A stretch of DNA of 64,000 bases, taken from sequence record NZ_CP072388.1; one strand, given 5' to 3'. The translations under genes were made by a program, and so were the position numbers. Under the pieces are notes generated by a model. The model had not been told where the DNA came from. It saw only the letters and a program-made list of their open reading frames with translations, and ran no database searches. Each line of letters opens with the position of its first letter. The first letter of the stretch is position 1. The stretch is from a plasmid. This document shows positions 1 through 64,000 of this stretch, in pieces.

Positions 1-958
1 CGTCGTCCTGGCCCCAGCCATGGATCGCGCCCAGGTGCTGACCTGGGCAGCCCGGGCCGAGGCCGGCTCCGAGCACCCGCTCGCCCGACCCATCCTGGAG
101 GCAGCAGCCGCGGAGGGGCTGGCCACGTCGGGGCTGCCCGAGTTCACCGAGCCCGTGCCTGGCAAGGGCATCACTGCCACCATCGGCGGGCGCCGGGTCC
201 TCATCGGCAACGTGGCGCTGCTGGAGCAGTACGGCGTCGCGGACACTGTTGGCGCCGGGCAGGCCGCTGAGGAGCTCGCCGCAGCGGGCAGGACGGCGAT
301 GATCGTGGCCGTGGAGGATGCGGTGGCTGGTGTGGTCGCGGTGGCTGATGAGGTCCGTCCCGACGCGGCGCAGATGGTCGCCCGTCTGCACGACGCCGGG
401 GTGAAGAAGGTGGTCATGCTCACCGGTGACGCCCCGCTGGTGGCGAAGGCAGTTGGTGCGGCGACCGGGGTCGATGAGGTCCGCGCCGGCCTGCTGCCCG
501 AGGACAAGCTCGACGCGGTCGCGGACCTGCAGCGTCAGGGTCACGTCGTGGCCATGGTCGGTGACGGCGTCAACGACGCCCCGGCCCTGGCCACCGCCGA
601 TATCGGCGTAGCCATGGGTGCGGCCGGCTCGGCCGTGGCCGTAGAGACCGCCGACATCGCCCTCATGGGCGACAACCTGCTCAAGCTCCCCGAAGCGATC
701 GGCCTGGCCCGGCGCACCGTGAACAACATGCGCCAGAACATCACCATCGCCCTGATCACCGTGGCCGTGCTGCTGGCCGGAGTGCTGCTCGGCGGAGTGA
801 CCATGTCCATCGGGATGCTCGTCCACGAAGCCTCGGTCCTGGTCGTGATCGTCAACGCCATGCGCTTGCTGCGCCGCCACCAGGACACCACCAGCACCAC
901 GGCGACACCTTCCGCGCCAGCCACCGCCGCACCGATCCCAGCTGCGGTCCGGTCCTGA
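1..958 (+). CDS. Heavy-metal translocating P1B-type ATPase, C-terminal fragment (5' part lies upstream of window)
   Basis: Open frame to window edge. MVGDGVNDAPALATADIGVAMG hinge motif, C-terminal TM helices, stop at 956-958. Confidence 0.85.
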   Translation, partial: VVLAPAMDRAQVLTWAARAEAGSEHPLARPILEAAAAEGLATSGLPEFTEPVPGKGITATIGGRRVLIGNVALLEQYGVADTVGAGQAAEELAAAGRTAMIVAVEDAVAGVVAVADEVRPDAAQMVARLHDAGVKKVVMLTGDAPLVAKAVGAATGVDEVRAGLLPEDKLDAVADLQRQGHVVAMVGDGVNDAPALATADIGVAMGAAGSAVAVETADIALMGDNLLKLPEAIGLARRTVNNMRQNITIALITVAVLLAGVLLGGVTMSIGMLVHEASVLVVIVNAMRLLRRHQDTTSTTATPSAPATAAPIPAAVRS

Positions 959-1054
959 CCCTCTACCCCGGGCGGGACGCCTCATCCACCGTCCCGGCCA
1001 GGCGCGGATGTATCACCGCCGGGTAAGCCCGGCACAACCACAACAGGAGGAATC

Positions 1055-1486
1055 ATGAGTAACGAAGAACACTTCACCATCGAGGGCAACGTCGAGCACT
1101 TCACCATCGCGCGGGTCGCCCAGGACAATCCCGACTTCCGCCGGGTGCTGTGGACCGGCCAGCACGCCCAGATCGTCATCATGACGATCTCCGCCGGTGG
1201 CGAGATCGGTGAGGAGGTCCACGAGCACACCGACCAGATCCTGACCTTCGTCAGCGGGGCCGGTCAGGCCGACCTCAACGGCCATACCCACCCGATCGAG
1301 GCCGGTGACCAGTGCGCCGTCCCCGCCGGCGCCCGGCACAACTTCCGCAACACCGGCGACGAGCCGCTCGTGCTCTACACCATCTACTCCCCGCCCGAGC
1401 ACGCGGCCGACGGCGCCTACCCCACCAAGGAAGAAGCCGACGCCGCCGAGGCCGCTGGCCAGGACGAACCTCCCACCGCCGCCTGA
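1055..1486 (+). CDS. Cupin-domain protein
   Basis: 143 aa; RBS aggagg 8 nt upstream; two His-containing cupin motifs (GEEVHEHTDQ...PAGARHNFRNTG). Confidence 0.7.
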   Translation: MSNEEHFTIEGNVEHFTIARVAQDNPDFRRVLWTGQHAQIVIMTISAGGEIGEEVHEHTDQILTFVSGAGQADLNGHTHPIEAGDQCAVPAGARHNFRNTGDEPLVLYTIYSPPEHAADGAYPTKEEADAAEAAGQDEPPTAA

Positions 1487-1573
1487 CCGGCCATCCCCGC
1501 GCAGCGAACTCAGCGGCTGTTGGCCGCACCTGTCTCACCCGCTTCGAACACACAGCAGAAGGAGAAGAACCCC

Positions 1574-2488
1574 ATGTCCAAGGTGTACGTATTCACCGAC
1601 TTCGGCGGCCCCGAGACCCAGGCACTCATCGACCGTCCAGCGCCGCAGCCCGGCCCCGGTGAGCTCGCCGTCCGGGTCCGCGCCGCCGGTGTCAACCCCG
1701 TCGACTACAAGATCCGCGCCGGCCGCTACCGTCGGGACCAGCCGTTGCCGGCCCCCATGGGTCAGGAGGTCTCCGGTGTCGTCACCGCCCTCGGTGAGGG
1801 AGTCGAAAGCTTCGCCGTGGGCGACGAGATCCTCGGCCCTGTGGTCCCGGACTACGGCGCCTTCGCCGAGGACACCCTCGTGCGCGCTACCGATGCCGTG
1901 GCCAAGCCGGACGAGATCGCCTTCGCCGACGCGGCCACCATCCCCGTCGCCGGGGCCACCGCCTACGACGCCACCCACCAAATCGAGCTCGAGCCCGGCC
2001 AGCAGCTCCTCATCCTCGGGGCCGGCGGCGGTGTCGGACTCATGGCCGCCCAGATCGGCAAGGTCCACCAGTTCACCGTCATCGGCATCGCCTCGCAGGC
2101 CAAGCGCGAGATCGTTCAAGCCACCGGAGCAACGTTCATCCCCTCCGGTGCAAATGTCGCCGACCAGGTGCGCCAGATCGCCCCCGAGGGGGTAGACCTG
2201 ATCCTGGACCTCGTCGGTGGCGATGCCCTGCGTCAGGTCGCCGGACTCGTCACCGACCCGGCCAGGATCATCTCCGCCGCCGACCCCGACACCGTCACCG
2301 AGCTCGGCGGCAGTCCCCTGAAGCGCACCACCGAGGCACTGGAGAAGATCACCGGCGTCATCGAATACAACCTCGTCGACCCCAACGTCTCGGCCCTCTA
2401 CCCGCTGGAGGATGCGGGCGAAGCCATTGCTGCGGTCGAGAGCGGCCACGCCACCGGCAAGATCGTCATCCAGCCTCACAACGCCTGA
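1574..2488 (+). CDS. NADPH:quinone oxidoreductase / zinc-type medium-chain dehydrogenase
   Basis: MSKVYVF...GELAVRVRAAGVNPVDYKIRAG plus GAGGGVG Rossmann motif. Start moved to ATG 1574 behind RBS gaaggagaag. Confidence 0.8.
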   Translation: MSKVYVFTDFGGPETQALIDRPAPQPGPGELAVRVRAAGVNPVDYKIRAGRYRRDQPLPAPMGQEVSGVVTALGEGVESFAVGDEILGPVVPDYGAFAEDTLVRATDAVAKPDEIAFADAATIPVAGATAYDATHQIELEPGQQLLILGAGGGVGLMAAQIGKVHQFTVIGIASQAKREIVQATGATFIPSGANVADQVRQIAPEGVDLILDLVGGDALRQVAGLVTDPARIISAADPDTVTELGGSPLKRTTEALEKITGVIEYNLVDPNVSALYPLEDAGEAIAAVESGHATGKIVIQPHNA

Positions 2489-2620
2489 CGCGGGTTGACC
2501 GGTTGCGCATGTGAAGCACCTGGGCCGGGCCCGGTAGCACCGCGAGCACCCTCGTCATCGGCGTCAGCTGACCCGGCCGCCACACAACCCCGATAGAACC
2601 CCGCCATATAACGGCGCAAG

Positions 2621-2645
2621 TGTCAGATCCCGAAGTCGCGTGCAC
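2621..2645. repeat. Transposon terminal inverted repeat (IRt side): tgtcagatcccgaagtcgcgtgcac
   Basis: Starts TGTCA, 17/25 identical to the Tn5053 IR. Followed by a second related repeat (gcaagttcggtgctgcgtgcat) that is a candidate extra TniA-binding site. Confidence 0.55.
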
Positions 2646-2695
2646 AGGTGACCTGCAAGTTCGGTGCTGCGTGCATGGGAGTGTGAGCTGCCGGC

Positions 2696-4438
2696 GTGTC
2701 CGTACCCGTACGCACGACCGGCACGTTGTTCCATAGTCCTGTGCACGACGAGGCGGTCGATGAGGATCGCGTTGCCGAGCGAGATCTGCTGACCGTCCCG
2801 GATGAGGTGTGGGCGGTGGCGGTGCGCCGGGCGGAGGTGATCGCCCCGCTCGCCGAGGCGGGCCGGGCCGGTGGCGAGGCGGTGGACAGCGCGGCCGAGC
2901 TCCTGGGTGTCTCGCGGCGTCAGGTGTACGTGCTGCTGCGCCGGTGGCGCGAGGGCGGTCGCGTGGTTTCGGCCCTGGTCCCAGGCCGTTCGTCCGGCGG
3001 CCGCGGCGGGCGGCGACTGCCGGCCGACGTGGAGGCGATCCTCGCGGAGGTGCTGCCCCGGGAGTACCTGACCAGGCAGCACAGGACCACCGCGGCGGTC
3101 CACCGCGAGATCGTCCGGGCCTGTCGGCGGCGCGGGTTGCCGGCACCCTCGCGCGGCGCCGTCGAACGGCGGATCGCCGGGCTGGACCCGCAGGCTGCCG
3201 CGACGGCGCGGGAGGGCCCGGACGGGGCCCGGTCCCTGGCGTCGGCCGGCGGGCAGGTGCCGCCGGTGAGCGGGGTGCTGGAGCAGGTGCAGATCGACCA
3301 CACCGTCGTGGATTTGGTCGTGGTCGACGAGCGGCACCGCCTGCCGATCGGGCGGCCGTACGTGACGGTCGGGATCGACGTCTTCTCCCGGTGCATCGTC
3401 GGGCTGGTGATCACGTTGGAGGCGCCCTCGGCGCTGTCGGCGGGGCTCTGTCTGGCGCACATGGTCACCGACAAGCAGGCCTGGCTCGAGCGCCTCGGGA
3501 CCGAGGCCGCCTGGCCGATGGCCGGCAAGCCCGGCGAGCTGTACCTGGACAACGCCGCGGAGTTCAAAAGCGAGGCACTCCGGCGCGGGTGCGAGGAGCA
3601 CGGCATCAAGTTGCGCTACCGCCCGCCGGGGCGTCCGCACTACGGCGGCATCGTCGAGCGGGTCGTGGGCACGCTGATGGAGATGGTCCACGAGCTGCCG
3701 GGCACGACGTTCTCCAACCCGGCCCAGCGCGGCAGCTACGACTCCGACGCCAAGGCGGTCCTGACGCTCGCGGAGCTGCAGCGATGGCTGGCGCTGGCGG
3801 TGGCGAGCTACCACGGGCAGGTCCACGGCACGACGCGGCAGACCCCGCAGGCCCGCTGGGCCGCCGCCACTACCGGGGCGGCACCGATGACGGTCACCGA
3901 CGAGACGGCGTTCCTGGTGGACTTCCTGCCGGTGATCCGCCGGTCCCTGACCCGCACCGGGTTCGTCATCGACCACGTGCACTACTTCAGCGACGCGCTC
4001 AAGCCGTGGATCGCCCGCCGCGACCGGCTGGACCGGTTCGTGATCCGCCGCGACCCGCGCGACATCAGCCGCATCTGGGTGCTCGACCCCGAGGGCGGGG
4101 CCTACCTGCCGGTGCCCTACCGGACCCTGTCACGCCCGGCGGTGAGCGCGTGGGAGCATCGTGCCGCGCTCGAGCGGCTGCACGCCGAGGGACGGGCACA
4201 GGTCGACGAGGACGCGTTGTTCCGGATGGTCGAGCAGATGCGCACGATCACCGAGACCGCCCGGGCCACCACGCGCAGGGCCCGCCGTGACGCCGAACGA
4301 CGCCACCGCAACCCGCCGGCGGCCGCCGCACCGCCGACCATGCCTGCGTGCCCGCCCGAGGACGTCCCGGCGGGCCGACAAGCAGAGGACCGGATGGACG
4401 CCGACGCGGTTCCGTTCGAGGTGATCGAGCAGTGGTGA
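2696..4438 (+). CDS. tniA: Transposase TniA (DDE, Mu/rve-like)
   Basis: 580 aa. LPDEVWAVAVRRAEVIAPL, QIDHTVVDLVVVD, LYLDNAAEFKSEALRRGCEEHGIKLRYRP and C-terminal FEVIEQW all typical of Tn5053 TniA. Confidence 0.9.
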   Translation: MSVPVRTTGTLFHSPVHDEAVDEDRVAERDLLTVPDEVWAVAVRRAEVIAPLAEAGRAGGEAVDSAAELLGVSRRQVYVLLRRWREGGRVVSALVPGRSSGGRGGRRLPADVEAILAEVLPREYLTRQHRTTAAVHREIVRACRRRGLPAPSRGAVERRIAGLDPQAAATAREGPDGARSLASAGGQVPPVSGVLEQVQIDHTVVDLVVVDERHRLPIGRPYVTVGIDVFSRCIVGLVITLEAPSALSAGLCLAHMVTDKQAWLERLGTEAAWPMAGKPGELYLDNAAEFKSEALRRGCEEHGIKLRYRPPGRPHYGGIVERVVGTLMEMVHELPGTTFSNPAQRGSYDSDAKAVLTLAELQRWLALAVASYHGQVHGTTRQTPQARWAAATTGAAPMTVTDETAFLVDFLPVIRRSLTRTGFVIDHVHYFSDALKPWIARRDRLDRFVIRRDPRDISRIWVLDPEGGAYLPVPYRTLSRPAVSAWEHRAALERLHAEGRAQVDEDALFRMVEQMRTITETARATTRRARRDAERRHRNPPAAAAPPTMPACPPEDVPAGRQAEDRMDADAVPFEVIEQW

Positions 4439-5346
4439 ACAACGACCTGGCCCCGGCCGACCTGGACCACCTGCACGACAGCGCCCGGGCGCTGGCCCGG
4501 CTCCCGGCCGAGGAACGGGTCCGGCACGTGCGCGCGGACCGGTGGATCGGCTACTCCCGTGCCACCGCGGCCCTGGACCGCTTGGAGACGTTGTACGCGT
4601 GGCCCGGCCGGCAACGGATGCCCAACCTGTTGCTGGTCGGCCCGACGAACAACGGCAAGTCCATGATCATCGAGAAGTTCCGCCGCCTCCACCCGCCCAC
4701 CTCACACGCGGACCGGGAGGAGATCCCGGTCCTGGTCGTGCAGATGCCCTCCGAACCGTCGGTGATCCGGTTCTACGTCGCGCTGCTCGCCACGCTCGGG
4801 GCACCGCTACGCCCGCGTCAGCGCCTGGCCGACATGGAGCCGATGGCGTTGGCGCTGCTGCGAGCCGCGGGAGTACGCGTGCTGGTCATCGATGAGCTGC
4901 ACAACGTCCTCGCCGGGCGGTCCGACACCCGCCGGGAGTTCCTCAACCTCATCCGCTTCCTCGGCAACGAGCTGGGCATCCCGCTGGTTGGGGTCGGCAC
5001 CCGCGAGGCATACCTGGCCATCCGCTCCGACGACCAGCTCGAGAACCGCTTCGAACCCTTCACCCTGCCCCGGTGGGAACCCGACCAGGAGACACGGTCG
5101 CTGCTGGCCAGCTTCGCCGCCGCCTTCCCGCTGCGCCGCCGCTCGACCATCGCCACCGAGGAGATGACCCGCTACCTGCTGACCCGCAGCGAGGGCACCA
5201 TCGGCGAGCTCACCCACCTGCTCGTCGACGCCGCCGTGGCCGCGATCGAGTCCGGCGAGGAGGCCATCAACCAACGCGCCCTCCTCATGGCGCCCTACGC
5301 CGGCCCCACGGAACGACGCCGGATGTTCGAACGCGAGCTCGCATGA
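4435..5346 (+). CDS. tniB: Transposition ATPase TniB (AAA+)
   Basis: GTG start overlaps tniA stop (GTGA). Walker A GPTNNGKS; DHLHDSARALARLPAEERVRHVRADRWIGY typical of TniB. Confidence 0.9.
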   Translation: MNNDLAPADLDHLHDSARALARLPAEERVRHVRADRWIGYSRATAALDRLETLYAWPGRQRMPNLLLVGPTNNGKSMIIEKFRRLHPPTSHADREEIPVLVVQMPSEPSVIRFYVALLATLGAPLRPRQRLADMEPMALALLRAAGVRVLVIDELHNVLAGRSDTRREFLNLIRFLGNELGIPLVGVGTREAYLAIRSDDQLENRFEPFTLPRWEPDQETRSLLASFAAAFPLRRRSTIATEEMTRYLLTRSEGTIGELTHLLVDAAVAAIESGEEAINQRALLMAPYAGPTERRRMFERELA

Positions 5347-6641
5347 CCCGTCGATGGCCGCTGCACCCGCCACCGGGCGACGGAGAGGCGCTGTCCTCCT
5401 GGCTCAACCGACTGGCCGAGATCTACGGGCTCAGCGTCGAGGAACTGATCCGGCACGACCTTCTCCCGCCGGGCGCCGACCCGATAATCTACGACGGCGG
5501 TGCCCTGGACCTGGACCCGCCACCCGGAGTGCTCACCGCCCTCCACCGGCGCACCGGAGTGCCCCTGGGCGAGCTGCGCCAGATGACGATCGCCGGCTGG
5601 GCGCCCTGGCTCCTCGACACCCTGGACGTCGAACCGGAGGCCGGGGCGGCGCTCGACACCTACCTCCACCAGGACTCGGTGCTCCTCACCGCCAAGGAAC
5701 GCCCCCGCCGGCAGGTGCCCGGCTGGCGCGCCTGGCTGCCCTCGGACCTCAGACGCGAACCGATTCGCCGGGCCTGCCCGACCTGCCTGAGCACCACCAC
5801 GGCCGGCACCCCCGGCTTCACCCTGGTCTCCCAGTTGCCGCTCACGCTCAGCTGCTCGCAGCACGGCTGCCGCCTCGAACCCGCCTTCGGCGCCCTCGGC
5901 GGCTTCGTCGCCTGGGCGAAGCAGGACACGAATGCCACCGCCGCACCGGTCCCGGTCGTCGCCATGGACGCGCTCACCCACGAAGGTCTGCACACCGGCC
6001 TCGTCACCCTGCCCCGCCGCCGAGTGCACGTCGGGATGTGGTTCCGTCTCCTACGCACCCTGATCGACGAGCTCTCCACCCCCGTCTCGATGCTGCGCGT
6101 CCGTTCCCGGCACACCATGCAGCACCTCTGGCACGTGACCGGTCATCCGCCGCGGGCCGGCATGGCGGGCCCCTGGCGCCCCTACGAGGCGCTGCCGTGG
6201 CCGCAGCAGCGAATGCTCCTCGAGGCCGCCGCCACCACCCTGCAACTGGTCGAGGCCGGCGACGTGACCGCCCACGGCACCCTCGGCCATCTCCTGACCC
6301 CCGAGCCCTACCGGCCCGTTCCCGACGGCAGCACACCGCCCCAGCGCCGCCGTGACCACTGGCAGGAGATCAAGGACGAGATGAACCGAGCCATCGCCCG
6401 CGCCCAGCGCGACCCCGCCGCCGCCCGCCAGCTGCTGGCCACTCTCACCGCCCTGACCCGCAGCGAGACCACATTCCGGCGCACCCGCGAGGACCTGGTC
6501 GCCCTCGGCGTCCCCGAACGCCACCTCCCACGAACCCGGGACGATGTGCACGCCCGTGACGCTCCACCCGTCCAAGAGTGCGCGCTCGTCACATCCGAAG
6601 CGACGGCACCTTTGCACGACGTAGAATACGTGACCGGTTAA
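5343..6641 (+). CDS. tniQ: TniQ transposition targeting protein
   Basis: ATG overlaps tniB stop (ATGA). MTRRWPLHPPPGDGEALSSWLNRLAEIYGL typical TniQ N-terminus with zinc-finger cysteines (C..C...C..C). Confidence 0.8.
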   Translation: MTRRWPLHPPPGDGEALSSWLNRLAEIYGLSVEELIRHDLLPPGADPIIYDGGALDLDPPPGVLTALHRRTGVPLGELRQMTIAGWAPWLLDTLDVEPEAGAALDTYLHQDSVLLTAKERPRRQVPGWRAWLPSDLRREPIRRACPTCLSTTTAGTPGFTLVSQLPLTLSCSQHGCRLEPAFGALGGFVAWAKQDTNATAAPVPVVAMDALTHEGLHTGLVTLPRRRVHVGMWFRLLRTLIDELSTPVSMLRVRSRHTMQHLWHVTGHPPRAGMAGPWRPYEALPWPQQRMLLEAAATTLQLVEAGDVTAHGTLGHLLTPEPYRPVPDGSTPPQRRRDHWQEIKDEMNRAIARAQRDPAAARQLLATLTALTRSETTFRRTREDLVALGVPERHLPRTRDDVHARDAPPVQECALVTSEATAPLHDVEYVTG

Positions 6642-6719
6642 GTGACACATCTCCTCCGGAGAATCCTCCGGATGCGGACTGTCACGTAATCGGTCGAATA
6701 AGTGATGGAGGTGACGGCG
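6642..6719. promoter_or_regulatory. Probable res (resolution) region between tniQ and tniR
   Basis: Only non-coding gap in the tni module. Contains short dyads (tcctccgga/gaatcctccgga, tgtcacgtaat). Position matches res of the Tn402 family. Confidence 0.35.
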
Positions 6720-7334
6720 ATGCTCGTCGGATACATGCGTGTCTCGAAGGCCGACGGGTCCCAGACCACCGACCTGCAACGCGACGCCCTCCTCGCCGCC
6801 GGCGTCGAGCCCGACGCCCTGTACGAGGACAAGGCCTCCGGCAAGAAGGACGACCGCCCCCACCTCGCCGCCTGCCTGAAGGCCCTTCGCGCCGGCGACA
6901 CCCTGGTGGTCTGGAAGCTCGACCGCCTCGGCCGCGACCTGCGCCACCTGGTGAACATCGTCCACGACCTCACCCAGCGCGGCATCGGCCTGAAGGTCCT
7001 CACCGGCCAGGGCGCCGCCATCGACACCACCACCGCCTCCGGCAAGCTCGTCTTCGGCATCTTCGCCGCCCTGGCCGAGTTCGAGCGTGAGCTCATCTCC
7101 GAACGCACCATCGCCGGCCTGGCCGCCGCCCGCGCCCGCGGCCGCAAAGGCGGACGCCCCTACAAGATGACCCCCGCCAAGCTCCGCCTCGCCATGGCCT
7201 CCATGGGACAACCCGACACCAACGTCACCGACCTGTGCAAGGAGCTCGGTATCACGCGCCAGACCCTGTACCGGCACGTGTCTCCCACCGGGGAGCTACG
7301 TCCCGACGGGCGAAAGGTCCTCCCCGGCAACTGA
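6720..7334 (+). CDS. tniR: Serine recombinase / resolvase TniR
   Basis: MLVGYMRVSKADGSQTTDLQRDAL with catalytic Ser, C-terminal HTH. RBS ggaggtg upstream of ATG 6720. Confidence 0.85.
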   Translation: MLVGYMRVSKADGSQTTDLQRDALLAAGVEPDALYEDKASGKKDDRPHLAACLKALRAGDTLVVWKLDRLGRDLRHLVNIVHDLTQRGIGLKVLTGQGAAIDTTTASGKLVFGIFAALAEFERELISERTIAGLAAARARGRKGGRPYKMTPAKLRLAMASMGQPDTNVTDLCKELGITRQTLYRHVSPTGELRPDGRKVLPGN

Positions 7335-7464
7335 ACCGGCCGGCCCAGCGGCTGGTAGGCGGACACCAGCTGTGCCCTTCGTTGTCATCCCTGGTCGACT
7401 CGCCCGGGCGCGCGGCGATCGATGCCAGTCCTACACGAAGTCAAGTTCTGATAGTTTCTGCCAC

Positions 7465-7854
7465 TTAGAGGTAGCGGCAGACCTGGTCTGGGGCGCAGGT
7501 GGCGGGGTCGGCGGTGGTGGCTGTGTCCCGCAGCTCCGCGACGGTCTGGCGCAGTGCCTGCAGATCGGCGATCTGCCGGTCGAGGTCGACCACGCGGGTG
7601 CTGAGCAGGCCGGCGACGTGTGCGCACGGGGCCTCGCCGGCGTCGCGGATGGCCAGGATCTGGCGCAGCTGGGCGAGGCTGAGCCCCGCGGTGCGGCCGC
7701 GGCGGATGAAGTCCAGCCGGCCCATCACGTCCTGGCCGTAGTCGCGGTACCCGCCCGCGGTGCGCTCTGGCGTGGGGAGCAGCCCCTGGTCCTCGTAGAA
7801 GCGCAGCGTCTTCGTCGTCGTCCCGGCCGCCGCCGCGACCTCACCGATCCGCAT
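7465..7854 (-). CDS. merR: MerR-family metal-responsive regulator (mercury MerR-like, 3 conserved Cys)
   Basis: MRIGEVAAAAGTTTKTLRFYEDQGLL HTH. Cys at ~77, 120, 126 like MerR C79/C114/C123. Divergent from merA. Confidence 0.8.
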   Translation of the reverse strand: MRIGEVAAAAGTTTKTLRFYEDQGLLPTPERTAGGYRDYGQDVMGRLDFIRRGRTAGLSLAQLRQILAIRDAGEAPCAHVAGLLSTRVVDLDRQIADLQALRQTVAELRDTATTADPATCAPDQVCRYL

Positions 7855-7881
7855 CCATCTCTCCTTCGTGTGCCGCCGGAC

Positions 7882-7914
7882 TTGACCTTCCCCTGCACTG
7901 GAAGGTCCAGTCTG
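7882..7914. promoter_or_regulatory. mer operator/promoter: -35 TTGACC with 8-bp dyad gaccttcc-N8-ggaaggtc in the spacer
   Basis: Perfect dyad between the -35 and -10 elements in the merR/merA divergent intergenic region. This is classic MerR operator geometry. Confidence 0.5.
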
Positions 7915-7955
7915 GTCCTGTCGCCACCTCGGCGGCAACGAGCGGGAGGGATCAG

Positions 7956-9389
7956 ATGGGACACACCGAGGTCGACCTCGCGGTCATCGGTTCGGGTGGC
8001 GGCGCCTTCGCGGCCGCGATCGCGGCGACCAACCTGGGCAAGCGGGTCCTCATGGTGGAGCGGTCGACGATCGGGGGGACGTGCGTGAACACCGGCTGCA
8101 TCCCCTCCAAGGCGCTGATCGCCGCGGCCGAGGCCCACCACGTGGCGCTGGACTCGGGCCGGTTCCCCGGCATCGCCACGTCCGCCGCCCGTGCGGACAT
8201 GTCCGGGCTGGTCGGCGGCAAGCGGGCGCTGGTGGAGACCATGCGGGCGGAGAAGTACGTCGACCTGGCCGCCGAGTACGGCTGGGAGCTGCGCCAAGGC
8301 GACGCCACCTTCGCCGCCACGGCGGACGAGCCGCTGCTCGAGGTGACCGGTCCGGACGGCACGGTCGAGACGGTGCGCGCCGCGCACTACCTCGTGGCCA
8401 CCGGCTCCACGCCGTGGGCGCCGCCCATCGCCGGGCTCGAGACCATCGACTACCTGACCTCGACGACGGCGATGGAGCTCGATGAGGTGCCCGACACGCT
8501 CCTGGTCCTCGGCGGCGGCTACGTCGCACTGGAACAGGCCCAGCTCTTCGCGCGGCTCGGCTCGCAGGTCACCATGCTGGTCCGCTCCCGCCTGGCCTCC
8601 GGGGAGGAGCCCGAGGTCTCCAAGGCGCTGCTCGGGGTGTTCGCCGACGAGGGCATCCGGGTCGTGCGCCGGGCGACCGTCTCGGCCCTGCGCACCGACG
8701 ACGCCACCGGCGAGGTGGTCGCGACCGCCACGGTCTCGGGCGGGGTCGAGGAGTTCCGCGCCGCCAAGGTGCTGGTCGCGACGGGCCGTCGCCCCGTCAC
8801 CGACGGACTGAACCTGGACGCCGTGGGCGTGAGCACCGGCGAGCTGGGCGAGGTCATCGTCAACGGCCACCTGGCCAGCACCAACCCCCGAATCTGGGCG
8901 GCCGGGGACGTCACCGGGCACCGGGAGTTCGTCTACGTCGCCGCCTCCCACGGCACCCTCGTGGTCGAGACCGCCTTCGCCGGCGCCGGCCGGGAGGTCG
9001 ACTACCGCCACCTGCCCCGGGTGGTGTTCACCAGCCCCGCCGTCGGTGCGGTGGGGATGACCGAGCGGGAGGTCGTGGCCGCCGGGATTCCGTGCGACTG
9101 CCGCGTGCTGCCGCTGGAGTACGTCCCCCGCGCCCTGGTCAACCGGGACACCCGTGGCTTCGTCAAGGTCGTCGCCCACGCGCACACCGGGCAGATCCTT
9201 GGCCTGACCGCGGTCGCCAAGGACGCCGGCGAGCTGGCCGCCGCCGGCGTGTACCTCCTCGAAGCCGGCATGACCGTCGACCAGGTCGCCCACATGTGGG
9301 CGCCCTACCTGACCATGGCCGAGGGCATCAAGCTCGCCTGCCAGTCCTTCACCACCGACGTCTCCAAGCTCTCCTGCTGCGCCGCCTGA
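7956..9389 (+). CDS. merA: Mercuric reductase MerA (core enzyme, no N-terminal HMA domain)
   Basis: GGTCVNTGCIPSK redox-active disulfide, FAD/NAD Rossmann motifs, C-terminal vicinal Cys pair (KLSCCAA). Confidence 0.9.
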   Translation: MGHTEVDLAVIGSGGGAFAAAIAATNLGKRVLMVERSTIGGTCVNTGCIPSKALIAAAEAHHVALDSGRFPGIATSAARADMSGLVGGKRALVETMRAEKYVDLAAEYGWELRQGDATFAATADEPLLEVTGPDGTVETVRAAHYLVATGSTPWAPPIAGLETIDYLTSTTAMELDEVPDTLLVLGGGYVALEQAQLFARLGSQVTMLVRSRLASGEEPEVSKALLGVFADEGIRVVRRATVSALRTDDATGEVVATATVSGGVEEFRAAKVLVATGRRPVTDGLNLDAVGVSTGELGEVIVNGHLASTNPRIWAAGDVTGHREFVYVAASHGTLVVETAFAGAGREVDYRHLPRVVFTSPAVGAVGMTEREVVAAGIPCDCRVLPLEYVPRALVNRDTRGFVKVVAHAHTGQILGLTAVAKDAGELAAAGVYLLEAGMTVDQVAHMWAPYLTMAEGIKLACQSFTTDVSKLSCCAA

Positions 9390-9435
9390 CCACAACCGCC
9401 GCAGACCCGCGGCACCAATAGGAAGGGATTTCCCC

Positions 9436-10110
9436 GTGAACGATGAAACCAAAACCCTCACCGAGCGACTGGCCACACAGGACTCCGGCCTGGAGACCTG
9501 GCTCTGGCTGCCGCTGCTCCGCCTCCTCGCCTCCGGCGCCCCGGTCGAAGTCGCCGACCTGGCGGCTGCCACCGGCCGGCCGGCCGAGGAGGTCCGCCAG
9601 GCGCTGGCCGCTGTTCCCGACACCGAGTACGACGAGGACGGGCGCATCGTGGGTCTCGGACTGACCCTGCGGCCGACCCGCCACCACTTCGCTGTCGACG
9701 GCCGGCAGCTGTACACCTGGTGCGCGCTGGACACCCTGATCTTCCCTGCGCTCCTCGACAAAGCGGTGACGATCGAATCGCTCTCCCCGACGACGCGGAC
9801 CCCGGTGCGGGTGCACGCCGGGCCGGACGGAGTCACCAAGGTGGAGCCGCCCACCGCGGTGGTCTCCCTGGTCAACCACCCCGCCGACATGTCCTCGGTG
9901 CGTTCGGCGTTCTGCAACCAGGTCCACTACTTCGCCTCCGCCGAGGACGCCCGGCCCTGGCTCGAGAGGCACCCCGACGCCGAGGTAACTGCCGTCAAGG
10001 ACGCCTACCGGCTCGCCCTCGCCATGACCACGAACATGCTCGACGAGCACACCCCGGTCGGCCACGACATCCCCCGCGACACCACCGGCCAAAACTCCCG
10101 GTGCTGCTGA
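9436..10110 (+). CDS. merB: Organomercurial lyase MerB
   Basis: WCALDTL (Cys/Asp) and AFCNQVHYF (Cys) correspond to the MerB catalytic C96/D99/C159 triad. Confidence 0.85.
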   Translation: MNDETKTLTERLATQDSGLETWLWLPLLRLLASGAPVEVADLAAATGRPAEEVRQALAAVPDTEYDEDGRIVGLGLTLRPTRHHFAVDGRQLYTWCALDTLIFPALLDKAVTIESLSPTTRTPVRVHAGPDGVTKVEPPTAVVSLVNHPADMSSVRSAFCNQVHYFASAEDARPWLERHPDAEVTAVKDAYRLALAMTTNMLDEHTPVGHDIPRDTTGQNSRCC

Positions 10111-10122
10111 GCTGCTGCCACC

Positions 10123-10154
10123 CGGGGCCGGGGCCGGGGCCGGCCCCGGCCCCC
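10123..10154 (+). terminator. GC hairpin formed by a (GGGGCC)n / (GGCCCC)n palindrome after merB
   Basis: cggggccggggccggggccggccccggccccc immediately follows the merB stop. A stable stem is evident but there is no T-tract. Confidence 0.4.
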
Positions 10155-10339
10155 AGCGAGGAGAGGGACCTGCGCTCTCTTCGACGGAAGAACGGGACCC
10201 GGAAATCCCTCCTCGGCACTGCTGCGCCGGGCCGGCCGCACCGCGCCGGAAGTTGGACCGGTTGCGCGCGGGCCGCGGGCCAGGGAAGGCGCGGTGCGGA
10301 TCGCCAGCGCCGGCACAACGCCCTGCTCGTGACCATCGG

Positions 10340-11689
10340 CTACAGCTCGAGGCGCTGGAGGGCCTGGAGGTAGCCCTCGTTGTAGGTGGGGAACTGGGCG
10401 ACCTGGTCCAGGAGCCGGTCCACCGGTATCTGCTCACGGACGGCCAGCGCGGCGGTGTGGATCCACTCACTGGCCTGGGGGCCGAGCGCCCAGGCGCCGA
10501 CGAGCACCCGGCGGTCGCGGTCGGCGAGCACACCCAGGTGCCCGCGCGGGTCGCGTTCGTAGGTCCACGGCCTAGCGATCGCGTCAGCGAGGTCGACCTC
10601 CGTGGACGCCACCGGCAGGCCCCGGTCCCGGGCCTGCCGGCTGGTCATCCCCACCGCGGCGATCTCCGGGTCGGCGAACACCACCCGGGGGATGCCGTCG
10701 TACCGGGCCGTGCGCGACCTGCCCAGGATGTTGTCAGCCACCACACGGGCCTGGTACTTCGCGACGTGCGTGAACAGCATGACGCCGGTGACGTCTCCCA
10801 GTCCCCAGACGCCGGCGCCCGCGTGGCACTTATCGTCGACGACGAGCTCGCCTCTCTCGCCGACCTGCACCCCGACCGTGTCCAGCCCGAGGTCGGCGGT
10901 GCGTGGGCGCCGCCCGGCGCCCACGACGATGACATCGCAACGCACCTCGCCGCCCCCGTCGACTTCCACCACCGTGTCCTGGCCTTCGCGCCGGACCCGG
11001 GCGGCGGTGGCACCGGTGCGCACGTCGATGCCCTCATCCCTGACGTACCGCTCGGTGAGTTCTCCGACGCGCGGGTCCTCCCGAGGCAACAGCCGCTCAG
11101 TCTGTTCGAGGATGGTGACCTCGGCGCCGTACCGGTGCAGGAACAGGCTCAGCTCCACGCCGACGGCGCTGCCGCCGACGATCACCACGCGGTCGGGAAT
11201 CTCGGTCAGCGTGGTGGCCTCGCGGTTCGTCCACACCGGCGCCTGGTCCAGCCCCTCGATGGGCGGGACGACGGGATCGGACCCGGTGGCGACGACGATG
11301 TGCTCGGCCGTCAGCCGCTGCCCTTCGACATCCACCGAGCCCGGAGCGGTGATCCGGGCGGCGCCCTTGATTACGGTGGCGCCGGACTTCTCGTAGCCGC
11401 TGACCTGCTTGCTGTCATCGAGGTGGCGGATCATGTAGTCGCGGTAGTCGCGCGTGGCCGGCCAGTCCAGCCCGGCACCGTCCACCCCCGCGGCCCGGTC
11501 GACTCCGCCCTTGGCCTCCGGAGGGCGCAACACCGTCTTGGAGGGGATGCATGCCCAGTACGCGCACTCCCCACCGATGAGCTCACGTTCAACGACGGCG
11601 ACCCGCTTGCCCGCCTCCAGCAGCTTGCTGGCAACCACCTCACCCCCCGGGCCCATCCCGATGACAATGGCATCAAATCGATCATCCAT
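10340..11689 (-). CDS. Class-I pyridine nucleotide-disulfide oxidoreductase (MerA-like / dihydrolipoamide dehydrogenase family)
   Basis: GGECAYWACIPSK CxxxxC redox centre, two Rossmann motifs (GMGPGG, GGSAVG), dimerisation domain. No C-terminal CC pair. Confidence 0.75.
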   Translation of the reverse strand: MDDRFDAIVIGMGPGGEVVASKLLEAGKRVAVVERELIGGECAYWACIPSKTVLRPPEAKGGVDRAAGVDGAGLDWPATRDYRDYMIRHLDDSKQVSGYEKSGATVIKGAARITAPGSVDVEGQRLTAEHIVVATGSDPVVPPIEGLDQAPVWTNREATTLTEIPDRVVIVGGSAVGVELSLFLHRYGAEVTILEQTERLLPREDPRVGELTERYVRDEGIDVRTGATAARVRREGQDTVVEVDGGGEVRCDVIVVGAGRRPRTADLGLDTVGVQVGERGELVVDDKCHAGAGVWGLGDVTGVMLFTHVAKYQARVVADNILGRSRTARYDGIPRVVFADPEIAAVGMTSRQARDRGLPVASTEVDLADAIARPWTYERDPRGHLGVLADRDRRVLVGAWALGPQASEWIHTAALAVREQIPVDRLLDQVAQFPTYNEGYLQALQRLEL

Positions 11690-12093
11690 CCGTTGACCTC
11701 CTCTTCAGGGGTGGCGACGTGCACCGACTCAACGGCCGGCTGCACAACGGCCCACCCTCGCACCAGCCGTCTGAAACGGTGAGCGTAAGACGCGCTAGGC
11801 CATCAGGCCCATCAGGCCTACACGTGCACCGATGGCTTCGGCCGGCGGCACCCGGCCGGCATAGGCGCAGCCGTCGTCGACACCCGAGCGGGGGAAGTGG
11901 GCCCTCTGGCGGACTTCTCCGCTGGCCATCACGTGGTGGGCGTGCGCAAGGCACTCAAGACGGAGGATGGCGAGGTCGGTCCCGAGAGAAGAGAAGCCAG
12001 AGCCCGCCAGGTGCCCCAATGACCTGCCCTGGACCCCAGTATCGCCGCTAGTGGGGCCGGGCCAGCCGATCCTGAAGTCAACTTCGGACATCC

Positions 12094-12118
12094 GTGCAGG
12101 CGACTCCGAACATTGACA
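12094..12118. repeat. Transposon terminal inverted repeat (IRi side): gtgcaggcgactccgaacattgaca
   Basis: Reverse complement matches the left IR at 17/25. Ends ...GAACATTGACA, compare Tn5053 ...GAAAATGACA. Confidence 0.55.
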
Positions 12119-12146
12119 GCGACCGCCTCGACACGCCGAGACAACA

Positions 12147-12206
12147 TGTCGCAGAACTAGTGTCCGGAAACCCCCGGTGTCGCAGAACGCGGTCCGGGGG
12201 TTTTCG
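12147..12206. promoter_or_regulatory. res-like site upstream of resolvase: 2x TGTCGCAGAAC direct repeats interleaved with ccggaaaccccc / gggggttttcg inverted arms
   Basis: Seen directly in sequence, 15-75 nt upstream of the serine recombinase start. The arrangement is typical of Tn3-family res subsites. Confidence 0.45.
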
Positions 12207-12220
12207 CTACCGTCGCGGCC

Positions 12221-12802
12221 ATGGCACACGTCTACGGGTATGCCCGGGTCTCCACCACGGCGCAGAACCTCGACGCCCAGGTCGACGCCCTCACCGGCAC
12301 CGGCGGCGTCGACGAGCGCGACGTCGTCGTGGAAAAGGCCTCCGGGCGCCGTGAGGACCGGCCCGAGCTCGCCCGACTGCTCGCCGGGCTACGCGAGGGA
12401 GACACGCTCGTCGTGACGAAGCTCGACAGGCTCGGCCGCTCGGCCGCGCACGTCGCACGCCTCGTGCGCGACCTCGACGACCGCGGCGTCACGCTCCGGT
12501 CGCTGTCGGAGACGATCGACACCTCGAGCGCGACCGGGCGGCTCATGGTGCACGTACTCGCCGCCGTCGCGCAGATGGAAGCCGACCTCGCCCGCGAACG
12601 CACCCTCGACGGCCTCGCGGCCGCGCGCGCCCGGGGCAGGGTCGGCGGCCGCCCGAGCGTCATGACGCCGGACCGTGTCGCGGCCGCGCGCGTAGCGCTG
12701 GCCGGCGGCCAGTCACGCGCGGCCGTCGCGCGCGCACTCGGTGTCTCCCGAGACACCCTGTACCGCCACCTCGCCACGATCACGGCTGGGGGTGCCTCAT
12801 GA
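12221..12802 (+). CDS. Serine recombinase (resolvase/invertase family)
   Basis: MAHVYGYARVSTTAQNLDAQ catalytic Ser motif, C-terminal HTH (SRDTLYRHL). Confidence 0.85.
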   Translation: MAHVYGYARVSTTAQNLDAQVDALTGTGGVDERDVVVEKASGRREDRPELARLLAGLREGDTLVVTKLDRLGRSAAHVARLVRDLDDRGVTLRSLSETIDTSSATGRLMVHVLAAVAQMEADLARERTLDGLAAARARGRVGGRPSVMTPDRVAAARVALAGGQSRAAVARALGVSRDTLYRHLATITAGGAS

Positions 12803-13974
12803 GCGATTCCGGTTCCGTCTTCGGCCCTGGGCCGCGTCACGATGCCTCGCCGGCCTCGCACCGGGAGTCCTCAGCTCAGTTCCTCGAGCGCGTCGCCGGG
12901 GACTACTGGCAGGCGGTGCGCGACCTCCTCGACGACTGGCTAGGCCGCGTGCCGCCACCGGAGCGGCGCGATCTGATGGGCCGCCTCCGGCGCGCAGAGG
13001 ACCACACCTTCCGGGCGGCGTTCCTCGAGCTCTACCTGCACGAGTCGCTGGTCCAGTCGGGCTTCGACGTGGAGTTTCATCCCGAGGTGCCGGGCGTCCG
13101 TCGACGGCCAGACTTCCTCGCCCTCTCCACGAGCTCGACGTTCTACCTCGAGGCGCGGTCGCCGAGCACGGCCACGAACAAGCGAGCGAGTGCCGGGCGG
13201 GTTGGTGACGTCCACGACGCGCTCAACAGGGTCGACAGCCCGAACTTCTGGCTCTGGATCGATGTCGAAGCAGAGGGCGGCCGACCTCTCGCCACCAAGG
13301 GTCTACGGGCACAGCTCGAGGGCTGGCTCGCAGGCCTCGACCCGGACAGCGAGACCTCCCACGAGGAGCTGCCGTCCTACCACTGGGAGCGGGAAGGTTG
13401 GCAGATCAGGTTCCGCGCCCTGCCCAAGAGTCCTGCCGCGCGGGGGAGCGGAACCGGGCTGCGTCCCCTCGCGGTCTACGGGGGAAGTCATGCGGAGTGG
13501 GTCGACGACGCCGGCGTGCTCAAGGACGCACTGTCCGACAAGGGCAACGCGTACGGATTACCGGAACACGGCCTCGTCGTCGCGATCGGGACCTCGTTCT
13601 TCTCGCGCGACGACTTCGGCGTCAAGAACGCGCTATACGGCCCCGAGCAATGGGTGCTTGATCGCGAGGGCCGCGAGTTCGTCGAGGTCACCAGGGGACC
13701 CGGTGGGTACTTCCATGCTGGCAACGGTCAGTGGGCGCACCAGCACGTGTCCGGGGTCTTGATCGTGAACAACCTCCACCACTGCGGGATCCCCCAGCAG
13801 AGACCGACCTTCTGGGCCAACCCACAAGCGAGCCGCGAGGTGGTGGCGCTAGATGCCTGGGACGTCGTCGCGTTGCGCGACGGTCACCTCGAGCGAACGC
13901 ACGCCGCCGTCGGCCACCGTGAGCTCTTCCAGCTTCCCGAACCGTGGCCCCCGGGCGAGGCGTTCCCGAAGTAG
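12799..13974 (+). CDS. Hypothetical protein, possible PD-(D/E)xK-like nuclease fold (uncharacterised)
   Basis: ATG overlaps resolvase stop (ATGA). Motif E..PDFLAL...YLEAR resembles a degenerate PD-(D/E)xK. No other recognisable domain. Confidence 0.45.
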   Translation: MSDSGSVFGPGPRHDASPASHRESSAQFLERVAGDYWQAVRDLLDDWLGRVPPPERRDLMGRLRRAEDHTFRAAFLELYLHESLVQSGFDVEFHPEVPGVRRRPDFLALSTSSTFYLEARSPSTATNKRASAGRVGDVHDALNRVDSPNFWLWIDVEAEGGRPLATKGLRAQLEGWLAGLDPDSETSHEELPSYHWEREGWQIRFRALPKSPAARGSGTGLRPLAVYGGSHAEWVDDAGVLKDALSDKGNAYGLPEHGLVVAIGTSFFSRDDFGVKNALYGPEQWVLDREGREFVEVTRGPGGYFHAGNGQWAHQHVSGVLIVNNLHHCGIPQQRPTFWANPQASREVVALDAWDVVALRDGHLERTHAAVGHRELFQLPEPWPPGEAFPK

Positions 13975-13984
13975 GGTCCTCGCC

Positions 13985-14236
13985 GTGGTGTACCCGTCGC
14001 GTCCCGTGCTCGAGGTGTTGCCGCAGTTCCGCGGTGACCTCAAGAACGGCTACAACCGATTCCAGCGCGACAGGTTCGACCGGTTCGTGGCCGAGCAGTA
14101 CGTCGCGGGGCGGTCGCTGCGCGAGATCGGGGAGCTGACCGGGCGCACGCAGACGGCCGTGCGCGCCAGCCTCGACCGCACGGGCACGCCGCGGCGCGGA
14201 CGGGGTGCGCAGCGCGTGTCCGAGGGGGCCCGGTGA
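13985..14236 (+). CDS. Small HTH-containing protein (start uncertain)
   Basis: RSLREIGELTGRTQTAVRASLDR helix-turn-helix. Stop overlaps the next gene start (ATGA). Confidence 0.35.
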   Translation: MVYPSRPVLEVLPQFRGDLKNGYNRFQRDRFDRFVAEQYVAGRSLREIGELTGRTQTAVRASLDRTGTPRRGRGAQRVSEGAR

Positions 14237-14703
14237 CGGCGAGCGGGATGACCTCGTCGCAGCTCGCGGCGGAGTTCGGGGTGACGCGCGCGGCGGTGAA
14301 CAAGGTGTTGCGTTCGACGTACGGCCCGGCCGAGGGCGCTCGGCGGCTCCTCAACGATCAGCAGGTGGCCGAGGTGCGCGCACACTTCGCCGCGGTCGCG
14401 GCACGGCGCGCCGCCCGTGAGCAGCCGCGCACGTGCGTGGTCGAGGAGTGCGAGCGGCCGGGGATCGGCGAGCGCGGGTGGTGCACGTCGCACCGGGAGC
14501 GGTGGCGCCGGGCGGGCACGTTCGAGGCCGGCAGGCCAGGCGCGAACCAGCTCGCCAAGACGCACTGCCCCCAGGGGCACGAGTACTCGCCCGAGAACAC
14601 GTTCTCGTACCCCTCGGAGCCCGGGCGGCGGCGCTGCTTCACCTGCCGGCACGGACGCCCACCCGAGCCCGCCGACAGCACGCCGGAGGCGCCTGCCGGT
14701 TGA
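14233..14703 (+). CDS. HTH + HNH-type zinc-ribbon DNA-binding protein (actinophage-like)
   Basis: N-terminal HTH (SSQLAAEFGVTRAAVNKVL). CVVEECERPGIGERGWCTSHRERWRRAG plus a second C/H cluster. A paralog lies at 60279-60605. Confidence 0.55.
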   Translation: MTASGMTSSQLAAEFGVTRAAVNKVLRSTYGPAEGARRLLNDQQVAEVRAHFAAVAARRAAREQPRTCVVEECERPGIGERGWCTSHRERWRRAGTFEAGRPGANQLAKTHCPQGHEYSPENTFSYPSEPGRRRCFTCRHGRPPEPADSTPEAPAG

Positions 14704-14775
14704 CGGCCTGAACGCGCGGGCGCGCGGGAGGGTGCCGGCGAGGCGTGAGGTCGCGGGCCGGGTGATCGTGAGGGT

Positions 14776-15018
14776 GTGGGCGTCTCCTTGCCGCTGTCAC
14801 CGTCGGTCGCGGTCGCGGTCGCGGTCGCGCTGGCTCGGGCGGTGGAGCCTGACCCGGAGCTGGTGCGCGCGCTGGTGCAGGCGTGTGCGACGGCGTGCGC
14901 GGCGTGCGGGGCTGAGTGTGAGCAACACGCGCAGATGCACGAGCACTGCGCGGTGTGTGCGCGGGCGTGCCGGTCATGCGAAGAGGCGTGCCGGACGCTG
15001 CTGGCCGCGCCGGGATGA
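14776..15018 (+). CDS. Cys-rich four-helix-bundle copper-binding protein (DUF326 repeats), short form or N-terminally truncated
   Basis: ACATACAACGAECEQHAQMHEHCAVCARACRSCEEAC matches the DUF326 CxxxC repeat pattern. In-frame stop at 14746 limits the N-terminus. Confidence 0.5.
   Translation: MGVSLPLSPSVAVAVAVALARAVEPDPELVRALVQACATACAACGAECEQHAQMHEHCAVCARACRSCEEACRTLLAAPG
14805..14828. repeat. (GGTCGC)4 hexanucleotide tandem repeat inside the DUF326 ORF
   Basis: Encodes the VAVAVAVA tract. Potential slippage site. Confidence 0.5.
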
Positions 15019-15256
15019 GCCCCGTAGAGAGCGGTCCGGCACGCTGGCAGGTACGAAGGCAAGAGTACGGAAGTCCGTCGGGCGACACCTTGGCGGGCGA
15101 GGCCTGGCGGCGCACTGCACGGTCATGTGAAGCCGACGCCCCGCCTGTCTGTGTCGCGGACTCGCTTCACGAGCGAGTCGGGGTAGCGGTCTGGGTGACG
15201 CCAGCAAGGGTGCTTCTCCTGGACGTTCATCCGATCGTGCTTTCATCCACGCGGGG

Positions 15257-16508
15257 CTAGGGCGTGTCTCCCAATGCGTTCGCGGCGTCGCTCGCGGTCT
15301 CTAGGCTTGCCGCCATGGGTCTGAAGCGGTGGTTCGCAGAGCGCCGAGCACGACGGTTGGCGACGCTCCCGGGCGATTGTCCCGAGTGTGGGCATCGTTG
15401 GGACGAGCATGCGGGGTCGGGCAACGACTGCGACGGGGTGTGCGGTGAGTGTGCGTACGAGCTCGAGCACGGTCGGCGGATTTCGGACGCTCCCCTGTGT
15501 CGACGGCAGTGGGTGCGGTCAGCGCAGGGCGCGAGTCCAGATGAGGCAGGCCGATAGAACGACAGCAGCGCGGTAGGTGATGGCGAGCTTGTCGTACCGG
15601 GTGGCGAGTCCGCGCCATTGCTTGGTATGCGCGAAGGAGCGTTCGACGATGTTGCGTTGCTTGTACAGCTCGGCGTCGAGGGCGGGTGGCCGCCCGCCGG
15701 CTGAGCCCTTGTGCAGGCGGGCCGCGGCGGAGTCCTTCTTCTCGGGGACGACGGCCTTGATCCCACGGGCGCGCAAGTGCTTTCGGATCGGACCGGTCGC
15801 ATACGCCCGGTCTGCCAGGACGGCGTCAGGAGTGGTGCGCGGACGGCCCGGCCCGAGCCGCGGGACCCGGATGTCGGCGAGCACCTCGACCAGCATGGCG
15901 CCGTCGTTGCGCTGTCCGCCAGTGATGACCACCGCCAGCGGGCGCCCGCGCCCGTCGACGGCATGATGGATCTTGGAAGTCAGCCCGCCGCGCGAGCGTC
16001 CTATGCCGTGACCTGCAGGTTCACGCTTGCCGCCGAGCGAGCTGTAGACGAACCCGATAGGCGGGCCCGTGTGATTCGCTCCTGCCCCCTGTGTCCTGAT
16101 CAGGGCGCGTCGTGTTCGTCGCGTGCTGGTGGGCGCGGTTGATCGTGGCGTCCACGCTCACGGTCCAGTCGATCTTCCCTTCGGCGTCCGCAGCCGCCAG
16201 AAGCGCAGCCAGAACCATGTCCCACGTGCCATCGTCGGCGTACCGGCGGTGTCGCTTCCAGACCGTCTTCCAAGACCCGAAGTGCTCCCGAGGCAGGTCT
16301 CGCCACGGGATTCCGGTCCGATACCGGTAGATGATCCCCTCGACCACCTTCCGGTTGTCCCAGAAGGGATGCCCACGCCGGCCCAAGCTCGACGGCAGCA
16401 GCGGCTCAATCTGCTCCCACTGCGCATCCGTCAGCGACTGAAACCAGGACGACGTCACTCGCTGAGCATGCCCCGCCTCTGCTCACGGATATGGGAGACA
16501 CGCCCTAG
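15257..16508 (-). mobile_element. IS5-family insertion sequence (IS427-group-like), 1252 bp including CTAG ends
   Basis: Perfect terminal IRs (ctagggcgtgtctccca at 15257-15273 with reverse complement at 16492-16508). Flanking CTAG (or TA) direct duplication. Two-frame transposase inside. Confidence 0.8.
15519..16458 (-). CDS. IS427-group transposase OrfA/OrfB (two frames, probable -1 frameshift near 16035-16070)
   Basis: OrfA: LTDAQWEQIEPLLP...GIIYRYRTGIPWRDLPREHFGSWKTVWKRHRRY. OrfB frame reads GGLTSKIHHAVDGRGRPLAVVITGGQRNDG...YKQRNIVERSFAHTKQWRGLATRYDK (DDE_Tnp_1_2). Confidence 0.8.
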
Positions 16509-17125
16509 GGCGTCTGACAGCTTCGCAGAGCGGTGCCGGTGAAGTCCGGGACGGGACGTGTGTCAGCTTGTTCGGAGGTGGTGGCGAGGCCGTTCTCCTC
16601 GATGTCAGTGATGAGCCAGTCCATCTCGGCGATCTCGCGCTTCTGAGCCTCGCTGATCTCCACCGCGAGCTCGCACACCCGGACATCCGAGATCTGTGCG
16701 CGTTCCGAGCGGGTGATGGCCAAGGAGTGGTGCGGGATCATCGCCCGCATGAACGCGGTGTCGCCGACGGTGATCTGGCTGCGGTCCAGTGCCGCGCCGC
16801 CCACCAGCAGGACGAGGCTCGCCGCGACGATCGCGATGTTGGCCTTGGTGTTCTTGTACATGTTGAGCATCCAGCCGAGCATGATCAGCCCCATGGTGCC
16901 GCCCATGGTGACGGCCATGAAGACCCGGCTTTGGCTGAAGCGGACGTGGCCCCACTCCCAGGAGCCGACGAACATCACCCAGTACATGACCACCATTGCG
17001 GTGAGGATCATCGCCGCGAACCGCAGGTACATGCCGCGCATCTGGCGTGCGTGTTGGTCGTCCTGCTTTGGCTCCTGCGAGTGCTGCTGATCGTTCTGAG
17101 CGTTGGCATCGTGCCGAGCATCCAT
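16505..17125 (-). CDS. DUF305-domain protein (copper-resistance associated)
   Basis: FMRAMIPHHSLAI and REIAEMDWLI motifs. Stop codon TAG lies inside the IS target duplication. Confidence 0.7.
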   Translation of the reverse strand: MDARHDANAQNDQQHSQEPKQDDQHARQMRGMYLRFAAMILTAMVVMYWVMFVGSWEWGHVRFSQSRVFMAVTMGGTMGLIMLGWMLNMYKNTKANIAIVAASLVLLVGGAALDRSQITVGDTAFMRAMIPHHSLAITRSERAQISDVRVCELAVEISEAQKREIAEMDWLITDIEENGLATTSEQADTRPVPDFTGTALRSCQTP

Positions 17126-17502
17126 CGAAGGGCACCTCCTTGTACGTCACGACGCAGGTTCCGGTCGTGCCGGGCTCCGTCTGAAGCGCGTGGTCGGTCC
17201 TACGGTTCATGTAGCAACCCGTCCTGGGCAGCAGGGACCCTCGACGCTACGAGCCGCTTCTGGTACTCGCAGCCAGGCAACGCTGGCCGACGCTATTTCG
17301 TAGGCTCGGTGGTTGGGGGGCGGTGCGTGACGGCGTGTGCGGGGCCATGCGTGAAGATGGAGGCACGAGTCCAGCATGGTGTGCGTGCAAGCACGACGGG
17401 TGCGCGATGAAGCATGCCGGGCGGTGCTCACCGTGCTGGGATCAGGGGCGGAGGAGCCCGGTCGTGGAACTTCTCCGGAGCGGTGGTTAGGCTTACGCGG
17501 AC

Positions 17503-17946
17503 ATGCATCTGATGGCCGCTTTCCGTTCGCTGCTCGCTGGGCGCCGGCGAGGATTTTCGGGTGCCCTGCTGATCGCCGCGCTGCTGCTGGGTGTCGTGAC
17601 GATGCATGCGATGAGTGGGTCGCCCAACGCCCACTTCGGGCCGGCGGCAGCGATCATGTCCAGCGCGGATCACGACGCGGCGGCCCCCATCCACTCCCAC
17701 GACTTGGCGGCTCAGGGGACGAGCGAGAACCACGAGCAGGGCGGCTGCGTCGACTGCGGCGGGCACGAGATGGCATCGGCCATGTGTCTGATGGTCTTGG
17801 TCGTGCTGCTCGCCTTTGCCCGGCCCGGCACCGGCCTCCTGGCGCGCCTGGCCCCCGTGTGGTCACGCCTCCTCGAGCCGGGCCGGGCGCGTCCTCACTA
17901 CGGCTCCGCGCCGTCGCTGCATCTTCTCGGGATCTCTCGGACGTAG
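17503..17946 (+). CDS. Small His/Cys-rich membrane protein, DUF6153-like (start uncertain)
   Basis: N-terminal TM helix then HxxxH...HSHD...GGCVDCGGHE pattern. Sits between two DUF305 genes. Confidence 0.35.
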   Translation: MHLMAAFRSLLAGRRRGFSGALLIAALLLGVVTMHAMSGSPNAHFGPAAAIMSSADHDAAAPIHSHDLAAQGTSENHEQGGCVDCGGHEMASAMCLMVLVVLLAFARPGTGLLARLAPVWSRLLEPGRARPHYGSAPSLHLLGISRT

Positions 17947-18040
17947 GAACCGCACGCCGTCGACGCTTCCGCGTCGACCGTTTCGCCCCCTTCCAGGGGC
18001 GCGTGTGGTTGCTGAGTACCGAGTTGAGAGGTCCATTCCC

Positions 18041-18670
18041 ATGAAACTGAAGCGTGTGCTTGCGCCAGCGATCGCGCTGGTGACCGTCGTGAGTCTCGCG
18101 GCGTGCTCGAACGACGACGACCCCGGGAACGGGATGGCGTCGATGACTCCCATGGCGGAGGCCCAGGAGCGTGAGCGCTCGGGTGAGGGCGACGTGTTCA
18201 ATCAGCAGGACATGATGTTCGCCCAGATGATGGTTCCCCACCACGAGCAGGCGATCGAGATGTCCGACGTCATCTTGGCCAAGGACGGCGTGGACGCCCA
18301 GATCACGGGCCTGGCGAACCAGATCAAGGACGCACAGGGGCCCGAGATCGAGCAGCTGAATACCTGGCTTGAGGAGTGGGGCTCGCCGATGCCCGAGTCC
18401 GACTCGATGGATCACGAGTCCATGGGCCACGGGTCCATGGACGGGATGATGAGCGAAGAGGACATGCAGGCCCTGCAGGACGCGCAGGGTGCCGAGGCAG
18501 GGCGGCTGTTCCTCGAGCAGATGATCGTTCACCACCAGGGTGCCATCGAGATGGCGCAGACCGAGGTGGACGATGGCAAGCACGAGGACGCTGTCGCGAT
18601 GGCGCAGCAGATCGTCGAGACCCAGCAGGACGAGATCTCCACCATGGAAGACCTGCTCGCCTCGATGTGA
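18041..18670 (+). CDS. DUF305-domain lipoprotein
   Basis: Lipobox LAAC. Two MMVPHHEQAIEM / MIVHHQGAIEM repeats. RBS gagagg upstream of ATG 18041. Confidence 0.8.
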   Translation: MKLKRVLAPAIALVTVVSLAACSNDDDPGNGMASMTPMAEAQERERSGEGDVFNQQDMMFAQMMVPHHEQAIEMSDVILAKDGVDAQITGLANQIKDAQGPEIEQLNTWLEEWGSPMPESDSMDHESMGHGSMDGMMSEEDMQALQDAQGAEAGRLFLEQMIVHHQGAIEMAQTEVDDGKHEDAVAMAQQIVETQQDEISTMEDLLASM

Positions 18671-18734
18671 TCCCTCCCCGCGGGGGTGCGCGTGGCTGCG
18701 CACGCCCGCGGGCCCTTGCCGAAGGACTGCCTTG

Positions 18735-19673
18735 ATGAACCCTGCCCTGATGAGGTGGGGGAGCGGGTGGGTAGCAGCGGGAACCGTGCTGCTGTTGGCT
18801 GCCTGCACCTCCACGCCACCGCCGACGCCTACCGTCACGACGCTGGCGACCCAGGACCTGCCGGACTTTGGACACGTGCACGACGTTCAGGTCACCCAGG
18901 CCGATCACACCATCTTGATCGCGACCCATACCGGGGTCTGGACCATCACCGACCCGTTCCACGACGAGCCCGGACAGCTCGAGCGGGCCGGCGAGGGCCG
19001 CCAGGACACGATGGGCATGACGGTCGCCGTCGACGGCACCGTCTACGCCTCTGGCCACCCCGCACCCGGGGAGCAGTCGGACCTCAAGACGCCCAACCTC
19101 GGGCTGATCCGCAGCACCGACGGTGCCGCGACCTGGGAGCAGGTCTCCCTCACCGGCGAAGTCGACTTCCACGCGTTGAGCACCGCGACGACCGGTGGCG
19201 GCGCCGTGCGCGTCGTCGGTCTGGACTCGGCTACCTCACGACTGCTGATCAGCGACGACTCCGGGCGAAGCTGGACGCCTGGCGCAACCGTGGAGGCCCG
19301 CGACGTGCACGTCATGGGCGCCGCCCCGGACACCATCGTGGCCACCACACCGGCGGGACTGCAGCTCAGCCGTGACGGTGGGCGGACCTTCACCGTGGAT
19401 CGGGATGCGCCGGTCCTGGCGCTCGTTGATGCCGGGCTGGGCGGGACGCTGGTCGGGATCGACCCCCAGGGCGTCGTCTGGACCGGCTCACCCGGCTCGC
19501 AGGACTGGACCGAGCACGGCACCACGCCCAGCGGTGTCCAGGCCATGACGTACGTGCCCGACGACAGCCCCGGCAACCAGCCGTGGATTCTCGTCGCCAC
19601 GGACACCGGCCTGTTCACCAGCCGTGATCTGGGTGCCAGCTGGGATCCGGTGCTCGGCCAGGAGTCCGGGTGA
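18735..19673 (+). CDS. BNR/Asp-box beta-propeller lipoprotein
   Basis: Lipobox LAAC. Four Asp-boxes (STDGAATW, SDDSGRSW, SRDGGRTF, SRDLGASW). Confidence 0.7.
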   Translation: MNPALMRWGSGWVAAGTVLLLAACTSTPPPTPTVTTLATQDLPDFGHVHDVQVTQADHTILIATHTGVWTITDPFHDEPGQLERAGEGRQDTMGMTVAVDGTVYASGHPAPGEQSDLKTPNLGLIRSTDGAATWEQVSLTGEVDFHALSTATTGGGAVRVVGLDSATSRLLISDDSGRSWTPGATVEARDVHVMGAAPDTIVATTPAGLQLSRDGGRTFTVDRDAPVLALVDAGLGGTLVGIDPQGVVWTGSPGSQDWTEHGTTPSGVQAMTYVPDDSPGNQPWILVATDTGLFTSRDLGASWDPVLGQESG

Positions 19674-19986
19674 CGCCCGGCCCGCCCGAACACCACGCGC
19701 CCGACGCACAAGACCACACCAGCCGCCCCGCCCCGACCGTGCCCGCACGGCCGGGCCCCAGGGGCATTCAAACTCCTCGCGGAACGACCCGTGAGGGATC
19801 CAAGGGGGCGCCGAGCCCTGTCACCTCTTGGAGCACACCACCAACACCCGTGACAGGGACGGGGGAACCACTCAACCGGGCACCACGGTGCCCTCGGGGT
19901 GAAGCCGCACCACAGCCACCGGCGCGGCCGGGTCACTCTCCGATCCGAACCCGACAGCTCACCCCGCAGGCGCGAAGGAGAACACC

Positions 19987-20778
19987 ATGACCGCAAGAAA
20001 CCCGGGACGTCACCGCGCGTCTCGCCGGCCCATCACGCCCCTGACCCCGATCGCGCGTGCCGCCCAGGAGGCAACGGCCAGCGCCGCCCGCAGGGGCGCC
20101 TTGCTCGCCGCCGGCTCTGGCCTGCTGGTCTCGGCATTCGCCGTACCAGCAAGCGCAGCACCGAGCACCGACCACCCCAAGGTGTCCGGCGCCGACCTGA
20201 GCGCACTGACCGAGCCGGCCCGCCAGGCGCTCAGCGCCGCACCGGCGATCACCGTCTCGGCCGACGCGTCGTTCGCGATCGAGCAGGCGCCGGTGACGGT
20301 CACCCCCGCACCGGAACCCGAGCCCGAGCCCGAGCCGGAGCCGGTGCGTCAGGAGCGCGCGACACGCAGCCAGGACCGCACGCCCACCCAGGCAGAGACC
20401 AGCACCGCGCAGGGGCAGACACCCGTCGCCGCCCCGCCGTCCGCAGCCGGCTCGAGCGTGGTCAGCGTCGCGATGCGCTACCTCGGCGTGCCCTACCAGT
20501 GGGGCGGAACCACCCCGGCCGGGTTCGACTGCTCCGGCTTCACGTCCTACGTCTACGCCCAGGTCGGCATCAACCTGCCCCGCACCTCCTCCGAGCAGCG
20601 GTACGCGGGCACCGTGATCTCCCGTGAGCAGGCACAACCCGGTGACCTGGTCTGGAGCCCGGGCCACATCGGCATCTACGCCGGGGACAACATGCAGGTC
20701 GAGGCTCCCTCGCCCGGCAAGACCGTCCGGTACGGGCCGATCTGGCAGTCCAACCCGACCTACATCCGCGTCGGATGA
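19987..20778 (+). CDS. NlpC/P60 (C40) peptidoglycan endopeptidase, secreted
   Basis: Signal peptide. GVPYQWGGTTPAGFDCSGFTSYVYAQ...GHIGIYAG catalytic Cys/His. (PE)n linker. Confidence 0.85.
   Translation: MTARNPGRHRASRRPITPLTPIARAAQEATASAARRGALLAAGSGLLVSAFAVPASAAPSTDHPKVSGADLSALTEPARQALSAAPAITVSADASFAIEQAPVTVTPAPEPEPEPEPEPVRQERATRSQDRTPTQAETSTAQGQTPVAAPPSAAGSSVVSVAMRYLGVPYQWGGTTPAGFDCSGFTSYVYAQVGINLPRTSSEQRYAGTVISREQAQPGDLVWSPGHIGIYAGDNMQVEAPSPGKTVRYGPIWQSNPTYIRVG
20311..20343. repeat. (CCCGAG)n tandem repeat encoding the PEPEPEPEPEP linker in the NlpC/P60 protein
   Basis: ccggaacccgagcccgagcccgagccggagccg. Confidence 0.5.
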
Positions 20779-20788
20779 CACGCGAAGG

Positions 20789-20811
20789 GCCCCACCAGCC
20801 TGGTGGGGCCC
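20789..20811 (+). terminator. Perfect 11-bp stem hairpin GGCCCCACCAG-c-CTGGTGGGGCC after the NlpC/P60 stop
   Basis: Reverse complement verified by eye. Ten nt after the stop codon. No U-tract, which is common in high-GC Gram-positives. Confidence 0.5.
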
Positions 20812-20820
20812 TTCACCTAC

Positions 20821-20845
20821 CCATATACCCCTAGGGGGTATATGG
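20821..20845. promoter_or_regulatory. CsoR-type operator-like palindrome CCATATACCCC-TAG-GGGGTATATGG upstream of copB
   Basis: AT-flanked C/G-tract dyad, 50 nt upstream of the ATPase start. Resembles actinobacterial CsoR boxes (ATATACCC-N-GGGTATAT). No csoR gene is present in the window. Confidence 0.45.
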
Positions 20846-20895
20846 TGGTGGATCTGATCCCGGTCCACCGGCACGAAAGGGAAAGAGGGTCGGCC

Positions 20896-23145
20896 ATGAC
20901 GTCCCAGGGGCACCACGACGAGCACGGGCCGAGCGCGGCCCACCAGCATCACGGCGACCCGCGTCTCGTCGCCGCGCGCGACAGCGCGGCGACGCATGGG
21001 TCGCCCCACCATGCTGATCACGGTGCAGGGGACACCCATCGGGAGCGCACAGGGCCCCCCGCATCGGCGCCACACAACCACGACCAGCACCACGGCGGGC
21101 ATGGCAGTGGGCACGGGGGTCATGGTGATCATGTCGGGCAGTTCCGCCGGCTGTTCTGGATCATGCTCGTTCTCGCAGTCCCGGTCGTGGCCACCTCGAG
21201 CATGTTCGCGATGGTGCTCGGGTACGAGTTGCCCGACGTGCCGGGTCTGGGCCTCATCTCACCGGTGCTCGGCACGGTGATGTACGTGTGGGGCGGGCGC
21301 CCGTTCCTCACGGGTGCCGTCTCGGAGATCCGGGCGCGCAAGCCCGGGATGATGCTGCTCGTCGGTCTGGCGATCACCGTCGCGTTCGTCGCGTCGTGGG
21401 GCGCGAGCCTGGGCCTGCTCGACCACCAGCTCGAGTTCTGGTGGGAGCTGGCGCTGTTGATCGTGATCATGCTGCTCGGCCACTGGATCGAGATGCGCTC
21501 TTTGGCGCAGACCACCTCGGCCCTGGACTCCCTGGCCGCGTTGCTGCCCGACGAGGCCGAGCGGGTCGAGGGCGACCAGGTCGTCACCGTGGCGCCCGGC
21601 GACCTGCGCGTGGGGGACGTCGTCGTGATCCGCCCCGGTGGCCGGGTGCCGGCCGACGGCGAGATCGTCGACGGCACCGCGAGCATGGACGAGTCGATGA
21701 TCACCGGCGAGTCGCGCACTGTGCGACGCAGCACCGGTGAGCCCGTCGTGGCCGGCACGGTCGCAACCGACTCGGGTCTGCGTGTCCGGGTGAGCGCGGT
21801 CGGGCAGGACACCGCGTTGGCCGGCATCCAGCGCCTGGTCACCGAGGCGCAGAGCTCCAGCTCCCGCGCCCAGCGCCTTGCCGACACCGCGGCCGGATGG
21901 CTGTTCTGGTTCGCCCTGGTCGCCGCGGTCCTCACCGCGGCGACCTGGACCCTCCTCGGGCTCCCCGATGCTGCGGTGATCCGCACCGTGACCGTCCTGG
22001 TCATCGCGTGCCCGCACGCCCTGGGCCTCGCGATCCCGCTGGTGGTGTCCATCGCGACCGAGCGCGCGGCACGCGGCGGCGTGCTCATCAAGGACCGGCT
22101 CGCGCTGGAGAGCATGCGCACCGTCGACACCGTGCTGTTCGACAAGACCGGCACACTGACCAAGGGCGAGCCCACCGTGACCGCGGTCGAGACCACCGAC
22201 GGCCACGACGCCGACGAGGTCCTTGCACTGGCCGCGGCCGCGGAGTCCGACTCCGAGCACCCGCTCGCCCGGGCCATCGTGCGCGCCGCGCACCACAAGG
22301 GCCTGCCCGTCGCACCCGCGCAGGACTTCCAGTCCTCCCCGGCCGTGGGCGTACGTGCGACCGTCTCGGGTCGCAGCATCGAGGTCGGCGGGCCCAACCT
22401 CCTGCACGAACGGTCCGCTCACGAGCTCGCGGTCGCCGATCAGTGGCGCGAGTCGGGCTCCATCATCCTGCACGTCCTCCTCGACGGGCAGGTCGCCGGG
22501 GCGCTGCGCCTGGCCGACGAGATCCGGCCAGAGTCCCGCGAGGCGGTGACCGCGCTGCACCAGCGGGGCGTGCAGGTCGTGATGATCACCGGCGATGCCG
22601 AGGCCGTGGCCGCCTCCGTCGCGCACGAGCTCGGCATCGAGCGGTACTTCGCCGGCGTGCGGCCCGAGGACAAGTCCGCCAAGGTCCAGCAGCTGCAGGA
22701 CGAAGGCCGCAAGGTCGCCATGGTCGGGGACGGGGTGAACGACGCACCCGCGCTCGCGCAGTCGGACGTCGGCATCGCGATCGGCGCCGGGACCGACGTC
22801 GCGATCGCTTCAGCCGGGGTGATCCTGGCCAGTGACGATCCTCGCTCGGTGCTGTCGGTGATCGAGCTGTCGCGCGCCAGCTACCGCAAGATGAAGCAGA
22901 ACCTGTGGTGGGCCGCCGGCTACAACCTCATCTCCGTCCCGCTCGCCGCCGGCGTGCTCGCTCCCGTCGGCTTCGTCATGCCGATGTCCGTCGGCGCCCT
23001 GCTCATGTCCGCCTCGACCGTCGTCGTCGCTCTCAACGCCCAGCTCCTGCGGCGCCTGGACCTACGCCCCGAGACCAGCACCCGGGCCATCCTCGGAGAG
23101 GCCAGCACGGGCACCGCGACCGAACGGCAGGACGCGAACGCATGA
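20896..23145 (+). CDS. copB: Copper-exporting P1B-3-type ATPase (CopB-like: His-rich N-terminus, CPH motif)
   Basis: N-terminus GHHDEHG...HQHHG...HNHDQHHGGHGSGHGGHGDH. TM6 motif IACPHALGLAIP (CPH, not CPC). DKTGTLT, GDGVNDAPAL. RBS aagggaaagaggg. Confidence 0.9.
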   Translation: MTSQGHHDEHGPSAAHQHHGDPRLVAARDSAATHGSPHHADHGAGDTHRERTGPPASAPHNHDQHHGGHGSGHGGHGDHVGQFRRLFWIMLVLAVPVVATSSMFAMVLGYELPDVPGLGLISPVLGTVMYVWGGRPFLTGAVSEIRARKPGMMLLVGLAITVAFVASWGASLGLLDHQLEFWWELALLIVIMLLGHWIEMRSLAQTTSALDSLAALLPDEAERVEGDQVVTVAPGDLRVGDVVVIRPGGRVPADGEIVDGTASMDESMITGESRTVRRSTGEPVVAGTVATDSGLRVRVSAVGQDTALAGIQRLVTEAQSSSSRAQRLADTAAGWLFWFALVAAVLTAATWTLLGLPDAAVIRTVTVLVIACPHALGLAIPLVVSIATERAARGGVLIKDRLALESMRTVDTVLFDKTGTLTKGEPTVTAVETTDGHDADEVLALAAAAESDSEHPLARAIVRAAHHKGLPVAPAQDFQSSPAVGVRATVSGRSIEVGGPNLLHERSAHELAVADQWRESGSIILHVLLDGQVAGALRLADEIRPESREAVTALHQRGVQVVMITGDAEAVAASVAHELGIERYFAGVRPEDKSAKVQQLQDEGRKVAMVGDGVNDAPALAQSDVGIAIGAGTDVAIASAGVILASDDPRSVLSVIELSRASYRKMKQNLWWAAGYNLISVPLAAGVLAPVGFVMPMSVGALLMSASTVVVALNAQLLRRLDLRPETSTRAILGEASTGTATERQDANA

Positions 23146-23588
23146 GCGATCAGTCTCCTAGCGCCCGCGCGCAGAAGCCGGCGCGCGGCGCGCGGCGCGT
23201 CGTCCCCGGTCTCACGGCCTGTCGCCTGTGCGCCGGCGAGACCCTCGGTCAGGCAGACACCCACCCCGGTGGTCAGCTCGAACGCGTGTGCGCCATCGCG
23301 GCCAGCGGCGACGCACGCCTGACCGTCGTGGACTGCCTCGACGCCTGCGAACGCGGCGACGTCCTCGTCGCCCGACCCGTGCCTGCCGTGCGCGCCGCGC
23401 AACCGCCGATCTGGTTCGAACGCCTCGCGGGCGACGGGCTCACCACCGAGCTGCACAGCTGGCTTCGAGCAGGCGGGCCCGGCGTGGCGCCCCTCCCTGC
23501 CCGACTGAGCACTCACGTCATCCATCCGCAGCAGCCGCTGTCCGCCGAGGAAGCGCTCACCCGCGCGGACGCCAGCATCGGGGCGTAG
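23142..23588 (+). CDS. Cys-rich metal-binding protein, DUF1636/ferredoxin-like (tentative)
   Basis: ATG overlaps copB stop (ATGA). CRLCAGE...C...DCLDACERGDVLV cysteine pattern. Confidence 0.4.
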   Translation: MSDQSPSARAQKPARGARRVVPGLTACRLCAGETLGQADTHPGGQLERVCAIAASGDARLTVVDCLDACERGDVLVARPVPAVRAAQPPIWFERLAGDGLTTELHSWLRAGGPGVAPLPARLSTHVIHPQQPLSAEEALTRADASIGA

Positions 23589-23846
23589 CACGGCGGGCAA
23601 CACGTGGAAGGTTGCTGGGGGAACCGGTGTGGGACGAGATCGACCTGGCGGCGGCGCGAGCGTGTGCCCGCGCCCTCGTCGAGGGCGCCGGCAGGAGTCC
23701 ACCGTGCGCCCGTCGAGTGTTGATGTGGTGCTCTCGTTGCCTGGACGGGAGGCAGTGACCTAGTCTGGTGGTAGCTCGCTGCAGTAGCGGCGGGAAGTGA
23801 GCCCGAGACCCTTCCGGACGGTTGTGGCGCTCGGGCTTCGCGCTTT

Positions 23847-24365
23847 CTACAGGTCGATGACTTCCTCGATGAGCGGCTGGGCGCGCCGGCGCCAGTCCCC
23901 GCCCCGGGCGTATGCCCAACCGACGGCGTCGGGCACTGCGAGAAGCGGTTCCTGGGCAGCGCGCTGGTGCTGGTAGCGCAGGGTTTCGGCGCAGCCATGG
24001 GCCCGTGTGAGCGTCGCGAGTTCTCGCCGATCTCGGGCGTCGAGGGTCTCGTCGGACTCGAGACAGAGCATCATGTGACCGTCTCGGGCGATGTCGGCGA
24101 CCAGGCGGTCCAGGCAGTGACGTCGGCGGTCGAGGTCGGTCTTGAAGCCCGTCCCCGCCTGGTAGATGGTCGCTCTGAATCCGTGGCGTTCGAGCTCGGT
24201 GAGGATGACTCGGCGGCGCCCGTCTCCCTCGCTCTTCATGTGAAGCCGGCGTTGCCCCGGTAGGACGAGTGTTCGGATGGTCTTGCGCGCGGCCACGAGG
24301 TCGTGTGGTGCGACGACGCTGGCGATGAGGAGGTAGTCGCGGCTCTTCGACTCGTCGACGAACAC
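23847..24365 (-). CDS. Hypothetical protein (N-terminal MFVDES acidic motif)
   Basis: 172 aa, coding-like composition. Last gene of the minus-strand gene string. No confident domain. Confidence 0.4.
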   Translation of the reverse strand: MFVDESKSRDYLLIASVVAPHDLVAARKTIRTLVLPGQRRLHMKSEGDGRRRVILTELERHGFRATIYQAGTGFKTDLDRRRHCLDRLVADIARDGHMMLCLESDETLDARDRRELATLTRAHGCAETLRYQHQRAAQEPLLAVPDAVGWAYARGGDWRRRAQPLIEEVIDL

Positions 24366-24373
24366 GTGGCCCG

Positions 24374-25291
24374 TCAGCGCTCGGCCCTCCGCGCAGTAGT
24401 CGTTCTCAGGCGGGGGCCAGGGGCGGCACCGCGGCGCCCGGGTACTGCCGCCGAGAGAAAGCCGCGTCGACGGGCGGCGGCGACCCAGTCTCGAACCGTG
24501 GCTTCTGGACGATCGAAGTGCTGGGCGAGACGCCTGGTGAGACCGGTGCCAGCGGCGGCTTCCCTGAGGTAGGCCCGTGCCACCTCGTCGAGCAGCTCAT
24601 CGGACAGCTCGGGTCGACCTCGCCGTGTCTCGGCGGCGGCCTTGTTCGCGGATTCGAGCACTCGCACCTCCTGAGCGGTGAGCTCATCCGGGGTGCGCCA
24701 GCTGCCCATGAGGACCTGGATCCCTTCTTCACGCCAGTCGTCCTCGGCCAAGGCCTTCTGCGCTTCGGCCAGGATCAGGCCGAGCGGGATCCTCCGCAGC
24801 AGGTCGCTGGTGACGAGGGGCCGTTCGCTGTGCTGCTCCTCCTCGCTGACTTCGTCGCCCTGCACGGTCTCGTCGTCCTCGTCGTCGGTGTAGCCCCAGC
24901 GGGAGCGAAAGAGCTCGAGCTCAGCGATCTCGAGCCCGCGACCGCGGTTGATGAAGACCCCATAGACGAGCACCGGTAGCTCGACGCTCGTGTAGAGGAA
25001 GTCACTGACGTACCCCGGTCCGCGGGAGCGCTCCTTCATGTACAGCTCGAGCCGATAGCGCGGCCAGGTGGACTCGTCGTCAGGGTCGACGTCGCCAGGC
25101 TCTCGCTCACGCGCGACGTTGACGAACGACTGCTTCCACAGATCGAGGAGTTGTCGCATCCGGTCGCGGTCGTAGGACAGGTCGCGAACCAGGGGGTGAT
25201 CGGCGCGAAGGCGTCGCTCGCCTTCGGGCGCGTCCGGGTTCTCGAAGTCCTCAGCTGTGAACTCGTCCCTGGGCGCCATGCCTTCGAGCAT
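24374..25291 (-). CDS. Hypothetical protein with acidic central region and C-terminal HTH
   Basis: 305 aa. DDEDDETVQGDEVSEEE acidic stretch. C-terminal RRLAQHFDRPEATVRDWV helix-turn-helix. Confidence 0.45.
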   Translation of the reverse strand: MLEGMAPRDEFTAEDFENPDAPEGERRLRADHPLVRDLSYDRDRMRQLLDLWKQSFVNVAREREPGDVDPDDESTWPRYRLELYMKERSRGPGYVSDFLYTSVELPVLVYGVFINRGRGLEIAELELFRSRWGYTDDEDDETVQGDEVSEEEQHSERPLVTSDLLRRIPLGLILAEAQKALAEDDWREEGIQVLMGSWRTPDELTAQEVRVLESANKAAAETRRGRPELSDELLDEVARAYLREAAAGTGLTRRLAQHFDRPEATVRDWVAAARRRGFLSAAVPGRRGAAPGPRLRTTTARRAER

Positions 25292-25442
25292 AGGCGCGAC
25301 GGTCCGCGAACCATCGCGTTAAACCGTCCGACTTTCGCCGCGCGACATCTCGTACGGGTGGCGGTCGCGCGCTGCGTACGGGTGCTGGATGGCCTCTTCG
25401 TGACTCGCTAGACGCGCTCGCTGAGCTTCCGGAGATGACGGG

Positions 25443-25823
25443 TCAGCGGGACTTGAGCATGGTGATGAACTCGTCGGCCATCGCCAGCTTGGCGGCGAGA
25501 TCTGCACGGCGTTGCTCGGCGACGTCGAGGTAGGTGGTGAGCCGTCGGGGCAGTTGTGCGTCGTTGTCTCCGCTGGCGAGGCGGTCGGAGATCTCGAGCA
25601 GGTCGGCCATCTCTTCGAGGGTGAATCCGAGTGGCTTCATGCGTCGTACGACGAGCAGTCGCTGGACGTCCTTCTCGGTGTAGAGGCGGAAGCCTCCGTC
25701 GCTGCGGGCAGAGGGTGGGACGAGGCCGACCTCGTCGTAGTGGCGAAGGGTGCGTAGGGACAGGCCGGTGCGCGCCGCGACGGCGCCGATGTGCAAGGTG
25801 GCCGGTTCGCCTGGGTCGGTCAT
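25443..25823 (-). CDS. MerR-family transcriptional regulator (paralog 1)
   Basis: LHIGAVAARTGLSLRTLRHYDEVGLVPPSARSDGGFRLY. ATG overlaps the helicase stop (ATGA). Confidence 0.8.
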   Translation of the reverse strand: MTDPGEPATLHIGAVAARTGLSLRTLRHYDEVGLVPPSARSDGGFRLYTEKDVQRLLVVRRMKPLGFTLEEMADLLEISDRLASGDNDAQLPRRLTTYLDVAEQRRADLAAKLAMADEFITMLKSR

Positions 25824-27919
25824 ACGGACAGTGTCTCGTGGACGGGGTGAGTCGTCGCCAGGTCCTGTACGCGGGAGAACGGCTGCTCGTTGGGCTGGGG
25901 TTCGAGGATCTCGGGCGGCAGCGGTCGCTCGTGGAGGATGGTGAGACGGCTGACTGCTCGGGTGAGCGCGACATAGAGGTGGCGCAGCCCGACCCCGGGC
26001 CGGGAGTGCCCGCCCGTGGCCGGAGCCGCTACCACGGCGGCCGGTTCGATGACGACGACGTGGTCGTACTCGAGGCCCTTGGCGAGGTCGGCCTGGACGA
26101 GCTCGACCCGGTCGTGCGACGGGAGCACGGGGCGCAGGAGCGCGAGGTCGGCAGCGGTCGCGATGACCCCCACGAGCCCTTCCTCATCGAGCGCCGCGAG
26201 GACGGTCGCGTGAACCTCTCGGACGAGGTCGTCGGTATGGACGACGTCCGTGGTGCCGTCGGTGCGGACGGAGCGGGTGGGTGAGACCGGAACGCCGAGG
26301 TGCGGCAGGATCCGGTTGGCGAGCTCGAGCACCGTTGCCGGGACGCGGAATCCGGTCGTGAGCTCGGTGCGCTCGGCGTCGGGGCGATCCAGGTGGTGCA
26401 TCTGCGTCGGCCAGTCGCGGGCAGCCCAGGCGGTGGTGCCCTGGGCGAGGTCGCCGAGCACCGTGAGCGCCCCGGTCCGGCAGCGCCGGGCGAAGGCGCG
26501 ACACTGCATGGGGGACAGGTCCTGGGCCTCGTCGACGACGACGTGCCCGTAGGTCTGGTCGGTGTCGCGCGGGACGAGATGGGCCTGGAGCTCCTCGAGC
26601 ACGAGCGCGTCGGCCGGGCTGAACCGGAAGACACCCCCAGAGCGGCGCAAGAGCTCGGCCTCGTCGTCGGTCAGCAGGTCGGCGCAGGCGCGGGCACGGA
26701 AGTCGTCGTCCGTGTAGAGCTTGCGCAGCACCTGCTTCGCGGTGAGGCGTGGCCAGACCTGGTCGAGAGTCTGCTTGAAGCTGGGGTGACGCCGGATCTC
26801 GGCGGTGAAGCGGCTGTCCGGGGTGCGGTGATACCGCTGCTCATGCTGGAGCAGGACCTGGTGGAGGAGGGTGTGCTCGAGAGTCTTGCGCGCGCTGTTC
26901 CAGGTGCGCGACGTCGCCCGCGTGCGGTCGATCGCGCGCGAGACGTCGTCTGGTTCGAAGGTCCAGCGTGTGCCGGCGTGGGTGATGACGACCGGGTCGT
27001 GCAGCTGCCCGACGTGGCTCCAGACGGCGCGCTGGCACACGGTAGCCATGCGGGCGTCGTGCTTGATCAGCGCGGTCTGGAGCGAGTCGCTGCCGGGGGC
27101 CGAGCCCGCGCCGGTCAGGTCGTCGACGGTGGTCTGACGCACGGAGGCCTCCCCGAGGGCGGGTAGGACGGCGGAGATGTAGCGCAGGAAGCCGTCGTTG
27201 GGTCCGACGACGAGCATCGGGTGGGCGCGGAAGTGACGCGGGTAGGTGTACAGGAGCCAGGCGGCACGGTGTAGGCCGACGGCGGTCTTGCCGGTTCCAG
27301 GGGCGCCTTGGATGCATAGGGAGGCGTCGGGGCCGCGGCGGATCAGCTCGTCCTGCTCGGGCTGGATGGTCGCGACGATGTCGCGCATCGGACCGGTGCG
27401 AGGTCGTTCGATCTCGGCGGCGAGCAGATCGGAGTGCACCTCTTGGCCGCGGCGCAGGTCTTCGTCCTCGAGGCTGGTCAGGGTGGTTCCCTGGAACCCG
27501 AACCTGCGCCGGCGCAGGACCTCGAGGCGGTGGTGCGCCGAGGCACGGTAGAAGCGCTCGGCGATGGGTGCACGCCAGTCGATGACCAGGGCGGTCGAGG
27601 GGTCGTCCTCGTCGCGGACGTGGCGCCGGCCCAGGTGGTAGTCCTCGCCGGAGTCGAGCCACAGGCGGGCGAAGAACAGCGGCACGTCACGGTGCGCGAG
27701 GTCCTCCAGGCGGGTGTCGCGGTACTGCGCGATGGAGAACGCGAGGCTGTGGTCGGGCCCGGCGTCGTCGGCGTAGCGGTTCTTCTTGCCCTCGAGGTAG
27801 TCGGCCTGGAAGGTGTCGACGGCGTCGAGGGTCGCGCTGCGCATGGCGTCGATCGCGGCGCGGGCGCGGTCGTGGTGGCGGGCCTCTGACCGGAGCCTGG
27901 GGTCGTCGCTGTGGGGCAC
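25820..27919 (-). CDS. HelD-like (helicase IV / UvrD-family) RNA-polymerase-associated helicase
   Basis: Walker A GAPGTGKTAVGLHRAAWLLY. N-terminal HelD-type domain (PLFFARLWLDSGEDYHLGRRHV). C-terminal UvrD 2B/2A motifs (VVVIEPA...LYVALTRAVSRL). Start set to GTG 27919 behind ggaagg. Confidence 0.75.
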   Translation of the reverse strand: MPHSDDPRLRSEARHHDRARAAIDAMRSATLDAVDTFQADYLEGKKNRYADDAGPDHSLAFSIAQYRDTRLEDLAHRDVPLFFARLWLDSGEDYHLGRRHVRDEDDPSTALVIDWRAPIAERFYRASAHHRLEVLRRRRFGFQGTTLTSLEDEDLRRGQEVHSDLLAAEIERPRTGPMRDIVATIQPEQDELIRRGPDASLCIQGAPGTGKTAVGLHRAAWLLYTYPRHFRAHPMLVVGPNDGFLRYISAVLPALGEASVRQTTVDDLTGAGSAPGSDSLQTALIKHDARMATVCQRAVWSHVGQLHDPVVITHAGTRWTFEPDDVSRAIDRTRATSRTWNSARKTLEHTLLHQVLLQHEQRYHRTPDSRFTAEIRRHPSFKQTLDQVWPRLTAKQVLRKLYTDDDFRARACADLLTDDEAELLRRSGGVFRFSPADALVLEELQAHLVPRDTDQTYGHVVVDEAQDLSPMQCRAFARRCRTGALTVLGDLAQGTTAWAARDWPTQMHHLDRPDAERTELTTGFRVPATVLELANRILPHLGVPVSPTRSVRTDGTTDVVHTDDLVREVHATVLAALDEEGLVGVIATAADLALLRPVLPSHDRVELVQADLAKGLEYDHVVVIEPAAVVAAPATGGHSRPGVGLRHLYVALTRAVSRLTILHERPLPPEILEPQPNEQPFSRVQDLATTHPVHETLSV

Positions 27920-27975
27920 AACCTTCCTTCCGCAGTGAGCCTGATGGTGGGTGTGTGGGGGGAGGGCGGGTGGTC

Positions 27976-28518
27976 TCAGCGGCTGTGGTCGGGGCTCGTC
28001 GCGGCCGGGACGTGGTGCGGGGGGAGCGGGTGGCCGTGATCCGTCCATCGGGCTATGGCCGGGGCGTCGCAGTGCTCGCACACGAGGGTGGGTTGGCGCC
28101 CGACTTGGGAGGTGACCGAGGCACGGCCGAGGGCCAGGACGGAGCGGTAGGTGTGGCGCACGTCGGCCGACCCGCAGGTGGCGCACCGGGGGGTCTCGTC
28201 GCGCGGCCAGGTGTGCCCGCACGTGCTGCAGGTCAGCTCGATCCCGTCCGGGCCCGGGGATCCGTGCAGCGCCTCGTGCTCGCCGCACGCGGGGCAGCTG
28301 AACTCCCTGGCCACGTCAGACGCCGTGGGCAGGTCCGGCAGGTGCAGCCACAGCTCGCGCAGGTCCTTGAAGCTGCGATCGGGCAGCCGCTGCAGGGAGG
28401 CGATCACGTGCTCGCTCGCGCCGCCGTCGCGGGCATAGGCGACGAGCTCGTCGTGGGTGGCGGGTCCGTACTGGAACAGGTCGCCGACGGCGTCAGCGAG
28501 CTGCAGGCGGGTCGTCAA
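27976..28518 (-). CDS. DUF2795-like N-domain + triple zinc-ribbon protein
   Basis: YGPATHDELVAYARDGGASEHVIASLQRLPD (DUF2795 pattern), then CPACGEHE...CSTCGH, CATCGSAD, CEHCDAP. TTG start overlaps upstream stop (TTGA). Start uncertain. Confidence 0.45.
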   Translation of the reverse strand: MTTRLQLADAVGDLFQYGPATHDELVAYARDGGASEHVIASLQRLPDRSFKDLRELWLHLPDLPTASDVAREFSCPACGEHEALHGSPGPDGIELTCSTCGHTWPRDETPRCATCGSADVRHTYRSVLALGRASVTSQVGRQPTLVCEHCDAPAIARWTDHGHPLPPHHVPAATSPDHSR

Positions 28519-28934
28519 CGGGTCTCCTGCGGGGCGGGTGCGGTGAGGTCGAAGCTGCACCACACGGTCTTGGTCCGTTCGTGGGCGCGTACTCCCCAGT
28601 CCGTCGCGAGGCGCTGGACCAGGTGCAGGCCTCGCCCGCGGGGGTTGTCGGGGTCGCGTCTGGTGGGCAACGTCACGTGGGGGGAGTGGTCGCAGACGGC
28701 GAGCGTGACCACACGGTCTTCGATCGTGACCCTGATCCATGCTGGCGGGGCAGCGTGCTCGAGGGCGTTCGCGACAAGCTCGGACCCGGTCAAGATGAGT
28801 CGCGCCTGATGTGGCTCGGGCACGTCGTGGTCGTTGAGCACGGTTCGTAGCCAGGTGCGGGCTCTGGCGAGCTCGCTCAGGGAGGATCCGAGATTCAGGC
28901 GCTCGGTATGGGCGGGGCGGCGGACGAGGATCAT
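28515..28934 (-). CDS. HATPase_c anti-sigma-factor-like Ser/Thr kinase (SpoIIAB/RsbW family)
   Basis: SELVANALEHA...GRGLHLVQRLATDWGV motifs. ATGA overlap with the upstream small ORF. Confidence 0.7.
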   Translation of the reverse strand: MILVRRPAHTERLNLGSSLSELARARTWLRTVLNDHDVPEPHQARLILTGSELVANALEHAAPPAWIRVTIEDRVVTLAVCDHSPHVTLPTRRDPDNPRGRGLHLVQRLATDWGVRAHERTKTVWCSFDLTAPAPQETR

Positions 28935-29167
28935 GCGCCGGTGCCGCCGAGCACGAGTGGGCGCTCGGTGATCCAGGCGATGGCACCGGAGACCTCGTTG
29001 ACGCGGCGGGTGATCTTGACGACCTCGCGTGCGGGCACGCGGTACTGCGACCGCCACACCCCGGGTGTCTGCGGGGTCTCGAAGATGATGTCGCGGCCGT
29101 CGTCGACGGCGCGCATCGCGCTGACCTCGACGGTCTGGTGGACGGTCTCAACACGGAAGAGCGGCAT
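28931..29167 (-). CDS. Small hypothetical protein (78 aa), first gene of the operon
   Basis: Coding-like composition. Stop overlaps the HATPase start. Confidence 0.35.
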   Translation of the reverse strand: MPLFRVETVHQTVEVSAMRAVDDGRDIIFETPQTPGVWRSQYRVPAREVVKITRRVNEVSGAIAWITERPLVLGGTGA

Positions 29168-29320
29168 CTAGCCTCCTGGTTCGAGGGCGACCGAACTGTC
29201 GCACCATATCTCTACCGTTACGTGAGTGTATGCCTCTCCCGGGCTTCTGTGAAACGCCCGGATCACAGGGGTACCGTCCTCTCGTTGCGGTAGGGTGTCG
29301 TGGTCGAACGGAGAGGTGTC

Positions 29321-29737
29321 ATGGGGTTGAACCACAAGCAGATCGGTGAGGTCGCCGAGCGCACCGGTCTGTCGTTGCGCACGATCCGGTACTACGAGGA
29401 GGTCGGGCTGATCACGCCGTCGGCGCGTTCGCACGGCGGCTTTCGCCTGTACACCGAGTCCGACATCGCGCGGCTGATGCTGGTCAAGCGCATGAAGCCG
29501 CTGGACTTCTCCCTGGAGGAGATGCGCGACCTGCTCTCGGTGCTCGACGACCTCGAGCGCGACGACGTCGAGGCGTCGGTGCGCGAGGCCGGCCTAGACC
29601 GCTTGAGCATGTACGAGACGGCCGCCGAGGAGCGGTGCGCGAGTCTGCGCACGCAGCTGGAGACGGCGCAGGAGTTTGCCGGCAGCCTGCGCCGAGAGGT
29701 GCGTCGTCAGCGTCAGGTGGTGAGCCGGTCCCGGTGA
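29321..29737 (+). CDS. MerR-family transcriptional regulator (paralog 2)
   Basis: KQIGEVAERTGLSLRTIRYYEEVGLITPSARSHGGFRLY. Same domain architecture as 25443-25823. RBS ggagagg. Confidence 0.8.
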   Translation: MGLNHKQIGEVAERTGLSLRTIRYYEEVGLITPSARSHGGFRLYTESDIARLMLVKRMKPLDFSLEEMRDLLSVLDDLERDDVEASVREAGLDRLSMYETAAEERCASLRTQLETAQEFAGSLRREVRRQRQVVSRSR

Positions 29738-31326
29738 GCGCACCGACTCTGGACCTCTCGCCGGTCGAGGTGCAGGCTGCCCGCCGGCGCAGCATCGCGG
29801 TCATCTCTCACCCCGACGCGGGCAAGTCCACGCTCACCGAGGCGTTGGCGTTGCACGCGCGGGCGATCGATCACGCGGGTGCAGTGCAGGGCAAGGGCGA
29901 GCGCGCTGGCGTGGTCTCCGACTGGCTGGAGATGGAGCAGAAGCGTGGCATCTCCATCACGTCGGCCGCGCTGCAGTTCGCCTACGGCGACGTCGTGATC
30001 AACCTGCTCGACACCCCGGGGCACGCCGACTTCTCCGAGGACACCTACCGCGTGCTGACCGCGGTCGACGCCGCCGTGATGCTGCTGGACGCGGCCAAGG
30101 GGTTGGAGCCGCAGACGCTCAAGCTGTTCGAGGTGTGCCGGCGCCGCGGGGTGCCGGTCATCACGTTCGTCAACAAGTGGGACCGCCCCGGTCGTGAGGC
30201 GTTGGAGCTGTGCGACGAGCTGGAGCAGCGCATCGACCTGCGCCCGGCCCCGATCACGTGGCCGATCGGCGAGGCGGGACGCTTCCTCGGTCTGCTGGAG
30301 CGGGCGAGCGGGCAGGTGCGCACCTACCGGCGCGCGCCCGGGGGCGCGACCCTCGCCGAGGAGGACCTGCTCTCCCCGGAGGCGGCCGTCGACCAGCTGG
30401 GCCAGGACCACGTCGACGCGCTGGAGTCCGTGCAGCTTCTCGACCCGGTCGACCGTGAGTCGTTCCTGGCTGGCGTGAGCACGCCGCTGCTGTTCGGCGC
30501 GGCGCTGACCAACATCGGGGTGCGCCAGCTCTTGGACACGATCGTCGATCTCGCTCCAGCACCTGGCGCCCGACCGGGGGTCGATGGCACGTCGCGCGAG
30601 GTGAGTGAGGCGTTCAGCGGGTTCGTGTTCAAGATGCAGGCCGGGATGGATCCTCAGCATCGCGACCACGTCGCGTTCGTGCGTGTGTGCTCCGGGGTGT
30701 TCGAGCGCGGCATGGTCGTCACGCACGAGCGCACCGGTCGACCGTTCGCGACCAAGTACGCGCTGTCGGTCTTCGGGCGCGAACGCACCACTGTCGAGCA
30801 GGCCTATCCCGGGGACGTCGTCGGGCTCGTGAACGCCAGCTCGTTGGCCGTGGGCGACACGGTCTACGACGCCGTCGGCCGACCGGTGCGCTTCCCGCCC
30901 ATGCCGATCTTCGCCCCCGAGCACTTCGTTGCCGCTCGCGCGGCCGACCCGGGCCGGTCCAAGCAGTTCCGCAAGGGCATCGCCCAGCTCGAGCAGGAGG
31001 GCGTGGTCCAGGTCCTGGTCTCCGAGGCCCGCGGTGACGCCAACCCGATCCTGGCCGCCGTCGGACCGCTGCAGTTCGAGGTCGCCGCGTTCCGCATGGA
31101 GCACGAGTTCTCCGCCCCCGTCATCGTGGACCGGCTCGACCTGTCACTCGCGCGCCAGGTCGCTCCTGAGCACCTGGGTACCGTCGAGACTCACCGCGGG
31201 GTGGAGATCGCGCGCCGGGGCGACGGGACCCCGCTCGTACTGCTGCAAGACGTGTGGCACGCCCGCTCGTTCGAGCGAGCTCACCCCGACATCCCGCTGA
31301 ATCCGCTCGTCGCGAGCGGCACCTGA
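29734..31326 (+). CDS. prfC: Peptide chain release factor 3
   Basis: G1-G4 GTPase motifs (SHPDAGKST, DTPGH, NKWD). GTG overlaps the MerR stop (GTGA). Confidence 0.9.
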   Translation: MSAPTLDLSPVEVQAARRRSIAVISHPDAGKSTLTEALALHARAIDHAGAVQGKGERAGVVSDWLEMEQKRGISITSAALQFAYGDVVINLLDTPGHADFSEDTYRVLTAVDAAVMLLDAAKGLEPQTLKLFEVCRRRGVPVITFVNKWDRPGREALELCDELEQRIDLRPAPITWPIGEAGRFLGLLERASGQVRTYRRAPGGATLAEEDLLSPEAAVDQLGQDHVDALESVQLLDPVDRESFLAGVSTPLLFGAALTNIGVRQLLDTIVDLAPAPGARPGVDGTSREVSEAFSGFVFKMQAGMDPQHRDHVAFVRVCSGVFERGMVVTHERTGRPFATKYALSVFGRERTTVEQAYPGDVVGLVNASSLAVGDTVYDAVGRPVRFPPMPIFAPEHFVAARAADPGRSKQFRKGIAQLEQEGVVQVLVSEARGDANPILAAVGPLQFEVAAFRMEHEFSAPVIVDRLDLSLARQVAPEHLGTVETHRGVEIARRGDGTPLVLLQDVWHARSFERAHPDIPLNPLVASGT

Positions 31327-31399
31327 CCCGAGGAGCACCCTGGCCTCGCACCACGCACGCCCGTCGGCCCTGAGCCCGAACGGGTTCTACGGCTGGCAC

Positions 31400-32665
31400 A
31401 TGGTCGTCTACGCCTCGATCGCCCTCGCGGCGACCGGGCCGGGACAGACCGTCGGCATCTCGTTGTTCATCGACCCGCTCATCGCCGACCTGGGCATGTC
31501 CCGGTCGACGGTCTCGACCGCGTACCTGGTCGGCACGCTCGCCGGGGCGGTCGTGCTGCCCTGGATCGGCCGGGGGCTGGACCGTCACGGCGTGCGACGG
31601 ACCCTGACCGTGATCGGCGTCGCGTTCGGCGCCATGCTTGTCGGCCTGTCGTTCGTCAGCTCGATCGCCGGGCTGACGGCCGGCTTCGTCGGGGTGCGCA
31701 TGGCCGGGCAGGGCGCACTGGGACTGACCGCGACGACCGCCGTCGCCCTGTGGTTCGACCGGCGCCGCGGCCTGGCCACCGGCATCGTCTCCGCCGTGGG
31801 TGCCGTCGGCATCTCCGCAACCCCGCTGCTGCTCGAGGGCCTGATCGCCCAGCACGGCTGGCGCACCGCCTGGCTCGTCGAAGGACTGGCGGTCTGGGCC
31901 GTCGTGCTGCCCCTGGCGCTGTTCGCCATGCGGGACCGTCCCGACGTTCTCGGCCAACGCCCCGACGGGGCCGTGCCCCCCTCGGACGGCGCCGACCTGG
32001 CGCGGCGCAGCGGGCTGACCCGAGCCGAGACGGTGCGTCACCCGTACTTCTGGCTGGTCGCCAGCGCCGTCGCGGTCTCCGGCATGCTGACCACCGCCGT
32101 CTCCTTCCACCAGATCAGCCTGCTGACCTCGCGCGGCCTGTCGCCCACCCAGGCGGCGGCCAACTTCATCCCGCAGACCGTCGCCGGGCTCCTCGCGACC
32201 CTCGCCACCGGCTACCTCATCGACCGGTTCGCGCCCCGCTGGATGACCGTGGGATCCATGGTGTCCCTCGCCCTGGCCCTGTGGTGGGGCACGCACGTCA
32301 GCCCTGGCTGGTCCGCCGTGCTCTTCGGCGCCCTGCTGGGCATCGCCGGCAACATGATCCGCGCCGTCGAGGCCGCCACCTTGCCCCGCTACTTCGGCAC
32401 CCGGCACATCGGAGCGATCCGCGGCCTGGTGGCCTCCATCAGTGTCGGCGGCACGGCCTGCGGCCCGCTGCTGTTCGCCGCCGTCTTCGACCACCTCGAC
32501 AGCTACACCCCCGCCCTGCTCGTCACCGCGGCGATCCCTATCGCCATCGCGATCTGGGCCCTAGTTGCGCCCGAACCCGACCCGCGTCGGTGGCCCAGGC
32601 GCCGGTGGCGTCCGTCACGTCCAGCCACTGAGAAGGCCCCCGAGCCAAACCTGCCCTCACGTTAG
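31400..32665 (+). CDS. MFS transporter
   Basis: 12 predicted TM helices, typical MFS loop motifs. An upstream alternative start is possible. Confidence 0.7.
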   Translation: MVVYASIALAATGPGQTVGISLFIDPLIADLGMSRSTVSTAYLVGTLAGAVVLPWIGRGLDRHGVRRTLTVIGVAFGAMLVGLSFVSSIAGLTAGFVGVRMAGQGALGLTATTAVALWFDRRRGLATGIVSAVGAVGISATPLLLEGLIAQHGWRTAWLVEGLAVWAVVLPLALFAMRDRPDVLGQRPDGAVPPSDGADLARRSGLTRAETVRHPYFWLVASAVAVSGMLTTAVSFHQISLLTSRGLSPTQAAANFIPQTVAGLLATLATGYLIDRFAPRWMTVGSMVSLALALWWGTHVSPGWSAVLFGALLGIAGNMIRAVEAATLPRYFGTRHIGAIRGLVASISVGGTACGPLLFAAVFDHLDSYTPALLVTAAIPIAIAIWALVAPEPDPRRWPRRRWRPSRPATEKAPEPNLPSR

Positions 32666-32837
32666 GGTAGAGTTATCGGCGGCTCGGTCCTTCCCTTCTT
32701 CCCGCTTTCGGGAGGGCCGAAGCCATCCACTCTTCCCCGTGCGCAGCGTCGCGTGCCCTTGTCCTGTCCATCCCCGGACCCGGTCACGTGATCTGGTCCT
32801 CGGGGCGTGCGCGCCCCTGACCTCGAAGGAACGCTGC

Positions 32838-34391
32838 GTGTCGAACGACGTCCGCGCCACCCTGCCCGATCCCGCCCCCACGCCTCAGCCCGTCACCGGT
32901 GCGCCCGAGGCGGACGAGTCCTACTCCGTGCTCGCTGCCCTGAAGTCCCCGCGCCGCCTGAAGACCGAGGTGCTCGCCGGGCTCGTCGTCGCTCTCGCGC
33001 TCATCCCCGAGGCGATCGCGTTCTCGATCATCGCCGGCGTCGACCCCCGGATCGGCCTGTTCGCCTCCTTCACGATGGCGGTCTCGATCGCCTTCCTCGG
33101 CGGGCGTCCCGCGATGATCTCCGCCGCGACCGGAGCGATCGCGCTCGTCATCGCGCCCGTCGCGCGCGAGCACGGCGTCGACTACTTCATCGCCACCGTG
33201 ATCCTCGCGGGCGTCATCCAGGTCGCCCTCGGTCTGCTCGGTGTCGCGAAGATCATGCGGTTCATCCCGCGCTCGGTCATGGTCGGGTTCGTCAACGCTC
33301 TGGCGATTCTCATCTTCCTCTCGCAGGTCCCGCACCTGCAGGACGTGCCGTGGATGGTCTACCCGCTGGTCGCCGTCGGCATCGCGATCATGGTCCTCAT
33401 GCCTCGCTGGACGAAGGTCGTCCCGGCTCCGCTCGTCGCGATCGTGCTGCTGACCGCCGCGACGGTGACGGCGGCCATCAACGTCCCGACGGTGGGCGAC
33501 GAGGGCGAGCTGCCCGACTCGCTGCCCTCGCTGTTCTTCCCGAACGTGCCGCTGACCCTCGAGACGCTGCAGATCATCGCGCCGTTCGCGCTCGCCATGG
33601 CGCTGGTCGGGATCCTCGAGTCGCTGCTCACGGCCAAGCTCGTCGACGACGTGACCGACACGCACTCGAACAAGACGCGCGAGGCCTGGGGGCAGGGCGC
33701 CGCGAACGTCATCACCGGGTTCTTCGGCGGCATGGGCGGCTGCGCCATGATCGGCCAGACCATGATCAACGTGAAGGCCTCCGGTGCGCGCACGCGCATC
33801 TCGACGTTCCTCGCCGGGGTGTTCCTGCTGATCCTCGTCGTCGGGCTCGGCGACGTCGTCGCGATCATCCCCATGGCCGCGCTGGTGGCCGTGATGATCA
33901 TGGTCGCGATCGGCACCTTCGACTGGCACTCCGTGCAGTTCGGCACTCTCAAGCGGATGCCGAAGTCCGAGACCGCCGTCATGCTCGCCACCGTCATCGT
34001 GACGGTGTGGACGCACAACCTGGCGTACGGCGTGATCGTCGGCGTCCTGGTCGCGATGGTCCTCTTCGCCCGCCGCGTCGCGCACTTCACGACCGTCACC
34101 CGCCTGGACGCATCCGACGCGGACAACCAGCGCGTCTACGCGGTCGAGGGCGAGCTGTTCTTCGCCTCCTCCAACGACCTCGTCTACCAGTTCGACTACG
34201 CCGGCGACCCGAAGCAGATCGTGATCGACATGACCAAGGCCCACGTCTGGGACGCCTCCACCGTCGCGACCCTCGACGCGATCCGCACGAAGTACGCGGC
34301 CAAGGGCAAGACCGTCACCATCGTCGGCGCCAACCCCGACACCACCGAACGCCTCGACCGGCTCGCCGGCAAGCTCGGCGCCGGACACTGA
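32838..34391 (+). CDS. SulP-family anion permease with C-terminal STAS domain
   Basis: LIPEAIAFSIIAGV SulP signature. STAS tail. GTG 32838 behind gaagga. Confidence 0.85.
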   Translation: MSNDVRATLPDPAPTPQPVTGAPEADESYSVLAALKSPRRLKTEVLAGLVVALALIPEAIAFSIIAGVDPRIGLFASFTMAVSIAFLGGRPAMISAATGAIALVIAPVAREHGVDYFIATVILAGVIQVALGLLGVAKIMRFIPRSVMVGFVNALAILIFLSQVPHLQDVPWMVYPLVAVGIAIMVLMPRWTKVVPAPLVAIVLLTAATVTAAINVPTVGDEGELPDSLPSLFFPNVPLTLETLQIIAPFALAMALVGILESLLTAKLVDDVTDTHSNKTREAWGQGAANVITGFFGGMGGCAMIGQTMINVKASGARTRISTFLAGVFLLILVVGLGDVVAIIPMAALVAVMIMVAIGTFDWHSVQFGTLKRMPKSETAVMLATVIVTVWTHNLAYGVIVGVLVAMVLFARRVAHFTTVTRLDASDADNQRVYAVEGELFFASSNDLVYQFDYAGDPKQIVIDMTKAHVWDASTVATLDAIRTKYAAKGKTVTIVGANPDTTERLDRLAGKLGAGH

Positions 34392-34422
34392 GACGTTCTC
34401 GAACTCCCTGTGGAGGACTGAC

Positions 34423-34692
34423 ATGCACTGCTACGACTGCACCCAGATGAGCCTGGACACCCCCGCCGTCGCAACCTGCTCCAGCTGCGGCGCCGCAACG
34501 TGCGGCCCCCATACGCTGGAGTCCGCAACTACGCAGACCGTCACTACGATGGGAAACCCCACGGCGCGTACCGTCAGGACGTTGACCTGCACGAGCTGCG
34601 CGCCGCGCGAGGCCACCTCGACCATCCACCGCGCCAGCGGGCGCGCGCACGCCGGACTCCACGAGCACGTCACCGTCGCTCGCACACACTGA
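34423..34692 (+). CDS. DUF2180-family zinc-ribbon protein
   Basis: MHCYDCTQ...CSSCGAATCGPH pattern. A paralog lies at 49399. Confidence 0.5.
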   Translation: MHCYDCTQMSLDTPAVATCSSCGAATCGPHTLESATTQTVTTMGNPTARTVRTLTCTSCAPREATSTIHRASGRAHAGLHEHVTVARTH

Positions 34693-34811
34693 CCCACCAG
34701 TGGCCCGGGAGAATGCGTGCCGGGCCGCGGGTCAGCCGACGATCCCCGGTTCGTCGTGGTGACGTCCCGCGCCACGACGAACCGGCCCACACCACCTGAG
34801 CGGGGAACACC

Positions 34812-36497
34812 ATGCACACCGCACCACGAGACCTGAAGCAACCAGCCGCCCCCGCGCCCGCAGCCCTGCGCATCACACCGCTGGGTGGCGTGGGGGAGAT
34901 CGGCCGGAACATGACGGTCTTCGAGCTCGACGGGCGCCTGCTCGTCATCGACTGCGGCGTGCTGTTCCCCGAGGAGCACCAGCCCGGCATCGACGTCATC
35001 CTCCCCGACTTCGCGAGCCTGGAGAACCGGCTCGACGACATCGAGGCCATCGTGCTCACCCACGGGCACGAGGACCACATCGGCGGGGTGCCCTACCTCC
35101 TGCGCCAGCGCCCGGACATCCCCGTCATCGGGTCCGAGCTGACGCTCGCCTTCGTCGCGGCCAAGCTGACCGAGCACCGCATCGACCCCGTGCTCACCCG
35201 CGTCGAGGCGGGCGACCGGCACACCGCCGGCCCCTTCGCCCTCGAGTTCATCGCGGTCAACCACTCGATCCCCGACGGGCTCGCCGTCGCGATCCGCACA
35301 CCCGCCGGGCTCGTGCTCCACACCGGCGACTTCCGCATGGACCAGTTCCCGCTCGACGGGCGCCTGACCGACCTGCGCGCGTTCGGCCGGCTCGGCGACG
35401 AAGGCGTGGACCTGCTGCTCGTGGACTCCACCAACGCCGAGGTCCCCGGCTTCACGATCTCCGAGGCCGAGCTCACGCCGGCGATCGACCAGGTCTTCAC
35501 CACCACGCCCGGGCGCGTCATCGTGTCCAGCTTCGCCAGCCACGTCCACCGCATCCAGCAGGTCCTGAACGCCTCGCACGCCCACGGACGCAAGGTCGCG
35601 TTCGTCGGCCGGTCCATGGTGCGCAACATGCGCATCGCGCGCGAGCTCGGCTACCTCGACGTCCCGCGCGGGCTCGTCGTCGACTACACCAAGACCCGCG
35701 GCATGGCACCGGAGAAGGTCACGCTCGTGTGCACCGGGTCTCAGGGCGAACCCCTGGCCGCGCTGGCCCGCATGGCGAACGAGTCCCACGAGGTCCGCGT
35801 CAGCGAGGGCGACACCGTCCTGCTCGCCAGCTCCCTCATCCCCGGCAACGAGAACGCCATCTACGGCATCATCAACAAGCTCACCGACCTCGGCGCCAAC
35901 GTCGTCCACAAGGGCAACGCCCGCGTGCACGTCTCCGGCCACGCCAGCGCCGGCGAGCTCGTCTACTGCTACAACATCCTGCGCCCCCGCAACGTCATGC
36001 CCGTGCACGGCGAACCCAAGCACCTGCGCGCCAACGGCGCCCTCGCCGAACGCACCGGCGTCGACCCCGACCACGTCCTGATCACCCGCGACGGCGTCGC
36101 CGTCGACCTCCTCGACGGCGTCGCCCGCATCGCCGGGCAGGTCCAGGCCGACCTCGTCTACGTCGACGGGCAGACCATCGGCCATGCCACCGAGGACACC
36201 CTGGCGGAGCGCCGCCAGCTCGCGGCAGCGGGCGTCGTCACCGTCCTCGCGCTCCTGCAGCCCGGCACGACCGAGCTCGCCGAACCGCTCGAGTACCTGC
36301 ACCGCGGCTCGGTGCACAGCCAGGACAGCCTCGACAAGGCCACCCGCGCCGTGCGCAAGGCACTCTCCGACGCCGCACACCGTAACCAGACCTCCGGCGA
36401 AGAGCTCGAAGAGCTCATCGCCACCACGGTCGCACGCTCCCTCGGCCGCGACGCCCGACGCGACCCCGTCGTCATCGCCTACGCCCTCGACGCCTAG
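34812..36497 (+). CDS. rnj: Ribonuclease J (metallo-beta-lactamase / beta-CASP)
   Basis: VLTHGHEDHIGG motif, beta-CASP motifs, 561 aa. Confidence 0.9.
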   Translation: MHTAPRDLKQPAAPAPAALRITPLGGVGEIGRNMTVFELDGRLLVIDCGVLFPEEHQPGIDVILPDFASLENRLDDIEAIVLTHGHEDHIGGVPYLLRQRPDIPVIGSELTLAFVAAKLTEHRIDPVLTRVEAGDRHTAGPFALEFIAVNHSIPDGLAVAIRTPAGLVLHTGDFRMDQFPLDGRLTDLRAFGRLGDEGVDLLLVDSTNAEVPGFTISEAELTPAIDQVFTTTPGRVIVSSFASHVHRIQQVLNASHAHGRKVAFVGRSMVRNMRIARELGYLDVPRGLVVDYTKTRGMAPEKVTLVCTGSQGEPLAALARMANESHEVRVSEGDTVLLASSLIPGNENAIYGIINKLTDLGANVVHKGNARVHVSGHASAGELVYCYNILRPRNVMPVHGEPKHLRANGALAERTGVDPDHVLITRDGVAVDLLDGVARIAGQVQADLVYVDGQTIGHATEDTLAERRQLAAAGVVTVLALLQPGTTELAEPLEYLHRGSVHSQDSLDKATRAVRKALSDAAHRNQTSGEELEELIATTVARSLGRDARRDPVVIAYALDA

Positions 36498-36563
36498 ACG
36501 CAGACCCCCGCGACGAGCCGAGCGAACTCCCGACGGACCCTGCGCAGCTCGAGTTACAACCTC

Positions 36564-36935
36564 TCAGCCACCGGTGGTCTCCGTGAGCGAGGTTGCCAGC
36601 TGGCTGAGCGCGCCGGGGACCAGGGAGTAGTAGGCCCATCGGCCGCGTTGCTCGCGGTGGAGCAGGCCGGCGTCGACGAGGATCTTCAGGTGGTGGCTGA
36701 CGGTCGGCTGGGCGAGGCCGATCGGCTCGGTGAGGTCGCACACGCACGCCTCGCCGCCGTCGTGCGCGGCGACGATCGACAGCAGCTGCACGCGCGTCGG
36801 GTCGCCGAGCGCCTTGAAGATGCGGGCGAGGTCGCGCGCGGTCTCGGGGTCCGCGGCGTCGCGCACGAGCGGCGCGCAGCATCCGCCTGCCGCGGGAGCG
36901 TCCGGTGCCTCGAGGGTGAGCGCGGTGGTGGTCAT
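36564..36935 (-). CDS. arsR: ArsR/SmtB-family metalloregulator
   Basis: GDPTRVQLLSIV...CVCDL...LAQPTVSHHLKIL. Confidence 0.8.
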   Translation of the reverse strand: MTTTALTLEAPDAPAAGGCCAPLVRDAADPETARDLARIFKALGDPTRVQLLSIVAAHDGGEACVCDLTEPIGLAQPTVSHHLKILVDAGLLHREQRGRWAYYSLVPGALSQLATSLTETTGG

Positions 36936-36951
36936 GCCCTCATCTTGCCAT

Positions 36952-37009
36952 GTATCGAAGTTTGTAGATACGTTGGCGTCCTATTTGTTGATCGAAGTTC
37001 GTCGATGCG
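36952..37009. promoter_or_regulatory. Candidate ArsR operator repeats in the divergent arsR/FMO intergenic region (gtatcgaag ... atcgaagttcgtcgatgcg)
   Basis: Relatively AT-rich. Repeated TATCGA(A/T)G half-sites also occur at 49364 and 52025. Confidence 0.35.
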
Positions 37010-37020
37010 AGGAGAGTGCG

Positions 37021-38436
37021 ATGAGCGTTGAGCGTGCGGACCTGCCGGTCGTGGTGATCGGTGCGGGCCCGGTGGGGCTGGCCGCGGCGGCGCACCTGCT
37101 GGAGCGCGGTCTGGAGCCGCTGGTCCTCGAGGCGGGTGACGGCCCGGGTGCGGCGATCGCGTCGTGGGGTCATGTGCGGTTGTTCTCCCCGTGGCGGTAC
37201 GACGTCGACGCCGCAGCCCGGCGCCTGCTGGACCCGACGGGGTGGGTCGAGCCGGACCCCGACACCCTGCCGACCGGTGGGGAGCTCGTCGGGCGCTACC
37301 TGGTCCCGCTCGCCGCGACGCCGCAGATCTCCGCGCGCCTGCGCACCGGGACGCGGGTCCTGGCGGTCGCGCGCGACGGCGCGGACAAGACGCGTTCCCT
37401 CGGGCGCGAGCGGCAGGGCTACCGGGTCCGCACCGTCGGCCCGGACGGGCAGGTTCAGGACGTGCTGGCGCGCGCGGTGATCGACGCGTCAGGCACGTTC
37501 TCGACGTCGAACCCGCTGGGTGTCTCCGGTCTCCCGGCGGCGGGCGAGACGGGGGCCGCAGGGTATGTCACCGGACCGCTTCCGGACGTCCTCGGGTCGC
37601 AGCGCGACCGGTTCGCCGGCCGGGACACGCTCGTCGTCGGGATGGGGCACTCCGCGGCGAACACGCTGCTGGCCCTCGTCGAGCTCTCCGAGGCCGAGCC
37701 GGGCACCACGATCACCTGGGCGATCCGCGGCGGGTCCGCGCGGCGCCTGTTCGGCGGCGGCTCCGACGACGAGCTTCCCGCCCGCGGGCTGCTCGGCACG
37801 CGCCTGCGGGCCGCCGTGGAGGCTGGGCGCCTGACCCTGCTCACCCGGGTCTCGATCGAGCGCCTCGTCCCGGGCGGGGACACCGTGCAGGTGCTGGGGA
37901 CCGCCCGTGACGGGGCGCTGAACCTCGACGTCCACCAGATCGTCAACGCGACCGGGTTCCGCCCGGACCTCGACATGCTGCGCGAGGTGCGCCTGGACCT
38001 GGACCCGGTCGTGGAGGCGCCCACGGCGCTGGCCCCGCTCATCGACCCGAACCAGCACTCGTGCGGCACGGTGCCCCCGCACGGGGAGCAGGTGCTGTCC
38101 CACCCGGACGACGGGTTCTACCTCGCGGGCATGAAGTCCTACGGCCGCGCGCCGACGTTCCTGCTCGCCACGGGGTATGAGCAGGTGCGCTCGATCGCCG
38201 CAGCGCTGGCCGGGGACCGGACCGCGGCCGACGCGGTCGAGCTGAACCTGCCCGCGACCGGCGTCTGCTCGACCGATCTGGCCCTGGAGGCCGACGGCGC
38301 GAGCGCGGGCGGGTCGTGCTGCGGAACCGCGCCGGCCGAGCCGCAGCTGGTCACCCTCGGTGTCGGGGCGCCGGCCGGTGTCGGGTTCGCGACCGGCGTC
38401 GTGCACGGCCGGTCGGGCGACGGCCAGGACGCGTGA
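37021..38436 (+). CDS. FAD/NAD(P)-binding flavin monooxygenase (ArsO-like, tentative)
   Basis: VVIGAGPVGLAAAAHLLERG Rossmann motif, second GMGHSAANTL motif. Divergent from arsR. Confidence 0.7.
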   Translation: MSVERADLPVVVIGAGPVGLAAAAHLLERGLEPLVLEAGDGPGAAIASWGHVRLFSPWRYDVDAAARRLLDPTGWVEPDPDTLPTGGELVGRYLVPLAATPQISARLRTGTRVLAVARDGADKTRSLGRERQGYRVRTVGPDGQVQDVLARAVIDASGTFSTSNPLGVSGLPAAGETGAAGYVTGPLPDVLGSQRDRFAGRDTLVVGMGHSAANTLLALVELSEAEPGTTITWAIRGGSARRLFGGGSDDELPARGLLGTRLRAAVEAGRLTLLTRVSIERLVPGGDTVQVLGTARDGALNLDVHQIVNATGFRPDLDMLREVRLDLDPVVEAPTALAPLIDPNQHSCGTVPPHGEQVLSHPDDGFYLAGMKSYGRAPTFLLATGYEQVRSIAAALAGDRTAADAVELNLPATGVCSTDLALEADGASAGGSCCGTAPAEPQLVTLGVGAPAGVGFATGVVHGRSGDGQDA

Positions 38437-38939
38437 GTCTGACCCTGCGGATCGCGACCCCCGCCGACATGGCGGGGGTCGCGCGCATCTACGACCACTA
38501 CGTGACGACGTCGACCGCGACGTTCGAGCTCACCCCACCGGGCGAGACCGTGTGGGCGGACAAGCTCGTGGCCCTGCAGGGTGCGGGCTGGCCGTTCCTG
38601 GTCGCCGACCTCGACGGCGCCGTGTCCGGGTTCGCCTACGTGGGCCCGTGGCGCCCGCGCCCGGCCTACGCCCACACGGTCGAGGACACGATCTACCTCG
38701 ACCTCGCAGCGACCGGGCGCGGGATCGGGACCCGGCTGCTCGACCAGGTGCTCACCGACGCCGCAGCGGCCGGCGCACGAGAGGTGATCGCGGTCATCGC
38801 CGACGGCGACACCGCCGCATCACTCGCCCTGCACCGTCGCGCCGGGTTCACCGACGCCGGGCGCCTGGAACGCGTGGGCCGCAAGTTCGACCGGTGGCTG
38901 GGCACGACCCTGCTGCAGAAGTCCCTGCCCCTCCCGTAA
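38433..38939 (+). CDS. GNAT N-acetyltransferase (phosphinothricin/arsinothricin acetyltransferase ArsN-like)
   Basis: GTG overlaps FMO stop (GTGA). RIATPADMAGVARIYDHYV...GIGTRLL acetyl-CoA motif. Confidence 0.65.
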   Translation: MSLTLRIATPADMAGVARIYDHYVTTSTATFELTPPGETVWADKLVALQGAGWPFLVADLDGAVSGFAYVGPWRPRPAYAHTVEDTIYLDLAATGRGIGTRLLDQVLTDAAAAGAREVIAVIADGDTAASLALHRRAGFTDAGRLERVGRKFDRWLGTTLLQKSLPLP

Positions 38940-39000
38940 CCGCCCTGCGGGCACGGCAAACATAGATCGTGCTCTATCTGTCATCCGGGCTTCCGACCTC

Positions 39001-39022
39001 GTTCACCACACGTTCACATAGA
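39001..39022 (+). promoter_or_regulatory. PHO box: two direct repeat units GTTCACCacac GTTCACAtag upstream of pstS
   Basis: Matches the actinobacterial PhoP direct-repeat-unit consensus G(G/T)TCAYY. Located 65-85 nt upstream of pstS. Confidence 0.5.
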
Positions 39023-39085
39023 CCGCGTTCTATCGATCGTGTTGGTGGATGCGGGCGGGCGAAGGTCCCGCCCCGACGAGACGGG

Positions 39086-40069
39086 ATGACTTACGTGTTC
39101 AGACTTCCGCAGCGCACCGCTGTCGTGATCGGCGCGACGGGGCTGGTGCTCACGCTCGCCGCGTGTGGTGGCCAGAGCCAGGGAGCGACCGGCGATGGCG
39201 AGACATCGGGTGGCGGGCTCAGCGGGGAGGTCGTCATCGACGGCTCCTCGACGGTCGAGCCGCTGAGCTCGGCGGCGGCCACGTTGTTCCGCGACGAGGA
39301 GCCGGGTATCAACGTCACGGTCGCCACGTCGGGCACCGGTGGCGGGTTCGAGCGGTTCTGCGCCGGGGAGACCGACATCTCCGACGCCTCGCGTCCGATC
39401 AAGGACGAGGAGATCGCGGCGTGCGAGGACAACGGTGTGGAATTCACCGAGATCGTCATCGCCAACGACGGCCTGTCGGTGGTGGTGAACCCGGAGAACG
39501 ACTGGCTGGAGTGCATCACGACCGAGCAGCTCGCGACCATCTGGGGCCCAGACTCCGAGGGCACGGTGACCTCCTGGAGCCAGGTCGACCCGGAGTTCCC
39601 GGACGAGGCGCTCGCGCTGTACGGGGCGGGCACGGACTCGGGCACGTTCGACTACTTCACCGAGGCGATCAACGGCGAGGAGGGCGCGATCCGCACGGAC
39701 TACACCCCGTCGGAGGACGACAACCTCACGGTGCAGGGCGTCTCTGGCGCGGTCGGCGCGATGGGGTTCTTCGGCCTGAGCTACGCCGAGGAGAACGCCG
39801 ACTCGATCAAGCTCCTCGCCGTGGACAACGGTGACGGGTGCGTCGTCCCGTCCAAGGAGACGGTGCAGGACGGCACGTACTCGCCGCTGGGCCGCCCGCT
39901 GTTCATCTACGTCAACAACGCGAAGTACGCCGAGAACGAGGCGCTGCGTTCGTTCGTCGACTTCTACCTCGCCAACGAGGAGGAGATCGCCGCGGACGCG
40001 CTGTTCATCGACCTGACGGACGAGCAGCAGCAGACCGCGGCGGACGAGCTCGCGAGCCTGGTCGGCTGA
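39086..40069 (+). CDS. pstS: Phosphate ABC transporter substrate-binding lipoprotein
   Basis: Lipobox LAAC. GSSTVEPL...TSGTGGGF...DISDASRPIK. Confidence 0.85.
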   Translation: MTYVFRLPQRTAVVIGATGLVLTLAACGGQSQGATGDGETSGGGLSGEVVIDGSSTVEPLSSAAATLFRDEEPGINVTVATSGTGGGFERFCAGETDISDASRPIKDEEIAACEDNGVEFTEIVIANDGLSVVVNPENDWLECITTEQLATIWGPDSEGTVTSWSQVDPEFPDEALALYGAGTDSGTFDYFTEAINGEEGAIRTDYTPSEDDNLTVQGVSGAVGAMGFFGLSYAEENADSIKLLAVDNGDGCVVPSKETVQDGTYSPLGRPLFIYVNNAKYAENEALRSFVDFYLANEEEIAADALFIDLTDEQQQTAADELASLVG

Positions 40070-40080
40070 CCGGCGCCTCG

Positions 40081-41055
40081 ATGAGCACCCCTCGTTCCAC
40101 GGTGGCCGGTCCGGTGCGTGCGCCGGGCCGGCCACCGGCCCTGACCGAGCACGGCCCGGCCATCACCCGCCGGCGCGCGCGCCGCGGTGAGGCGCTGGTG
40201 CGCCTCCTGCTGCGCCTGGCGGCCTGGTTGTCGATCCTGATCACGGTCGGCATCGTGATCTCGCTGCTGACACCCGCACTGCAGTTCTTCGCCGAGGTCT
40301 CCGTCGTGGAGTTCCTCACCGGGACTCGCTGGGCGCCGCAGTTCGCCGACCCGACCTTCGGGGTCCTGCCCCTGGTCACGGCCACGGCCTGGACGACGCT
40401 GATCGCGCTGGCGGTGGCGGTCCCGTTCGGGCTGGGCGCGGCGATCTACCTTGCCGAGTACGCGCGCCCCCGCGCCCGCAAGATCCTCAAGCCGATCCTC
40501 GAGCTGCTGGCCGGCGTGCCGACCGTGGTGTTCGGCTTCTTCGCCCTGTCGTTCGTCGCCCCGACGGTGCTGCGGGACTGGCTGAGCATCGAGGTCGGCA
40601 CGTTCTCGATCCTGGCCGCCGGGCTGGTCATGGGCGTGATGATCATCCCGACCGTCGCCTCCCTGTCCGAGGACGCCATGTCCGCGGTGCCCGCCGCACT
40701 GCGCCAGGGCTCGGCCGCGCTGGGCGCCAACCGGATGCAGACCTCGCTGCGCGTGGTCTTCCCCGCGGCGCTGTCCGGGATCGTCGCCGCGGTGGTGCTC
40801 GGCATCTCCCGTGCGATCGGGGAGACGATGATTGTCGCGATCGCTGCCGGCGCCCGGCCTCAGATGGTCACCGACCCGACCATGGAGGGCGCCACCATGA
40901 CCGGGTTCATCGCCCGCATGGCCCTGGGCGACGCCCGGGTCGGGTCGCTGGAGTACAACACCCTCTTCGCCGTGGGCCTGCTGCTGTTCGCCCTGACCCT
41001 CGTGGTCAACGCGATCAGCATCCAGCTCGTGCGCCGCTTCCGCCAGGAGTACTGA
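40081..41055 (+). CDS. pstC: Phosphate ABC transporter permease
   Basis: Six TM helices, ABC permease EAA-like loop. Confidence 0.85.
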   Translation: MSTPRSTVAGPVRAPGRPPALTEHGPAITRRRARRGEALVRLLLRLAAWLSILITVGIVISLLTPALQFFAEVSVVEFLTGTRWAPQFADPTFGVLPLVTATAWTTLIALAVAVPFGLGAAIYLAEYARPRARKILKPILELLAGVPTVVFGFFALSFVAPTVLRDWLSIEVGTFSILAAGLVMGVMIIPTVASLSEDAMSAVPAALRQGSAALGANRMQTSLRVVFPAALSGIVAAVVLGISRAIGETMIVAIAAGARPQMVTDPTMEGATMTGFIARMALGDARVGSLEYNTLFAVGLLLFALTLVVNAISIQLVRRFRQEY

Positions 41056-41963
41056 TGGCCCTGCACACCCCCGCCGTGGCGACCCAGCAAGCTCGCCTGG
41101 CCACCGGTAACCGGTCCAAGGAACGCACCCCGACCTCGGTGCTCTTCCTGGCCCTGCTGTGGATCTCGCTGTTCGTCGCGTTCGCCACCCTCGTCGCGCT
41201 GATCGTCACGACGATCGCCCAGGGCGCCGACCGGCTCGACTCGCGCCTGTTCACCGAGTACCCGTCCTCGCGGCCCGAGGAGGCCGGGGCGCGCCCCGCG
41301 ATCCTGGGGTCGCTGTGGGTGATCGGCACCACCGCCGCCCTCGCGATCCCGCTCGGGGTCGCCGCGGCCGTGCACCTGGAGGAGTTCGCCGACCGGCGCC
41401 ACTGGTTCAACCGGTTCATCGAGCTCAACATCCAGAACCTGTCGGCCATCCCGTCGATCATCTACGGCATGCTCGCGATCGGGACCCTGGCCTTGATCGG
41501 CGTCGGGAACAAGAACATCGTGATCGGCGGCGCGCTCGCCCTGGCGCTGCTCATCCTGCCCGTCATCATCATCGCCACCCGTGAGGCGTTGCGCGCCGTC
41601 CCGCGCGAGCTGCGCCACGGGTCGCTCGCTCTAGGCGCGACCGAGCTGCAGACCACCTGGCGCATCACGTTGCCCGCCGCGGTCCCGGGCATCGCCACCG
41701 GCACGATCCTGGCCCTGTCCCGCGCGCTCGGCGAGGCCGCGCCGCTGCTGCTGCTGGGTGCCCTGGTGTTCATCTCCTTCGACCCCAACGGGCTGCTCTC
41801 GGGCTTCACCACCATGCCGATCCAGATCTATGGCTGGACCAACGCACCCCAGGCCGGGTTCCACGAGCTCGCGGCCGCGACCTCGATCCTGCTCGTGGGG
41901 ATCCTGCTGGCCATGAACGCGCTGGCCATCATCATCCGCAACCGCTACCAGCGCCGCTGGTGA
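41055..41963 (+). CDS. pstA: Phosphate ABC transporter permease
   Basis: ATG overlaps the pstC stop by 1 nt. Typical PstA topology. Confidence 0.85.
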
Positions 41964-41986
41964 GACCACCCGAGGACCACCCCACC

Positions 41987-42868
41987 ATGACCACCACCGG
42001 CACCTCCGCGAAGGCCACCATGTCCTCCAGCACCCAGATCTCCACTCGCCCCGCCCACAGCGAGCACCGCGAGATCCCTGCCGAGCCCAACCCGGTCCTG
42101 CAGTGCGAGGACGTCGACGTCTACTACGGCTCCTTCCGCGCCGTGCGCGACGTGTCCCTGGCGTTCGGGCACAACGAGATCACGGCCCTCATCGGCCCGT
42201 CCGGGTGCGGGAAGTCCACCATCCTGCGCTCCTTGAACCGGATGAACGACCTGGTCGAAGGCGCGCGCGTGACCGGGTCCGTACGGTACTGGGGCCAGGA
42301 CATGTATGGCGCCGGCGTGGACCCGATCGAGGTGCGCCGCCGCATCGGGATGGTCTTTCAAAAGCCCAACCCGTTCCCGAAGTCGATCTACGACAACATC
42401 GCCTACGGCCCGAGAGTCACGGGGATGAAGGTCGCGTCGATGGACGACCACGTCGAGCAGGCACTGACCCGCGCCGCCCTGTGGGACGAGGTCAAGGACA
42501 AGCTCAAGCAGTCCGCCTACGGCCTGTCCGGTGGGCAGCAGCAGCGCCTGTGCATCGCCCGCACGATCGCCGTCGAGCCCGACGTGATCCTCATGGACGA
42601 GCCGTGCGCGTCGCTCGACCCCATCGCGACCATGCGCATCGAGACCCTCATGACCGAGCTGCGCGACCTGTACACGATCGTCATCGTCACCCACAACATG
42701 CAGCAGGCGGCCCGCGTCGCCGACCGCACCGCGTTCTTCACCGCCGCCGTCGACGAGACCACCGGTGACCGCACGGGCGAGCTCGTCGAGTTCGACCACA
42801 CCGCGAAGATCTTCGAGAACCCGGCCGACCAGCGCACCGAGGACTACATCACCGGACGCTTCGGCTGA
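41987..42868 (+). CDS. pstB: Phosphate ABC transporter ATP-binding protein
   Basis: GPSGCGKST Walker [14 protein letters not shown] signature, VYYGSFRAV. Confidence 0.9.
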
Positions 42869-42888
42869 CCACCCACCAGGAGCCGACG

Positions 42889-43644
42889 ATGACCGTCACC
42901 CTTCCCCCGCGCGGTCCCAGCACCCAGCGCGAGGCCACCGCGCTCGGGCCCCAGACCGTGCGCGCCGTCCTCGTCGACCCCACGTTCGACCCTCGCGAAG
43001 GGCTCGTGACCGCGATGCGCGAGCAAGGCATCACGCTCGAGCCCGTGAGCGACCCGCTGCGCGGCCTCGCCCGCGCCTCGCTCGCACACACCCGCGCCGT
43101 CGTGGTCAGCGCAGCGGTGGCCGACCCGATGCTCAGCGCCTTCGTCGCCGTGGTGCGCGACGAGCTCGACCTGCCCGTCCTGCTCGCCCACCGGGCCGGC
43201 GACGCCGACCGGCTCGGCGGCGCGGTGCTCGCCGGGGCCCGGCCCGTCGTCGACCAGCCCTACCAGCCCGCGCGCATGGCCGCGACCCTGCTCGGCCTCG
43301 CCGGGAACCAGGAACCAGGGATCGTGCGCGTCGGATCGCTCGAGCTCGACCCGGACGCCTACGACGCACGCCTGCACGGACGCGGCATCGACCTGAGCAC
43401 GCTGGAGTTCGAGGTCCTGCACGAGCTGGCGACCCACCCCGACCACGTGATCCCGCGCGAGCGGTTCACCCACCGCTACTGGCCGCGTTCACCCGACCCG
43501 GACGGAACCCTGGCCGCGGTCATCTCCCGCCTGCGCCGCAAGCTCGACGCCCATCACCTCGCCGGCGCCATCCACACCGTGCGCGGGATCGGCTTTCGCC
43601 TGGAGAGCGCCGTCCTCGCCGCATACTCACACCCAAACCCATAG
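42889..43644 (+). CDS. Atypical OmpR/PhoB-type response-regulator-like protein
   Basis: C-terminal winged helix (LSTLEFEVLHELATHPDHVIPRERF...GIGFRLE). N-terminal receiver-like domain lacks a clear phospho-acceptor Asp. Occupies the usual phoU position. Confidence 0.55.
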   Translation: MTVTLPPRGPSTQREATALGPQTVRAVLVDPTFDPREGLVTAMREQGITLEPVSDPLRGLARASLAHTRAVVVSAAVADPMLSAFVAVVRDELDLPVLLAHRAGDADRLGGAVLAGARPVVDQPYQPARMAATLLGLAGNQEPGIVRVGSLELDPDAYDARLHGRGIDLSTLEFEVLHELATHPDHVIPRERFTHRYWPRSPDPDGTLAAVISRLRRKLDAHHLAGAIHTVRGIGFRLESAVLAAYSHPNP

Positions 43645-43665
43645 ACGTCGATCTATCATGATGGG

Positions 43666-44079
43666 GTGGCGAGCCGACTCCTCGACCGGGACGTGAGCGC
43701 GACCGTCGCCGTCGCGGCGTCGGCCGAGCAGACGTGGCGTGCGCTCCTGGTCGTCCTGGGGATCGACGCCGAGGTACCGGGTGTGCCGGCGGCCTACGGG
43801 GCCATGGCCGGGCGTGTGCGCGACGCTGTGCCGGGGGACGGCTTGGTGGTGCGTGGCCGTCTGGGCGCGCGCACGTACGAGTTCTCCGCCCATCTCGTCG
43901 CCCGCGGTGTGTGGTGCGACCTGACGGTGGACGCAGCCCCGGACGACCTTGTCGGGGCAGTAGAGGGCGGGCGCTGGCGGCACCACCTGGCCCGGCGTCG
44001 GGTCCGGCAGCTCGTGCGAGATCTGGTGACCGATGTCGCGCGCACGGCGGGTAGCGGCGCCGGTCCGGTCTCGCGCTGA
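43666..44079 (+). CDS. Possible SRPBCC/START-fold small protein
   Basis: Weak. Composition is coding-like with no diagnostic motif. Confidence 0.25.
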   Translation: MASRLLDRDVSATVAVAASAEQTWRALLVVLGIDAEVPGVPAAYGAMAGRVRDAVPGDGLVVRGRLGARTYEFSAHLVARGVWCDLTVDAAPDDLVGAVEGGRWRHHLARRRVRQLVRDLVTDVARTAGSGAGPVSR

Positions 44080-44093
44080 GAGGCTGCCCGGCT

Positions 44094-45005
44094 TCAGGGG
44101 GTGATCTCGCGTACGAGGTCGTGCACGCGCGCGGTGATGTCGTCGACGATGCGCACGACGTCCTGAAGTGGGCGACCGGAAGGGTCCTCGACGGTCCAGT
44201 CGACGTAGCGCCGGCCAGGGAAGACCGGGCAGGCGTCGCCGCAGCCCATGGTGACCACGACGCCTGAGGCGCGCACGACCTCGTCGGTGAGGGGGCGGGG
44301 AAACTCGGTCAGCGCGTCGAGGCCGCGTCGCGCGAGCTCGGTGCGCACGACGGGGTCGATCGAGGCGGCGGGCACCGACCCGGCAGTGCGCACGCGCACC
44401 TGGTCGCCGGCGATCGAGCGCAGCACCGCGGCGGCGATCTGGGACCTGCCGGCGTTGCGCACGCACACGAACAGCACGTCCTGGCGCGGCGCGAGGCCGT
44501 GCCGGTCGAGGGTGAGGGCGGCGAGCCGGTCGGCGGCGAAGCGCGCGGTGAGCGCGGGCAGGTGGCGGCGCACGGTGGCGCGGGCGGCGAGCAGGTCGTA
44601 GCTGTCGGTGACGAACCGGGCGACGGTCTCGGGCGCGAGGACGTCGGTGTAGGTGGCGCTCAGGTCGGCGGTGATCCGTCGCAGGAGGCGGTCGTGGTCC
44701 CCGGGTGGGACGTGCGCGGCGCCGGACCGGTCCGGCGCGCCGATCGCGGCGCCGCCGAATCGGGCCAGGGCGTCCGGGGTCGGGCGGTATCGCGCGTCGG
44801 GGCCGTGTCCGACGCGGACCAGGACACCGACGTCGCTCATGGCCTGCAGGTGCGCGCCGACGGCGTCGAGGGCGCCACCGGGTCCGGCCAGGTCTCGGGC
44901 GCGGGGCTGTCCACTCGGGTCGGTGATGATCAGGGCCAGGAGCCGCAACCTGTCGGGATCGGCCATCGTGGCGGCCTGGGCGGCGCGCAGGTCGTCCGGG
45001 CTCAT
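44094..45005 (-). CDS. ArsR-HTH / LMW-PTP arsenate reductase fusion protein (ArsRC)
   Basis: N-terminal LRLLALI wHTH. C-terminal VLFVCVRNAGRSQ...TMGCGDACP (ArsC/LMW-PTP). Confidence 0.75.
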   Translation of the reverse strand: MSPDDLRAAQAATMADPDRLRLLALIITDPSGQPRARDLAGPGGALDAVGAHLQAMSDVGVLVRVGHGPDARYRPTPDALARFGGAAIGAPDRSGAAHVPPGDHDRLLRRITADLSATYTDVLAPETVARFVTDSYDLLAARATVRRHLPALTARFAADRLAALTLDRHGLAPRQDVLFVCVRNAGRSQIAAAVLRSIAGDQVRVRTAGSVPAASIDPVVRTELARRGLDALTEFPRPLTDEVVRASGVVVTMGCGDACPVFPGRRYVDWTVEDPSGRPLQDVVRIVDDITARVHDLVREITP

Positions 45006-45024
45006 CGGGGCACGCCCCGCCCGG

Positions 45025-45381
45025 TCAGCGCAGCAGGTCCGCGATCGCGTGCAGACGGACGGGGACGATGGAGTACCAGACCTCGCGTCCCACGGGGTCG
45101 CGGGTGACGATGCCCGCCTCGGTCATCACCTTCAGGTGGTGGGACACGGTGGGCTGGCGCAGGCCGAGCGCGCGGGTCAGGTCCGCGACGCGGGCACGGG
45201 CATCGGCGCTGTGGTGGATCAGGCTCAGCAGCTGTAGGCGGGTGGGGTCGGAGACGACCCGCAGCAGCGTGGCGGTGTCCTCGGCCTGCTCGCGGCTCAG
45301 CGTCGTGCGCAGGGCGGGCCCCGGCGCGCGTTCGGCCCGCCCCTGCAGGGGCGGGGACGACTCGCTTGCCGGGGCGCTCAC
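45025..45381 (-). CDS. arsR: ArsR-family regulator
   Basis: LLRVVSDPTRLQLLSLI...LGLRQPTVSHHLKVM. Confidence 0.8.
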   Translation of the reverse strand: MSAPASESSPPLQGRAERAPGPALRTTLSREQAEDTATLLRVVSDPTRLQLLSLIHHSADARARVADLTRALGLRQPTVSHHLKVMTEAGIVTRDPVGREVWYSIVPVRLHAIADLLR

Positions 45382-45403
45382 CCATCGAGGATAGCCGTCC
45401 GCG

Positions 45404-45844
45404 TCAGGCGGCCGGGGTGGGCGCGACCGGCGTGACGCCGAGCTCGCCCAGCAGGGTCAAGACACGGCCGCGGATCTCGTCGCGAATGGGGCGCACAGAC
45501 TCGATGCCCTGCCCTGCCGGGTCGGCGAGCTCCCAGTCCTCGTAGCGCTTGCCGGGGAAGATCGGGCAGGCGTCGCCGCAGCCCATGGTGATGACGACGT
45601 CGGACGCCTGGACGGCCTCGGTGGTGAGGACCTTGGGCTGCTCGGCGCGGATGTCGATGCCCTCTTCGAGCATGGCCTCGACGGCGACGGGGTTGATCTG
45701 GTCCGCCGGGGCCGAGCCGGCGGAGCGGACCTCGACGGCGCCGCCGGACAGTGCGCGAAGGTAGCCGGCGGCCATCTGGGATCGGCCGGCGTTGTGGACG
45801 CAGACGAACAGGGCTGACGGCTTCGCGGTGGTGGTGTCGGTCAT
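45404..45844 (-). CDS. arsC: Arsenate reductase, LMW-PTP type
   Basis: ALFVCVHNAGRSQMA...ITMGCGDACP. RBS aggaga. Confidence 0.85.
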   Translation of the reverse strand: MTDTTTAKPSALFVCVHNAGRSQMAAGYLRALSGGAVEVRSAGSAPADQINPVAVEAMLEEGIDIRAEQPKVLTTEAVQASDVVITMGCGDACPIFPGKRYEDWELADPAGQGIESVRPIRDEIRGRVLTLLGELGVTPVAPTPAA

Positions 45845-45870
45845 GGCGTTCTCCTGGTTGCTGGTGGATC

Positions 45871-46881
45871 TCAGGCGATGGTCAGGGTCAGGTCGGGCAG
45901 CAGGTCGGCGAGCAGGCCCCGTACTCGCTCGTCGAGGTCGTCGCGGATCGCGGCGACCCCTGCGGGGGAGGCCAGGGCGGGGTCGCCGACGAGCCAGTCC
46001 TCGTACCTCTTGCCGGGCAGCACGGGGCAGACGTCGCCGCAGCCCATGGTGATGACGACATCGGCGGCGCGGACGGCGTCGTCGGTCAGGGGCTTGGGGA
46101 AGGCTTCGTCGTCGTCGGTGCCGAGCTCGGTCAGGGCCTCGAGCACCCCGTCGTGGATGTCGGCGGCAGGCGTGGACCCGGCGGAGCGGACCACGACGCG
46201 GTTCCCGGCGTAGTGCTGCAGCAGGGCGGCGGCGAGCTGGGAGCGTCCGGCGTTGGCGACGCAGACGAACAGCACTTGCGGTCGGGCGTCGCCGGAGCGG
46301 GTGAGGTCGGCCAGTCTCTGGCGGGCGAACCGTGCGGTGAGCGGCACCAGGTGGGCCGAGACCTTCGCCGAGCGGGCCAGGTCGGTGTAGGACTCGCGGA
46401 CCACGCGTTGCACGACGTCGAACCGGACGTCGGGAAACGCTCCGGCGAGGTCCTCGGCGAGGTGGTCGAGCGCCGGGTCGACGTCGTCCAGCCCCGCCAG
46501 GACGGCCGCACCGTGTGCAGAGCCCAGCGCGGCCGGGGCGAACGAGTCGAGCAGCGTCGTCACCGCGGCCTTGTAACCGCCGGTGATGCGGTACCAGACC
46601 CAGGTGCCGCGCCGTTCGGAGGTCAGCACGCCGACGTCGCGCAGCACCTTGAGGTGGTGCGACACGGTGGGCTGTGACACGTCGGTGAGGGCGGCGAGGT
46701 CGCACACGCACGCCTCCCCGGCGGGTGCGGTCGCGATGAAGGACAGCATCCGTAGCCGCAGCGGCTCGGCGAGGGCCTTGAGCGTGGTGGCGACGGCGCC
46801 GGCGACCTCGGTGCCGATCGCGTGGGACTCGATCTGCGGGGCGCAGTCCGGGTCCGTGACAGTCAAGGGTGTGGTGGTCAT
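45871..46881 (-). CDS. ArsR-HTH / unknown middle domain / LMW-PTP arsenate reductase fusion (ArsRC, second copy)
   Basis: CVCDL...PTVSHHLKVL wHTH. ~100 aa linker domain. VLFVCVANAGRSQ...TMGCGDVCP. Confidence 0.75.
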   Translation of the reverse strand: MTTTPLTVTDPDCAPQIESHAIGTEVAGAVATTLKALAEPLRLRMLSFIATAPAGEACVCDLAALTDVSQPTVSHHLKVLRDVGVLTSERRGTWVWYRITGGYKAAVTTLLDSFAPAALGSAHGAAVLAGLDDVDPALDHLAEDLAGAFPDVRFDVVQRVVRESYTDLARSAKVSAHLVPLTARFARQRLADLTRSGDARPQVLFVCVANAGRSQLAAALLQHYAGNRVVVRSAGSTPAADIHDGVLEALTELGTDDDEAFPKPLTDDAVRAADVVITMGCGDVCPVLPGKRYEDWLVGDPALASPAGVAAIRDDLDERVRGLLADLLPDLTLTIA

Positions 46882-47984
46882 GACCTCACCTCTTCCAGCT
46901 CGGGTGTTCGAGTCGTGGGGGCGTAGGGGTCGACGGCGAACCAGCGGCGCGCGAGCCACAGGGAGACGTAGACGAGGCCGACGAGGACGGGGACCTCGAT
47001 GAGCGGGCCGACGACGCCGGCCAGGGCCTGACCTGACGTGGCGCCGAACGTGCCGATGGCGACGGCGATCGCGAGCTCGAAGTTGTTGCCCGCAGCGGTG
47101 AAGGCGAGCGTCGTGGAGCGTGCGTAACCGAGCGCGAGCATCTTGCCGACGACGATGCCGATGCCCCACATGGCGGCGAAGTACACCAGCAGCGGCAGCG
47201 CGATGCGGGCCACGTCGAGCGGGTGGGAGGCGACGGCCTCGCCCTGCAGGGCGAAGAGCAGCACGATCGTGAACAGCAGTCCGTACAGCGCCCACGGCCC
47301 GACCTTCGGCAGGAACCGGTCCTCGTACCAGGTGCGGCCCTTGGCGCGTTCGCCGACCAGGCGGGAGGCGAACCCGGCGGCCAGCGGGACACCGAGGAAG
47401 ACGAGGACGTTGAGCGCGATCTGCCCGACCGAGACGTCGAGGCCCTGGGTGTCCAGACCGAGCCATCCGGGCAGCACGGTGAGGTAGAAGTAGCCGAGCA
47501 GCGAGAACGCGACGACCTGGAAGGCGGAGTTGATCGCGACCAGCACCGTGGCCGCCTCCCGATCCCCGCACGCGAGGTCGTTCCAGATCACGACCATCGC
47601 GATGCAGCGGGCCAGGCCGACGATGATCAGCCCTGTGCGGTACTCGGGCAGGTCGGGCAGGAAGGCCCAGGCAAGGGCGAACATCAGCGCGGGACCGACC
47701 AGCCAGTTCAGTACCAGCGAGGAGACCAGGAGCCTCTTGTCGCCGGTGACCGCGCCGACGCGGTCGTAGCGGACCTTGGCCAGGACCGGGTACATCATGA
47801 CGAGCAGGCCGAGCGCGATCGGGACCGAGATCCCGCCGACCTCCATCGCCGTGAGCACCTCGGACAGGGCGGGGACGAACCGGCCCAGGACGAGACCGGC
47901 GACCATCGCGAGGCCGATCCACAGCGGCAGCCACCGGTCCAGCGTGGACAGGCGCCCGCGCGTGGCGGTCGTGGGGTCGCTCAC
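46878..47984 (-). CDS. acr3: Arsenite efflux transporter ACR3 family
   Basis: Ten TM helices. ACR3 signature stretches (LNWLVGP, ARCIAMV). GTG overlaps the trxA stop. Confidence 0.9.
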   Translation of the reverse strand: MSDPTTATRGRLSTLDRWLPLWIGLAMVAGLVLGRFVPALSEVLTAMEVGGISVPIALGLLVMMYPVLAKVRYDRVGAVTGDKRLLVSSLVLNWLVGPALMFALAWAFLPDLPEYRTGLIIVGLARCIAMVVIWNDLACGDREAATVLVAINSAFQVVAFSLLGYFYLTVLPGWLGLDTQGLDVSVGQIALNVLVFLGVPLAAGFASRLVGERAKGRTWYEDRFLPKVGPWALYGLLFTIVLLFALQGEAVASHPLDVARIALPLLVYFAAMWGIGIVVGKMLALGYARSTTLAFTAAGNNFELAIAVAIGTFGATSGQALAGVVGPLIEVPVLVGLVYVSLWLARRWFAVDPYAPTTRTPELEEVRS

Positions 47985-48304
47985 GCGAGGACCTCCTCGA
48001 TCTCGGCGACCAGCGCCTGCTTCGGGCGTGCGCCGACGACGGACTTCACCAGCTGGCCGTCGGAGTAGAAGTTCAGCGTCGGGATCGACACGACGCCCGC
48101 CGCCGCCACGGTCTTCGGGTTGGCGTCGGCGTCGAGCTTGGCGATCGTGAGCCTGCCCTCGTACTCCTGCGCGAGCTCGGCCAGGATCGGGGCGACCTGG
48201 CGGCACGGGCCGCACCACGTGGCCCAGATATCCACCAGCACAGGCACTTCGGAGGCCAGGACCACCTCGTCGAAGGTGTCGTCGGTGACGGTCACGGTGC
48301 TCAT
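47981..48304 (-). CDS. trxA: Thioredoxin
   Basis: WATWCGPC active site, 107 aa. Confidence 0.9.
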
Positions 48305-49323
48305 CGGATCTCCTCCAGCGCCAGGGGCAGCTCGTCGGGGTTCGGGGTCTCGGGCGTGCCGGCCAGGTTCGCAAGGCCGGCGGCGTCGGCGAGCTCGGTG
48401 AGGTAGGCCTGGGCGTCCAGGGCGGCGGAGGCGCCGGTCCCGGCGGCCGTGATGGCCTGCCGGTAGGTGTGGTCGACCACGTCGCCGGCGGCGAACACGC
48501 CCGACAGGTTGGTGCGGGTGGAGCGGCCCTGGACCAGGATGTAACCGTCGTCGTCGAGGTCGACCTGGCCCTTGACCAGGTCGGTGCGCGGCTCGTGGCC
48601 GACGGCGACGAACAGGCCCGTCGCGGGCAGCTCGCGCTCGGCGCCGGTCACGGTGTCGCGCAGCGTCAGGCCCTCGACCTTGTTCTCTCCGCCGATCGCG
48701 GCGACCTCGCTGTTCCAGGCGAACTCGATCTTCGGGTCGTTCAGGGCGCGGTCGGCCATGATCTTCGACGCACGCAGCTCCCCACGGCGGTGCACGACGG
48801 TGACCTTGGACGCGAACCGGGTGAGGAACGTGGCCTCCTCCATCGCGGAGTCCCCGCCGCCGACGACCGCGATGTGCTGGTCGCGGAAGAAGAACCCGTC
48901 GCAGGTGCCGCACCAGGACACCCCGCGCCCGGACAGCCGCTCCTCCTCGGGCAGGCCGAGCTTGCGGTAGGCGGACCCGGTGGTCAGGATCACCGCCCGG
49001 GCCCGGTAGGTGTCGCCGCTGCCGGTGTGGAGCGTCTTGACCGGGCGGTCCAGCTCGAGGGACGTCACGTCGTCCCACACGATGCGCGCCCCGAACTTCT
49101 CGGCCTGGGCCCGCATGGCGTCCATGAGCTCAGGGCCTTGGATGCCGTCCGCGAACCCGGGGAAGTTCTCCACCTCGGTCGTGGTCATCAGCGCGCCACC
49201 GGCGGTGACCGAGCCGGCGACCACCACCGGCGCCAGGCCGGCACGGGCGGCGTAGATCGCCGCGGTGTACCCGGCGGGGCCCGACCCCACGATCACGATC
49301 TCCTGAACCTCTTGCATCGACAT
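48301..49323 (-). CDS. trxB: Thioredoxin-disulfide reductase
   Basis: [16 protein letters not shown] redox centre, GGGDSA NADPH motif. Confidence 0.9.
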
Positions 49324-49343
49324 GCCTCTATGTTGACACCGGT

Positions 49344-49386
49344 CGATGCAGCGCGCAAGGTGGATATCGATGAACGTCGATGCAAC
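49344..49386. promoter_or_regulatory. Candidate ArsR operator repeats (tcgatgca ... atatcgatgaacgtcgatgca) in the trxB/DUF2180 divergent region
   Basis: Shares the TATCGATG motif with 36952 and 52025. Confidence 0.35.
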
Positions 49387-49398
49387 AGGAAGTGGATC

Positions 49399-49656
49399 AT
49401 GAACTGTTACGAGCACGCGCAGGAAGGCCGCGAGACGGTCGCCGTGGGGGTCTGCCCGCGCTGTGGCGCCGCGGTCTGCGCCGAGCACGCGGGGGAGTGT
49501 CGGGTCGAGATCGTTCGGAGCAACGGTGTCGGGTCGCCGACCCTCGGGCAGCACCGGGTCGTGTGCTGCGACCGGTGCCGCGCCTCTGGAGCTTGTGCCG
49601 GCGTGTGGCGGGCGGGCGTCGACGGCGCGCGTGAGCCGGCTGGTCGCGGCGTGTAG
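49399..49656 (+). CDS. DUF2180-family zinc-ribbon protein (paralog 2)
   Basis: MNCYEHAQ...[16 protein letters not shown] aggaag. Confidence 0.5.
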
Positions 49657-49705
49657 CGCTCAGTTCACCGTGCTCGGAAGAAGCCCTGGTGGGTCGCCGG
49701 GGCGG

Positions 49706-50926
49706 TCATGCAGCGTTTGGGCGGTGCACCCCGGTCGACAGGGCGATGAGTGCCGCGAGGGCGGCGGACGCGGCAAGGACCGCGAACGTCGCCGGGTAGG
49801 AGCCGGTGGCGCCGGTGAACGCGGCGGCCGCCCAGGGCGCCAGTGCCATCGCGAGCGTGGTGGGGGCGTTGAGGATCCCGAACAAGACGCCGTACGAGCC
49901 CGATCCCCACCGGTCGCTGATCGCGGTGGACTGCAGCAGCGTGAATGCGCCGCGCGCCACGCCGAGGGCGACGGCGGCGGCGATGAGCGCGGTGGCCGGT
50001 CCGTCGAGCAGCCCGACGATGGCGATCGTCAGGGCCGAGGTGCCGAGGAGCGCGCTGGCGCGGACGGGTGGTGTGGTGCGCGCGGCGAGCGATCCGTACG
50101 CGATGCGCCCCAGGAGCTGACCCGCGCCGGACAGGCCGAGCGCCCACGCGGCCGCAGCCGCTGTCAGGCCGCGCCAGGTCAGCATCGGCACCAGATGGAT
50201 GGTGGCGGCGAACATCGCGAACGCGCCCAGCGCGGTGGCGCAGGTCAGGGCGAGGAACGCTCGAGAGCGCGCGATCGTTCGCCACCCGCCTCCGCCGTGT
50301 GCGTGCTGGGCGGTCTCGAGGGGCGGCCAGGGTGCGCGCAGGCCGATTGCGTGCGCGGGGATGGTCGTCAGGGCGAGCAGGACGGCCAGGAAGAGGTAGG
50401 TCTGGCGCCATCCCGCGTGCTGGACCAGGGCGGCGGTCAGGGGCGCGAAGATCGTGCTCGCGAGCCCTGCCACCAGGGTCAGCACGAGCAGGGCCCGGGT
50501 CCGCGCGGGCCCGTACCAGCGGGTGATCGCGGTGAACGCCGGGGCGTAGAGCACCATCGACTGGGCGACGCCGACCATGACCCAGGCGGCGAGGAACCAA
50601 CCCAGGGACGGGGCAAGCGCGACGGCGATCACGGCGACGCTCGCCAGGACGGACCCAGTGGTCATCACCGCCCGGGGACCGTGGTGATCGATGCGTCTGC
50701 CCACGAGCACGCCCGCGCCGGCTGCGACGACCAGGGCCGCGGAAAACGCGGCCGTCGCGCTGGCTGGCGACCAGCCGGTGTCGGCCGTGATGGCCGGCAA
50801 GGCGACCGGGAAGGAGTAGTACAGGACGCCCCACCCCACGACCTGGGTCAGGCACAAGGCCGCGAGGGTGCCGCGTGGGCCGGTGCGCAGACCGGCGTCG
50901 CCTCGGCCCCTCTGCGTGGTGGTCAC
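49706..50926 (-). CDS. MFS transporter (ars-associated, ArsK/ArsJ-like candidate)
   Basis: 12 TM helices, MFS. Embedded in the ars cluster. Confidence 0.7.
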   Translation of the reverse strand: MTTTQRGRGDAGLRTGPRGTLAALCLTQVVGWGVLYYSFPVALPAITADTGWSPASATAAFSAALVVAAGAGVLVGRRIDHHGPRAVMTTGSVLASVAVIAVALAPSLGWFLAAWVMVGVAQSMVLYAPAFTAITRWYGPARTRALLVLTLVAGLASTIFAPLTAALVQHAGWRQTYLFLAVLLALTTIPAHAIGLRAPWPPLETAQHAHGGGGWRTIARSRAFLALTCATALGAFAMFAATIHLVPMLTWRGLTAAAAAWALGLSGAGQLLGRIAYGSLAARTTPPVRASALLGTSALTIAIVGLLDGPATALIAAAVALGVARGAFTLLQSTAISDRWGSGSYGVLFGILNAPTTLAMALAPWAAAAFTGATGSYPATFAVLAASAALAALIALSTGVHRPNAA

Positions 50927-52005
50927 GACCGAGTCAGCGTACGCACGGTGCGTGCGTGCGCGCTGACCGCCGCGGCGACGTGGGCGGCGTCGCGGTGCAC
51001 GCCGCGCAGCGTGTTCGAGGCGAACGAGCGCTGCAGCTCCAGCCCCACGAACCCCAGTCCCGGCCGGGCGAGCGAGATCCCGCCGCGCTGGCGCGGCATA
51101 CCGCGCTCGTCCAGCAAGGCCAGGTCACCGAGGTAGTCCAGCGCGGGCCGGTACCCGGTGGCCAGCACGAGGGCGTTGACGCGTTCGCGTGCCCCGTCTG
51201 CCCACACCACCCCGTCCTGGTCGACCGCGCTGAACATCGCGCGCGAGTCCACGGTGCCGTTCGCCAGCGCCTCGCGATAGCTGCCGGCGTCCAGGACCAG
51301 CGGCCCACGCACCACGCGTCGAAGCACCGCCGGGGGGAAGCGGTCGAAGCCGGTGACGCGGAACCAGAAGTGCACGTCCCGCCCCAGCGGGCGCTGGGTC
51401 GCGAACACGACGGGCTGGCGCGTCGCGAGGGTCACGTCGCTCACTTGCGCGAGCTCGTGCGCGATCTGCACCCCCGAGTTCCCGCCACCGACGACCACGA
51501 CGCGCTCCCCGGCGAACGACGAGGGATCGCAGTACTGGGCCGCGTGCACCACCCGGCCCGTGAAGTGCTCCAGCCCAGCAACGCTCGGACGCACAGGGTT
51601 GGCGAACGACCCCGTCGCCGCGATCACCCCGCTCGCGTCGAGCTCGACCCCGTCGCCCGTGCGCACCACGAACCCGGTCCCCGCCGGCTCGACCCCCACC
51701 ACCCGGGTTCCCGTCCGCACCTCGACCCCGAGGTGGTCGGCGTACCGGTGCAGGTGCTCGACCACCTCGTCCCGCGCCGGGTACCGGTCCGGGTCCCCCC
51801 CGAAGCCGAACCCGGGGAAGCCGCTGTACCGGGCCGGGGAGAACAGCCGCAGGCTGTCGTAGTACGACGGCCACGACCCCACCGGTCGGTCGCCCGCCTC
51901 CAGCACGAGCGGCTCGAGACCTCGCTCGCGCACGGCCCTGGCCGCGGCCAGGCCCGACTGGCCGGCACCGCTGATGATCACGGGGAGCGTCGTTGACGTC
52001 GTCAC
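50923..52005 (-). CDS. FAD/NAD(P)-binding oxidoreductase (ArsO-like flavin monooxygenase family)
   Basis: IISGAGQSGLAAARAV and VVGGGNSGVQIA dinucleotide motifs. Divergent from arsR. Confidence 0.7.
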   Translation of the reverse strand: MTTSTTLPVIISGAGQSGLAAARAVRERGLEPLVLEAGDRPVGSWPSYYDSLRLFSPARYSGFPGFGFGGDPDRYPARDEVVEHLHRYADHLGVEVRTGTRVVGVEPAGTGFVVRTGDGVELDASGVIAATGSFANPVRPSVAGLEHFTGRVVHAAQYCDPSSFAGERVVVVGGGNSGVQIAHELAQVSDVTLATRQPVVFATQRPLGRDVHFWFRVTGFDRFPPAVLRRVVRGPLVLDAGSYREALANGTVDSRAMFSAVDQDGVVWADGARERVNALVLATGYRPALDYLGDLALLDERGMPRQRGGISLARPGLGFVGLELQRSFASNTLRGVHRDAAHVAAAVSAHARTVRTLTRS

Positions 52006-52015
52006 ATCCGTAACG

Positions 52016-52063
52016 TATCGATGATTCGCAATATGTCAATACGACGATGGATCGAGATACGCT
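52016..52063. promoter_or_regulatory. Candidate ArsR operator (cgtatcgatg ... cgatggatcgagatacg) in the divergent intergenic region
   Basis: GTATCGATG plus an inverted GATACG, 6-bp arms. Confidence 0.35.
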
Positions 52064-52069
52064 CCAGGG

Positions 52070-52399
52070 ATGAGCACGCCGACAAGCCGCCCAGCGGTCG
52101 TGGAAGCTGCGCCGCTCGCGCTGGCCGAGGCGACGCACGACTTTCTCAGCGCGTTGGCGAGCCCCACACGCCAGCGTGTCCTGCTGCTGTTCGCGCGCGG
52201 CGGCGAGCTCGCGGTCGGGGAGGTGGCCGAACGTGCAGGCATCAGCCAGCCCACTGCATCCCAGCACCTGCAGATCCTGCGCCGTGGTGGCATTGTGACC
52301 TCGCGCCGCCAAGGCCGGGTCGTGCTCTACCGCGCCGACCGCGACGGCGTGGCGCGTGCGCTGAGCGACCTGCAGGCCTATCTCCAAGCGTGCTGCTGA
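52070..52399 (+). CDS. arsR: ArsR-family regulator with C-terminal Cys pair
   Basis: LASPTRQRVLLLF...GISQPTASQHLQIL. Ends QACC. Confidence 0.8.
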   Translation: MSTPTSRPAVVEAAPLALAEATHDFLSALASPTRQRVLLLFARGGELAVGEVAERAGISQPTASQHLQILRRGGIVTSRRQGRVVLYRADRDGVARALSDLQAYLQACC

Positions 52400-52426
52400 G
52401 CACCTGGAGGTCGTCGCGCCGCTCGC

Positions 52427-54955
52427 TCAGCCGTCTGGGTCCGAGCTCGCACGTTCCGCCCTGATGGCTGAGGGCGGCCCCGTAGGCGAGAGCTGGGCGA
52501 CCTCCTGCCTACGGGTTCGCAGGTGCCTGAGACTCTCTTCCAGGGCCGCAACCTCTCCGAGCCAGACTCGCTCGCGCGCCTCTCGCAGCCGGGCTTCGGC
52601 GTTCACGGTCATCTCGTCGAGGCGGCCGGCCTGTGCGGGGTCGACCTTGAGGAAGCGGCATCGGGTGCAGGCGTGCTCGTGCACGCACGGGGTGCCGTAC
52701 GGGCGGCGGCAGTCGCCGAGGGCGACCTTGCGCAGCAGGAAGTGTTGCTCGAACTCGTTCCACTCGTCGGGGGTGGCCGTGCGCAGCTCTTCCTCGGGGC
52801 GGGTGTGCCGGCGTCGCTCGACGAAGGCGTGGTGGGCCTGGATGACGTGCTCGGGGAAGACGGCTGTGTAGCCGCGGGTCGTGTCGAGGTTCAGATGCCC
52901 CAGGAGCGTGGAGACGATGTGCAGCGGGAGGCCTGCGCCGACGAGGTCGGTGGCGAACAGGCGTCTGAAGTCGTGCGGAGTGAACCGTACGGGGGTCTCG
53001 CCGTCGTGGATCCCTGCTCGGTCGGCGACCTGGTGCAGGAGCGTGCGCACGTACTGGGCGGAGAGCACGCTCTGCCGGGAGCCGATCCTGCGGGCGAACA
53101 GGTGGGGGAGCGGGTCGCTGAACACCTTCTCGTTCGGGTCGTACCGGACCGACAGGGGGACGCTCGGGCTGCCGCCGCGTGCGCGGCGTTGGACCTCGAC
53201 AAGGACCTTGACCAGGTCGGGGCTCATCGGGACGAGGCGTTCGGCGTCGGTCTTCGACGGGACGATGTGCAGCAGCGGCACGATGGTGTTGGTGGTCGGC
53301 GCGACGTAGTGCCGCAGGGACAGCTGCGTGAGCTCGAGGAGCTCTTCGATCCGCACTCCCGTCTCGCGCAACGACTCGACCACGGCCCATGCCCAGAAGC
53401 TGTCGGCCTCCAGGCGAGAGATGCACACCAGGCCGCGTTGCGCCGGTGGGATGCGGGCGTGCTCGGCGATCTCGACGATCCGGGCCCAGACCTGGTTGCG
53501 CGCAGCTCGGTTCGAGTGGAGGGGCGGGTCGTGGCGTTCGTAGGTGATGCCATCGACGGTGAACCGCTCGCCGTGACCGGCCGTGACGGCTGCGGCCAGC
53601 AGCCGGCTCCCGTCCTCTCGTAGCGCGTGGGCGGCGGCGGTGAACCGTGGAAGGTGCGGGGTGAGTGTCCGGGTACGTGCTTGCATGCGCGAGCGTCGTT
53701 GACGGTTGGCCTTCGACGCGCTCCGGGACTCGTGTCGTGGGACGGGGCAGGGCGCGACCCAGTAGGCCCAGCGTTCGGGCTCCTCGTGGGACCACTCGGC
53801 CAGGTCGCGGTAGAGCGCGCGTACCGAGAAGAACACCGACGCCACGTCGCGACGCGGGTGTCCGTCAAGAGTCGTGGCGAGCCGCTCACGCCACCGAACA
53901 GCGACCGCCGGAGCCAGACGCAAGTCGGCCTGATCCGGATTCAGGGCGAGGACCTGTCCCCAGAAGAGGCGCACCAGCCGATACGACAGGCCTTCCAACG
54001 ACCCGTAGTCCAGGCTCGCGCGCAGCTCGCCGAGGTAGTCGACCAGCAGGTCCAGAACCCCTGAGTGCGGGAGGCCGTACCGGGCGACGAGGGTCTGGAC
54101 GGAGTGCTGGCGAGAGTTCCCGGCTGCCGCCCAGGCGGCCCGTAGCGTCGGCGGTTCACCGGCGAGGGGCCCCAGCGCGACCAGGAGCTCCCAGGCCAGG
54201 TGCTCCTTGTTGTGCCGCTGGGAGGTACGCACGACGTCGGCGTAGGCGAGCAGATCGTCGCCCGTGAGCCGTCCCAGGCGCTTGCCGGTGCGGATCAGGA
54301 CTCGCGCCAGGCAGGTCTCGGCGTTGCGGCGCGCGAGCTCGGGCGCGTGCTCATAGGCGGACAGTGCCCGTAGCCGGACCATGGCGTCGGGTTCGGCGGT
54401 GTCGAGGAACCGGGCTGACGGGGCGCGCCGGTAGTGCGCGGCTCGCAGCAGCCAGGAGTAGGAGGGCCGCACCGTGCGCGCCTCGATGAGCGACATCACG
54501 GCGATCGAGACGAGCTTCCTGTGCACGCCGGTCTGGAGAGCGACGGCATCGATGCCGCCGTTCGGTGCGGCGTCCAAGCCGCTGGAGATCCACCGTTCCT
54601 CCCACGTCGATCCCGGGTGCTGGGCGAGCCAGGTCAGCACCCTGCGTACGGCACGGTCGCGGGCACGCTGAGCTTTCGGGAGCGGCTGTGAACGGCCGGA
54701 CAGGTAGGACTCGACCCAGGTGCAGGTTGCCTCCACATCGAGGGTCTGCACGTGCGCGAGCTCGTGGTCGGGCTCTCGCAGTGGCGGCAGTAGGGCGGTG
54801 TCGTAGGCGGGCCGACCGCGCGTCCTGCCGTCCTTGGAGTGCATCGGGTCCGGTGCAACGGCCGCACGAAGGACCCGGGTGCGCCGTCTCGTCTCGGCTG
54901 CCTGTGCGCGCGAGGGCAACCTCGGGTCGAGCGCCACCTCGCCGGTGCCGCTCAC
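52427..54955 (-). CDS. Large tyrosine recombinase (Tn554 TnpB-like / phage-integrase family, 842 aa)
   Basis: C-terminal catalytic domain with R...HDFRRLFATDLVGAGLPLHIVSTLLGHLNLDTTRGY (His-x-x-Arg, Tyr). Long N-terminal extension. Confidence 0.75.
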   Translation of the reverse strand: MSGTGEVALDPRLPSRAQAAETRRRTRVLRAAVAPDPMHSKDGRTRGRPAYDTALLPPLREPDHELAHVQTLDVEATCTWVESYLSGRSQPLPKAQRARDRAVRRVLTWLAQHPGSTWEERWISSGLDAAPNGGIDAVALQTGVHRKLVSIAVMSLIEARTVRPSYSWLLRAAHYRRAPSARFLDTAEPDAMVRLRALSAYEHAPELARRNAETCLARVLIRTGKRLGRLTGDDLLAYADVVRTSQRHNKEHLAWELLVALGPLAGEPPTLRAAWAAAGNSRQHSVQTLVARYGLPHSGVLDLLVDYLGELRASLDYGSLEGLSYRLVRLFWGQVLALNPDQADLRLAPAVAVRWRERLATTLDGHPRRDVASVFFSVRALYRDLAEWSHEEPERWAYWVAPCPVPRHESRSASKANRQRRSRMQARTRTLTPHLPRFTAAAHALREDGSRLLAAAVTAGHGERFTVDGITYERHDPPLHSNRAARNQVWARIVEIAEHARIPPAQRGLVCISRLEADSFWAWAVVESLRETGVRIEELLELTQLSLRHYVAPTTNTIVPLLHIVPSKTDAERLVPMSPDLVKVLVEVQRRARGGSPSVPLSVRYDPNEKVFSDPLPHLFARRIGSRQSVLSAQYVRTLLHQVADRAGIHDGETPVRFTPHDFRRLFATDLVGAGLPLHIVSTLLGHLNLDTTRGYTAVFPEHVIQAHHAFVERRRHTRPEEELRTATPDEWNEFEQHFLLRKVALGDCRRPYGTPCVHEHACTRCRFLKVDPAQAGRLDEMTVNAEARLREARERVWLGEVAALEESLRHLRTRRQEVAQLSPTGPPSAIRAERASSDPDG

Positions 54956-56151
54956 GGTGTCCAGCCGAGCAGCTCACGCACGGCCGCCGCGTCGTAGTCG
55001 GGCTCGACAGCAGCAGGTGGCGGCTTGGGGCGGGAGAAGTGCTCGAGCACCTTGGCCAACACGTCCTCCATCCGGGGCTGGGTGTAAATCGTCGTGGTGA
55101 AGATGTTCACGTGGCGAAGGACCGTCTGGACGTCGACCAAGGTGAATGCCGGGTCGGCCAGCAGGCGCTCGGCGGCCGTGTGCCGCAGGTCGTGCAGCGT
55201 CCAGTTCGATCCGATCCCGCGTTGCGCGCGCGAGAACATGGCCCGAGCCGCGTGGTAGGTCAGTGGTCTGAGTGCCGCCCCGGTGCGCGTCCACCAGACC
55301 CGATCGCCGGGTGCCGCCGGCTGACCTTCGCGCATGTACAGCGCCAGCCACACGAACGCGTCCGGGCTCGCCGGGACGCGTTCTGGCGCGCGGCTTCCCT
55401 TGGTGACGACGGTGATCGTGTGCTCCCCGAAGTCGTAATCTCCGTGCCGCAGCTCCAGCAGCTCGGTTGCCCGCACGCCGCTGGAGAGCCAGAACGACAG
55501 CAGCGCTCGGTCACGGTGACACGTCAGCGCGTCGAAGATCTGGTCGACGTACTCGTCAGGGATGCCGCGCCAGCCGATCCTGGGTACCCGCTGGCGGTAC
55601 GGCGCCCGGGCATGCCGGCGAAATTCACGCATCGGGTCCTGGTGGGCGTTGACGCGGCCCCTGCCGGAACGCTGGGCGGGGACAGGGTTCACCAGCGGAC
55701 CCAGATCCGCGGCGAGCGCAAAGTCGTAGAACCCGGCCAGCACCGAAAGTTGGTGGTTGATCGTGCGCGGAGCAAAGCCTGTCGCGGGACTCGCCCTGCC
55801 GGTAACCATGTTGATCTCGGCGCCACGCTCTCCGCGTCGTAACGCGGTCGCCGTCGGTGCCGCCCGTAAGTACTCCACGAAGGCGCGCACGTCGACACGC
55901 TCAGCACGCTCCCACGCCACGAGCCGCTGGTGGAGGAACCGGAACCACCGGAGCAAGTCGTAGGCGTAGCTGCGGACCGTCGCGGGACTGCAGTCCGACG
56001 CAGACAGATCACGCAGGTACAAGGAGGCTGCTGCGTGCTCGAGATCGGGGAACACGACCCGGAACGGCAGGCCGGAGTCGCACTCCACGACCCGGCCCAC
56101 GGCGCCCGTCACGCGCGACAGCGTCCCATGACGCACACCGCACGTCACCAC
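54952..56151 (-). CDS. Tyrosine recombinase / integrase (Tn554 TnpA-like)
   Basis: HDLRHTAAERLL...LRHVNIFTTTIYT catalytic motifs. Stop overlaps the start of the large recombinase. Confidence 0.8.
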   Translation of the reverse strand: MVTCGVRHGTLSRVTGAVGRVVECDSGLPFRVVFPDLEHAAASLYLRDLSASDCSPATVRSYAYDLLRWFRFLHQRLVAWERAERVDVRAFVEYLRAAPTATALRRGERGAEINMVTGRASPATGFAPRTINHQLSVLAGFYDFALAADLGPLVNPVPAQRSGRGRVNAHQDPMREFRRHARAPYRQRVPRIGWRGIPDEYVDQIFDALTCHRDRALLSFWLSSGVRATELLELRHGDYDFGEHTITVVTKGSRAPERVPASPDAFVWLALYMREGQPAAPGDRVWWTRTGAALRPLTYHAARAMFSRAQRGIGSNWTLHDLRHTAAERLLADPAFTLVDVQTVLRHVNIFTTTIYTQPRMEDVLAKVLEHFSRPKPPPAAVEPDYDAAAVRELLGWTP

Positions 56152-56184
56152 TCGATCTAGGAAGTTCAGTCAACGTGCCGGTGC

Positions 56185-57063
56185 GTGCTCGTGCGCGACG
56201 ACGCGGGCGTGAGCCTGTGGTCGCGGCGTGGCACCGACCTGACGGCGACGTTCCCGGAGATCGCGGCCGCGGCCGCGGAGCAGGTCGCGCCGGGGGCCGT
56301 GCTCGACGGTGAGCTCGTGGTCTGGACCGGGGGCCGGCTCGACTTCGAGGTCTTGCAGGAGCGGATGGGCCGCGGCGCGCGCAGCGCGGCCGCGCACGCC
56401 CGGCGCCGGCCCGCGTCGTTCGCGCTGTTCGACGTCCTCGCCGTCGACGGGCGCGACGTGCGCGGGCGGCCGCTGCGCGAGCGGCGCGCGCTGCTCGAGG
56501 AGGCCGCGACGTCGTGGCGCCCGCCGCTGAACCTGTCCCCGGTGACCGGCGACGTCGACGAGGCGCGCGAGTGGTTCGAGACGTACACGGTGGCCGGTGT
56601 CGAAGGCTTGGTCGTCAAGGGCGCCGGCGAGGCGTACCGGGGCGGGGAGCGGGCCTGGTTGAAGGTCAAGCACCGGGCCACGCTCGACGTCGTGTGCGCC
56701 GCGGTGATCGGCACCATGACCCAGCCGCAACAGGTCGTAGCCGGCCTGCCGATCGACGGCGAGCTGCGCATCGTCGGGCGCACCGGCCCGCTCACGCCGA
56801 CGGCGCGCCGCGCTCTCGCCGTCCACCTGCGACCGCCAGCAGGGGAGCACCCCTGGCCGGCGCAGGTGGCACCGGGTGCGTTCGGCCGGTTCAACGCCGA
56901 CCGCTCCGAACCGGTCACGCTCACGCGGGTCGAGCCGCTCGTCGTCGAGGTCAGCGCCGACGCCGCCTGGTCAGGCCGGTCTTTCCGCCACGCCCTACGT
57001 CTGCTCCGCGCCCGCCCGGACGCCGAGGTCTCCGCCGTGGAACCGCCACGTCGGGGCCAGTGA
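56185..57063 (+). pseudogene. 5'-truncated ATP-dependent DNA ligase (LigC/LigD ligase-domain fragment lacking motif I)
   Basis: Motifs III LDGELVV, IV EGLVVK, V WLKVK present. KxDG adenylation motif absent. In-frame TAG at 56158 immediately upstream. Abuts the recombinase gene start. Confidence 0.6.
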
Positions 57064-57438
57064 TCGACCCTATGGGCTTGCGGCTGGGCCCCGCCCGAGC
57101 GTGCTCGGGCGGGGCCCCGTCGCTACGGCTGTTCGCCGCCGGCTTCCGTGCCGACCGTCGAGCTCTGGCTACCGGTGATGGGGCTCAGGCACTGGGCGAG
57201 GTCCGGCGCCTGGGTGGGGCCGCCGAACCCCAGAAGCGAGAGCGCCAGGAGGACGATCGCGACGTTGCTGTAGGAATCAGCGGGCCGCTGATCAGGGGGG
57301 ATGGACATGGACACCTTCCTTGTAGGAAACGAGGGAGGTGGCCAGCCATGCGAACGCTCGCACGCAGGGAGTGGCCTCGTGGTGTGCAGCGCTCAGCGCG
57401 ACGCTGGCTGTAGTGCCGAGCACTACAGGCAGTGATGG

Positions 57439-57480
57439 GTTGAACACGTCACCGCGAGGCTTGGCCCTGACGTGTTCAAC
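57439..57480. repeat. Perfect 13-bp inverted repeat GTTGAACACGTCA-N16-TGACGTGTTCAAC
   Basis: Seen directly. Lies in a lower-GC, ORF-poor stretch. Confidence 0.5.
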
Positions 57481-58773
57481 ATGTCAGGATGAGTCGTCAA
57501 ACGACTGACAGCACGCATGGCTAGCCACCGAGTGAGCCGATATGCAGTTGTCGACGAGGGCCGGGTCAGTTGCAGCTGCCCGGCTCTTCGTCTGTCCGGC
57601 GGGACCTCGAAGGAGACCGGTGGAACTTCGTATGTGTAAGCCTGTCGGTGGCCCCTAGCGGACGGCTACACAGTACTTGAGTGAGCCCACCGGCTGAATG
57701 GCGTGACACCACGCTTTCGATATCGGATACGGCGTTCGACTGGTCGGAAGTGAGTGATCGTCTGCCGGGTGCCTCGCTCGGTACGTAGGTGAGCTGTCGC
57801 CCGTGGTGCACGAGGTGGTCGTCGTAGATGTGCACTTCACCCCGCCGGCCCGCACGAAGTCGCCAGGCCTAAAGGCTGGGGTGCGCTGTGACGATGCCGA
57901 GGGGCGCGTGTACGGAGCGCTGTTGAACGGCACGCCGCGGAACAGGTCGGCTGTGCGGTGGTAGTGCTGGCAGCGTCGGCGGGGATGTTGCGGATCTGCC
58001 CGATCACTCGCGCAAGGTGGTCGACGTGGCGGCCGTCCGGCATCGGCCACGAGGCCGCGGGCGGCTGCAGGCCGAGATGAGCTCGCAGGCGGCGTCCGCT
58101 CACTCGTCCCAGAAGCTCACGCCGCGCTCCTGCAGCCAGCACACACCACCTGACTCACCACGCAGGAACCACATCAGCTCGTGCGGCAGGGAGACTCCGG
58201 GTGCACGAGTTCGGCGTCTGTGTCGGAGCGCCCCGACATAGTTCGTCAGAGTCCCAACTAGGAGGCGCAGCAGTGATTGTCCATGGCACCTACCAAGCCG
58301 TGCCACAGCCCGGGCAGCCTGCGGACGGGCCCGTGCGCGAGGCCACCGTCGAGGCTGCCACCTACGAGGTGGCTCGTGCCATGCTCGACGAGCAGGTGCA
58401 GGACGGCGAACGACTCATCGGAATCCGGGTCGAGGGCCGCGCCGACGAGCACCCGTAGGCGCGGCCGCGTCAGCGCCGCTCGACGGCGTCGGCCCACAGC
58501 CAGGCCCAGCCCTCGCGTCCGGCCGGGGACACGTACCTGATGTGGACCTGGCGACCGGCCCATGCGATGGCCTCGCCGTCGACGTGCGCCTCGCCGCTCT
58601 GGCGCTGGGTAATCCATGCCCGCACGGGGATGCCCTCCGGCGGCCGCACGATCGGCACGCCGCGGCGCGCGAGCTCGGGCGCCTCCTCGGCGTGGTCGCG
58701 CAGCGGCACCGTCTCGATGCCGGACGGCCACCCGCCCACCGGTGGACGTCGACGAGATCCCACCCCCCAACGT

Positions 58774-58790
58774 TAGAACATATGTTCGAG
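58774..58790. promoter_or_regulatory. LexA/SOS box-like palindrome tAGAACATATGTTCGAg
   Basis: Perfect GAACATATGTTC dyad. Matches actinobacterial SOS box TCGAAC-N4-GTTCGA in all but one arm base. ~20 nt upstream of the ImuA/SulA-like ORF. Confidence 0.5.
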
Positions 58791-58810
58791 TCAGGCCGCA
58801 TACTGGGAGG

Positions 58811-59518
58811 GTGAGTGCGACCGCCGCGGACGCGTTGGAGGTGGCTCGCGCGGCCTTGCACCGTGCCGAGCTGCGCACCGGCGTGCGCACCCTGCGCCCG
58901 GCCGTCGTCGACGTCGACGACACGCCCCGGCCCCTTGGCGCGCTGTTCGACGAGGGGCGCCTGCCCGCCGGGGCGGCGAGCGTCGTGGCCGGGTCGACGA
59001 GCCTGCTCCTGGCCCTGCTCGCGATGTCGCAGGGGCCGGCGGACTGGGTCGCGTTCGTCGGCATGCCCGACCTCGGGGTGCTCGCCGCGGCCGACGCCGG
59101 CGTCGACCTTGACCGGGTCGCGCTCGTGCCGCGCGTGGGGCACGACGGCGCGACCGTGCTCGCCGCGCTGCTCGACGGCTTCGCATACGTCGCGGTCGGG
59201 CCGGGCGTCGCGCTGACAGCGGCCGAGCGCCGGCGCCTGCTCGCCCGCGCCCGAGAGCGCGGCGCGGGGCTGGTGACCACGCGCCCGTGGGAGCAGGCCG
59301 CCGTGCGGCTCGAGGTGGCCGCGCACCGCTGGTCCGGCGTCGACCGGGGCGGGCGGTACCTGCGCCGCTGCGAGCTCGACGTCGAACGCACCACCCGCGG
59401 CGCCACCGACCGGTGGACCCTGACCCTGCCCACACCCGCCGGCCCGCTCGTCGACGCGATCGCGGGGGAGGCCCGACCCGCCCGCGCGCAGCGCGGCGCG
59501 CTGCGCCTCGTCAGCTAG
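58811..59518 (+). CDS. ImuA/SulA-family (RecA-fold) SOS-associated protein; start uncertain, possibly leaderless
   Basis: SLLLALLAMSQGPADWVAFVGMPDLGVLAAADAGVDLDRVALV resembles the ImuA/SulA core (RW.LWI.PP...AA.GVDL.R.L.V). Confidence 0.45.
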   Translation: MSATAADALEVARAALHRAELRTGVRTLRPAVVDVDDTPRPLGALFDEGRLPAGAASVVAGSTSLLLALLAMSQGPADWVAFVGMPDLGVLAAADAGVDLDRVALVPRVGHDGATVLAALLDGFAYVAVGPGVALTAAERRRLLARARERGAGLVTTRPWEQAAVRLEVAAHRWSGVDRGGRYLRRCELDVERTTRGATDRWTLTLPTPAGPLVDAIAGEARPARAQRGALRLVS

Positions 59519-59530
59519 AGCGGACGCGCG

Positions 59531-60181
59531 TCAGGCGGTGGTGTCGACGACGAGGGTGCCGGGGTGGGCGGCCGCGTACGCCTCGGCTGCGCCGACCGCA
59601 GCAGCCTTGCTGCCGTTGATGACCCGCTGGAAGTCGGTCACCAGCTTGTTCGGCATGGTGGTGTACCCCGTCACCCGCATGCTGGTGGCGTCGACCTGCC
59701 CCGCCGGGATGATGACGATGACACGGAGGCCGGCTGCGTCGAACGCGACGGCGACCTCGGTCAGCTGGTCACCCTGGGCAAACACGGCCTCCACGTCGGA
59801 GGGGGCACCGTCGATGGCGTGGGCGTCGGCGACCGCGACCTCCGGGGCCGTGCCGTCGACGACGACGCCGGTGCCGTCACCGTTCGGCGAGACATACACG
59901 CGCGCGCCCGCTGCACGGGCGGCGTCGACCAGGTCGGCCGGGACCGTCTCGCCGACGCCGGTGGGCACGACCGGCTCCGGGGCGGGCGGCTCGGTCGGCT
60001 CTGGCGACGCGGCGGGCGTGGCCTCCGCCGTCGCGGTGGGGCTCGAGGTAGCCGCCGGCTCGCCGGCGTCGGTCTCGCCCGGCCCGAGGACCAGAACTGC
60101 GGCGGCGCCTGCGGCGAGGACGCTGGCGGCGACGAGAGTGGCGGTGCGGGCACGGGCGCGGCGGGTGTTCGTGGTGCTCAT
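59531..60181 (-). CDS. Secreted hypothetical protein (signal peptide, Pro/Thr/Ala-rich linker)
   Basis: N-terminal RRARARTATLVAASVLAAGAAAVLVLG signal-like segment. 216 aa. Confidence 0.5.
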   Translation of the reverse strand: MSTTNTRRARARTATLVAASVLAAGAAAVLVLGPGETDAGEPAATSSPTATAEATPAASPEPTEPPAPEPVVPTGVGETVPADLVDAARAAGARVYVSPNGDGTGVVVDGTAPEVAVADAHAIDGAPSDVEAVFAQGDQLTEVAVAFDAAGLRVIVIIPAGQVDATSMRVTGYTTMPNKLVTDFQRVINGSKAAAVGAAEAYAAAHPGTLVVDTTA

Positions 60182-60278
60182 CGGCGCTACCTATGCGCTG
60201 AGCAGCAGGAACACGCGGGCCCCGGACCCCGCGGCCTGGTGGGCGGCGAGCTCGCCGGGGCGTTCGTACGCTCCGAGC

Positions 60279-60605
60279 ATGCCGCGCACGCTCACGCCCG
60301 CGGAGCTCGCTGCGGAGGTTGGTGTGTCGCCGTCCGCCGTGCGGTACTGGCTGCGCCACAACGTCCCGCGCGCAGCGTCCGGGGCCTGGCATATCGACGC
60401 CGACACCGCAGCGCGCGCCCGGGCGCACTTCGCTGCGACGCAGCCTGCGCGTGCACGCACCCGCGACGTCTGCCTTGTCGCGGGATGCGGACGGATGTCC
60501 GCGGCCCGGGGGATGTGCCGGATGCACTACCAGCGGTGGTACCGAACGGGGACCGCTGCGAACACGGACACCGGCTCACAGACCGGCCCGTCGGCTGCGG
60601 GCTAG
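60279..60605 (+). CDS. HTH + HNH-type zinc-ribbon DNA-binding protein (paralog of 14233-14703)
   Basis: LTPAELAAEVGVSPSAVRYWL HTH. CLVAGCGRMSAARGMCRMHYQRWYRTG. Confidence 0.5.
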   Translation: MPRTLTPAELAAEVGVSPSAVRYWLRHNVPRAASGAWHIDADTAARARAHFAATQPARARTRDVCLVAGCGRMSAARGMCRMHYQRWYRTGTAANTDTGSQTGPSAAG

Positions 60606-60614
60606 GGTCGACGG

Positions 60615-61292
60615 GTGGTGATGCGACGTGTCCGGCCGATGGACTGGGGCGCCGTCGCATGGACGCTGTCCTGGTCGTTCAACCTTGCTCGAGGTTCTGG
60701 TTCACGGCGGGTGCTCGCGGTCGCGGCGTGGCCGATCTGGGTCGTAACGGTGATGTTGCTACCGGGCTTCGTTCACGCCGACCGGAAGGTCGTTGCCCGG
60801 CTGACGCGCCGCACGACTGGCGCCATGCTGTTCGGGCTCGCCCGGGTGCTCGCGTTCGCGGTCCTGGTCGGCGTCCCGGGCGGGGTCGTGCTCGGGTGGG
60901 TCTTCACGCTGGTGCCCTGGTGGCTCAGTGTGCCGCTCCTGCTGGCTGTCGCCGGGTGGGCGGGAACGGGCGCGGTCGTGGTCCTCGCGGTCCTGATGTC
61001 GCGCCTCGAGCACGTCCAGCGCGTGGAGACCGCGGCACGTCGCGCGCAGCCTTCCGCCCAGCGCAAGGCTGACCGTGCTGCGCGGCGGCGCGCCGATTGG
61101 GCGATGGACAGCGTCGCCTCTCGGCTCCCGCGCGGCGGCCTCGCCCTGGTCGGTGAGCACGCGCGCCGTACCGTGCCGTCCGGGCAGACCATCACGGCTG
61201 AGGCTGCGACGGACCAGCACGTCGCGGTGTACCGCAGATACGGGTTCGTGCCGCTGGCCACCGCGCCCTTCAAGATGCTTGCCACCGTGTAG
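60615..61292 (+). CDS. Hypothetical membrane protein (4 TM) with cytoplasmic tail
   Basis: Hydrophobic helices then a charged tail. Immediately follows the zinc-ribbon gene. Confidence 0.4.
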   Translation: MVMRRVRPMDWGAVAWTLSWSFNLARGSGSRRVLAVAAWPIWVVTVMLLPGFVHADRKVVARLTRRTTGAMLFGLARVLAFAVLVGVPGGVVLGWVFTLVPWWLSVPLLLAVAGWAGTGAVVVLAVLMSRLEHVQRVETAARRAQPSAQRKADRAARRRADWAMDSVASRLPRGGLALVGEHARRTVPSGQTITAEAATDQHVAVYRRYGFVPLATAPFKMLATV

Positions 61293-61647
61293 CAACTGGT
61301 TCCAGACCGTTCCCGGTGGCACCCCCGTCGCGAGCGGCCATGGCCAGCGAGCGCGAGGGAGGACCACCGGGTCGCTCGTGCAACGCTCCAGCGACGCTCG
61401 AAGCGGACAAAGGTGACATAAGGTCTATTATCGGCGTGAAACCAGTGCGCGTTGCATCTGATGCCCGAACTCGCACCGCGGTGCCGTCACGGCGTCTTCG
61501 CAGGCCAGACGGCTCGTCGGTCGCCCCCATGCCCGCATCTCCACCCAGAGCCTTCTCGCGGATCCGCTGGTCACGCAGGTTTCGTGCATCGGATGCACGA
61601 TTCCGCGGAAAGGCGACGGGCCGCCCGGCACGCAGAGCCGTGGTGGC

Positions 61648-62196
61648 TCAGGCGCCCGTAGCCGTCCTCTGATAGAGGCTCGAGGCAAGGAGGCGCGATC
61701 CGTCTGGAGCAGCAACGACCACGTCCCGCACGTGGACGAAGCCCTCGCGCTCGTAGAAGCCGCGCAGTCCGGGGTTGTGGGCGGCACAGTCCAGACGGAC
61801 CAGCGGCCGGCCCCGTTTCACGGCCTGGTCTCGCGCCCACTGCAGCAGGCGACGGCCCAGACCGGCGCCGCGCCGATGCTGGGCGACCGCAAGCCGGTGC
61901 ACATACACCGCAGGCTCGTCGTCATCGCCCCATGTCTCGCGATCGGATTCGCAGAGCACGATCATCGCAGCAAGCTTCGAACCGTCGCGCACGACGTAGA
62001 GGTCGCCCCTGTCAACGTCGGCCCTGATCACTGCGTCGGGGATGTCGTCCTGCCACTGATCGATCGACCGCGCATCCAGCCACTTTCGCGCGGCGTCGAT
62101 CAGGCCTTGCGCGGCCGCGATGTCGTCGGCGTTTCCCACCTCGACCTGCAGCACTTCGTCCCTCACAGTCTGGAGGCTAGCAACGCGCGCGAGCAT
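61648..62196 (-). CDS. GNAT family N-acetyltransferase
   Basis: VHRLAVAQHRRGAGLGRRLLQWARDQA acetyl-CoA-binding motif. Confidence 0.75.
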   Translation of the reverse strand: MLARVASLQTVRDEVLQVEVGNADDIAAAQGLIDAARKWLDARSIDQWQDDIPDAVIRADVDRGDLYVVRDGSKLAAMIVLCESDRETWGDDDEPAVYVHRLAVAQHRRGAGLGRRLLQWARDQAVKRGRPLVRLDCAAHNPGLRGFYEREGFVHVRDVVVAAPDGSRLLASSLYQRTATGA

Positions 62197-62397
62197 CCTG
62201 GTTCGAGCGGCAACGCTGGCTCATAGTCAGGTCGATGAGGGCCAGCAGCTCCCGCGACGGTGTCCATCTGCAGCAGCTCTGCGGGACGGCCCGTAGCGCG
62301 CCCTCGAGCAGACCACCGGAAGCGTGCTAGTGTCCAGGCATCACGATCAGCCCGTTGCCCTATGGCGGCGGGCTGATTTTCTTGTCTCTGGAGGCTC

Positions 62398-63408
62398 ATG
62401 GGTGAGTACACCAAGCCATGGCTCTCGCTCGACGACCAGCTAGAGAGGCTTGCGAGCCGTGGGGTCGCCGTCGACCCGCGTGATCGCGCTTCGGCTTGCT
62501 TGAGAGCTGTCGGCTACTACCGGCTCACGGGTTACCTGTACCCATTCCGCTGTTCGGAACAGGTCAAGGACGCGGACGGCAAGGTCCGGACGCGCGTCCT
62601 CAGCGGCTACCGCCCTGACACGTCCATCGCACATATCGCGCGAGTGATCGACTTCGATCGACAGTTGCGCATGCTTGTCATGGACGGCGTCGAGCGCATC
62701 GAAGTCGCCCTGCGCATGCAGGCCGGGTACGTCCTCGGCCGCCGGTCTCCGTTCGCGCATCTCAACCCCGCCACCTTCCTGACCTCGTTCGTCGAGCATC
62801 AGGTGGACGGCGAGACTGGGTGGAAGACGCAGCCGAGCAAGCACGCGCAGTGGTTACAGCGTGTCGCCCAGCGCCGCGCCAGTTCCGACGAGACGTTCGT
62901 CGCCCACTTCCGTGACGAGTACGACGGACAAATGCCGATTTGGGCGCTCACCGAGATTCTTGAGCTTGGTCAGCTCGCAACCCTGTACCGCGGCCTAAAC
63001 GAGGACGACGCTCAGGAGATCGCCGAGGCCTTCGCTGTCCCGACCAAGAAACTGATGGCGAGCTGGCTAGCGAGCCTGAACTATGTACGCAACGTGGCTG
63101 CGCATCACGCGCGCCTCTTCAACCGCAAGCTCCAGAACGCGCCGGCGCGACCGCGATTGGGGCTTGTGCCGCTGCTCGACCATCTGCGCGACGAGGACAC
63201 GCCCAAGGGCGCCTTCGGGGTGTACAACGCGCTGGCCGTGATCGCCTACATGCTGCGATCCGTTGACCGCAGTTCGGACTGGTGTCACCGGCTCGTCGAA
63301 CTGTGTGGCACCTTCCCCTCGTCGCCGGACCTCACGCTTGGGGCGCTGGGCGGCCCGCGAGAATGGACGTCGCTCAACCTGTGGGAACAGACTGGCGAAC
63401 TGCAATGA
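62398..63408 (+). CDS. Abi-like (Abi_2 / AbiD-AbiF family) abortive-infection protein
   Basis: N-terminal LSLDDQLERL...GYYRLTGYLYPF motif characteristic of Abi_2. 336 aa. Confidence 0.7.
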   Translation: MGEYTKPWLSLDDQLERLASRGVAVDPRDRASACLRAVGYYRLTGYLYPFRCSEQVKDADGKVRTRVLSGYRPDTSIAHIARVIDFDRQLRMLVMDGVERIEVALRMQAGYVLGRRSPFAHLNPATFLTSFVEHQVDGETGWKTQPSKHAQWLQRVAQRRASSDETFVAHFRDEYDGQMPIWALTEILELGQLATLYRGLNEDDAQEIAEAFAVPTKKLMASWLASLNYVRNVAAHHARLFNRKLQNAPARPRLGLVPLLDHLRDEDTPKGAFGVYNALAVIAYMLRSVDRSSDWCHRLVELCGTFPSSPDLTLGALGGPREWTSLNLWEQTGELQ

Positions 63409-64000
63409 AGTTCTGACGGCGGCGCCCCGACCACTCGCCGGGGCGCCGCCCTTCATCAGACTCGCTGGGCCATGGTGCCGCCAGGGTCCCGGCGGGCCTG
63501 GTCCTTCGAGACGAACTGCCCCGAACCTCCGTCGCGGTAGACGGTGCGGCGGTTACTGGTGCCGCTGCCGACCCGTTCAGTGACCGTCTTGCTGGGCCAA
63601 CGTGCGGCAGCCGCGTTCGAACGGAACTGGCCGGTGACGGTGCTGCGCTTGATCGAGCGACCCATGGGTTCGCTCCCTTCTGGGCCTGCGGCCCGGTCAT
63701 GAAGTTCCCGGAACCGAGCCGCCCAGATCTTCCGCGTGGGAAGCAGACCTGGTTACTCTCGTGGTTCACCGCCCAGTGAGCCGCGAGAGCCCGGATCGGC
63801 ATGAGCCCGATCTGGGCTCTCCGTGCTTCAACGAGAGTCTTGCAGGTCACACCGACACGGCGCCACAAGATGTCGCTTCGTGTCGCGGTGAGCGCCCTAC
63901 ATGTTGTGGTTGCGGTCCGCTGGCTGCCCGAGGACGCCGCCGCGCATCTACACCCGACCGCATGGCCACTGCAGATCCGGGCGACGCTCTGGGCATCAGA

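Follow-up and report, generated by a model that had tools for sequence, protein, structure and literature searches.

Agrobacterium tumefaciens 5A has a pstS1/phoB1 locus linked to its ars genes, which ArsR1 represses whatever the phosphate supply (PMC7965956, PMC3834237). OmpR-type proteins with an aspartate-less receiver (ALR-OmpR) are a recognised class, accounting for ~2% of REC-OmpR architectures (PMC4395418). We analysed a 64-kb stretch of plasmid DNA (henceforth the window) in which a pstSCAB operon, ending in a gene for an Asp-less regulator, is embedded in an arsenic island (Table 1). The locus points to a conserved module of Actinobacteria, apparently not described before, in which control of a second phosphate importer would pass to the arsenic island. 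A new feature of this module is the constant company of the Asp-less regulator: an ArsR free of cysteines, and a fusion protein with ArsR-like and arsenate-reductase-like parts.

Table 1. Features of the arsenic island and its pst operon, with positions in the window.
Feature	Position	Strand	Remarks
arsR1, ArsR/SmtB repressor	36567..36935	-	NCBIfam, Pfam HTH_5; helix QPTVSHHLKIL
Two ATCGA-type palindromes, arsR1/arsO divergent promoter	36954..37006	.	36954-36969 with 1 mismatch; 36991-37006 exact
ArsO-like flavin oxidoreductase	37021..38436	+	Pfam Pyr_redox_3/DAO; L001 ortholog annotated ArsO family; start approximate
ArsN-like GNAT acetyltransferase	38440..38939	+	resist_ArsN1b 122.7 bits (below cut-off 210); Pfam Acetyltransf_1; start approximate
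Putative distal pstS operator, ATAGATCGTGCTCTAT	38962..38977	.	Exact match; same-position site kept in six genera
PHO-box-like direct repeat, GTTCACCACAC GTTCACATAGA	39001..39022	+	Two 11-nt units; overlaps proximal operator
Putative proximal pstS operator, ATAGACCGCGTTCTAT	39018..39033	.	16-mer identical in Isoptericola L083
pstS lipoprotein	39086..40069	+	PstS family TIGR02136, 279 bits (cut-off 206.6); lipobox LAAC in sequence
pstC permease	40081..41055	+	TIGR02138, 263 bits; start inferred from ortholog (gene call in L084)
pstA permease	41055..41963	+	TIGR00974, 244 bits
pstB ATPase	42020..42868	+	TIGR00972, 385 bits; start inferred from ortholog
Asp-less-receiver OmpR/PhoB-type regulator (ALR-wHTH)	42889..43644	+	Last gene of pst operon
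Putative third operator, ATAGACGTCGATCTAT	43641..43659	.	Overlaps regulator stop codon and -10-like TATCAT (43654-43659)
ORF137, SRPBCC/START-fold protein	43666..44079	+	In-frame indels; model pLDDT 83; SRPBCC/AHSA1 fold matches
fusA	44094..45005	-	Degenerate ArsR-like HTH, three-helix and LMWP (ArsC-like) domains
arsR2, cysteine-less ArsR-family regulator	45028..45381	-	RVADL replaces CVCDL; helix RQPTVSHHLKVM
LMWP-type arsenate reductase	45404..45844	-	Pfam LMWPc; 146-aa ortholog in L084; end approximate
fusB	45871..46881	-	Intact ArsR HTH (CVCDL), Phosphatase-like_N and LMWPc fusion
ACR3 arsenite carrier, thioredoxin, thioredoxin reductase	46878..49317	-	Pfam SBF, Pyr_redox_2; order as in L084, L086
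Two palindromes, trxB/Cys-rich-ORF divergent promoter	49316..49381	.	ATCGACATGCCTCTAT at 49316; ATCGATGAACGTCGAT at 49366

All four pst genes exceed the curated NCBIfam cut-offs and are flanked by ars genes, in agreement with the first-pass annotation; pstSCAB, a high-affinity phosphate importer, is here present as a copy within the arsenic island. The same annotation had placed the regulator "instead of phoU". The window indeed holds no phoU (tblastn, actinobacterial PhoU query), but in three relatives (L092, L096, and L106) the gene order is pstB-phoU-regulator, and the regulator is therefore no substitute for phoU, a gene that pst operons of Actinobacteria normally lack.

In Pfam, the regulator matches only Trans_reg_C and gives no Response_reg match even at E<=10, since its receiver is strongly diverged. 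Its AlphaFold model (pLDDT 85.9) nevertheless combines a (beta-alpha)5 receiver fold with a wHTH and matches OmpR/PhoB-family response regulators, HP1043 (2hqr) among them. Residues D53, D10, T83, and K105 of PhoB align with S74, P31, H101, and Q123, leaving the receiver without the residues that phosphotransfer requires (Asp, Thr, and Lys), and none of the 29 family members has an Asp at the D53 position. The earlier description of a receiver-like domain without the canonical phospho-acceptor Asp holds, and no histidine kinase is found among the window's main genes. The alpha4-beta5 segment (AVLAGARP...PY) is conserved, as would fit a constitutive dimer. The N-domain is rare: a search of 1.84 billion representative proteins gives only 27 clusters at 50% identity. 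The DNA-binding domain is no nearer to PhoB or RegX3 than to WalR, GlnR, or PrrA.

Three exact copies of the palindrome ATAGANNNNNNTCTAT occur in the window (38962-38977, 39018-39033, and 43641-43656), where the first-pass annotation had located them, compared to none in 100 dinucleotide-preserving shuffles of the window, our null model. ATAGA-N6-TCTAT is the A-variant of a single motif family, AT[A/C]GA-N6-TC[G/T]AT (ATMGA-N6-TCKAT), for which a matrix built from 31 sites gives A60/62, T62/62, C38/A22, G59/62, and A56/62. Allowing at most one mismatch, the window contains eight such sites where 1.8 would be expected, and seven of the eight fall in promoter regions of the ars island, including the arsR1/arsO and trxB-acr3 promoters. 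All ars promoters of this island carry a member of the family, and so do those of related actinobacterial islands, among them the islands of Pseudonocardia, Streptomyces, Promicromonospora, and Pimelobacter, with three to five sites per ars island versus only two exact sites in 1.13 Mb of unrelated loci. The suspicion that the palindromes are non-random regulatory sites is supported. The consensus c-AT[A/C]GA-[C/T]N4[G/A]-TC[G/T]AT-g was not found in the literature searched.

The actinobacterial PHO box, as known from Streptomyces PhoR-PhoP, consists of direct repeats whose 11-nt units share a GTTCA core. The window's only exact GTTCAC-N5-GTTCAC, GTTCACCACACGTTCAC (39001-39017), lies in the pstS promoter, in the repeat that overlaps palindrome 2, an overlap already recorded in the first-pass annotation. 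In six genera the proximal palindrome stands exactly 56 bp downstream of the distal one (window 38962/39018, L083 5974/6030, L001 5616/5672, L091 1576/1632, L105 13022/12966, and L106 13666/13610), position and spacing being kept though the flanks diverge, and the second unit of a GTTCA-N6-GTTCA repeat runs up to or into the proximal palindrome; the repeat has the same position in L001, L002, L083, L091, L105, and L106. The pstS promoters of four genera align without gaps, and among the Cellulosimicrobium loci the spacer of the repeat changes but its units do not. The pstS promoter has no assignable sigma-70-like -10/-35 element. Because the GTTCA repeat is kept across clades whose regulators differ in their recognition helix, it fits a conserved host PhoP at least as well as the Asp-less regulator.

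The third palindrome carries the regulator's TAG stop codon in its left arm, and the whole block, TATCAT included, is unchanged across three Cellulosimicrobium loci that have diverged from one another. ORF137 starts 6-7 nt downstream of TATCAT and is probably translated from a leaderless transcript. It forms four clusters, assigned to Cellulosimicrobium wherever the source names an organism, and by its sequence distribution appears genus-restricted. SRPBCC genes are commonly paired with ArsR regulators, and the overlap of palindrome 3 with the -10-like element would place ORF137 in the same regulon. Palindromes at the equivalent place in L097 and L105, at the convergent-operon junction in other genera, suggest an additional role for this site.

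Convergent to the pst operon and its regulator gene runs an operon of the order trxB-trxA-acr3-fusB-arsC-arsR2-fusA. In the close clade the regulator gene and the arsR2/fusA pair always face each other in this way. FusA matches Pfam Phosphatase-like_N and LMWPc, and weakly ArsR_Rv2640c (residues 12-81). The helix QPTVSHHLK is conserved in ArsR1, ArsR2, and fusB of the window and in the ArsRs of L083, L088, and L091. ArsR1 has cysteines of the As(III) type (CC near the N-terminus and CVCDL); ArsR2 has none, so that As(III) sensing by the known route is impossible. A copy of the motif shortly precedes arsR2 or its operon, or covers the start, in L083 (12037), L092 (3608), L096 (2991), and L106 (6976) and, at the operon start, in L105 (5378) and the window (49316/49366, the former overlapping the trxB start codon), a signature of autoregulation.

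The motif tracks ArsR, and the ArsR helix is conserved but that of the regulator varies; for these reasons, ArsR-family operators are the best interpretation of the palindromes. The most likely explanation of the locus as a whole, and in our view a probable one on these sequence patterns, is that the arsenic-island pstSCAB is under ArsR-family repressor control through the palindromes. An ArsR dimer on each palindrome would keep the operon off; the likeliest binder would be ArsR2, which travels with the regulator and has the same motif just ahead of its own gene or operon, and ArsR1 or fusB, which share its helix, may bind instead or additionally. Because the PHO-box-like repeat extends into the proximal operator, bound repressor would exclude an OmpR-family activator from the repeat, be it PhoP/RegX3 of the host or the Asp-less regulator that the operon itself encodes. 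After release of the repressor, the regulator would be co-produced with the transporter and, being independent of a kinase, could sustain expression under plentiful phosphate. Arsenic stress would in this way direct phosphate uptake to an arsenate-discriminating Pst route, with ORF137 joining the regulon through the third palindrome.

The closest competitor, which we regard as unlikely though not negligible, makes the palindromes operators of the Cys-containing, As(III)-sensing ArsR1 and/or fusB. The pst operon would then be one more As(III)-inducible ars unit, and ArsR2, fusA, and the Asp-less regulator would be accessory or otherwise employed. Both candidate proteins combine the common helix with CVCDL, every local ArsR has cysteines in Pseudonocardia and Streptomyces, where the pst promoter layout is the same, and the Agrobacterium precedent has an As(III)-responsive ArsR1 (PMC7965956). 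In Isoptericola, however, the pst operators are fully conserved where the Cys-less ArsR2 is the sole intact ArsR within 20 kb, and the motif directly upstream of arsR2 genes in several lineages likewise argues for ArsR2. It is very improbable that the palindromes do not bind protein at all, being chance matches, remnants of small repeat elements, or RNA hairpins. The arms are just 5 bp long, and convergent genes flank the third site, a position at which one might expect a terminator; against this, no palindromes are expected by chance, the sites share only their arms, there is neither an Rfam match nor a terminator-like site, a hairpin of 5 bp closing a 6-nt loop is not strong enough to terminate transcription, and the six-genus conservation of position and spacing already contradicts such a reading.

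As the first-pass annotation proposed, the Asp-less regulator might itself bind ATAGA-N6-TCTAT, as a head-to-head dimer controlling pst independently of phosphorylation, with the ArsRs acting only at ATCGA-type sites; we think this improbable, more so than control by ArsR1 or fusB. Throughout the close clade, ATAGA-type pst operators never occur without the regulator, the third site sits at its stop codon in three lineages, and ATAGA half-sites are enriched at the pst promoters of the window, L083, L091, L105, and L106. HP1043 binds an inverted repeat. HP1043 (2hqr) is also a known case of an Asp-less OmpR-family regulator that is a constitutive dimer (class review, PMC4395418). Regulator, ArsR2, and fusA always occur together in the close clade, pst-less loci included, so gene distribution does not separate the candidate binders of ATAGA sites. 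Several observations speak against the regulator. OmpR-family proteins usually bind direct repeats, and one such repeat stands right at the promoter. Hybrid sites unite the two variants (ATCGA...TCTAT over the trxB start, ATAGA...TCGAT as the distal pst site of Isoptericola), the Pseudonocardia pst promoter has ATCGA-type sites in the same layout, and promoters of arsR, LMWP, and Pit genes carry ATAGA-type sites as well (L001 11785; L091 8885, 11015). The regulator's recognition helix differs between clades sharing the motif and the layout (AAVISRLRRKL versus TVHVRRIRSRL). Rathayibacter L088 has an arsR and six motif sites at ars promoters, with no pst and no such regulator within 14 kb. Conversely, Rhodococcus L002 has pst and an Asp-less regulator without ars genes, and keeps the GTTCA repeat with no palindrome; the triad loci without pst (L099, L102-104) have the regulator and no recognisable palindrome, even upstream of arsR2. 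A tblastn search of 72,556 plasmids gave no match to the window-clade regulator N-domain; L001, L088, and L091 nonetheless carry the motif.

Under the preferred reading, control by ArsR-family repressors, the locus resembles proteobacterial pst1, including that of Agrobacterium, in having a second pstSCAB copy with its own PhoB-family regulator gene in an arsenic island, at least two ArsR sites (here putative) in the pstS promoter region, and ArsR-family repression (here inferred from sequence) that answers arsenic rather than phosphate. The proteobacterial locus, however, encodes a canonical phosphorylatable PhoB1 and PhoU, whereas here the phospho-acceptor is missing and phoU is usually absent, the co-travelling ArsR is cysteine-free, an ArsR-like/LMWP fusion belongs to the module, and the operator motif and rigid 56-bp layout are specific to Actinobacteria. 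Like ArsR/SmtB operators, the sites are short inverted repeats in one to three copies at arsR-proximal promoters, some overlapping start codons or a -10-like element, and they go with a conserved ArsR recognition helix and arsR promoters of the autoregulated type; unlike in those systems, the likely cognate repressor, ArsR2, has no known metalloid-binding cysteine. The regulator shares with HP1043/HsrA, ChxR, and RitR a receiver fold joined to a wHTH, a replaced phospho-acceptor, and the lack of a nearby kinase gene, GlnR being a related atypical actinobacterial case (PMC4395418, PMC3960148, PMC12632262), but it forms a separate small family tied to the pst, ArsR2, and fusA module. As in the Streptomyces PHO box, two or three 11-nt GTTCA units lie immediately upstream of pstS, with units kept and spacers variable, whereas in the present locus an ArsR-type palindrome is joined directly to the second unit.

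The four transport genes of the pst operon all encode proteins exceeding the curated NCBIfam cut-offs for PstS, PstC, PstA and PstB (4/4; see the table), family membership alone not giving selectivity for phosphate versus arsenate. They are followed, as the last gene of the operon, by an OmpR/PhoB-type regulator with an aspartate-less receiver (henceforth ALR). Island ars genes flank the operon, and tblastn with an actinobacterial PhoU query found no phoU over the 64 kb. The window has exactly three copies of ATAGANNNNNNTCTAT, two upstream of pstS and one at the end of the ALR gene; 100 dinucleotide-preserving shuffles gave none. The first-pass annotation had reported pstSCAB in an arsenic context, the absence of phoU, a PHO box and these three palindromes, whose frequency indeed exceeds background; since all of this was verified, its description of the sequence stands entire. 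Its interpretation fared unevenly: the nature of the regulator and the arsenic context held, but the assignment of the palindromes to ALR and the idea that ALR stands in for phoU did not.

Coordinates of island features in the window and of their counterparts at comparison loci
Feature	Locus	Position	Remarks
arsR1	window	36567-36935 (-)	divergent from ArsO-like flavoprotein gene
Palindromes	window	36954; 36991	between arsR1 and ArsO-like flavoprotein gene
pstS-promoter palindromes	window (Cellulosimicrobium)	38962-38977; 39018-39033	upstream of pstS
pstS-promoter palindromes	L083 (Isoptericola)	5974; 6030
pstS-promoter palindromes	L001 (Pseudonocardia)	5616; 5672
pstS-promoter palindromes	L091 (Streptomyces)	1576; 1632
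pstS-promoter palindromes	L105 (Promicromonospora)	13022; 12966
pstS-promoter palindromes	L106 (Pimelobacter)	13666; 13610
PHO-box-like direct repeat	window	39001-39022	GTTCACCACAC GTTCACATAGA; two 11-nt units, GTTCA core
Leader hairpin	window	39051-39072	GGGCGGG-N7-CCCGCCC
pstS	window	39086-40069	lipoprotein signal peptide; TIGR02136, 279 bits (cut-off 206.6)
pstC	window	~40081-41055	TIGR02138, 263 bits (cut-off 196.45)
pstA	window	41055-41963	TIGR00974, 244 bits (cut-off 193.45)
pstB	window	~42020-42868	TIGR00972, 385 bits (cut-off 343.2)
ALR	window	42889-43644	regulator, 251 aa
Third palindrome	window	43641-43656	before ORF137
ORF137	window	43666-44079
Operon trxB-trxA-acr3-fusB-arsC-arsR2-fusA	window	44094-49317 (-)	seven genes
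fusA	window	44094-45005 (-)	ArsR-like/LMWP fusion
arsR2	window	45028-45381 (-)	Cys-free ArsR
fusB	window	45871-46881 (-)	ArsR-like/LMWP fusion
Palindromes	window	49316; 49366	divergent promoter of trxB...fusA operon; one overlaps trxB start codon
Cys-rich ORF	window	49399-49656 (+)	~85 aa
Cys-free ArsR	L083	11673-12017
Cys-free ArsR	L096	2631-3002
Cys-free ArsR	L097	2336-2689
Cys-free ArsR	P0048-P0115

The ars/pst island was probably acquired horizontally. The G+C content of the window is 70.8%, and its proteins share 93-99% identity with those of Cellulosimicrobium. An Rfam scan of 36000-50000 returned no match. The window as a whole is patched together from metal-resistance genes and mobile elements (2687-5346, 6496-6582, 6702-7334, 7710-9389, 12161-12802, 20779-23145 and 52427-54973), comprising a Mu-type transposase with TniB, a tRNA-Val gene, two resolvases, a MerA-like reductase, a P-type ATPase and an 848-aa integrase. 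A small ORF with CPRCG...C...CC..C motifs diverges from trxB and has two intergenic palindromes in common with it; at the corresponding position of the comparison locus L084, an 84-aa gene is called. The Isoptericola pst/ArsR2 island lies next to a tRNA-Thr(TGT) gene (L083, 5826-5901), a typical genomic-island integration site, and starts ~70 bp downstream of it. On a Mycobacterium lentiflavum plasmid (L090, 1-3669), two orphan pstS genes lacking pstCAB lie within an ars cluster beside ArsR-family genes and constitute another form of phosphate-arsenic gene link.

Pfam detected only the C-terminal winged-helix domain of ALR (Trans_reg_C, PF00486, 56.4 bits, residues 165-238), Response_reg giving no match even at E<=10. 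In an AlphaFold model from 12 sequences (pLDDT 85.9 overall, ~90 over residues 24-139), residues 24-139 adopt a clean (beta-alpha)5 receiver fold followed by the winged helix. Foldseek matched the full-length model to PrrA, MtrA and PhoP (E ~1e-13) and VanR as well as to the atypical regulators HP1043, GlnR and RitR, and the fold of the DNA-binding domain to those of PhoB, PrrA and MtrA. We read the catalytic positions from an alignment to E. coli PhoB and compared 29 family members: the phospho-acceptor D53 corresponds to S74 in ALR and to S, A, N, H, G, T or C, never D, in the family; D10 to P31 (mostly P in the rest of the family); T83 to H101 (variable in the rest); and K105 to Q123 (mostly L in the family, also R, Q and others, never K). 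Neither a HisKA nor a HATPase_c domain was found in the window's main genes or next to the ALR orthologs. The receiver-like domain without canonical aspartate suggested by the first-pass annotation is thus confirmed, with the acceptor absent and no adjacent kinase found.

Searched alone against 1.84 billion representative proteins, the regulator N-domain recovered just 27 clusters; it had no tblastn match in plasmids, and a metagenome scan with a 6-sequence alignment of it gave only 4 loci. With the full regulator, tblastn against plasmids recovered generic response regulators only, and a genome scan with the full-length alignment keyed on the generic wHTH motif, giving 80 ordinary OmpR-family loci that we used as 1.13 Mb of background sequence for motif counts. 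We conclude that ALR represents a small, strongly diverged family of aspartate-less-receiver OmpR-type regulators; ALR-OmpR proteins are a recognised class making up ~2% of REC-OmpR architectures (PMC4395418). The idea of a PhoB-specific paralogue was rejected because WalR, GlnR and PrrA resemble the DNA-binding domain just as closely. A PhoU-replacing role was rejected because the loci L092, L096 and L106 encode both phoU and ALR.

The palindromes belong to a wider motif family. When C is allowed at position 3 with a mirror G (ATMGA-N6-TCKAT, <=1 mismatch), the window contains 8 sites against 1.8 expected, 7 of them in arsenic-island promoter regions, and hybrid sites such as ATCGA...TCTAT unite the ATAGA- and ATCGA-type variants. 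A matrix of 31 sites reads c-AT[C/A]GA-[C/T]N4[G/A]-TC[G/T]AT-g and hardly varies at positions 1, 2, 4 and 5, and only 2 exact matches occur in the 1.13 Mb of unrelated loci. The motif also marks ars promoters on Pseudonocardia alni plasmid pPaSha1, which has 9 sites (<=1 mismatch) against 0.56 expected, and those of Isoptericola, Streptomyces plasmid pFRL5, Promicromonospora and Pimelobacter.

The promoter of pstS combines this motif with a second element in a rigid layout. Start to start, its two palindromes are exactly 56 bp apart in six genera, and in all six the proximal one is preceded by two 11-nt units, GTTCAnnnnnn GTTCAn, of which the second runs into the palindrome and in which 1-2 positions vary in some genera. 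The pstS promoter regions of four genera align without gaps, and the spacing is conserved base-for-base across four orders. In the window the units form a perfect GTTCAC-N5-GTTCAC repeat (39001-39017), present in a single copy and overlapping the second palindrome; three diverged Cellulosimicrobium loci agree in the GTTCAC units and differ in the 5-nt spacer. The repeat, which matches the form of the actinobacterial PHO box as known for PhoP of Streptomyces, is kept at pstS of L001, L002, L083, L084, L086, L091, L105 and L106, against 16 exact matches in the 1.13 Mb of background. Scans of both palindrome regions found no sigma-70-like -10/-35 elements and no terminators. Given the overlap of predicted operator and putative PHO box, repressor and activator should exclude each other. 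On Streptomyces pFRL5 (L091, 8885-8940), an ATAGG...TCTAT palindrome is likewise paired with an exact GTTCA-N6-GTTCA between an LMWP/FAD-oxidoreductase operon and arsR, so the combination is not confined to pstS. The pstS leader also contains a GC-rich hairpin between the proximal palindrome and the ribosome-binding site, conserved in Isoptericola (L083, ~6066-6088); it was dropped as a functional element because its folding energy does not stand out from that of shuffled sequence (z = -0.8).

Which protein, then, recognises the palindromes? The first-pass annotation had cast them as possible operators of ALR, a model that we consider very improbable. The motif tracks ArsR loci. The clearest case, for the ATCGA variant, is a Rathayibacter plasmid (L088) on which an ars locus with arsR and with neither pst nor ALR within 14 kb has 6 sites in the arsR/arsB, arsC and oxidoreductase promoters (among them 6852-6917). 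Conversely, a Rhodococcus opacus plasmid locus (L002) with pstSCAB and an Asp-less regulator, but devoid of ars genes, retains the GTTCA repeat and lacks the palindrome. Moreover, the motif immediately precedes arsR or covers its start codon in L083 (12037), L092 (3608), L096 (2991) and L106 (6976), and in L105 it heads the arsR2-containing operon (5378); inverted repeats so placed in arsR and other ars promoters occupy the location of ArsR/SmtB operators and form the classical footprint of an autoregulated repressor. ArsR proteins at motif loci have the recognition helix QPTVSHH(L/V)K in common, whereas that of ALR differs between two clades with the same promoter layout (AAVISRLRRKL versus TVHVRRIRSRL). 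For the ATAGA variant in the close clade, ArsR2 and ALR are never apart, a search for ArsR2 loci without ALR having found none; gene distribution therefore cannot by itself choose between them for ATAGA-type sites in this clade. Because of the motif distribution, the autoregulation footprint, the conserved ArsR helix and the non-conserved ALR helix, the palindromes are best read, from sequence comparison, as predicted ArsR-family operators rather than those of the OmpR-type protein.

The third palindrome contains the TAG stop codon of ALR in its left arm, and the block ATAGACG(T/C)CGATCTATCATGA is perfectly conserved in three Cellulosimicrobium loci with divergent flanks. Its right arm shares bases with TATCAT, a match to the TANNNT form of actinobacterial -10 elements, and the start codon of ORF137 follows 6-7 nt past it, as expected for a leaderless transcript. 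ORF137, whose indels are mostly in-frame, forms 4 clusters, all from Cellulosimicrobium wherever the source names an organism, and is modelled with an SRPBCC/START (AHSA1-like) fold; ArsR regulators very often accompany genes of this type. In L097/98 and L105, which have no ORF137 at this place, an ATAGA-type site likewise falls exactly on the convergent ALR/fusA junction, and the site therefore predates ORF137.

In all close relatives, ALR follows pstB, sometimes with phoU between, and is convergent with fusA and a small ArsR. FusA, encoded always after the Cys-less ArsR2, joins an ArsR-like HTH that is degenerate to a three-helix Phosphatase-like_N domain and a domain of the LMWP arsenate-reductase-like kind; in FusB, which has the same three parts, the HTH is intact and carries CVCDL. 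ArsR2 contains zero cysteines, with RVADL replacing the As(III)-binding CVCDL that ArsR1 and FusB carry, and has none of the As(III)-coordinating Cys triads or pairs of the R773, AfArsR and CgArsR types. Most of the ~100 closest ArsR2 clusters are without cysteine, a handful having one. A large actinobacterial Cys-free ArsR subfamily has RV[AV]DL for CVCDL and a conserved helix, RQPTVSHHLKVM. The ArsR2-fusA-ALR triad is kept even where pst is absent or was removed by a Tn3-type mercury transposon (L099-L104), so the regulatory triad, not pst, is the conserved core. In metagenomic loci (L099-L101, 8317-12033; L093-L095), a Tn3-family transposon with merA, merB and merR truncates ALR N-terminally (216 aa); ArsR2 and fusA remain, and pst and the palindromes are gone. 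In L102-L104 (7001-9033) the triad lies beside an integrase with neither a pst operon nor a recognisable palindrome, and the ArsR2 helix is divergent (SQPTVSRHLKLM).

From the motif family, promoter layout, Asp-less receiver, Cys-less ArsR2 and triad synteny observed here, we propose the following mechanism. ArsR-family dimers would occupy both pstS operators and the ORF137 operator, ArsR2 being the most likely binder, with a possible contribution of ArsR1 or FusB. Binding at the proximal operator would make the PHO-box-like repeat inaccessible; once repression is relieved, pstSCAB would be driven by an activator of the OmpR family, either host PhoP or the presumably phosphorylation-independent ALR, and ALR, being encoded in the operon, would in that role create positive feedback. 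The outcome may be phosphate uptake that discriminates against arsenate under arsenic stress. A bolder, speculative and unlikely extension makes the triad an unrecognised sensing circuit needing neither thiols nor kinase: FusA would use its P-loop to sense arsenate or its ratio to phosphate and would lift ArsR2 repression by heterodimerising through the common ArsR-like dimerisation fold, and ALR, active at all times, would take the place of PhoP at the PHO box. Were all of this true, the switch to a highly selective phosphate importer would answer As(V), not As(III) or phosphate starvation.

Arsenate enters cells via phosphate transporters, and rewiring of phosphate uptake is therefore central to arsenic resistance. 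ArsR operators on an ars-island operon are the ordinary part of this locus; the interesting part is the uncharacterised conserved triad and the rigid promoter. Our reading corrects the tempting assumption that the nearest palindrome belongs to the operon-encoded regulator. If the module works as proposed, it would offer a ready-made consensus for predicting actinobacterial ars regulons, a test case for interleaved repressor and activator sites, and, with the Cys-less ArsR and the Asp-less OmpR type, two regulator families that are as yet uncharacterised. Searches of the available literature found no description of the operator consensus or of a pst/ArsR2/fusA/ALR module. The Rhodococcus chromosomal pst operon clustered with mycothiol genes, which arsenate reportedly did not induce (PMC6514093), is a different locus from the island pst. 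Precedent for the concept of an ars-island pst under ArsR control comes from proteobacteria, where pst1 operons are common in arsenic islands and where, in Agrobacterium tumefaciens 5A, ArsR1 represses an ars-linked pstS1/phoB1 locus independently of phosphate (PMC7965956, PMC3834237). The actinobacterial version differs from that of Agrobacterium in its Asp-less regulator, Cys-less ArsR, ArsR-like/LMWP fusion, usual lack of phoU and fixed 56-bp layout, and appears as a counterpart built of other parts: a motif common to all ars promoters, a presumably non-phosphorylatable regulator and a non-Cys ArsR.

Follow-up and report, generated by a model that had tools for sequence, protein, structure and literature searches.

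The window analysed here (64,000 nt of a 146-kb multi-metal-resistance plasmid of Cellulosimicrobium cellulans, NZ_CP072388.1) contains an ars cluster in which a regulator is fused to an arsenate reductase, and this happens twice. What is the function of such a fusion, and why are there two? The region at 36.5-52.4 kb (Table 1) is likely, with a probability of about 0.7, a composite arsenic-resistance island whose modules also occur separately in other Actinobacteria: a detoxification module (module A) and an arsR/arsRC2/pst module (module B).

Results

Organization of the island

The first-pass annotation had described an enlarged ars cluster containing ArsR-ArsC fusions, its own thioredoxin/thioredoxin reductase pair and the minus-strand order trxB-trxA-acr3-arsRC-arsC-arsR-arsRC. 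Family and domain assignments and the coordinates agree with this. The reported start/stop overlaps are present at the first three junctions (ATGA at trxB/trxA and acr3/arsRC1, GTGA at trxA/acr3, 4 bp each), but the later three (arsRC1/arsC, arsC/arsR, arsR/arsRC2) are gaps of 26, 22 and 19 nt. Among the genes described as divergent, DUF2180 and the last arsR are indeed on the plus strand, whereas the MFS and ArsO-like genes share the minus strand with the operon. The three-gene module of arsR, the ArsO-like gene and the MFS gene is also found in loci L036 and L057. In ars loci of other Actinobacteria, synteny often places the FAD-dependent oxidoreductase gene together with arsR and an MFS gene.

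The cluster had been taken to begin at 44094, which is incorrect. The genes pstSCAB (39095..42868), encoding a phosphate ABC transporter with all four proteins above the NCBIfam cutoffs, and the following regulator gene TRC had been missed; the whole stretch 39095-43644 is convergent on arsRC2 and part of the same island. In a full-length alignment of the regulator to PrrA (1YS6), the phospho-acceptor Asp position is not conserved. Instead of four ArsR genes in 16 kb, the island contains five genes with an ArsR-type domain, three stand-alone and two fused, and the recognition helix is intact in four of them.

Table 1. Features of the arsenic island and its flank; positions are those of the window.
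Feature	Position	Strand	Remarks
arsR, 123 aa	36564..36935	-	N-terminal CC pair, CVC motif in α3; divergent from FAD oxidoreductase gene; HTH_5 61 bits; NF033788 99.7 bits, cutoff 55
palindrome CATCGACGAACTTCGATC	36990..37007	.	arsR/FAD-oxidoreductase divergent promoter
FAD-dependent oxidoreductase, 471 aa	37021..38436	+	Pfam Pyr_redox_3/DAO; exact GenBank protein QUC01964.1
GNAT acetyltransferase	38433..38939	+	ArsN1b/phosphinothricin acetyltransferase-like; below family cutoffs (NF040504 122.7 bits, cutoff 210)
pstS promoter region	38961..39034	.	palindromes CATAGATCGTGCTCTATC (38961-38978) and CATAGACCGCGTTCTATC (39017-39034)
pstS	39095-40069	+	TIGR02136 278.5, cutoff 206.6
pstC	40081-41055	+	TIGR02138 263.2, cutoff 196.45
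pstA	41055-41963	+	TIGR00974 244.3, cutoff 193.45
pstB	41960-42868	+	TIGR00972 385.1, cutoff 343.2
TRC, 251 aa	42889..43644	+	OmpR/PhoB-family regulator, pseudo-receiver domain; Pfam: Trans_reg_C alone
palindrome CATAGACGTCGATCTATC	43640..43657	.	over TRC stop codon; 8 nt before next ORF
hypothetical ORF, 137 aa	43666..44079	+	in Cellulosimicrobium only; no match in family search; third-position GC ambiguous; coding status uncertain
arsRC2, 303 aa	44094..45005	-	residues 1-89 ArsR-fold, 104-164 three-helix bundle (PF21234), 176-301 LMWPc
arsR, 118 aa, no cysteine	45025..45381	-	intact RQPTVSHHLKVM recognition helix; conserved partner of arsRC2
arsC, 146 aa	45404..45844	-	catalytic core of Cg_ArsC1' class without helical domain; CX5R loop, CGDAC pair
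arsRC1, 336 aa	45871..46881	-	ArsR domain, flexible linker, three-helix bundle, LMWPc domain
acr3, 368 aa	46878..47984	-	arsenite efflux permease; TIGR00832 426.3 bits, cutoff 282.8
trxA, 107 aa	47981..48304	-	thioredoxin; TIGR01068 110 bits, cutoff 96.8
trxB, 340 aa	48301..49323	-	thioredoxin-disulfide reductase; TIGR01292 393.8 bits, cutoff 343.45
trxB/DUF2180 divergent control region	49315..49382	.	palindromes 49315-49332 (over trxB ATG) and 49365-49382
DUF2180 protein, 85 aa	49399..49656	+	small, Cys-rich; divergent from trxB; PF09947 24.9 bits, barely over cutoff 22.2
MFS transporter, ArsK-like	49706..50926	-	below equivalog cutoff (NF033733 172.4 bits, cutoff 400)
ArsO-like flavin monooxygenase	50923..52005	-	NF040505 232.6 bits, cutoff 425; 4 bp overlap with MFS gene
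arsR, 109 aa	52070..52399	+	C-terminal Cys-Cys pair; divergent from ArsO-like/MFS pair
tyrosine recombinase, 842 aa	52427..54955	-	large; flanks island; Phage_integrase 70.9 bits

Two families of fusion proteins

Both fusion genes are genuine and come from known, widespread families. It is extremely unlikely that a missed stop codon or sequencing frameshift created them: neither ORF contains an internal stop or an N, third-position GC is 0.89-0.99 in a single frame throughout each gene (44500-44600 and 46500-46600 included), and identical proteins have been independently deposited in GenBank (QUC01974.1 for ArsRC1; P0121, 100% identical, for ArsRC2). Each has more than 100 listed homologues from many genera with the same length and domain order, and the two align colinearly over 298 residues with 45% identity. 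They are old paralogues rather than duplicates, and come from distinct families with different N-domains. The first-pass view of an unexplained duplicated fusion does not hold. Both ArsR-ArsC fusions and operons with arsT/arsX (trxB/trxA) have already been described in Actinobacteria (PMC6514093, PMC6205960).

As initially noted, there are three LMWPc domains in the cluster; two belong to three-domain proteins. The "uncharacterised linker" of about 100 aa contains a curated domain (PF21234/NF046112), the three-helix dimerisation domain of the thioredoxin-dependent arsenate reductase Cg_ArsC1' of Corynebacterium glutamicum (PDB 3T38). This structure matches both fusions from the helical domain through the C-terminus (E 2.5e-53 and 1.1e-55), with the LMWPc core, the P-loop Cys and the CGDxC pair in common. 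Its catalytic core matches the stand-alone ArsC (E 8e-42), and the ArsRC2 model superimposes on it with TM 0.89-0.91. However, Cg_ArsC1' has no ArsR domain, whereas both window fusions begin with one, intact in ArsRC1 and degenerate in ArsRC2. Since ArsR and the ArsC1' helical domain are both dimeric, the fusion is geometrically natural.

The ArsR domain of ArsRC1 contains Cys13, the Cys58-Val-Cys60 motif and the invariant helix SQPTVSHHLKVL, and is followed by a flexible linker at about 125-130; the LMWPc cysteines are Cys207, Cys281 and Cys285. Among 118 homologues the CVC motif is 99-100% conserved, Cys13 82%, and the recognition helix is essentially invariant. The same architecture is common to hundreds of Micrococcales proteins.

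The LMWPc domain of ArsRC2 has Cys181, Cys255 and Cys259, and these three positions are fully or almost fully conserved in each family. The N-terminal domain has no Pfam HTH match, and its likeness to ArsR shows only in profile comparison (hhalign with six ArsR sub-alignments, 96-98% probability) and in the predicted fold (AF2 model, pLDDT 92, pTM 0.88; order α1-α2-α3-αR-β-β-α5). It is degenerate and contains no Cys, as in 106 of 117 homologues, and the positions of the "recognition" helix are variable and acidic. Other positions are at least 90% conserved across orders (M14, R19, L39, H52, L53, P75, D78, R82, F83, G84). The putative As(III)-binding cysteines of an ArsR-type wHTH are kept in ArsRC1 (CVC, Cys13) but not in ArsRC2, whose domain has lost both DNA-reading and arsenite-binding residues. 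Most likely, ArsRC2 is still a thioredoxin-coupled reductase. Substrate channelling, suggested at the outset and here taken as channelling to the sensor, fits ArsRC1 because the CVC site is kept; ArsRC2 cannot do it, since its N-domain is Cys-free and the recognition helix degenerate.

Candidate operators

The palindrome CATMGA-N6-KCKATS has 12 strand matches (six sites) in the window versus 3.3 expected, and none of 100 shuffles reaches 12. All six sites are inside the island, and five are in promoter or intergenic regions, the sixth being that at the TRC stop codon. A weaker second copy, TATCGAAGTTTGTAGATA, occurs at about 36955-36972 in the arsR/FAD-oxidoreductase promoter. The operator before the Cys-less arsR is degenerate, with the right half-site alone remaining. 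The pstS promoter contains, in addition, a PHO-box-like direct repeat GTTCACCACAC/GTTCACATAGA (39001-39022), and its layout is repeated upstream of pstS in loci L001, L002, L003 and L005. In other genera the palindrome precedes pstS, the partner arsR, acr3 and the FAD oxidoreductase gene; two of the ten module loci lack it upstream of pstS at up to one mismatch. The same 5-N6-5 layout is that of the published ArsR consensus, ATCAA-N6-TTGAT (PMC9137774). The palindromes cannot be assigned to one protein, since four island ArsR-type proteins have near-identical recognition helices (QPTVSHHLK).

Conservation of the arsR/arsRC2/pst module

ArsRC2 comes after a Cys-less ArsR in about 13 genomic contexts, in which it is convergent with TRC, usually then pstSCAB. 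The arrangement arsR→arsRC2→ ←TRC(-pstBACS) is found in Myceligenerans, Isoptericola, Pimelobacter, Aeromicrobium, Agromyces, Microbacterium (two species), Cellulomonas, Georgenia, Promicromonospora and two metagenomic lineages. An ArsRC2-family match is on the same contig for 29 of the 80 closest ArsR clusters, and the partner ArsR is Cys-less in every orthologue examined. Loci L001 and L002 contain the module with no other ars gene nearby, and the Antribacter homologue of ArsRC2 (L088) lacks both the ArsR partner and pst. The module is on mobile DNA: a plasmid here, a Tn3 insertion in L092 and an integrase in L090. Judged by synteny, the Cys-less arsR and arsRC2 are a separately conserved unit, placed here 22 nt behind arsC.

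Among solved structures, the Cys-less ArsR is most closely related to C. glutamicum ArsR (PDB 6J0E, E 1e-15), and the recognition helix is common to both. In the aligned region (chain residues 22-103) the one cysteine of the C. glutamicum protein faces Ala in the window protein. The arsenite ligands of C. glutamicum ArsR are Cys15, Cys16 and Cys55.

Discussion

Module A is the operon part trxB-trxA-acr3-arsRC1-arsC. In it, arsenate would be reduced by enzymes of the Cg_ArsC1' class (the stand-alone ArsC and the ArsC domains of both fusions) through a three-cysteine disulfide cascade. The operon-encoded thioredoxin and thioredoxin reductase would recycle the reductases, and Acr3 would export arsenite. 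ArsRC1 may be repressor and enzyme at once. Its ArsR domain is predicted to bind the palindromes at the trxB promoter and to be freed from DNA by arsenite at Cys58/Cys60, perhaps also at Cys13. As the fusion would make arsenite beside its own sensor, the repressor could respond to arsenate. A similar cluster, arsT-arsX-arsRC2-ACR3-arsC1, is reported from Microbacterium sp. A33 (Achour-Rokbani et al. 2010, as cited in PMC6514093 and PMC6205960). There, too, the genes for thioredoxin reductase and thioredoxin share one operon with an ArsR-ArsC fusion gene, acr3 and a separate arsC; in the window, by comparison, acr3 precedes the fusion, the Cys-less arsR and arsRC2 are appended and the pst operon is convergent. 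The A33 fusion reportedly acts as the repressor. Regulator and reductase are joined in one polypeptide also in Leptospirillum ferriphilum, Sinorhizobium and Paracoccus (PMC6205960; PMC11672702), which are proteobacterial or Nitrospira lineages. The ArsRC fusion of Paracoccus improves arsenate sensing (PMC11672702), which supports coupling of product to sensor.

The fused LMWPc domains might instead be protein phosphatases (tyrosine or arginine) acting on a regulator, e.g. the adjacent OmpR-type protein. The Pfam family is indeed that of LMW phosphotyrosine phosphatases, the NCBI name of ArsRC2 is "low molecular weight phosphatase family protein", and scores against the NCBIfam arsenate-reductase equivalogs are all under the cutoffs. 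However, all top matches, by structure and by sequence, are to arsenate reductases, Cg_ArsC1' first; the two distal cysteines defining the reductase cascade are conserved; the thioredoxin/thioredoxin reductase pair is co-transcribed; and the adjacent regulator has no phospho-acceptor Asp. Such a role is very improbable.

A stronger competitor is that ArsRC2 is only an enzyme, with the ArsR-like domain a structural or dimerisation appendage, the Cys-less ArsR an ordinary repressor that answers to another signal or is displaced indirectly, and its proximity to ArsRC2 and pst a result of joint inheritance on mobile arsenic islands. Both P-loop and catalytic Cys triad are invariant, and therefore selection acts on the enzyme. 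The compact model could equally mean a purely structural N-domain, the module is carried by mobile DNA, and one homologue lacks the partner. On the other hand, purifying selection on the N-domain is clear across orders, with DNA-reading residues free to vary, a pattern that fits a retained protein-contact function. Moreover, the pairing with the Cys-less ArsR holds in searches from both directions, and the module exists away from other ars genes. We consider the enzyme-only role possible, if rather doubtful.

For module B we prefer a regulatory reading. A precedent is Agrobacterium tumefaciens 5A, where ArsR1 represses the linked pstS1/phoB1 through two sites (PMC7965956), and pst/pho genes are known from arsenic islands (PMC3834237). 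Both Agrobacterium and the window have a second, island-linked pst operon with two promoter ArsR sites (predicted in the window) and an adjoining PhoB-type regulator gene. However, the Agrobacterium ArsR is itself an arsenite sensor, with a normal PhoB as the regulator, whereas in the window the candidate ArsR is Cys-free and paired with a pseudo-ArsR reductase, and the OmpR-type regulator has a pseudo-receiver. We infer that the Cys-less ArsR may be the DNA-binding partner at the two pstS-promoter operators and that ArsRC2, through some interaction with it, would supply an arsenic input to which this ArsR is itself blind. The ArsR/ArsRC2/pst module is a candidate lead: its outcome would be a phosphate importer specific to the arsenic island and induced under arsenate stress.

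Operon layout and the two fusions

Genes were called by third-position GC and confirmed by Pfam and NCBIfam. The cluster lies on one strand in the order trxB-trxA-acr3-arsRC1-arsC-arsR-arsRC2 proposed in the first-pass annotation, arsRC1 and arsRC2 being the two genes of ArsR-ArsC fusion proteins. The ATGA/GTGA overlaps described there are present at the first three junctions, each of 4 bp (ATGA, GTGA, ATGA), but not at the later ones, which are gaps of 26, 22 and 19 nt. The MFS transporter and ArsO-like genes had been placed divergently from the operon; both are on the same minus strand, and only DUF2180 and the final arsR are on the plus strand.

The two fusions are real genes. An artefact caused by a missed stop codon or a frameshift is ruled out, as the two open reading frames have no internal stops and a single frame of high third-position GC throughout, the deposited proteins are identical, and each fusion has more than 100 homologues of the same architecture. 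The fusions are also not simple duplicates, as had been thought: they belong to distinct families and modules. ArsRC1 and ArsRC2 are 45% identical and colinear across 298 residues, and thus are old paralogues.

The genes trxB-trxA-acr3-arsRC1-arsC (module A) form a predicted operon of the Microbacterium A33 type (arsTX-arsRC-ACR3-arsC), with thioredoxin reductase, thioredoxin, the arsRC fusion, acr3 and arsC overlapping or closely spaced on one strand. The ACR3 permease passes the TIGR00832 equivalog cutoff (426.3 vs 282.8 bits). Two Microbacterium loci (L016, L033) have the same gene order; L033 carries trxB-trxA-acr3-arsRC1-arsC as here, and Microbacterium thalli (L016) reproduces the entire layout. 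The arsR-arsRC2 pair, which belongs to module B together with the convergent regulator and pstSCAB, sits 22 nt behind arsC. Since the modules recur apart in other genomes, the island is a join of separately conserved modules.

Features of the window and their coordinates
Feature	Coordinates	Strand	Comment
TniA-like transposase, TniB, TniQ, resolvase, merR, merA, merB	2741-10110	merR minus	Tn5053/Tn402-like module; mercury and organomercury resistance transposon
Two DUF305 genes, heavy-metal P-type ATPase	16505-23145		lower G+C (0.66-0.68); probably copper or other metal resistance
arsR, FAD oxidoreductase, ArsN1b-like acetyltransferase	36564-38939		arsR divergent from the other two
OmpR/PhoB-type regulator	42889-43644	plus	ends the pst operon
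Start region of 137-aa hypothetical ORF	43640-43668		−10-like TATCNT, 6-nt spacer GATGGG, GTG
arsRC2	45005-44094	minus	fusion, 303 aa
Cys-less arsR	45381-45025	minus	118 aa
Start region of Cys-less arsR	45381-45405		−10-like TATCNT, 6-nt spacer CGATGG, GTG
arsC	45844-45404	minus	stand-alone reductase
arsRC1	46881-45871	minus	fusion, 336 aa
acr3	47984-46878	minus
trxA	48304-47981	minus
trxB	49323-48301	minus
DUF2180 gene	49399-49656	plus	small, Cys-rich protein
ArsR/ArsO-like/ArsK-like module	49706-52399
MFS transporter gene (ArsK-like)	50926-49706	minus
ArsO-like monooxygenase gene	52005-50923	minus
arsR with C-terminal Cys-Cys	52070-52399	plus

Reductase halves

The linker between the regulator and reductase domains had been called uncharacterised. 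It contains the PF21234 domain (NF046112, "three-helix bundle dimerization domain"), which is the N-domain of Cg_ArsC1' from C. glutamicum. PF21234 scores 55.1 bits in ArsRC1 and 69 bits in ArsRC2 (cutoff 27), and three helices are modelled in this region of each fusion by AF2; the domain is not present in the stand-alone ArsC. From the helical domain to the C-terminus the fusions match the structure of thioredoxin-dependent Cg_ArsC1' (3T38) with E-values of 2.5e-53 and 1.1e-55, and the AF2 model of ArsRC2 (pLDDT 92, pTM 0.88) superimposes on it with TM 0.89-0.91. The stand-alone ArsC belongs to this class too and consists of its catalytic core (E 8e-42).

The CX5R(S) loop, C207VANAGRS in ArsRC1, C181VRNAGRS in ArsRC2 and CVHNAGRS in ArsC, is invariant in the alignments. 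All three reductases carry the CGD(V/A)C pair, which is 99-100% conserved and aligns with the 3T38 motif; both elements are invariant or nearly so in the family alignments. The reductases share their operon with trxA and trxB, whose junction overlaps by 4 bp, and thioredoxin coupling of all three would be coherent with this dedicated pair.

Regulator halves

ArsRC1 carries a bona fide ArsR domain (HTH_5, 55.3 bits; NF033788, 88.8 bits vs the cutoff of 55), and among 118 homologues the recognition helix SQPTVSHHLKVL shows virtually no variation. Concerning the As(III)-binding Cys triad, the two fusions differ. In ArsRC1, Cys58-Val-Cys60-Asp in α3 is 99-100% conserved and the N-terminal Cys13 is 82% conserved, but the third α3 cysteine of the R773 ArsR site is replaced by alanine. 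Judging from this pattern, Cys13 could substitute for the third thiolate. In the AF2 model (pLDDT 81, pTM 0.62) a flexible hinge at about residues 125-128 separates the ArsR and helical domains. Close homologues that share all four of its Pfam domains occur in Cellulosimicrobium, Oerskovia, Isoptericola, Cellulomonas, Demequina and others.

Cysteine is absent from the N-domain of ArsRC2, as it is from that of 106 of 117 homologues. ArsRC2 has no Pfam HTH match, and the only hit is to NF041413 (E 1.4e-4, 22 bits vs the cutoff of 155); thus it has neither a wHTH recognized by a family model nor the Cys ligands of arsenite. However, profiles of the family N-terminus match ArsR profiles at 97% (hhalign), and the AF2 model has the order α1-α2-α3-αR-β-β-α5. 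Because of this profile match and this order, we consider the domain a diverged ArsR fold. The match is at 96-98% across six ArsR subgroups, values too alike to single out descent from the Cys-less ArsR lineage. With the N-domain alone as query, phmmer found 28 cluster representatives among 1.84 billion. Those matched best are about 300 aa long and have the domain at the N-terminus, the weaker ones are short and ArsR-sized, and no clearly different architecture stands out among the 28.

The positions of ArsRC2 corresponding to SQPTVSHHLKVL are variable and acidic, with a consensus of roughly D-V-A-D-V-E-Q-H-L-E-A-M. Conservation of at least 90% is seen at M14, R19, L39, H52, L53, P75, D78, R82, F83 and G84. 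As these residues are retained in a domain with neither cysteines nor a fixed recognition helix, the domain is under selection for a role that is neither DNA reading nor arsenite binding.

The Cys-less ArsR, the regulator and pst

The arsR gene upstream of arsRC2 encodes a protein with an intact RQPTVSHHLKVM helix and no cysteine anywhere; its orthologues likewise have none. Convergent with arsRC2 lies pstS-pstC-pstA-pstB, all four subunits scoring above the NCBIfam cutoffs, followed by the gene of a 251-aa OmpR/PhoB-type regulator. The receiver half of the latter is not matched by Pfam, and in a full-length alignment to PrrA the position of the phospho-acceptor Asp is not conserved.

The arrangement arsR→arsRC2→ ←regulator-pstBACS was found in Myceligenerans, Isoptericola, Pimelobacter, Aeromicrobium, Agromyces, Microbacterium (two species), Cellulomonas, Georgenia and Promicromonospora, sometimes with no other ars gene nearby. 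The 80 loci of the contig scan are an arbitrary subset, not the closest relatives, and the synteny counts are examples rather than frequencies. The regulator always ends the island-linked pst operon (in the window and at loci L001-L005, L086, L087 and L089) and stays beside arsR-arsRC2 even where pst is missing (L090, L092). It is apparently an orphan regulator, probably phosphorylation-independent, that belongs with the arsR-arsRC2 pair.

Starting from the ArsR side, the 80 closest ArsR clusters include 29 with an ArsRC2-family match on the same contig; 13 of these are on contigs shorter than 10 kb. In all three contexts examined, arsRC2 is adjacent to arsR and the regulator is convergent; in one of them arsRC2 is frameshifted and only a remnant of pstB is left, and another has a Tn3 insertion where pst would be. 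The frameshifted gene (L090/L091, 7404-8284) comes from a widespread metagenomic lineage, in which the partner ArsR has entries in 179 blocks of the collection. There pstB is reduced to its last ~80 codons, the genes of the Cys-less ArsR and of the regulator are undamaged, and the module appears to be decaying within an integrase-flanked element. An exception is Antribacter, which has an ArsRC2 homologue with neither the ArsR partner nor pst.

Candidate operators

Alignment of the pstS upstream regions from five genera revealed two copies of a 5-N6-5 palindrome beside a direct repeat resembling a PHO box, which in the window reads GTTCACCACAC/GTTCACATAGA. With at most one mismatch, CATMGA-N6-KCKATS occurs at 12 strand positions, that is six sites, in the 64-kb window; the shuffled expectation is 3.3 matches, the largest value in a shuffle is 7, and none of 100 shuffles reached 12. 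All six sites are inside the island: one in the divergent region between arsR (36564) and the FAD-oxidoreductase gene, two in the pstS promoter, two in the trxB/DUF2180 control region (one overlapping the trxB ATG), and one at the regulator stop codon, before a hypothetical ORF. In other genera the motif also precedes pstS, the partner arsR, acr3 and the oxidoreductase gene. Its geometry is that of the published ArsR core ATCAA-N6-TTGAT (PMC9137774).

The palindrome is not confined to pst and the Cys-less ArsR, as it is also present at the trxB and arsR/FAD-oxidoreductase promoters. Since four ArsR-type proteins of the island share the QPTVSHHLK helix, the binder at each site cannot be assigned.

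Before the Cys-less arsR only the right half of the palindrome is found; it also forms a −10-like TATCCT, which six nt separate from the GTG start. The same layout precedes the 137-aa ORF, which starts directly behind the palindrome at the regulator stop codon. This layout suggests leaderless transcripts for both genes. Myceligenerans (L001, 8956) has the palindrome at the equivalent arsRC2/regulator junction, without such an ORF.

Other genes of the island and the plasmid

The ArsO-like monooxygenase and the MFS transporter score below the family cutoffs (232.6 bits vs 425 for NF040505; 172.4 bits vs 400 for NF033733), hence the names ArsO-like and ArsK-like. Both are divergent from an arsR with a C-terminal Cys-Cys, as in loci L036, L057 and L005. 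In ArsR proteins, a Cys pair at the C-terminus is associated with the sensing of methylarsenite, so this conserved three-gene module could be an organoarsenical branch. At the other end of the island, the genes of a FAD oxidoreductase (471 aa) and an acetyltransferase run divergently from an arsR with four cysteines (N-terminal CC and CVC). Many other loci of Actinobacteria (L007, L038, L041, L063, L069, L078) carry this arsR/oxidoreductase pair, frequently accompanied by an MFS gene. The DUF2180 gene is divergent from trxB, and, as the two share a control region with two operators, it is probably arsenic-regulated.

The window (G+C ~71%) is a part of a 146,188-bp plasmid of Cellulosimicrobium cellulans. 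Exact protein look-ups retrieved identical GenBank proteins QUC01963-QUC01981, so the proteins are already deposited and named. A megablast search of PLSDB plasmids found no identical record, only partial matches of 75-79% identity. The remainder of the window carries further metal-resistance and mobility genes, with a large tyrosine recombinase immediately to the right of the ars cluster.

Possible mechanism

The core of module A is well supported by homology. Arsenate would be reduced by the ArsC1'-class enzymes, recycled by TrxA/TrxB, and arsenite would leave through Acr3. ArsRC1 would repress the operon until released by arsenite at its thiolate site. With repressor and reductase, both dimeric, joined in one chain, arsenite would be made beside its sensor, giving a response to arsenate. 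This coupling agrees with the Paracoccus ArsRC fusion, which gained arsenate detection (PMC11672702). The first-pass observation of two such fusions in an expanded ars cluster is borne out in part, and its interpretation is supported in part.

For module B, the Cys-less ArsR would bind the pst operators and perhaps others, and ArsRC2 would give the arsenic input that this ArsR lacks. Precedents exist for the link with phosphate: pst and pho genes are common in arsenic islands (PMC3834237), and in Agrobacterium ArsR represses the island-linked pstS/phoB through two sites (PMC7965956). One reading is a two-protein arsenate switch, where ArsR sits on CATMGA-N6-KCKATS DNA and ArsRC2, a pseudo-ArsR, contacts or sequesters it, leading to induction of pst. 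The reductase domain of ArsRC2 could read arsenate by occupancy of the active site or by the disulfide state that turnover leaves behind. With the pseudo-receiver regulator as a further component, competition of arsenate with phosphate would switch on an arsenate-discriminating Pst importer specific to the island. The Cys-less ArsR-ArsC fusions of Microbacteriaceae would be the single-polypeptide form of the same device. The main rival is that ArsRC2 is an enzyme only, its N-domain having a structural role; the intact catalytic motifs and the Antribacter homologue fit such an enzyme, and the recurrent pairing with the Cys-less arsR fits the switch. We give the switch about one chance in four.

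Relation to known systems

ArsR-ArsC fusions are recorded in L. ferriphilum, Microbacterium and Sinorhizobium (PMC6205960) and form two clusters of actinobacterial ArsC sequences; pairing of trxB/trxA with ars genes is known in Actinobacteria as arsT/arsX (PMC6514093 for both). We found no description in open-access papers of the ArsRC2-type pseudo-ArsR domain, its Cys-less ArsR partner, or the link of these two to a pseudo-receiver regulator and pst. The Microbacterium A33 operon reportedly consists of arsT, arsX, an arsRC fusion, ACR3 and arsC.

A third type of fusion is found in Agromyces, Microbacterium, Leifsonia and their relatives (loci L006, L008 (5768-6685), L009, L011, L012, L014, L017, L019, L022-L024 and L027). 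Here an ArsR domain with an intact RQPTVSHH helix and no CVC is followed by the three-helix bundle and the reductase. As there are no α3 thiolates, the signal may enter by the reductase domain, which hints that sensing via this domain could be more general.

Judged by sequence and synteny, the main cluster is ordinary and module B is the one well-conserved lead. The locus is another example of the known actinobacterial ars operons with an ArsR-ArsC fusion and their own thioredoxin system, and its practical value is that of a well-resolved plasmid-borne case in which an operator motif has been mapped. Should the reductase domain be the sensor, arsenate itself, rather than arsenite, would be detected, and the signal would be coupled to phosphate uptake. 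This would bear on how cells discriminate arsenate from phosphate, and may provide parts for arsenate-specific biosensors.

Follow-up and report, generated by a model that had tools for sequence, protein, structure and literature searches.

Positions 52427 to 56178 of the DNA analysed here (the window: 64,000 nucleotides of plasmid record NZ_CP072388.1, from Cellulosimicrobium) very probably constitute the recombinase end of a site-specific, actinobacterial Tn554-related transposon inserted in motif I, the adenylation motif, of a DNA ligase gene, a reading to which we assign a probability of roughly 0.88. An earlier, sequence-only reading of this DNA had proposed that a pair of Tn554 TnpA/TnpB-like tyrosine recombinases marks an insertion that split a ligase gene, and this is borne out by about 29 loci that share the codon position and orientation of the junction, and by the recovery of the other ligase half in 20 loci. 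What that reading had not seen is that the junction falls exactly within the catalytic motif of the ligase, which is the specific target of the element family. The coordinates of the features discussed below are collected in Table 1.

Table 1. Features of the window that bear on the insertion, with strand where assigned.
Feature	Positions	Strand	Basis or remarks
Candidate upstream flank of the ligase locus: HTH gene and Zn-finger ORF	13985..14703	+	Homology to L083
DUF326/Csp1-like ORF	14776-15018		5'-truncated; profile positions 92-150 of 151
pstSCAB, regulator and ars genes	38278..52005		Pfam assignments
arsR-family regulator	52070..52399	+	PF01022 and PF12840; convergent with tnpB
tnpB-like large tyrosine recombinase	52427..54955	-	842 aa; PF00589 at residues 516-702
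tnpA-like small tyrosine recombinase	54952..56151	-	Longest ORF 399 aa; PF02899 and PF00589
TnpA-proximal element terminus	56158..56178	+	TAG GAA GTTCAGTCAAC GTGC
3' remnant of a LigC-type ATP-dependent DNA ligase gene	56179..57063	+	From the motif I Arg codon to the natural stop; pseudogene
Ligase ORF, 292 aa	56185-57063	+	PF01068 match

A TnpA/TnpB-type recombinase pair

The two recombinase genes lie on the same strand and, as the sequence-only reading had stated, overlap by 4 nt (GTGA), the smaller ending in ...ACA CCG TGA and the larger opening with GTG AGC inside the shared bases. The small recombinase probably starts not at the beginning of its longest frame but at the GTG at 56112, which gives a protein of 386 aa and leaves 66 nt to the element end. 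Compared with a staphylococcal Tn554-family element (L082), it matches TnpA over its full length at 20% identity (E=1e-9), and the large recombinase matches TnpB at 25% identity (E=6e-14) over a span that includes the C-terminal, TnpB-specific Cys/His motif GxCRxP...PCxHxxACxxC, so that the proposed affinity of the pair to Tn554 TnpA and TnpB holds. The catalytic residues of the small recombinase (R, K, HxxR, H, Y) are kept across 20 homologues and the Tn554-family TnpA, and the same alignment retains an N-terminal beta-strand segment that is a trait of the TnpA subgroup (PMC8138268). Among 16 homologues of the large recombinase, R535, K568, H661, R664, H687 and Y696 are invariant, as are C749, C757, H759, H761, C763 and C766. 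This protein comprises a helical N-terminal region of about 500 aa, the catalytic domain, the Cys/His motif and then a coiled coil; a Pfam scan found no domain in it besides PF00589, and its AlphaFold model (pLDDT 72) gave structural matches to Cre/Xer folds only, generic in kind and confined to the C-terminal half, with none for the N-terminal ~500 aa. Upstream of tnpA, a scan that is weak for Actinobacteria detected no sigma-70-type promoter, and a promoter and terminator scan around the junction, uninformative for an actinobacterium, returned no hits.

The pair fits, and belongs to, an already described actinobacterial class of Tn554-related elements, in which a long (Famint41) and a short (Famint36) recombinase occur without TnpC and whose members include those of pNOCA01, pRHL2 and SCP1 (Van Houdt et al., 2012, Mob DNA 3:6, PMC3414803). 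The long recombinases of this class were described as “abnormally long”, at 611-828 aa, with more than 400 aa of extra N-terminal sequence in which no known domain is recognized, and neither ends nor target sites were identified (PMC3414803). Adjacent, co-directional long and short recombinases, the lack of TnpC and an actinobacterial host, here Cellulosimicrobium, are common to the class and the window, and the large recombinase is 38.7% identical by tblastn to its counterpart on pNOCA01 of Nocardioides sp. JS614 (NC_008697; residues 107-810, E=1e-114). At 842 aa, the window protein lies above the published size range; moreover, the ends of the clade and its ligase motif I target are defined here, the window copy itself being without a distal end.

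In the Tn554 family of Bacillota (Tn554, Tn558, Tn559), tnpA, encoding about 360 aa, comes first, followed by tnpB, encoding about 630 aa, and a third gene, tnpC (DUF6262); the target is att554 in radC, and transposition needs both TnpA and TnpB and proceeds via a circular form. Shared with this family are the order of a short TnpA gene before a long TnpB gene, overlapping or abutting, the homology of both proteins, site- and orientation-specific insertion into one conserved gene with no target duplication, asymmetric ends without long terminal inverted repeats, and the carriage of resistance genes; tnpA of L082 adjoins a truncated radC (JAB domain) gene, just as tnpA of the window adjoins the ligase remnant. 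Yet the identities reach only 20-25%, TnpB measures 842 aa here and 637 aa there, insertion goes into a ligase active-site motif and not into radC, and the split target gene, co-directional with tnpA in L082, diverges from it in the window. Also unlike the Tn554 family, many members of the ligase-targeting clade bring along a complete gene of the family they target. The window has no tnpC/DUF6262 gene after tnpB, where no more than 27 nt lie between the tnpB stop (52427) and the convergent arsR stop (52399), and DUF6262 found no match among the scanned cargo ORFs of complete relatives. RIT (recombinase in trio) elements, which occur frequently in Actinobacteria and Proteobacteria and are thought to be mobile, resemble the window in being modules of several tyrosine recombinases, but they comprise three of 300-400 aa each, whereas the window has two, one of them a TnpB-type giant, and no third among the nearby ORFs.

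The interrupted ligase gene and the insertion site

The sequence-only reading had described a ligase frame that lacks adenylation motif I and contains an in-frame TAG, and profile searches agree with it: the PF01068 match of the 292-aa ORF begins only at profile position 37 of 204, so that the KxDG motif is missing, the match to NCBIfam NF006078 runs from position 39 of 350 with a score under the cut-off, and the TAG stands at 56158-56160. Full-length homologues, of 320-340 aa, carry ...EPKWDG(F/Y)R... directly before the point where homology to the window ORF begins, and the truncation is therefore real and not the natural start that had been entertained as a possible refutation. When aligned with 12 full-length homologues, RCVLVRDD... 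of the window ORF meets KWDGFRC..., KWDGF being replaced by element sequence. Gone with it are the native start and the adenylated lysine, which to our knowledge is required by all ATP-dependent ligases. The downstream flank of intact Cellulosimicrobium ligase loci is homologous to the window at 57.4-61.6 kb, and one of these loci serves as an ‘empty site’.

The last base of the element is 56178, and the ligase Arg codon, CGG, follows from 56179. Within the terminus, a conserved 11-mer, GTTCAGTCAAC (56164-56174), which occurs once in the window, precedes 4 nt that vary by lineage (here GTGC, 56175-56178); the same 11-mer is found at the same place in 30 or more loci, with 4 nt and then CGN after it in every case. 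In a comparison set of 80 related loci, about 29 (27 from GTDB, together with C. funkei L001 and L086) have this TnpA-proximal end directly against the motif I Arg codon of a ligase gene, KxDG(F/Y)|R (the bar marking the junction), all with the same junction, orientation and terminus and, over many genera, with base-pair precision. The opposite junction was located in 20 loci, where a ligase 5' fragment ending in ...KWDG(F/Y) is followed by CTTCACTGAACTNGTCAA, the distal end being CTTCACTGAAC. The ligase halves at the two ends of these loci are of matching subtype, and elements with both ends, among them those of Mycolicibacterium sp. CR10 (L024) and Kribbella sp. CA-294648 (L033), measure 5.4-12.4 kb; the ligase 5' half that the earlier reading had suggested seeking in relatives is thus present there, at the far end of the element.

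The exact end of the element was set by a 9,259-bp element that is 99.9% identical in L024 and L039, where it occupies two unrelated ligase genes with unrelated flanks, split at KWDGF|R and KHDGQ|R. The family is hence clearly, and among relatives recently, mobile, and the possible refutation that the recombinases are of a kind not associated with mobile elements falls away. In this pair and in reconstructed split ligases, the target bases are neither duplicated nor lost, and the only inverted repeat at the ends is a subterminal match of 7-9 bp. The target comprises the adenylation-motif codons of three ligase subtypes, in genes that share as little as 27-32% protein identity. Defined ends and the ligase motif I target characterize the clade with at least 50% identity to the window protein, whereas members of a sister clade, about 40% identical, lie against IS21 istA.

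In this reading, the element entered the Cellulosimicrobium LigC-type ligase gene in a fixed orientation and without target duplication, at K-x-D-G-F/Y | R, and the 3' part of the gene, deprived of its promoter and of the catalytic lysine, survives as the pseudogene of Table 1. On the model of Tn554, and of tyrosine recombinases generally, both recombinases may excise the element as a circle, in which the two ends would be joined to form a site with inverted arms, AAGTTCAGT-N12-ACTGAACTT; ligase motif-I DNA would be the partner with which they then recombine this site. Whereas the homology, the position and recurrence of the junction, the exact ends, the lack of target duplication, the recent mobility of relatives and the kinds of cargo are shown, the circular intermediate, the roles of TnpA and TnpB and recognition of the motif at the level of DNA are inferred. 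The cargo moved in this way would consist of arsR and possibly of the ars/pst genes beyond it.

NCBI annotates the 292-aa ORF as a ‘MULTISPECIES ATP-dependent DNA ligase’, and a frame intact to the natural stop, motifs III-V that can still be read and a dN/dS of 0.38 against C. funkei, below 1, would all suit a functional, naturally short ligase-like protein to which the recombinases are mere neighbours. This seems to us highly improbable, given that the adenylated lysine of motif I is missing, that the upstream frame is closed by a TAG belonging to element DNA common to unrelated loci and that the homologous remnant in L086 is frameshifted; the value of 0.38, where two intact ligases give 0.21, is explained if the divergence mostly predates the insertion. 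Fainter still is the chance that the recombinases form a XerC/XerD-type housekeeping or island-resolution pair that happens to lie beside a ligase gene truncated by other means: XerC, XerD and XerA models are indeed their best NCBIfam matches, but at 60-90 bits these fall far under the curated cut-offs of 220-335, and coincidence sits badly with base-pair-precise adjacency in about 29 loci of many genera and with a near-identical copy inside two different genes.

Cargo and the far end of the element

As the sequence-only reading had noted, no far end is defined in the window. The distal-end motif is absent from it, from C. funkei L088 and from L089 in searches with an 18-mer (up to 3 mismatches) and a 10-mer (up to 1 mismatch), and over 56 kb of the window and 27 kb of C. 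funkei there is neither a ligase 5' fragment nor a distal end. A tblastn search of the window with 11 ligase N-termini gave noise only, and a six-frame search for K.DG revealed no ...KxDG ligase fragment on either strand, its single match, at 16385, being rejected as antisense to an IS5-family transposase gene. The string ‘VALARAVE’ at 14788-14856, which resembles the ligase N-terminus and lies beside the flank homologous to the ligase-upstream region, was likewise rejected, since residues 10-80 of its ORF can be aligned with proteins of the DUF326/Csp1 family; the segment has no DNA-level similarity to ligase 5' ends. With neither a distal end nor a ligase 5' fragment, the window copy is not demonstrable as a complete element, and is either truncated and stranded or unusually large.

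The proposal that the ars, pst and arsR genes next to the large recombinase are its cargo stands only in part. The gene that behaves as cargo, and most likely is genuine cargo, is arsR: its synonymous divergence from C. funkei is 0.70, with 0.45-0.63 for tnpA, tnpB and the ligase remnant, as against 0.13-0.23 for the remaining ars genes, the step falling sharply in the arsR/FMO intergenic region, and ArsR-family regulators are cargo in the complete relatives L003 and L024. The ars/pst block beyond (ArsR/ArsC fusions, ACR3, thioredoxin, thioredoxin reductase, MFS, flavin monooxygenase, pstSCAB and a regulator), collinear with C. funkei at 93%, may be either cargo or later-joined DNA, its status being uncertain because it diverges so much less than tnpA, tnpB and arsR; its history differs from that of the recombinases and is younger. 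Still, tnpB is followed by ars-type genes in each of the three copies from the Cellulosimicrobium lineage, an arrangement that points to a lasting association more than to a chance join. The end of C. funkei synteny at window position 38278 was considered as an element end and rejected, since it reflects an IS481-type insertion that truncates a C. funkei gene. No near-identical plasmid record was found, the matches being limited to the ars/pst genes at 75-79%. Metal resistance is a frequent cargo of relatives, which carry ArsR plus a Cad transporter, a MerA-like oxidoreductase, a P-type ATPase, ECF sigma factors and PadR.

Within the transposon reading, the state of the window copy can be explained in two ways. 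At odds approaching even, only tnpA, tnpB and arsR, about 4.1 kb (52070-56178), are left of an ordinary 5-12 kb element, whose distal part, distal end and ligase 5' fragment would have been lost by deletion or recombination, the ars/pst genes joining later. The size of complete relatives, only 5.4-12.4 kb, the divergence step beside arsR, the occurrence of another gene, trxB, directly after tnpB in L086, and the absence of a distal end from both the window and L088 argue for such a fragment, but both recombinase genes are intact and subject to strong purifying selection (dN/dS 0.10 for tnpA and 0.14 for tnpB), which fits a long-stranded relic poorly, and the recurrence of ars-type genes after tnpB in three of three Cellulosimicrobium-lineage copies also tells against it. 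The other explanation, which we consider unlikely, starts from the far side of the island, where the HTH gene of the candidate upstream flank shares 90% amino-acid identity (78 aa), and the ORF after it 55%, with genes that sit 0.4-1 kb upstream of an intact ligase in C. cellulans (L083). Were this the original flank, everything from about 14.7 kb to 56178 would be inserted DNA: a metal-resistance island (copper, pst and ars; about 41.5 kb) would have accumulated inside the element, and a later deletion would have taken the distal end and the first 41 ligase codons while also truncating the adjoining DUF326/Csp1-like gene, whose 5' end is indeed missing. Although metal-resistance cargo is typical of the family, such an element would be four times the size of any complete relative, would hold an IS5-family element and the housekeeping-like RF3 and RNase J, and has no surviving end sequence as proof; furthermore, the Zn-finger ORF has a paralogue at 60.2-60.6 kb, and the flank homology may therefore reflect a repeated module.

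For the clade as a whole, we tentatively suggest, at somewhat less than even odds, that its members are homing transposons which attach at the catalytic-lysine-motif DNA of LigC/LigD-type ligases, and that a carried ligase could replace the destroyed gene and renew the site, so that elements stack. Support comes from 15 elements in which a conserved intact ligase gene lies directly after tnpB, from L018 and L026, whose split ligases are 79-90% identical to the element-borne type, and from L008 and L013, which hold arrays of extra ends and ligase fragments. On the same tentative footing, the ligase gene would serve as an integron-like accretion platform for metal-resistance cargo, and sister clades would use other conserved genes, such as IS21 istA. 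Tn7, which has a DDE transposase, inserts downstream of glmS without disrupting it, and classical integrases rebuild their target from a short duplicated segment. With Tn7 and with integrative elements that restore their target, the clade shares, as a functional analogy only, the use of conserved coding sequence as a safe, ubiquitous attachment site, but its members destroy their target, and any compensation takes the form of a whole separate gene; by this analogy, the intact ligase gene of the 15 relatives could compensate for the destroyed one. No report of ligase-motif targeting by these elements was found in the literature searched, an incomplete library that offers weak evidence of absence.

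Meaning for the element class and its hosts

A mobile-element junction has been identified where a Cellulosimicrobium island for arsenic, phosphate and copper resistance has its border, and the mis-annotated ‘ligase’ of the window is explained as a pseudogene. For the poorly characterized actinobacterial Tn554-like class, the ends are now exact, the joined-end site has been reconstructed and the target is precisely placed, at KxDG(F/Y)|R; with ends and target defined, its elements become easy to annotate, and they are shown to spread metal-resistance cargo. Two testable questions are raised, how a tyrosine recombinase pair recognizes DNA that encodes a protein motif across genes so dissimilar in protein sequence (down to 27-32% identity), and what accounts for the frequent presence of a separate ligase gene within the elements themselves. 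In mycobacteria, ATP-dependent ligases of this type take part in DNA repair, and their recurrent inactivation or replacement by a transposon may affect DNA repair capacity.

Overlapping recombinases and a headless ligase

The pair of tyrosine recombinase genes noticed in the sequence-only reading lies exactly where that reading had placed it, with products of 399 and 842 residues and a GTGA that holds both the stop of the small gene and the start of the large one (see table). The R, K, HxxR, H and Y catalytic residues are invariant among homologues of both proteins, as is a Cys/His motif in the large recombinase, which has hundreds of actinobacterial homologues of ~830 residues. In an AlphaFold model of the latter (pLDDT 72), the N-terminal ~500 residues are all-helical, and structural relatives, Cre and Xer, were found only for the C-terminal half. 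Multiple alignment makes GTG 56112, 66 nt from the element end, the probable start of tnpA; this very short distance, together with the antisense pseudogene outside the end, suggests that expression may depend on a joined-end configuration. Neither a further recombinase nor a second ligase was found within the window.

Coordinates of features in the window
Feature	Position	Strand	Details
TniA-like Mu-type transposase	2687-4438
TniB	4291-5346
Resolvase	6702-7334
MerA	7710-9389
MerB	9313-10110
Second MerA-like oxidoreductase	10340-11704	-
Second resolvase	12161-12802
DUF326/Csp1-like copper-storage ORF	14776-15018		5'-truncated; only profile positions 92-150 of 151; next to 13985-14703
IS5-family transposase	15519-16458	-	Two frames; follows truncated DUF326/Csp1-like ORF
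RF3 (prfC-like GTPase)-resembling gene	29350-31326
RNase J-resembling gene	34800-36497
Large recombinase (tnpB-like)	52427-54955	-	842 aa; Pfam Phage_integrase PF00589
Small recombinase (tnpA-like)	54952-56151	-	399 aa; PF00589 and SAM-like core-binding domain
In-frame TAG	56158-56160	+	Upstream of ligase ORF
Ligase remnant ORF	56185-57063	+	292 aa; match to the ATP-dependent ligase adenylation domain begins at profile position 37 of 204
GC-rich inverted repeat	57088-57121		Perfect; just after ligase stop

The adjoining ligase ORF, as had also been claimed, lacks adenylation motif I (KxDGxR) and is preceded by an in-frame TAG; its match to NCBIfam NF006078 begins at position 39 of 350 and is below cut-off. 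Homologues, 320-340 residues long, read ...EPKWDG(F/Y)R-C/A-..., against *EVQSTC-RCVLVRDD in the window, so that ligase homology begins at the motif-I arginine codon, CGG at 56179, and the EVQSTC residues are encoded by foreign DNA. A recorded protein of 292 residues (P0001, “MULTISPECIES: ATP-dependent DNA ligase [Cellulosimicrobium]”) is 100% identical to the ORF, which assigns the window to Cellulosimicrobium. The same EVQSTC peptide occurs in a 309-residue C. funkei “ligase” (P0005), whose annotated start falls inside element DNA and whose locus (L001) has the order of the window: ars genes, arsR, large recombinase, small recombinase, ligase remnant. Both entries probably result from misannotation of a pseudogene. 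The inverted repeat beyond the ligase stop, GGGCCCCGCCCGAGC...GCTCGGGCGGGGCCCC, near which homology to the C. funkei locus ends (~57038-57076), is likely the ligase terminator as well as a boundary between mosaic backbone modules.

Insertion site, ends and cargo in related loci

For homologues of the large recombinase, 80 loci were fetched from GTDB species genomes. In the clade with at least 50% identity the small gene always precedes the large one, and in 27 loci it adjoins a divergent ligase fragment that nearly always starts at reference residue 42, the motif-I arginine. Every proximal (TnpA-side) junction consists of (G/A)A(A/G)GTTCAGTCAAC and a 4-nt stretch that varies by lineage (GTGC in the window, in L001 and in a further locus, L086; TAGC, TAGA or ATGC elsewhere), followed by the ligase CGN. 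The missing 5' fragment lies on the far side of the large gene, on the expected strand, in 20 loci, and ends ...AAG TGG GAC GGN T(T/A)C, directly followed by CTTCACTGAACTNGTCAA. The two halves at a given locus always belong to one ligase subtype, and when put back together they neither lose nor repeat a codon. The proposal that the pair marks an integration splitting the ligase gene is thus borne out by the recurrence of the same junction in relatives, and the ligase 5' half, sought there, defines the other boundary of their elements. The elements are 5.4-12.4 kb in size and hit three ligase subtypes: the “VALARAVEQ...KWDG” type of the window, the mycobacterial “LPVMPPV..PMLAK...KWDGFR” LigC, and a KHDG type.

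Mobility and exact ends are best documented by Mycolicibacterium sp. CR10 (L024) and a Mycobacteriaceae MAG (L039), whose loci align over 9,274 bases at 99.925% identity, between unrelated flanks. Their 9,259-bp element (8663-17921 in both loci), which comprises tnpA, tnpB, a ligase, ArsR and a P-type ATPase, interrupts a KWDGF|R and a KHDGQ|R ligase gene, respectively, and lacks a target duplication; such near-identity (99.9%) of copies that lie in unrelated ligase genes points to very recent transposition or transfer. Taken together, the related loci show the insertion site, its fixed orientation, the exact ends and the lack of a target duplication, and also that relatives have recently moved from one ligase gene to another. 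Joined on paper, the ends would give AAGTTCAGT-CAACNNNNCTTC-ACTGAACTT, an inferred site in which two inverted arms of 9 bp flank a spacer of 12 bp, as expected of a tyrosine-recombinase core site. By analogy with Tn554 genetics and tyrosine-recombinase chemistry, TnpA and TnpB together would excise the element as a circle, whose joined ends would form the recombination site and pair with the conserved DNA encoding KxDG(F/Y)R, strand exchange falling between the F/Y codon and the Arg codon. Arrays occur as well, with extra solo ends beside ligase fragments: L013 has two proximal ends (5948 and 8740), and L008 two distal ends (8643 and 13873) with near-identical ligase 5' fragments. Such arrays suggest that insertions and deletions recurred at a single locus.

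Cargo in complete relatives includes ArsR with a Cad transporter (L003), a P-type ATPase with ArsR (L024), a MerA-like oxidoreductase with a MerR-like ORF (L032), ECF sigma factors (L009, L014), PadR with an ABC transporter (L002), an MMPL protein (L022) and a DnaE-like polymerase (L030). An intact ligase gene follows tnpB by ~75 nt on the same strand in 15 loci (L003, L010, L015, L017, L018, L020, L021, L023-L027, L029, L036, L039; e.g., L024:12408-13481) and lies on the opposite strand in two (L004:12478-13473, L080:16492-17490). Across genera, the ligases carried by the elements share 63-99% identity among themselves, but only 27-51% with the split ligase in Mycolicibacterium. The latter identity rises to 65%, 79% and 90% in L003, L018 and L026, where the split gene is the element-borne type itself; element-borne ligases may therefore themselves be targets.

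The one-ended copy in the window

The window holds one proximal end; neither a distal-end motif nor a ligase 5' fragment was found in it, nor a distal end in a further 9 kb of the C. funkei genome. Window 38278-57038 is collinear with C. funkei; the left break in this collinearity was rejected as an element end, being an IS481-type insertion in C. funkei. L086, 86% identical to the window across remnant, tnpA and tnpB, has trxB directly after tnpB and a frameshifted remnant. An “empty site” is provided by C. cellulans (L083) and C. funkei (L085), where the ligase locus is intact and its downstream flank matches window 57.4-61.6 kb. Genes a short way upstream of the L083 ligase correspond to window 13985-14703 (HTH gene, 90% amino-acid identity), which adjoins the truncated DUF326 gene, and this suggests that everything from ~14.7 kb to 56178 may be inserted DNA with its far end deleted.

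The DUF326/Csp1-like ORF and the IS5-family transposase mark the left edge of a copper, phosphate and arsenic island. Amid this metal-resistance island lie the RF3- and RNase J-resembling genes, neighbored by a UvrD-like helicase fragment, MFS and SulP transporters and pst/ars genes. The Tn5053/Tn402-like module at 2687-12802 is a mercury transposon beside a resolvase gene.

Whether ars, pst and arsR are cargo, as the sequence-only reading had thought plausible, receives a divided answer, since divergence from C. funkei falls into two classes. ACR3, TrxR, MFS and FMO genes have a dS of 0.13-0.23, as against 0.70 for arsR (dN/dS 0.12), 0.53 for tnpA (0.10), 0.45 for tnpB (0.14) and 0.63 for the ligase remnant (0.38), with the intact ligase pair as reference (dS 0.60, dN/dS 0.21). 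Its dS indicates that arsR travels with the recombinases, whereas the ars/pst block, with its low dS and no far end in the window, may be cargo or DNA joined later; judged by these values, it was exchanged more recently than arsR and the recombinases, and constraint on the remnant was relaxed during only part of its divergence. The step falls at window 51921-52517, where identity drops from 93-94% on the left to 82-89% on the right and synonymous divergence rises from 0.13-0.23 to 0.45-0.70. By this measure, the arsenic cluster contains a recombination breakpoint, located in the 64-nt arsR/flavin monooxygenase intergenic region.

Tn554 relatives and a sister clade at istA

The suggested likeness to Tn554 TnpA and TnpB holds for both proteins. 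In a Tn554-family element from an S. aureus plasmid (L082), a truncated radC/JAB gene is followed by tnpA (361 residues), tnpB (637 residues) and DUF6262 tnpC; the small recombinase aligns with its TnpA over the full length (20% identity, E=1e-9), and the large one with its TnpB over the catalytic domain and the GxCRxP...PCxHxxACxxC motif after it (25%, E=6e-14). The element class is already published: the Famint41/Famint36 group, for which Van Houdt et al. did not determine integration sites, is without TnpC (PMC3414803). A listed member, pNOCA01, is 39% identical to the large recombinase of the window, and the window contains a one-ended member of the class. In full-text literature of incomplete coverage, neither the targeting of the ligase motif, nor the ends, nor the ligase gene carried by the elements was found described, and this family-level result is the interesting part, if indeed unreported.

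A sister clade, with a large protein ~40% identical to that of the window, adjoins the 5' fragment of an IS21-family istA transposase gene (L045, L050, L053, L054, L056, L057, L059, L069, L077; e.g., L053:7964-8479), always cut after ...SGKAVHR and followed by CC(C/T)(G/A)TTGACCGCACTA; an intact copy for comparison is L034:7446-7955. The same fragment occurs on the tnpB-distal side, in opposite orientation, at L051:12951-13475 and L052:8675-9181. For this clade istA seems to be the homing site, as ligase genes are for that of the window, which suggests that clade-specific homing to conserved genes is general in the Tn554-related class.
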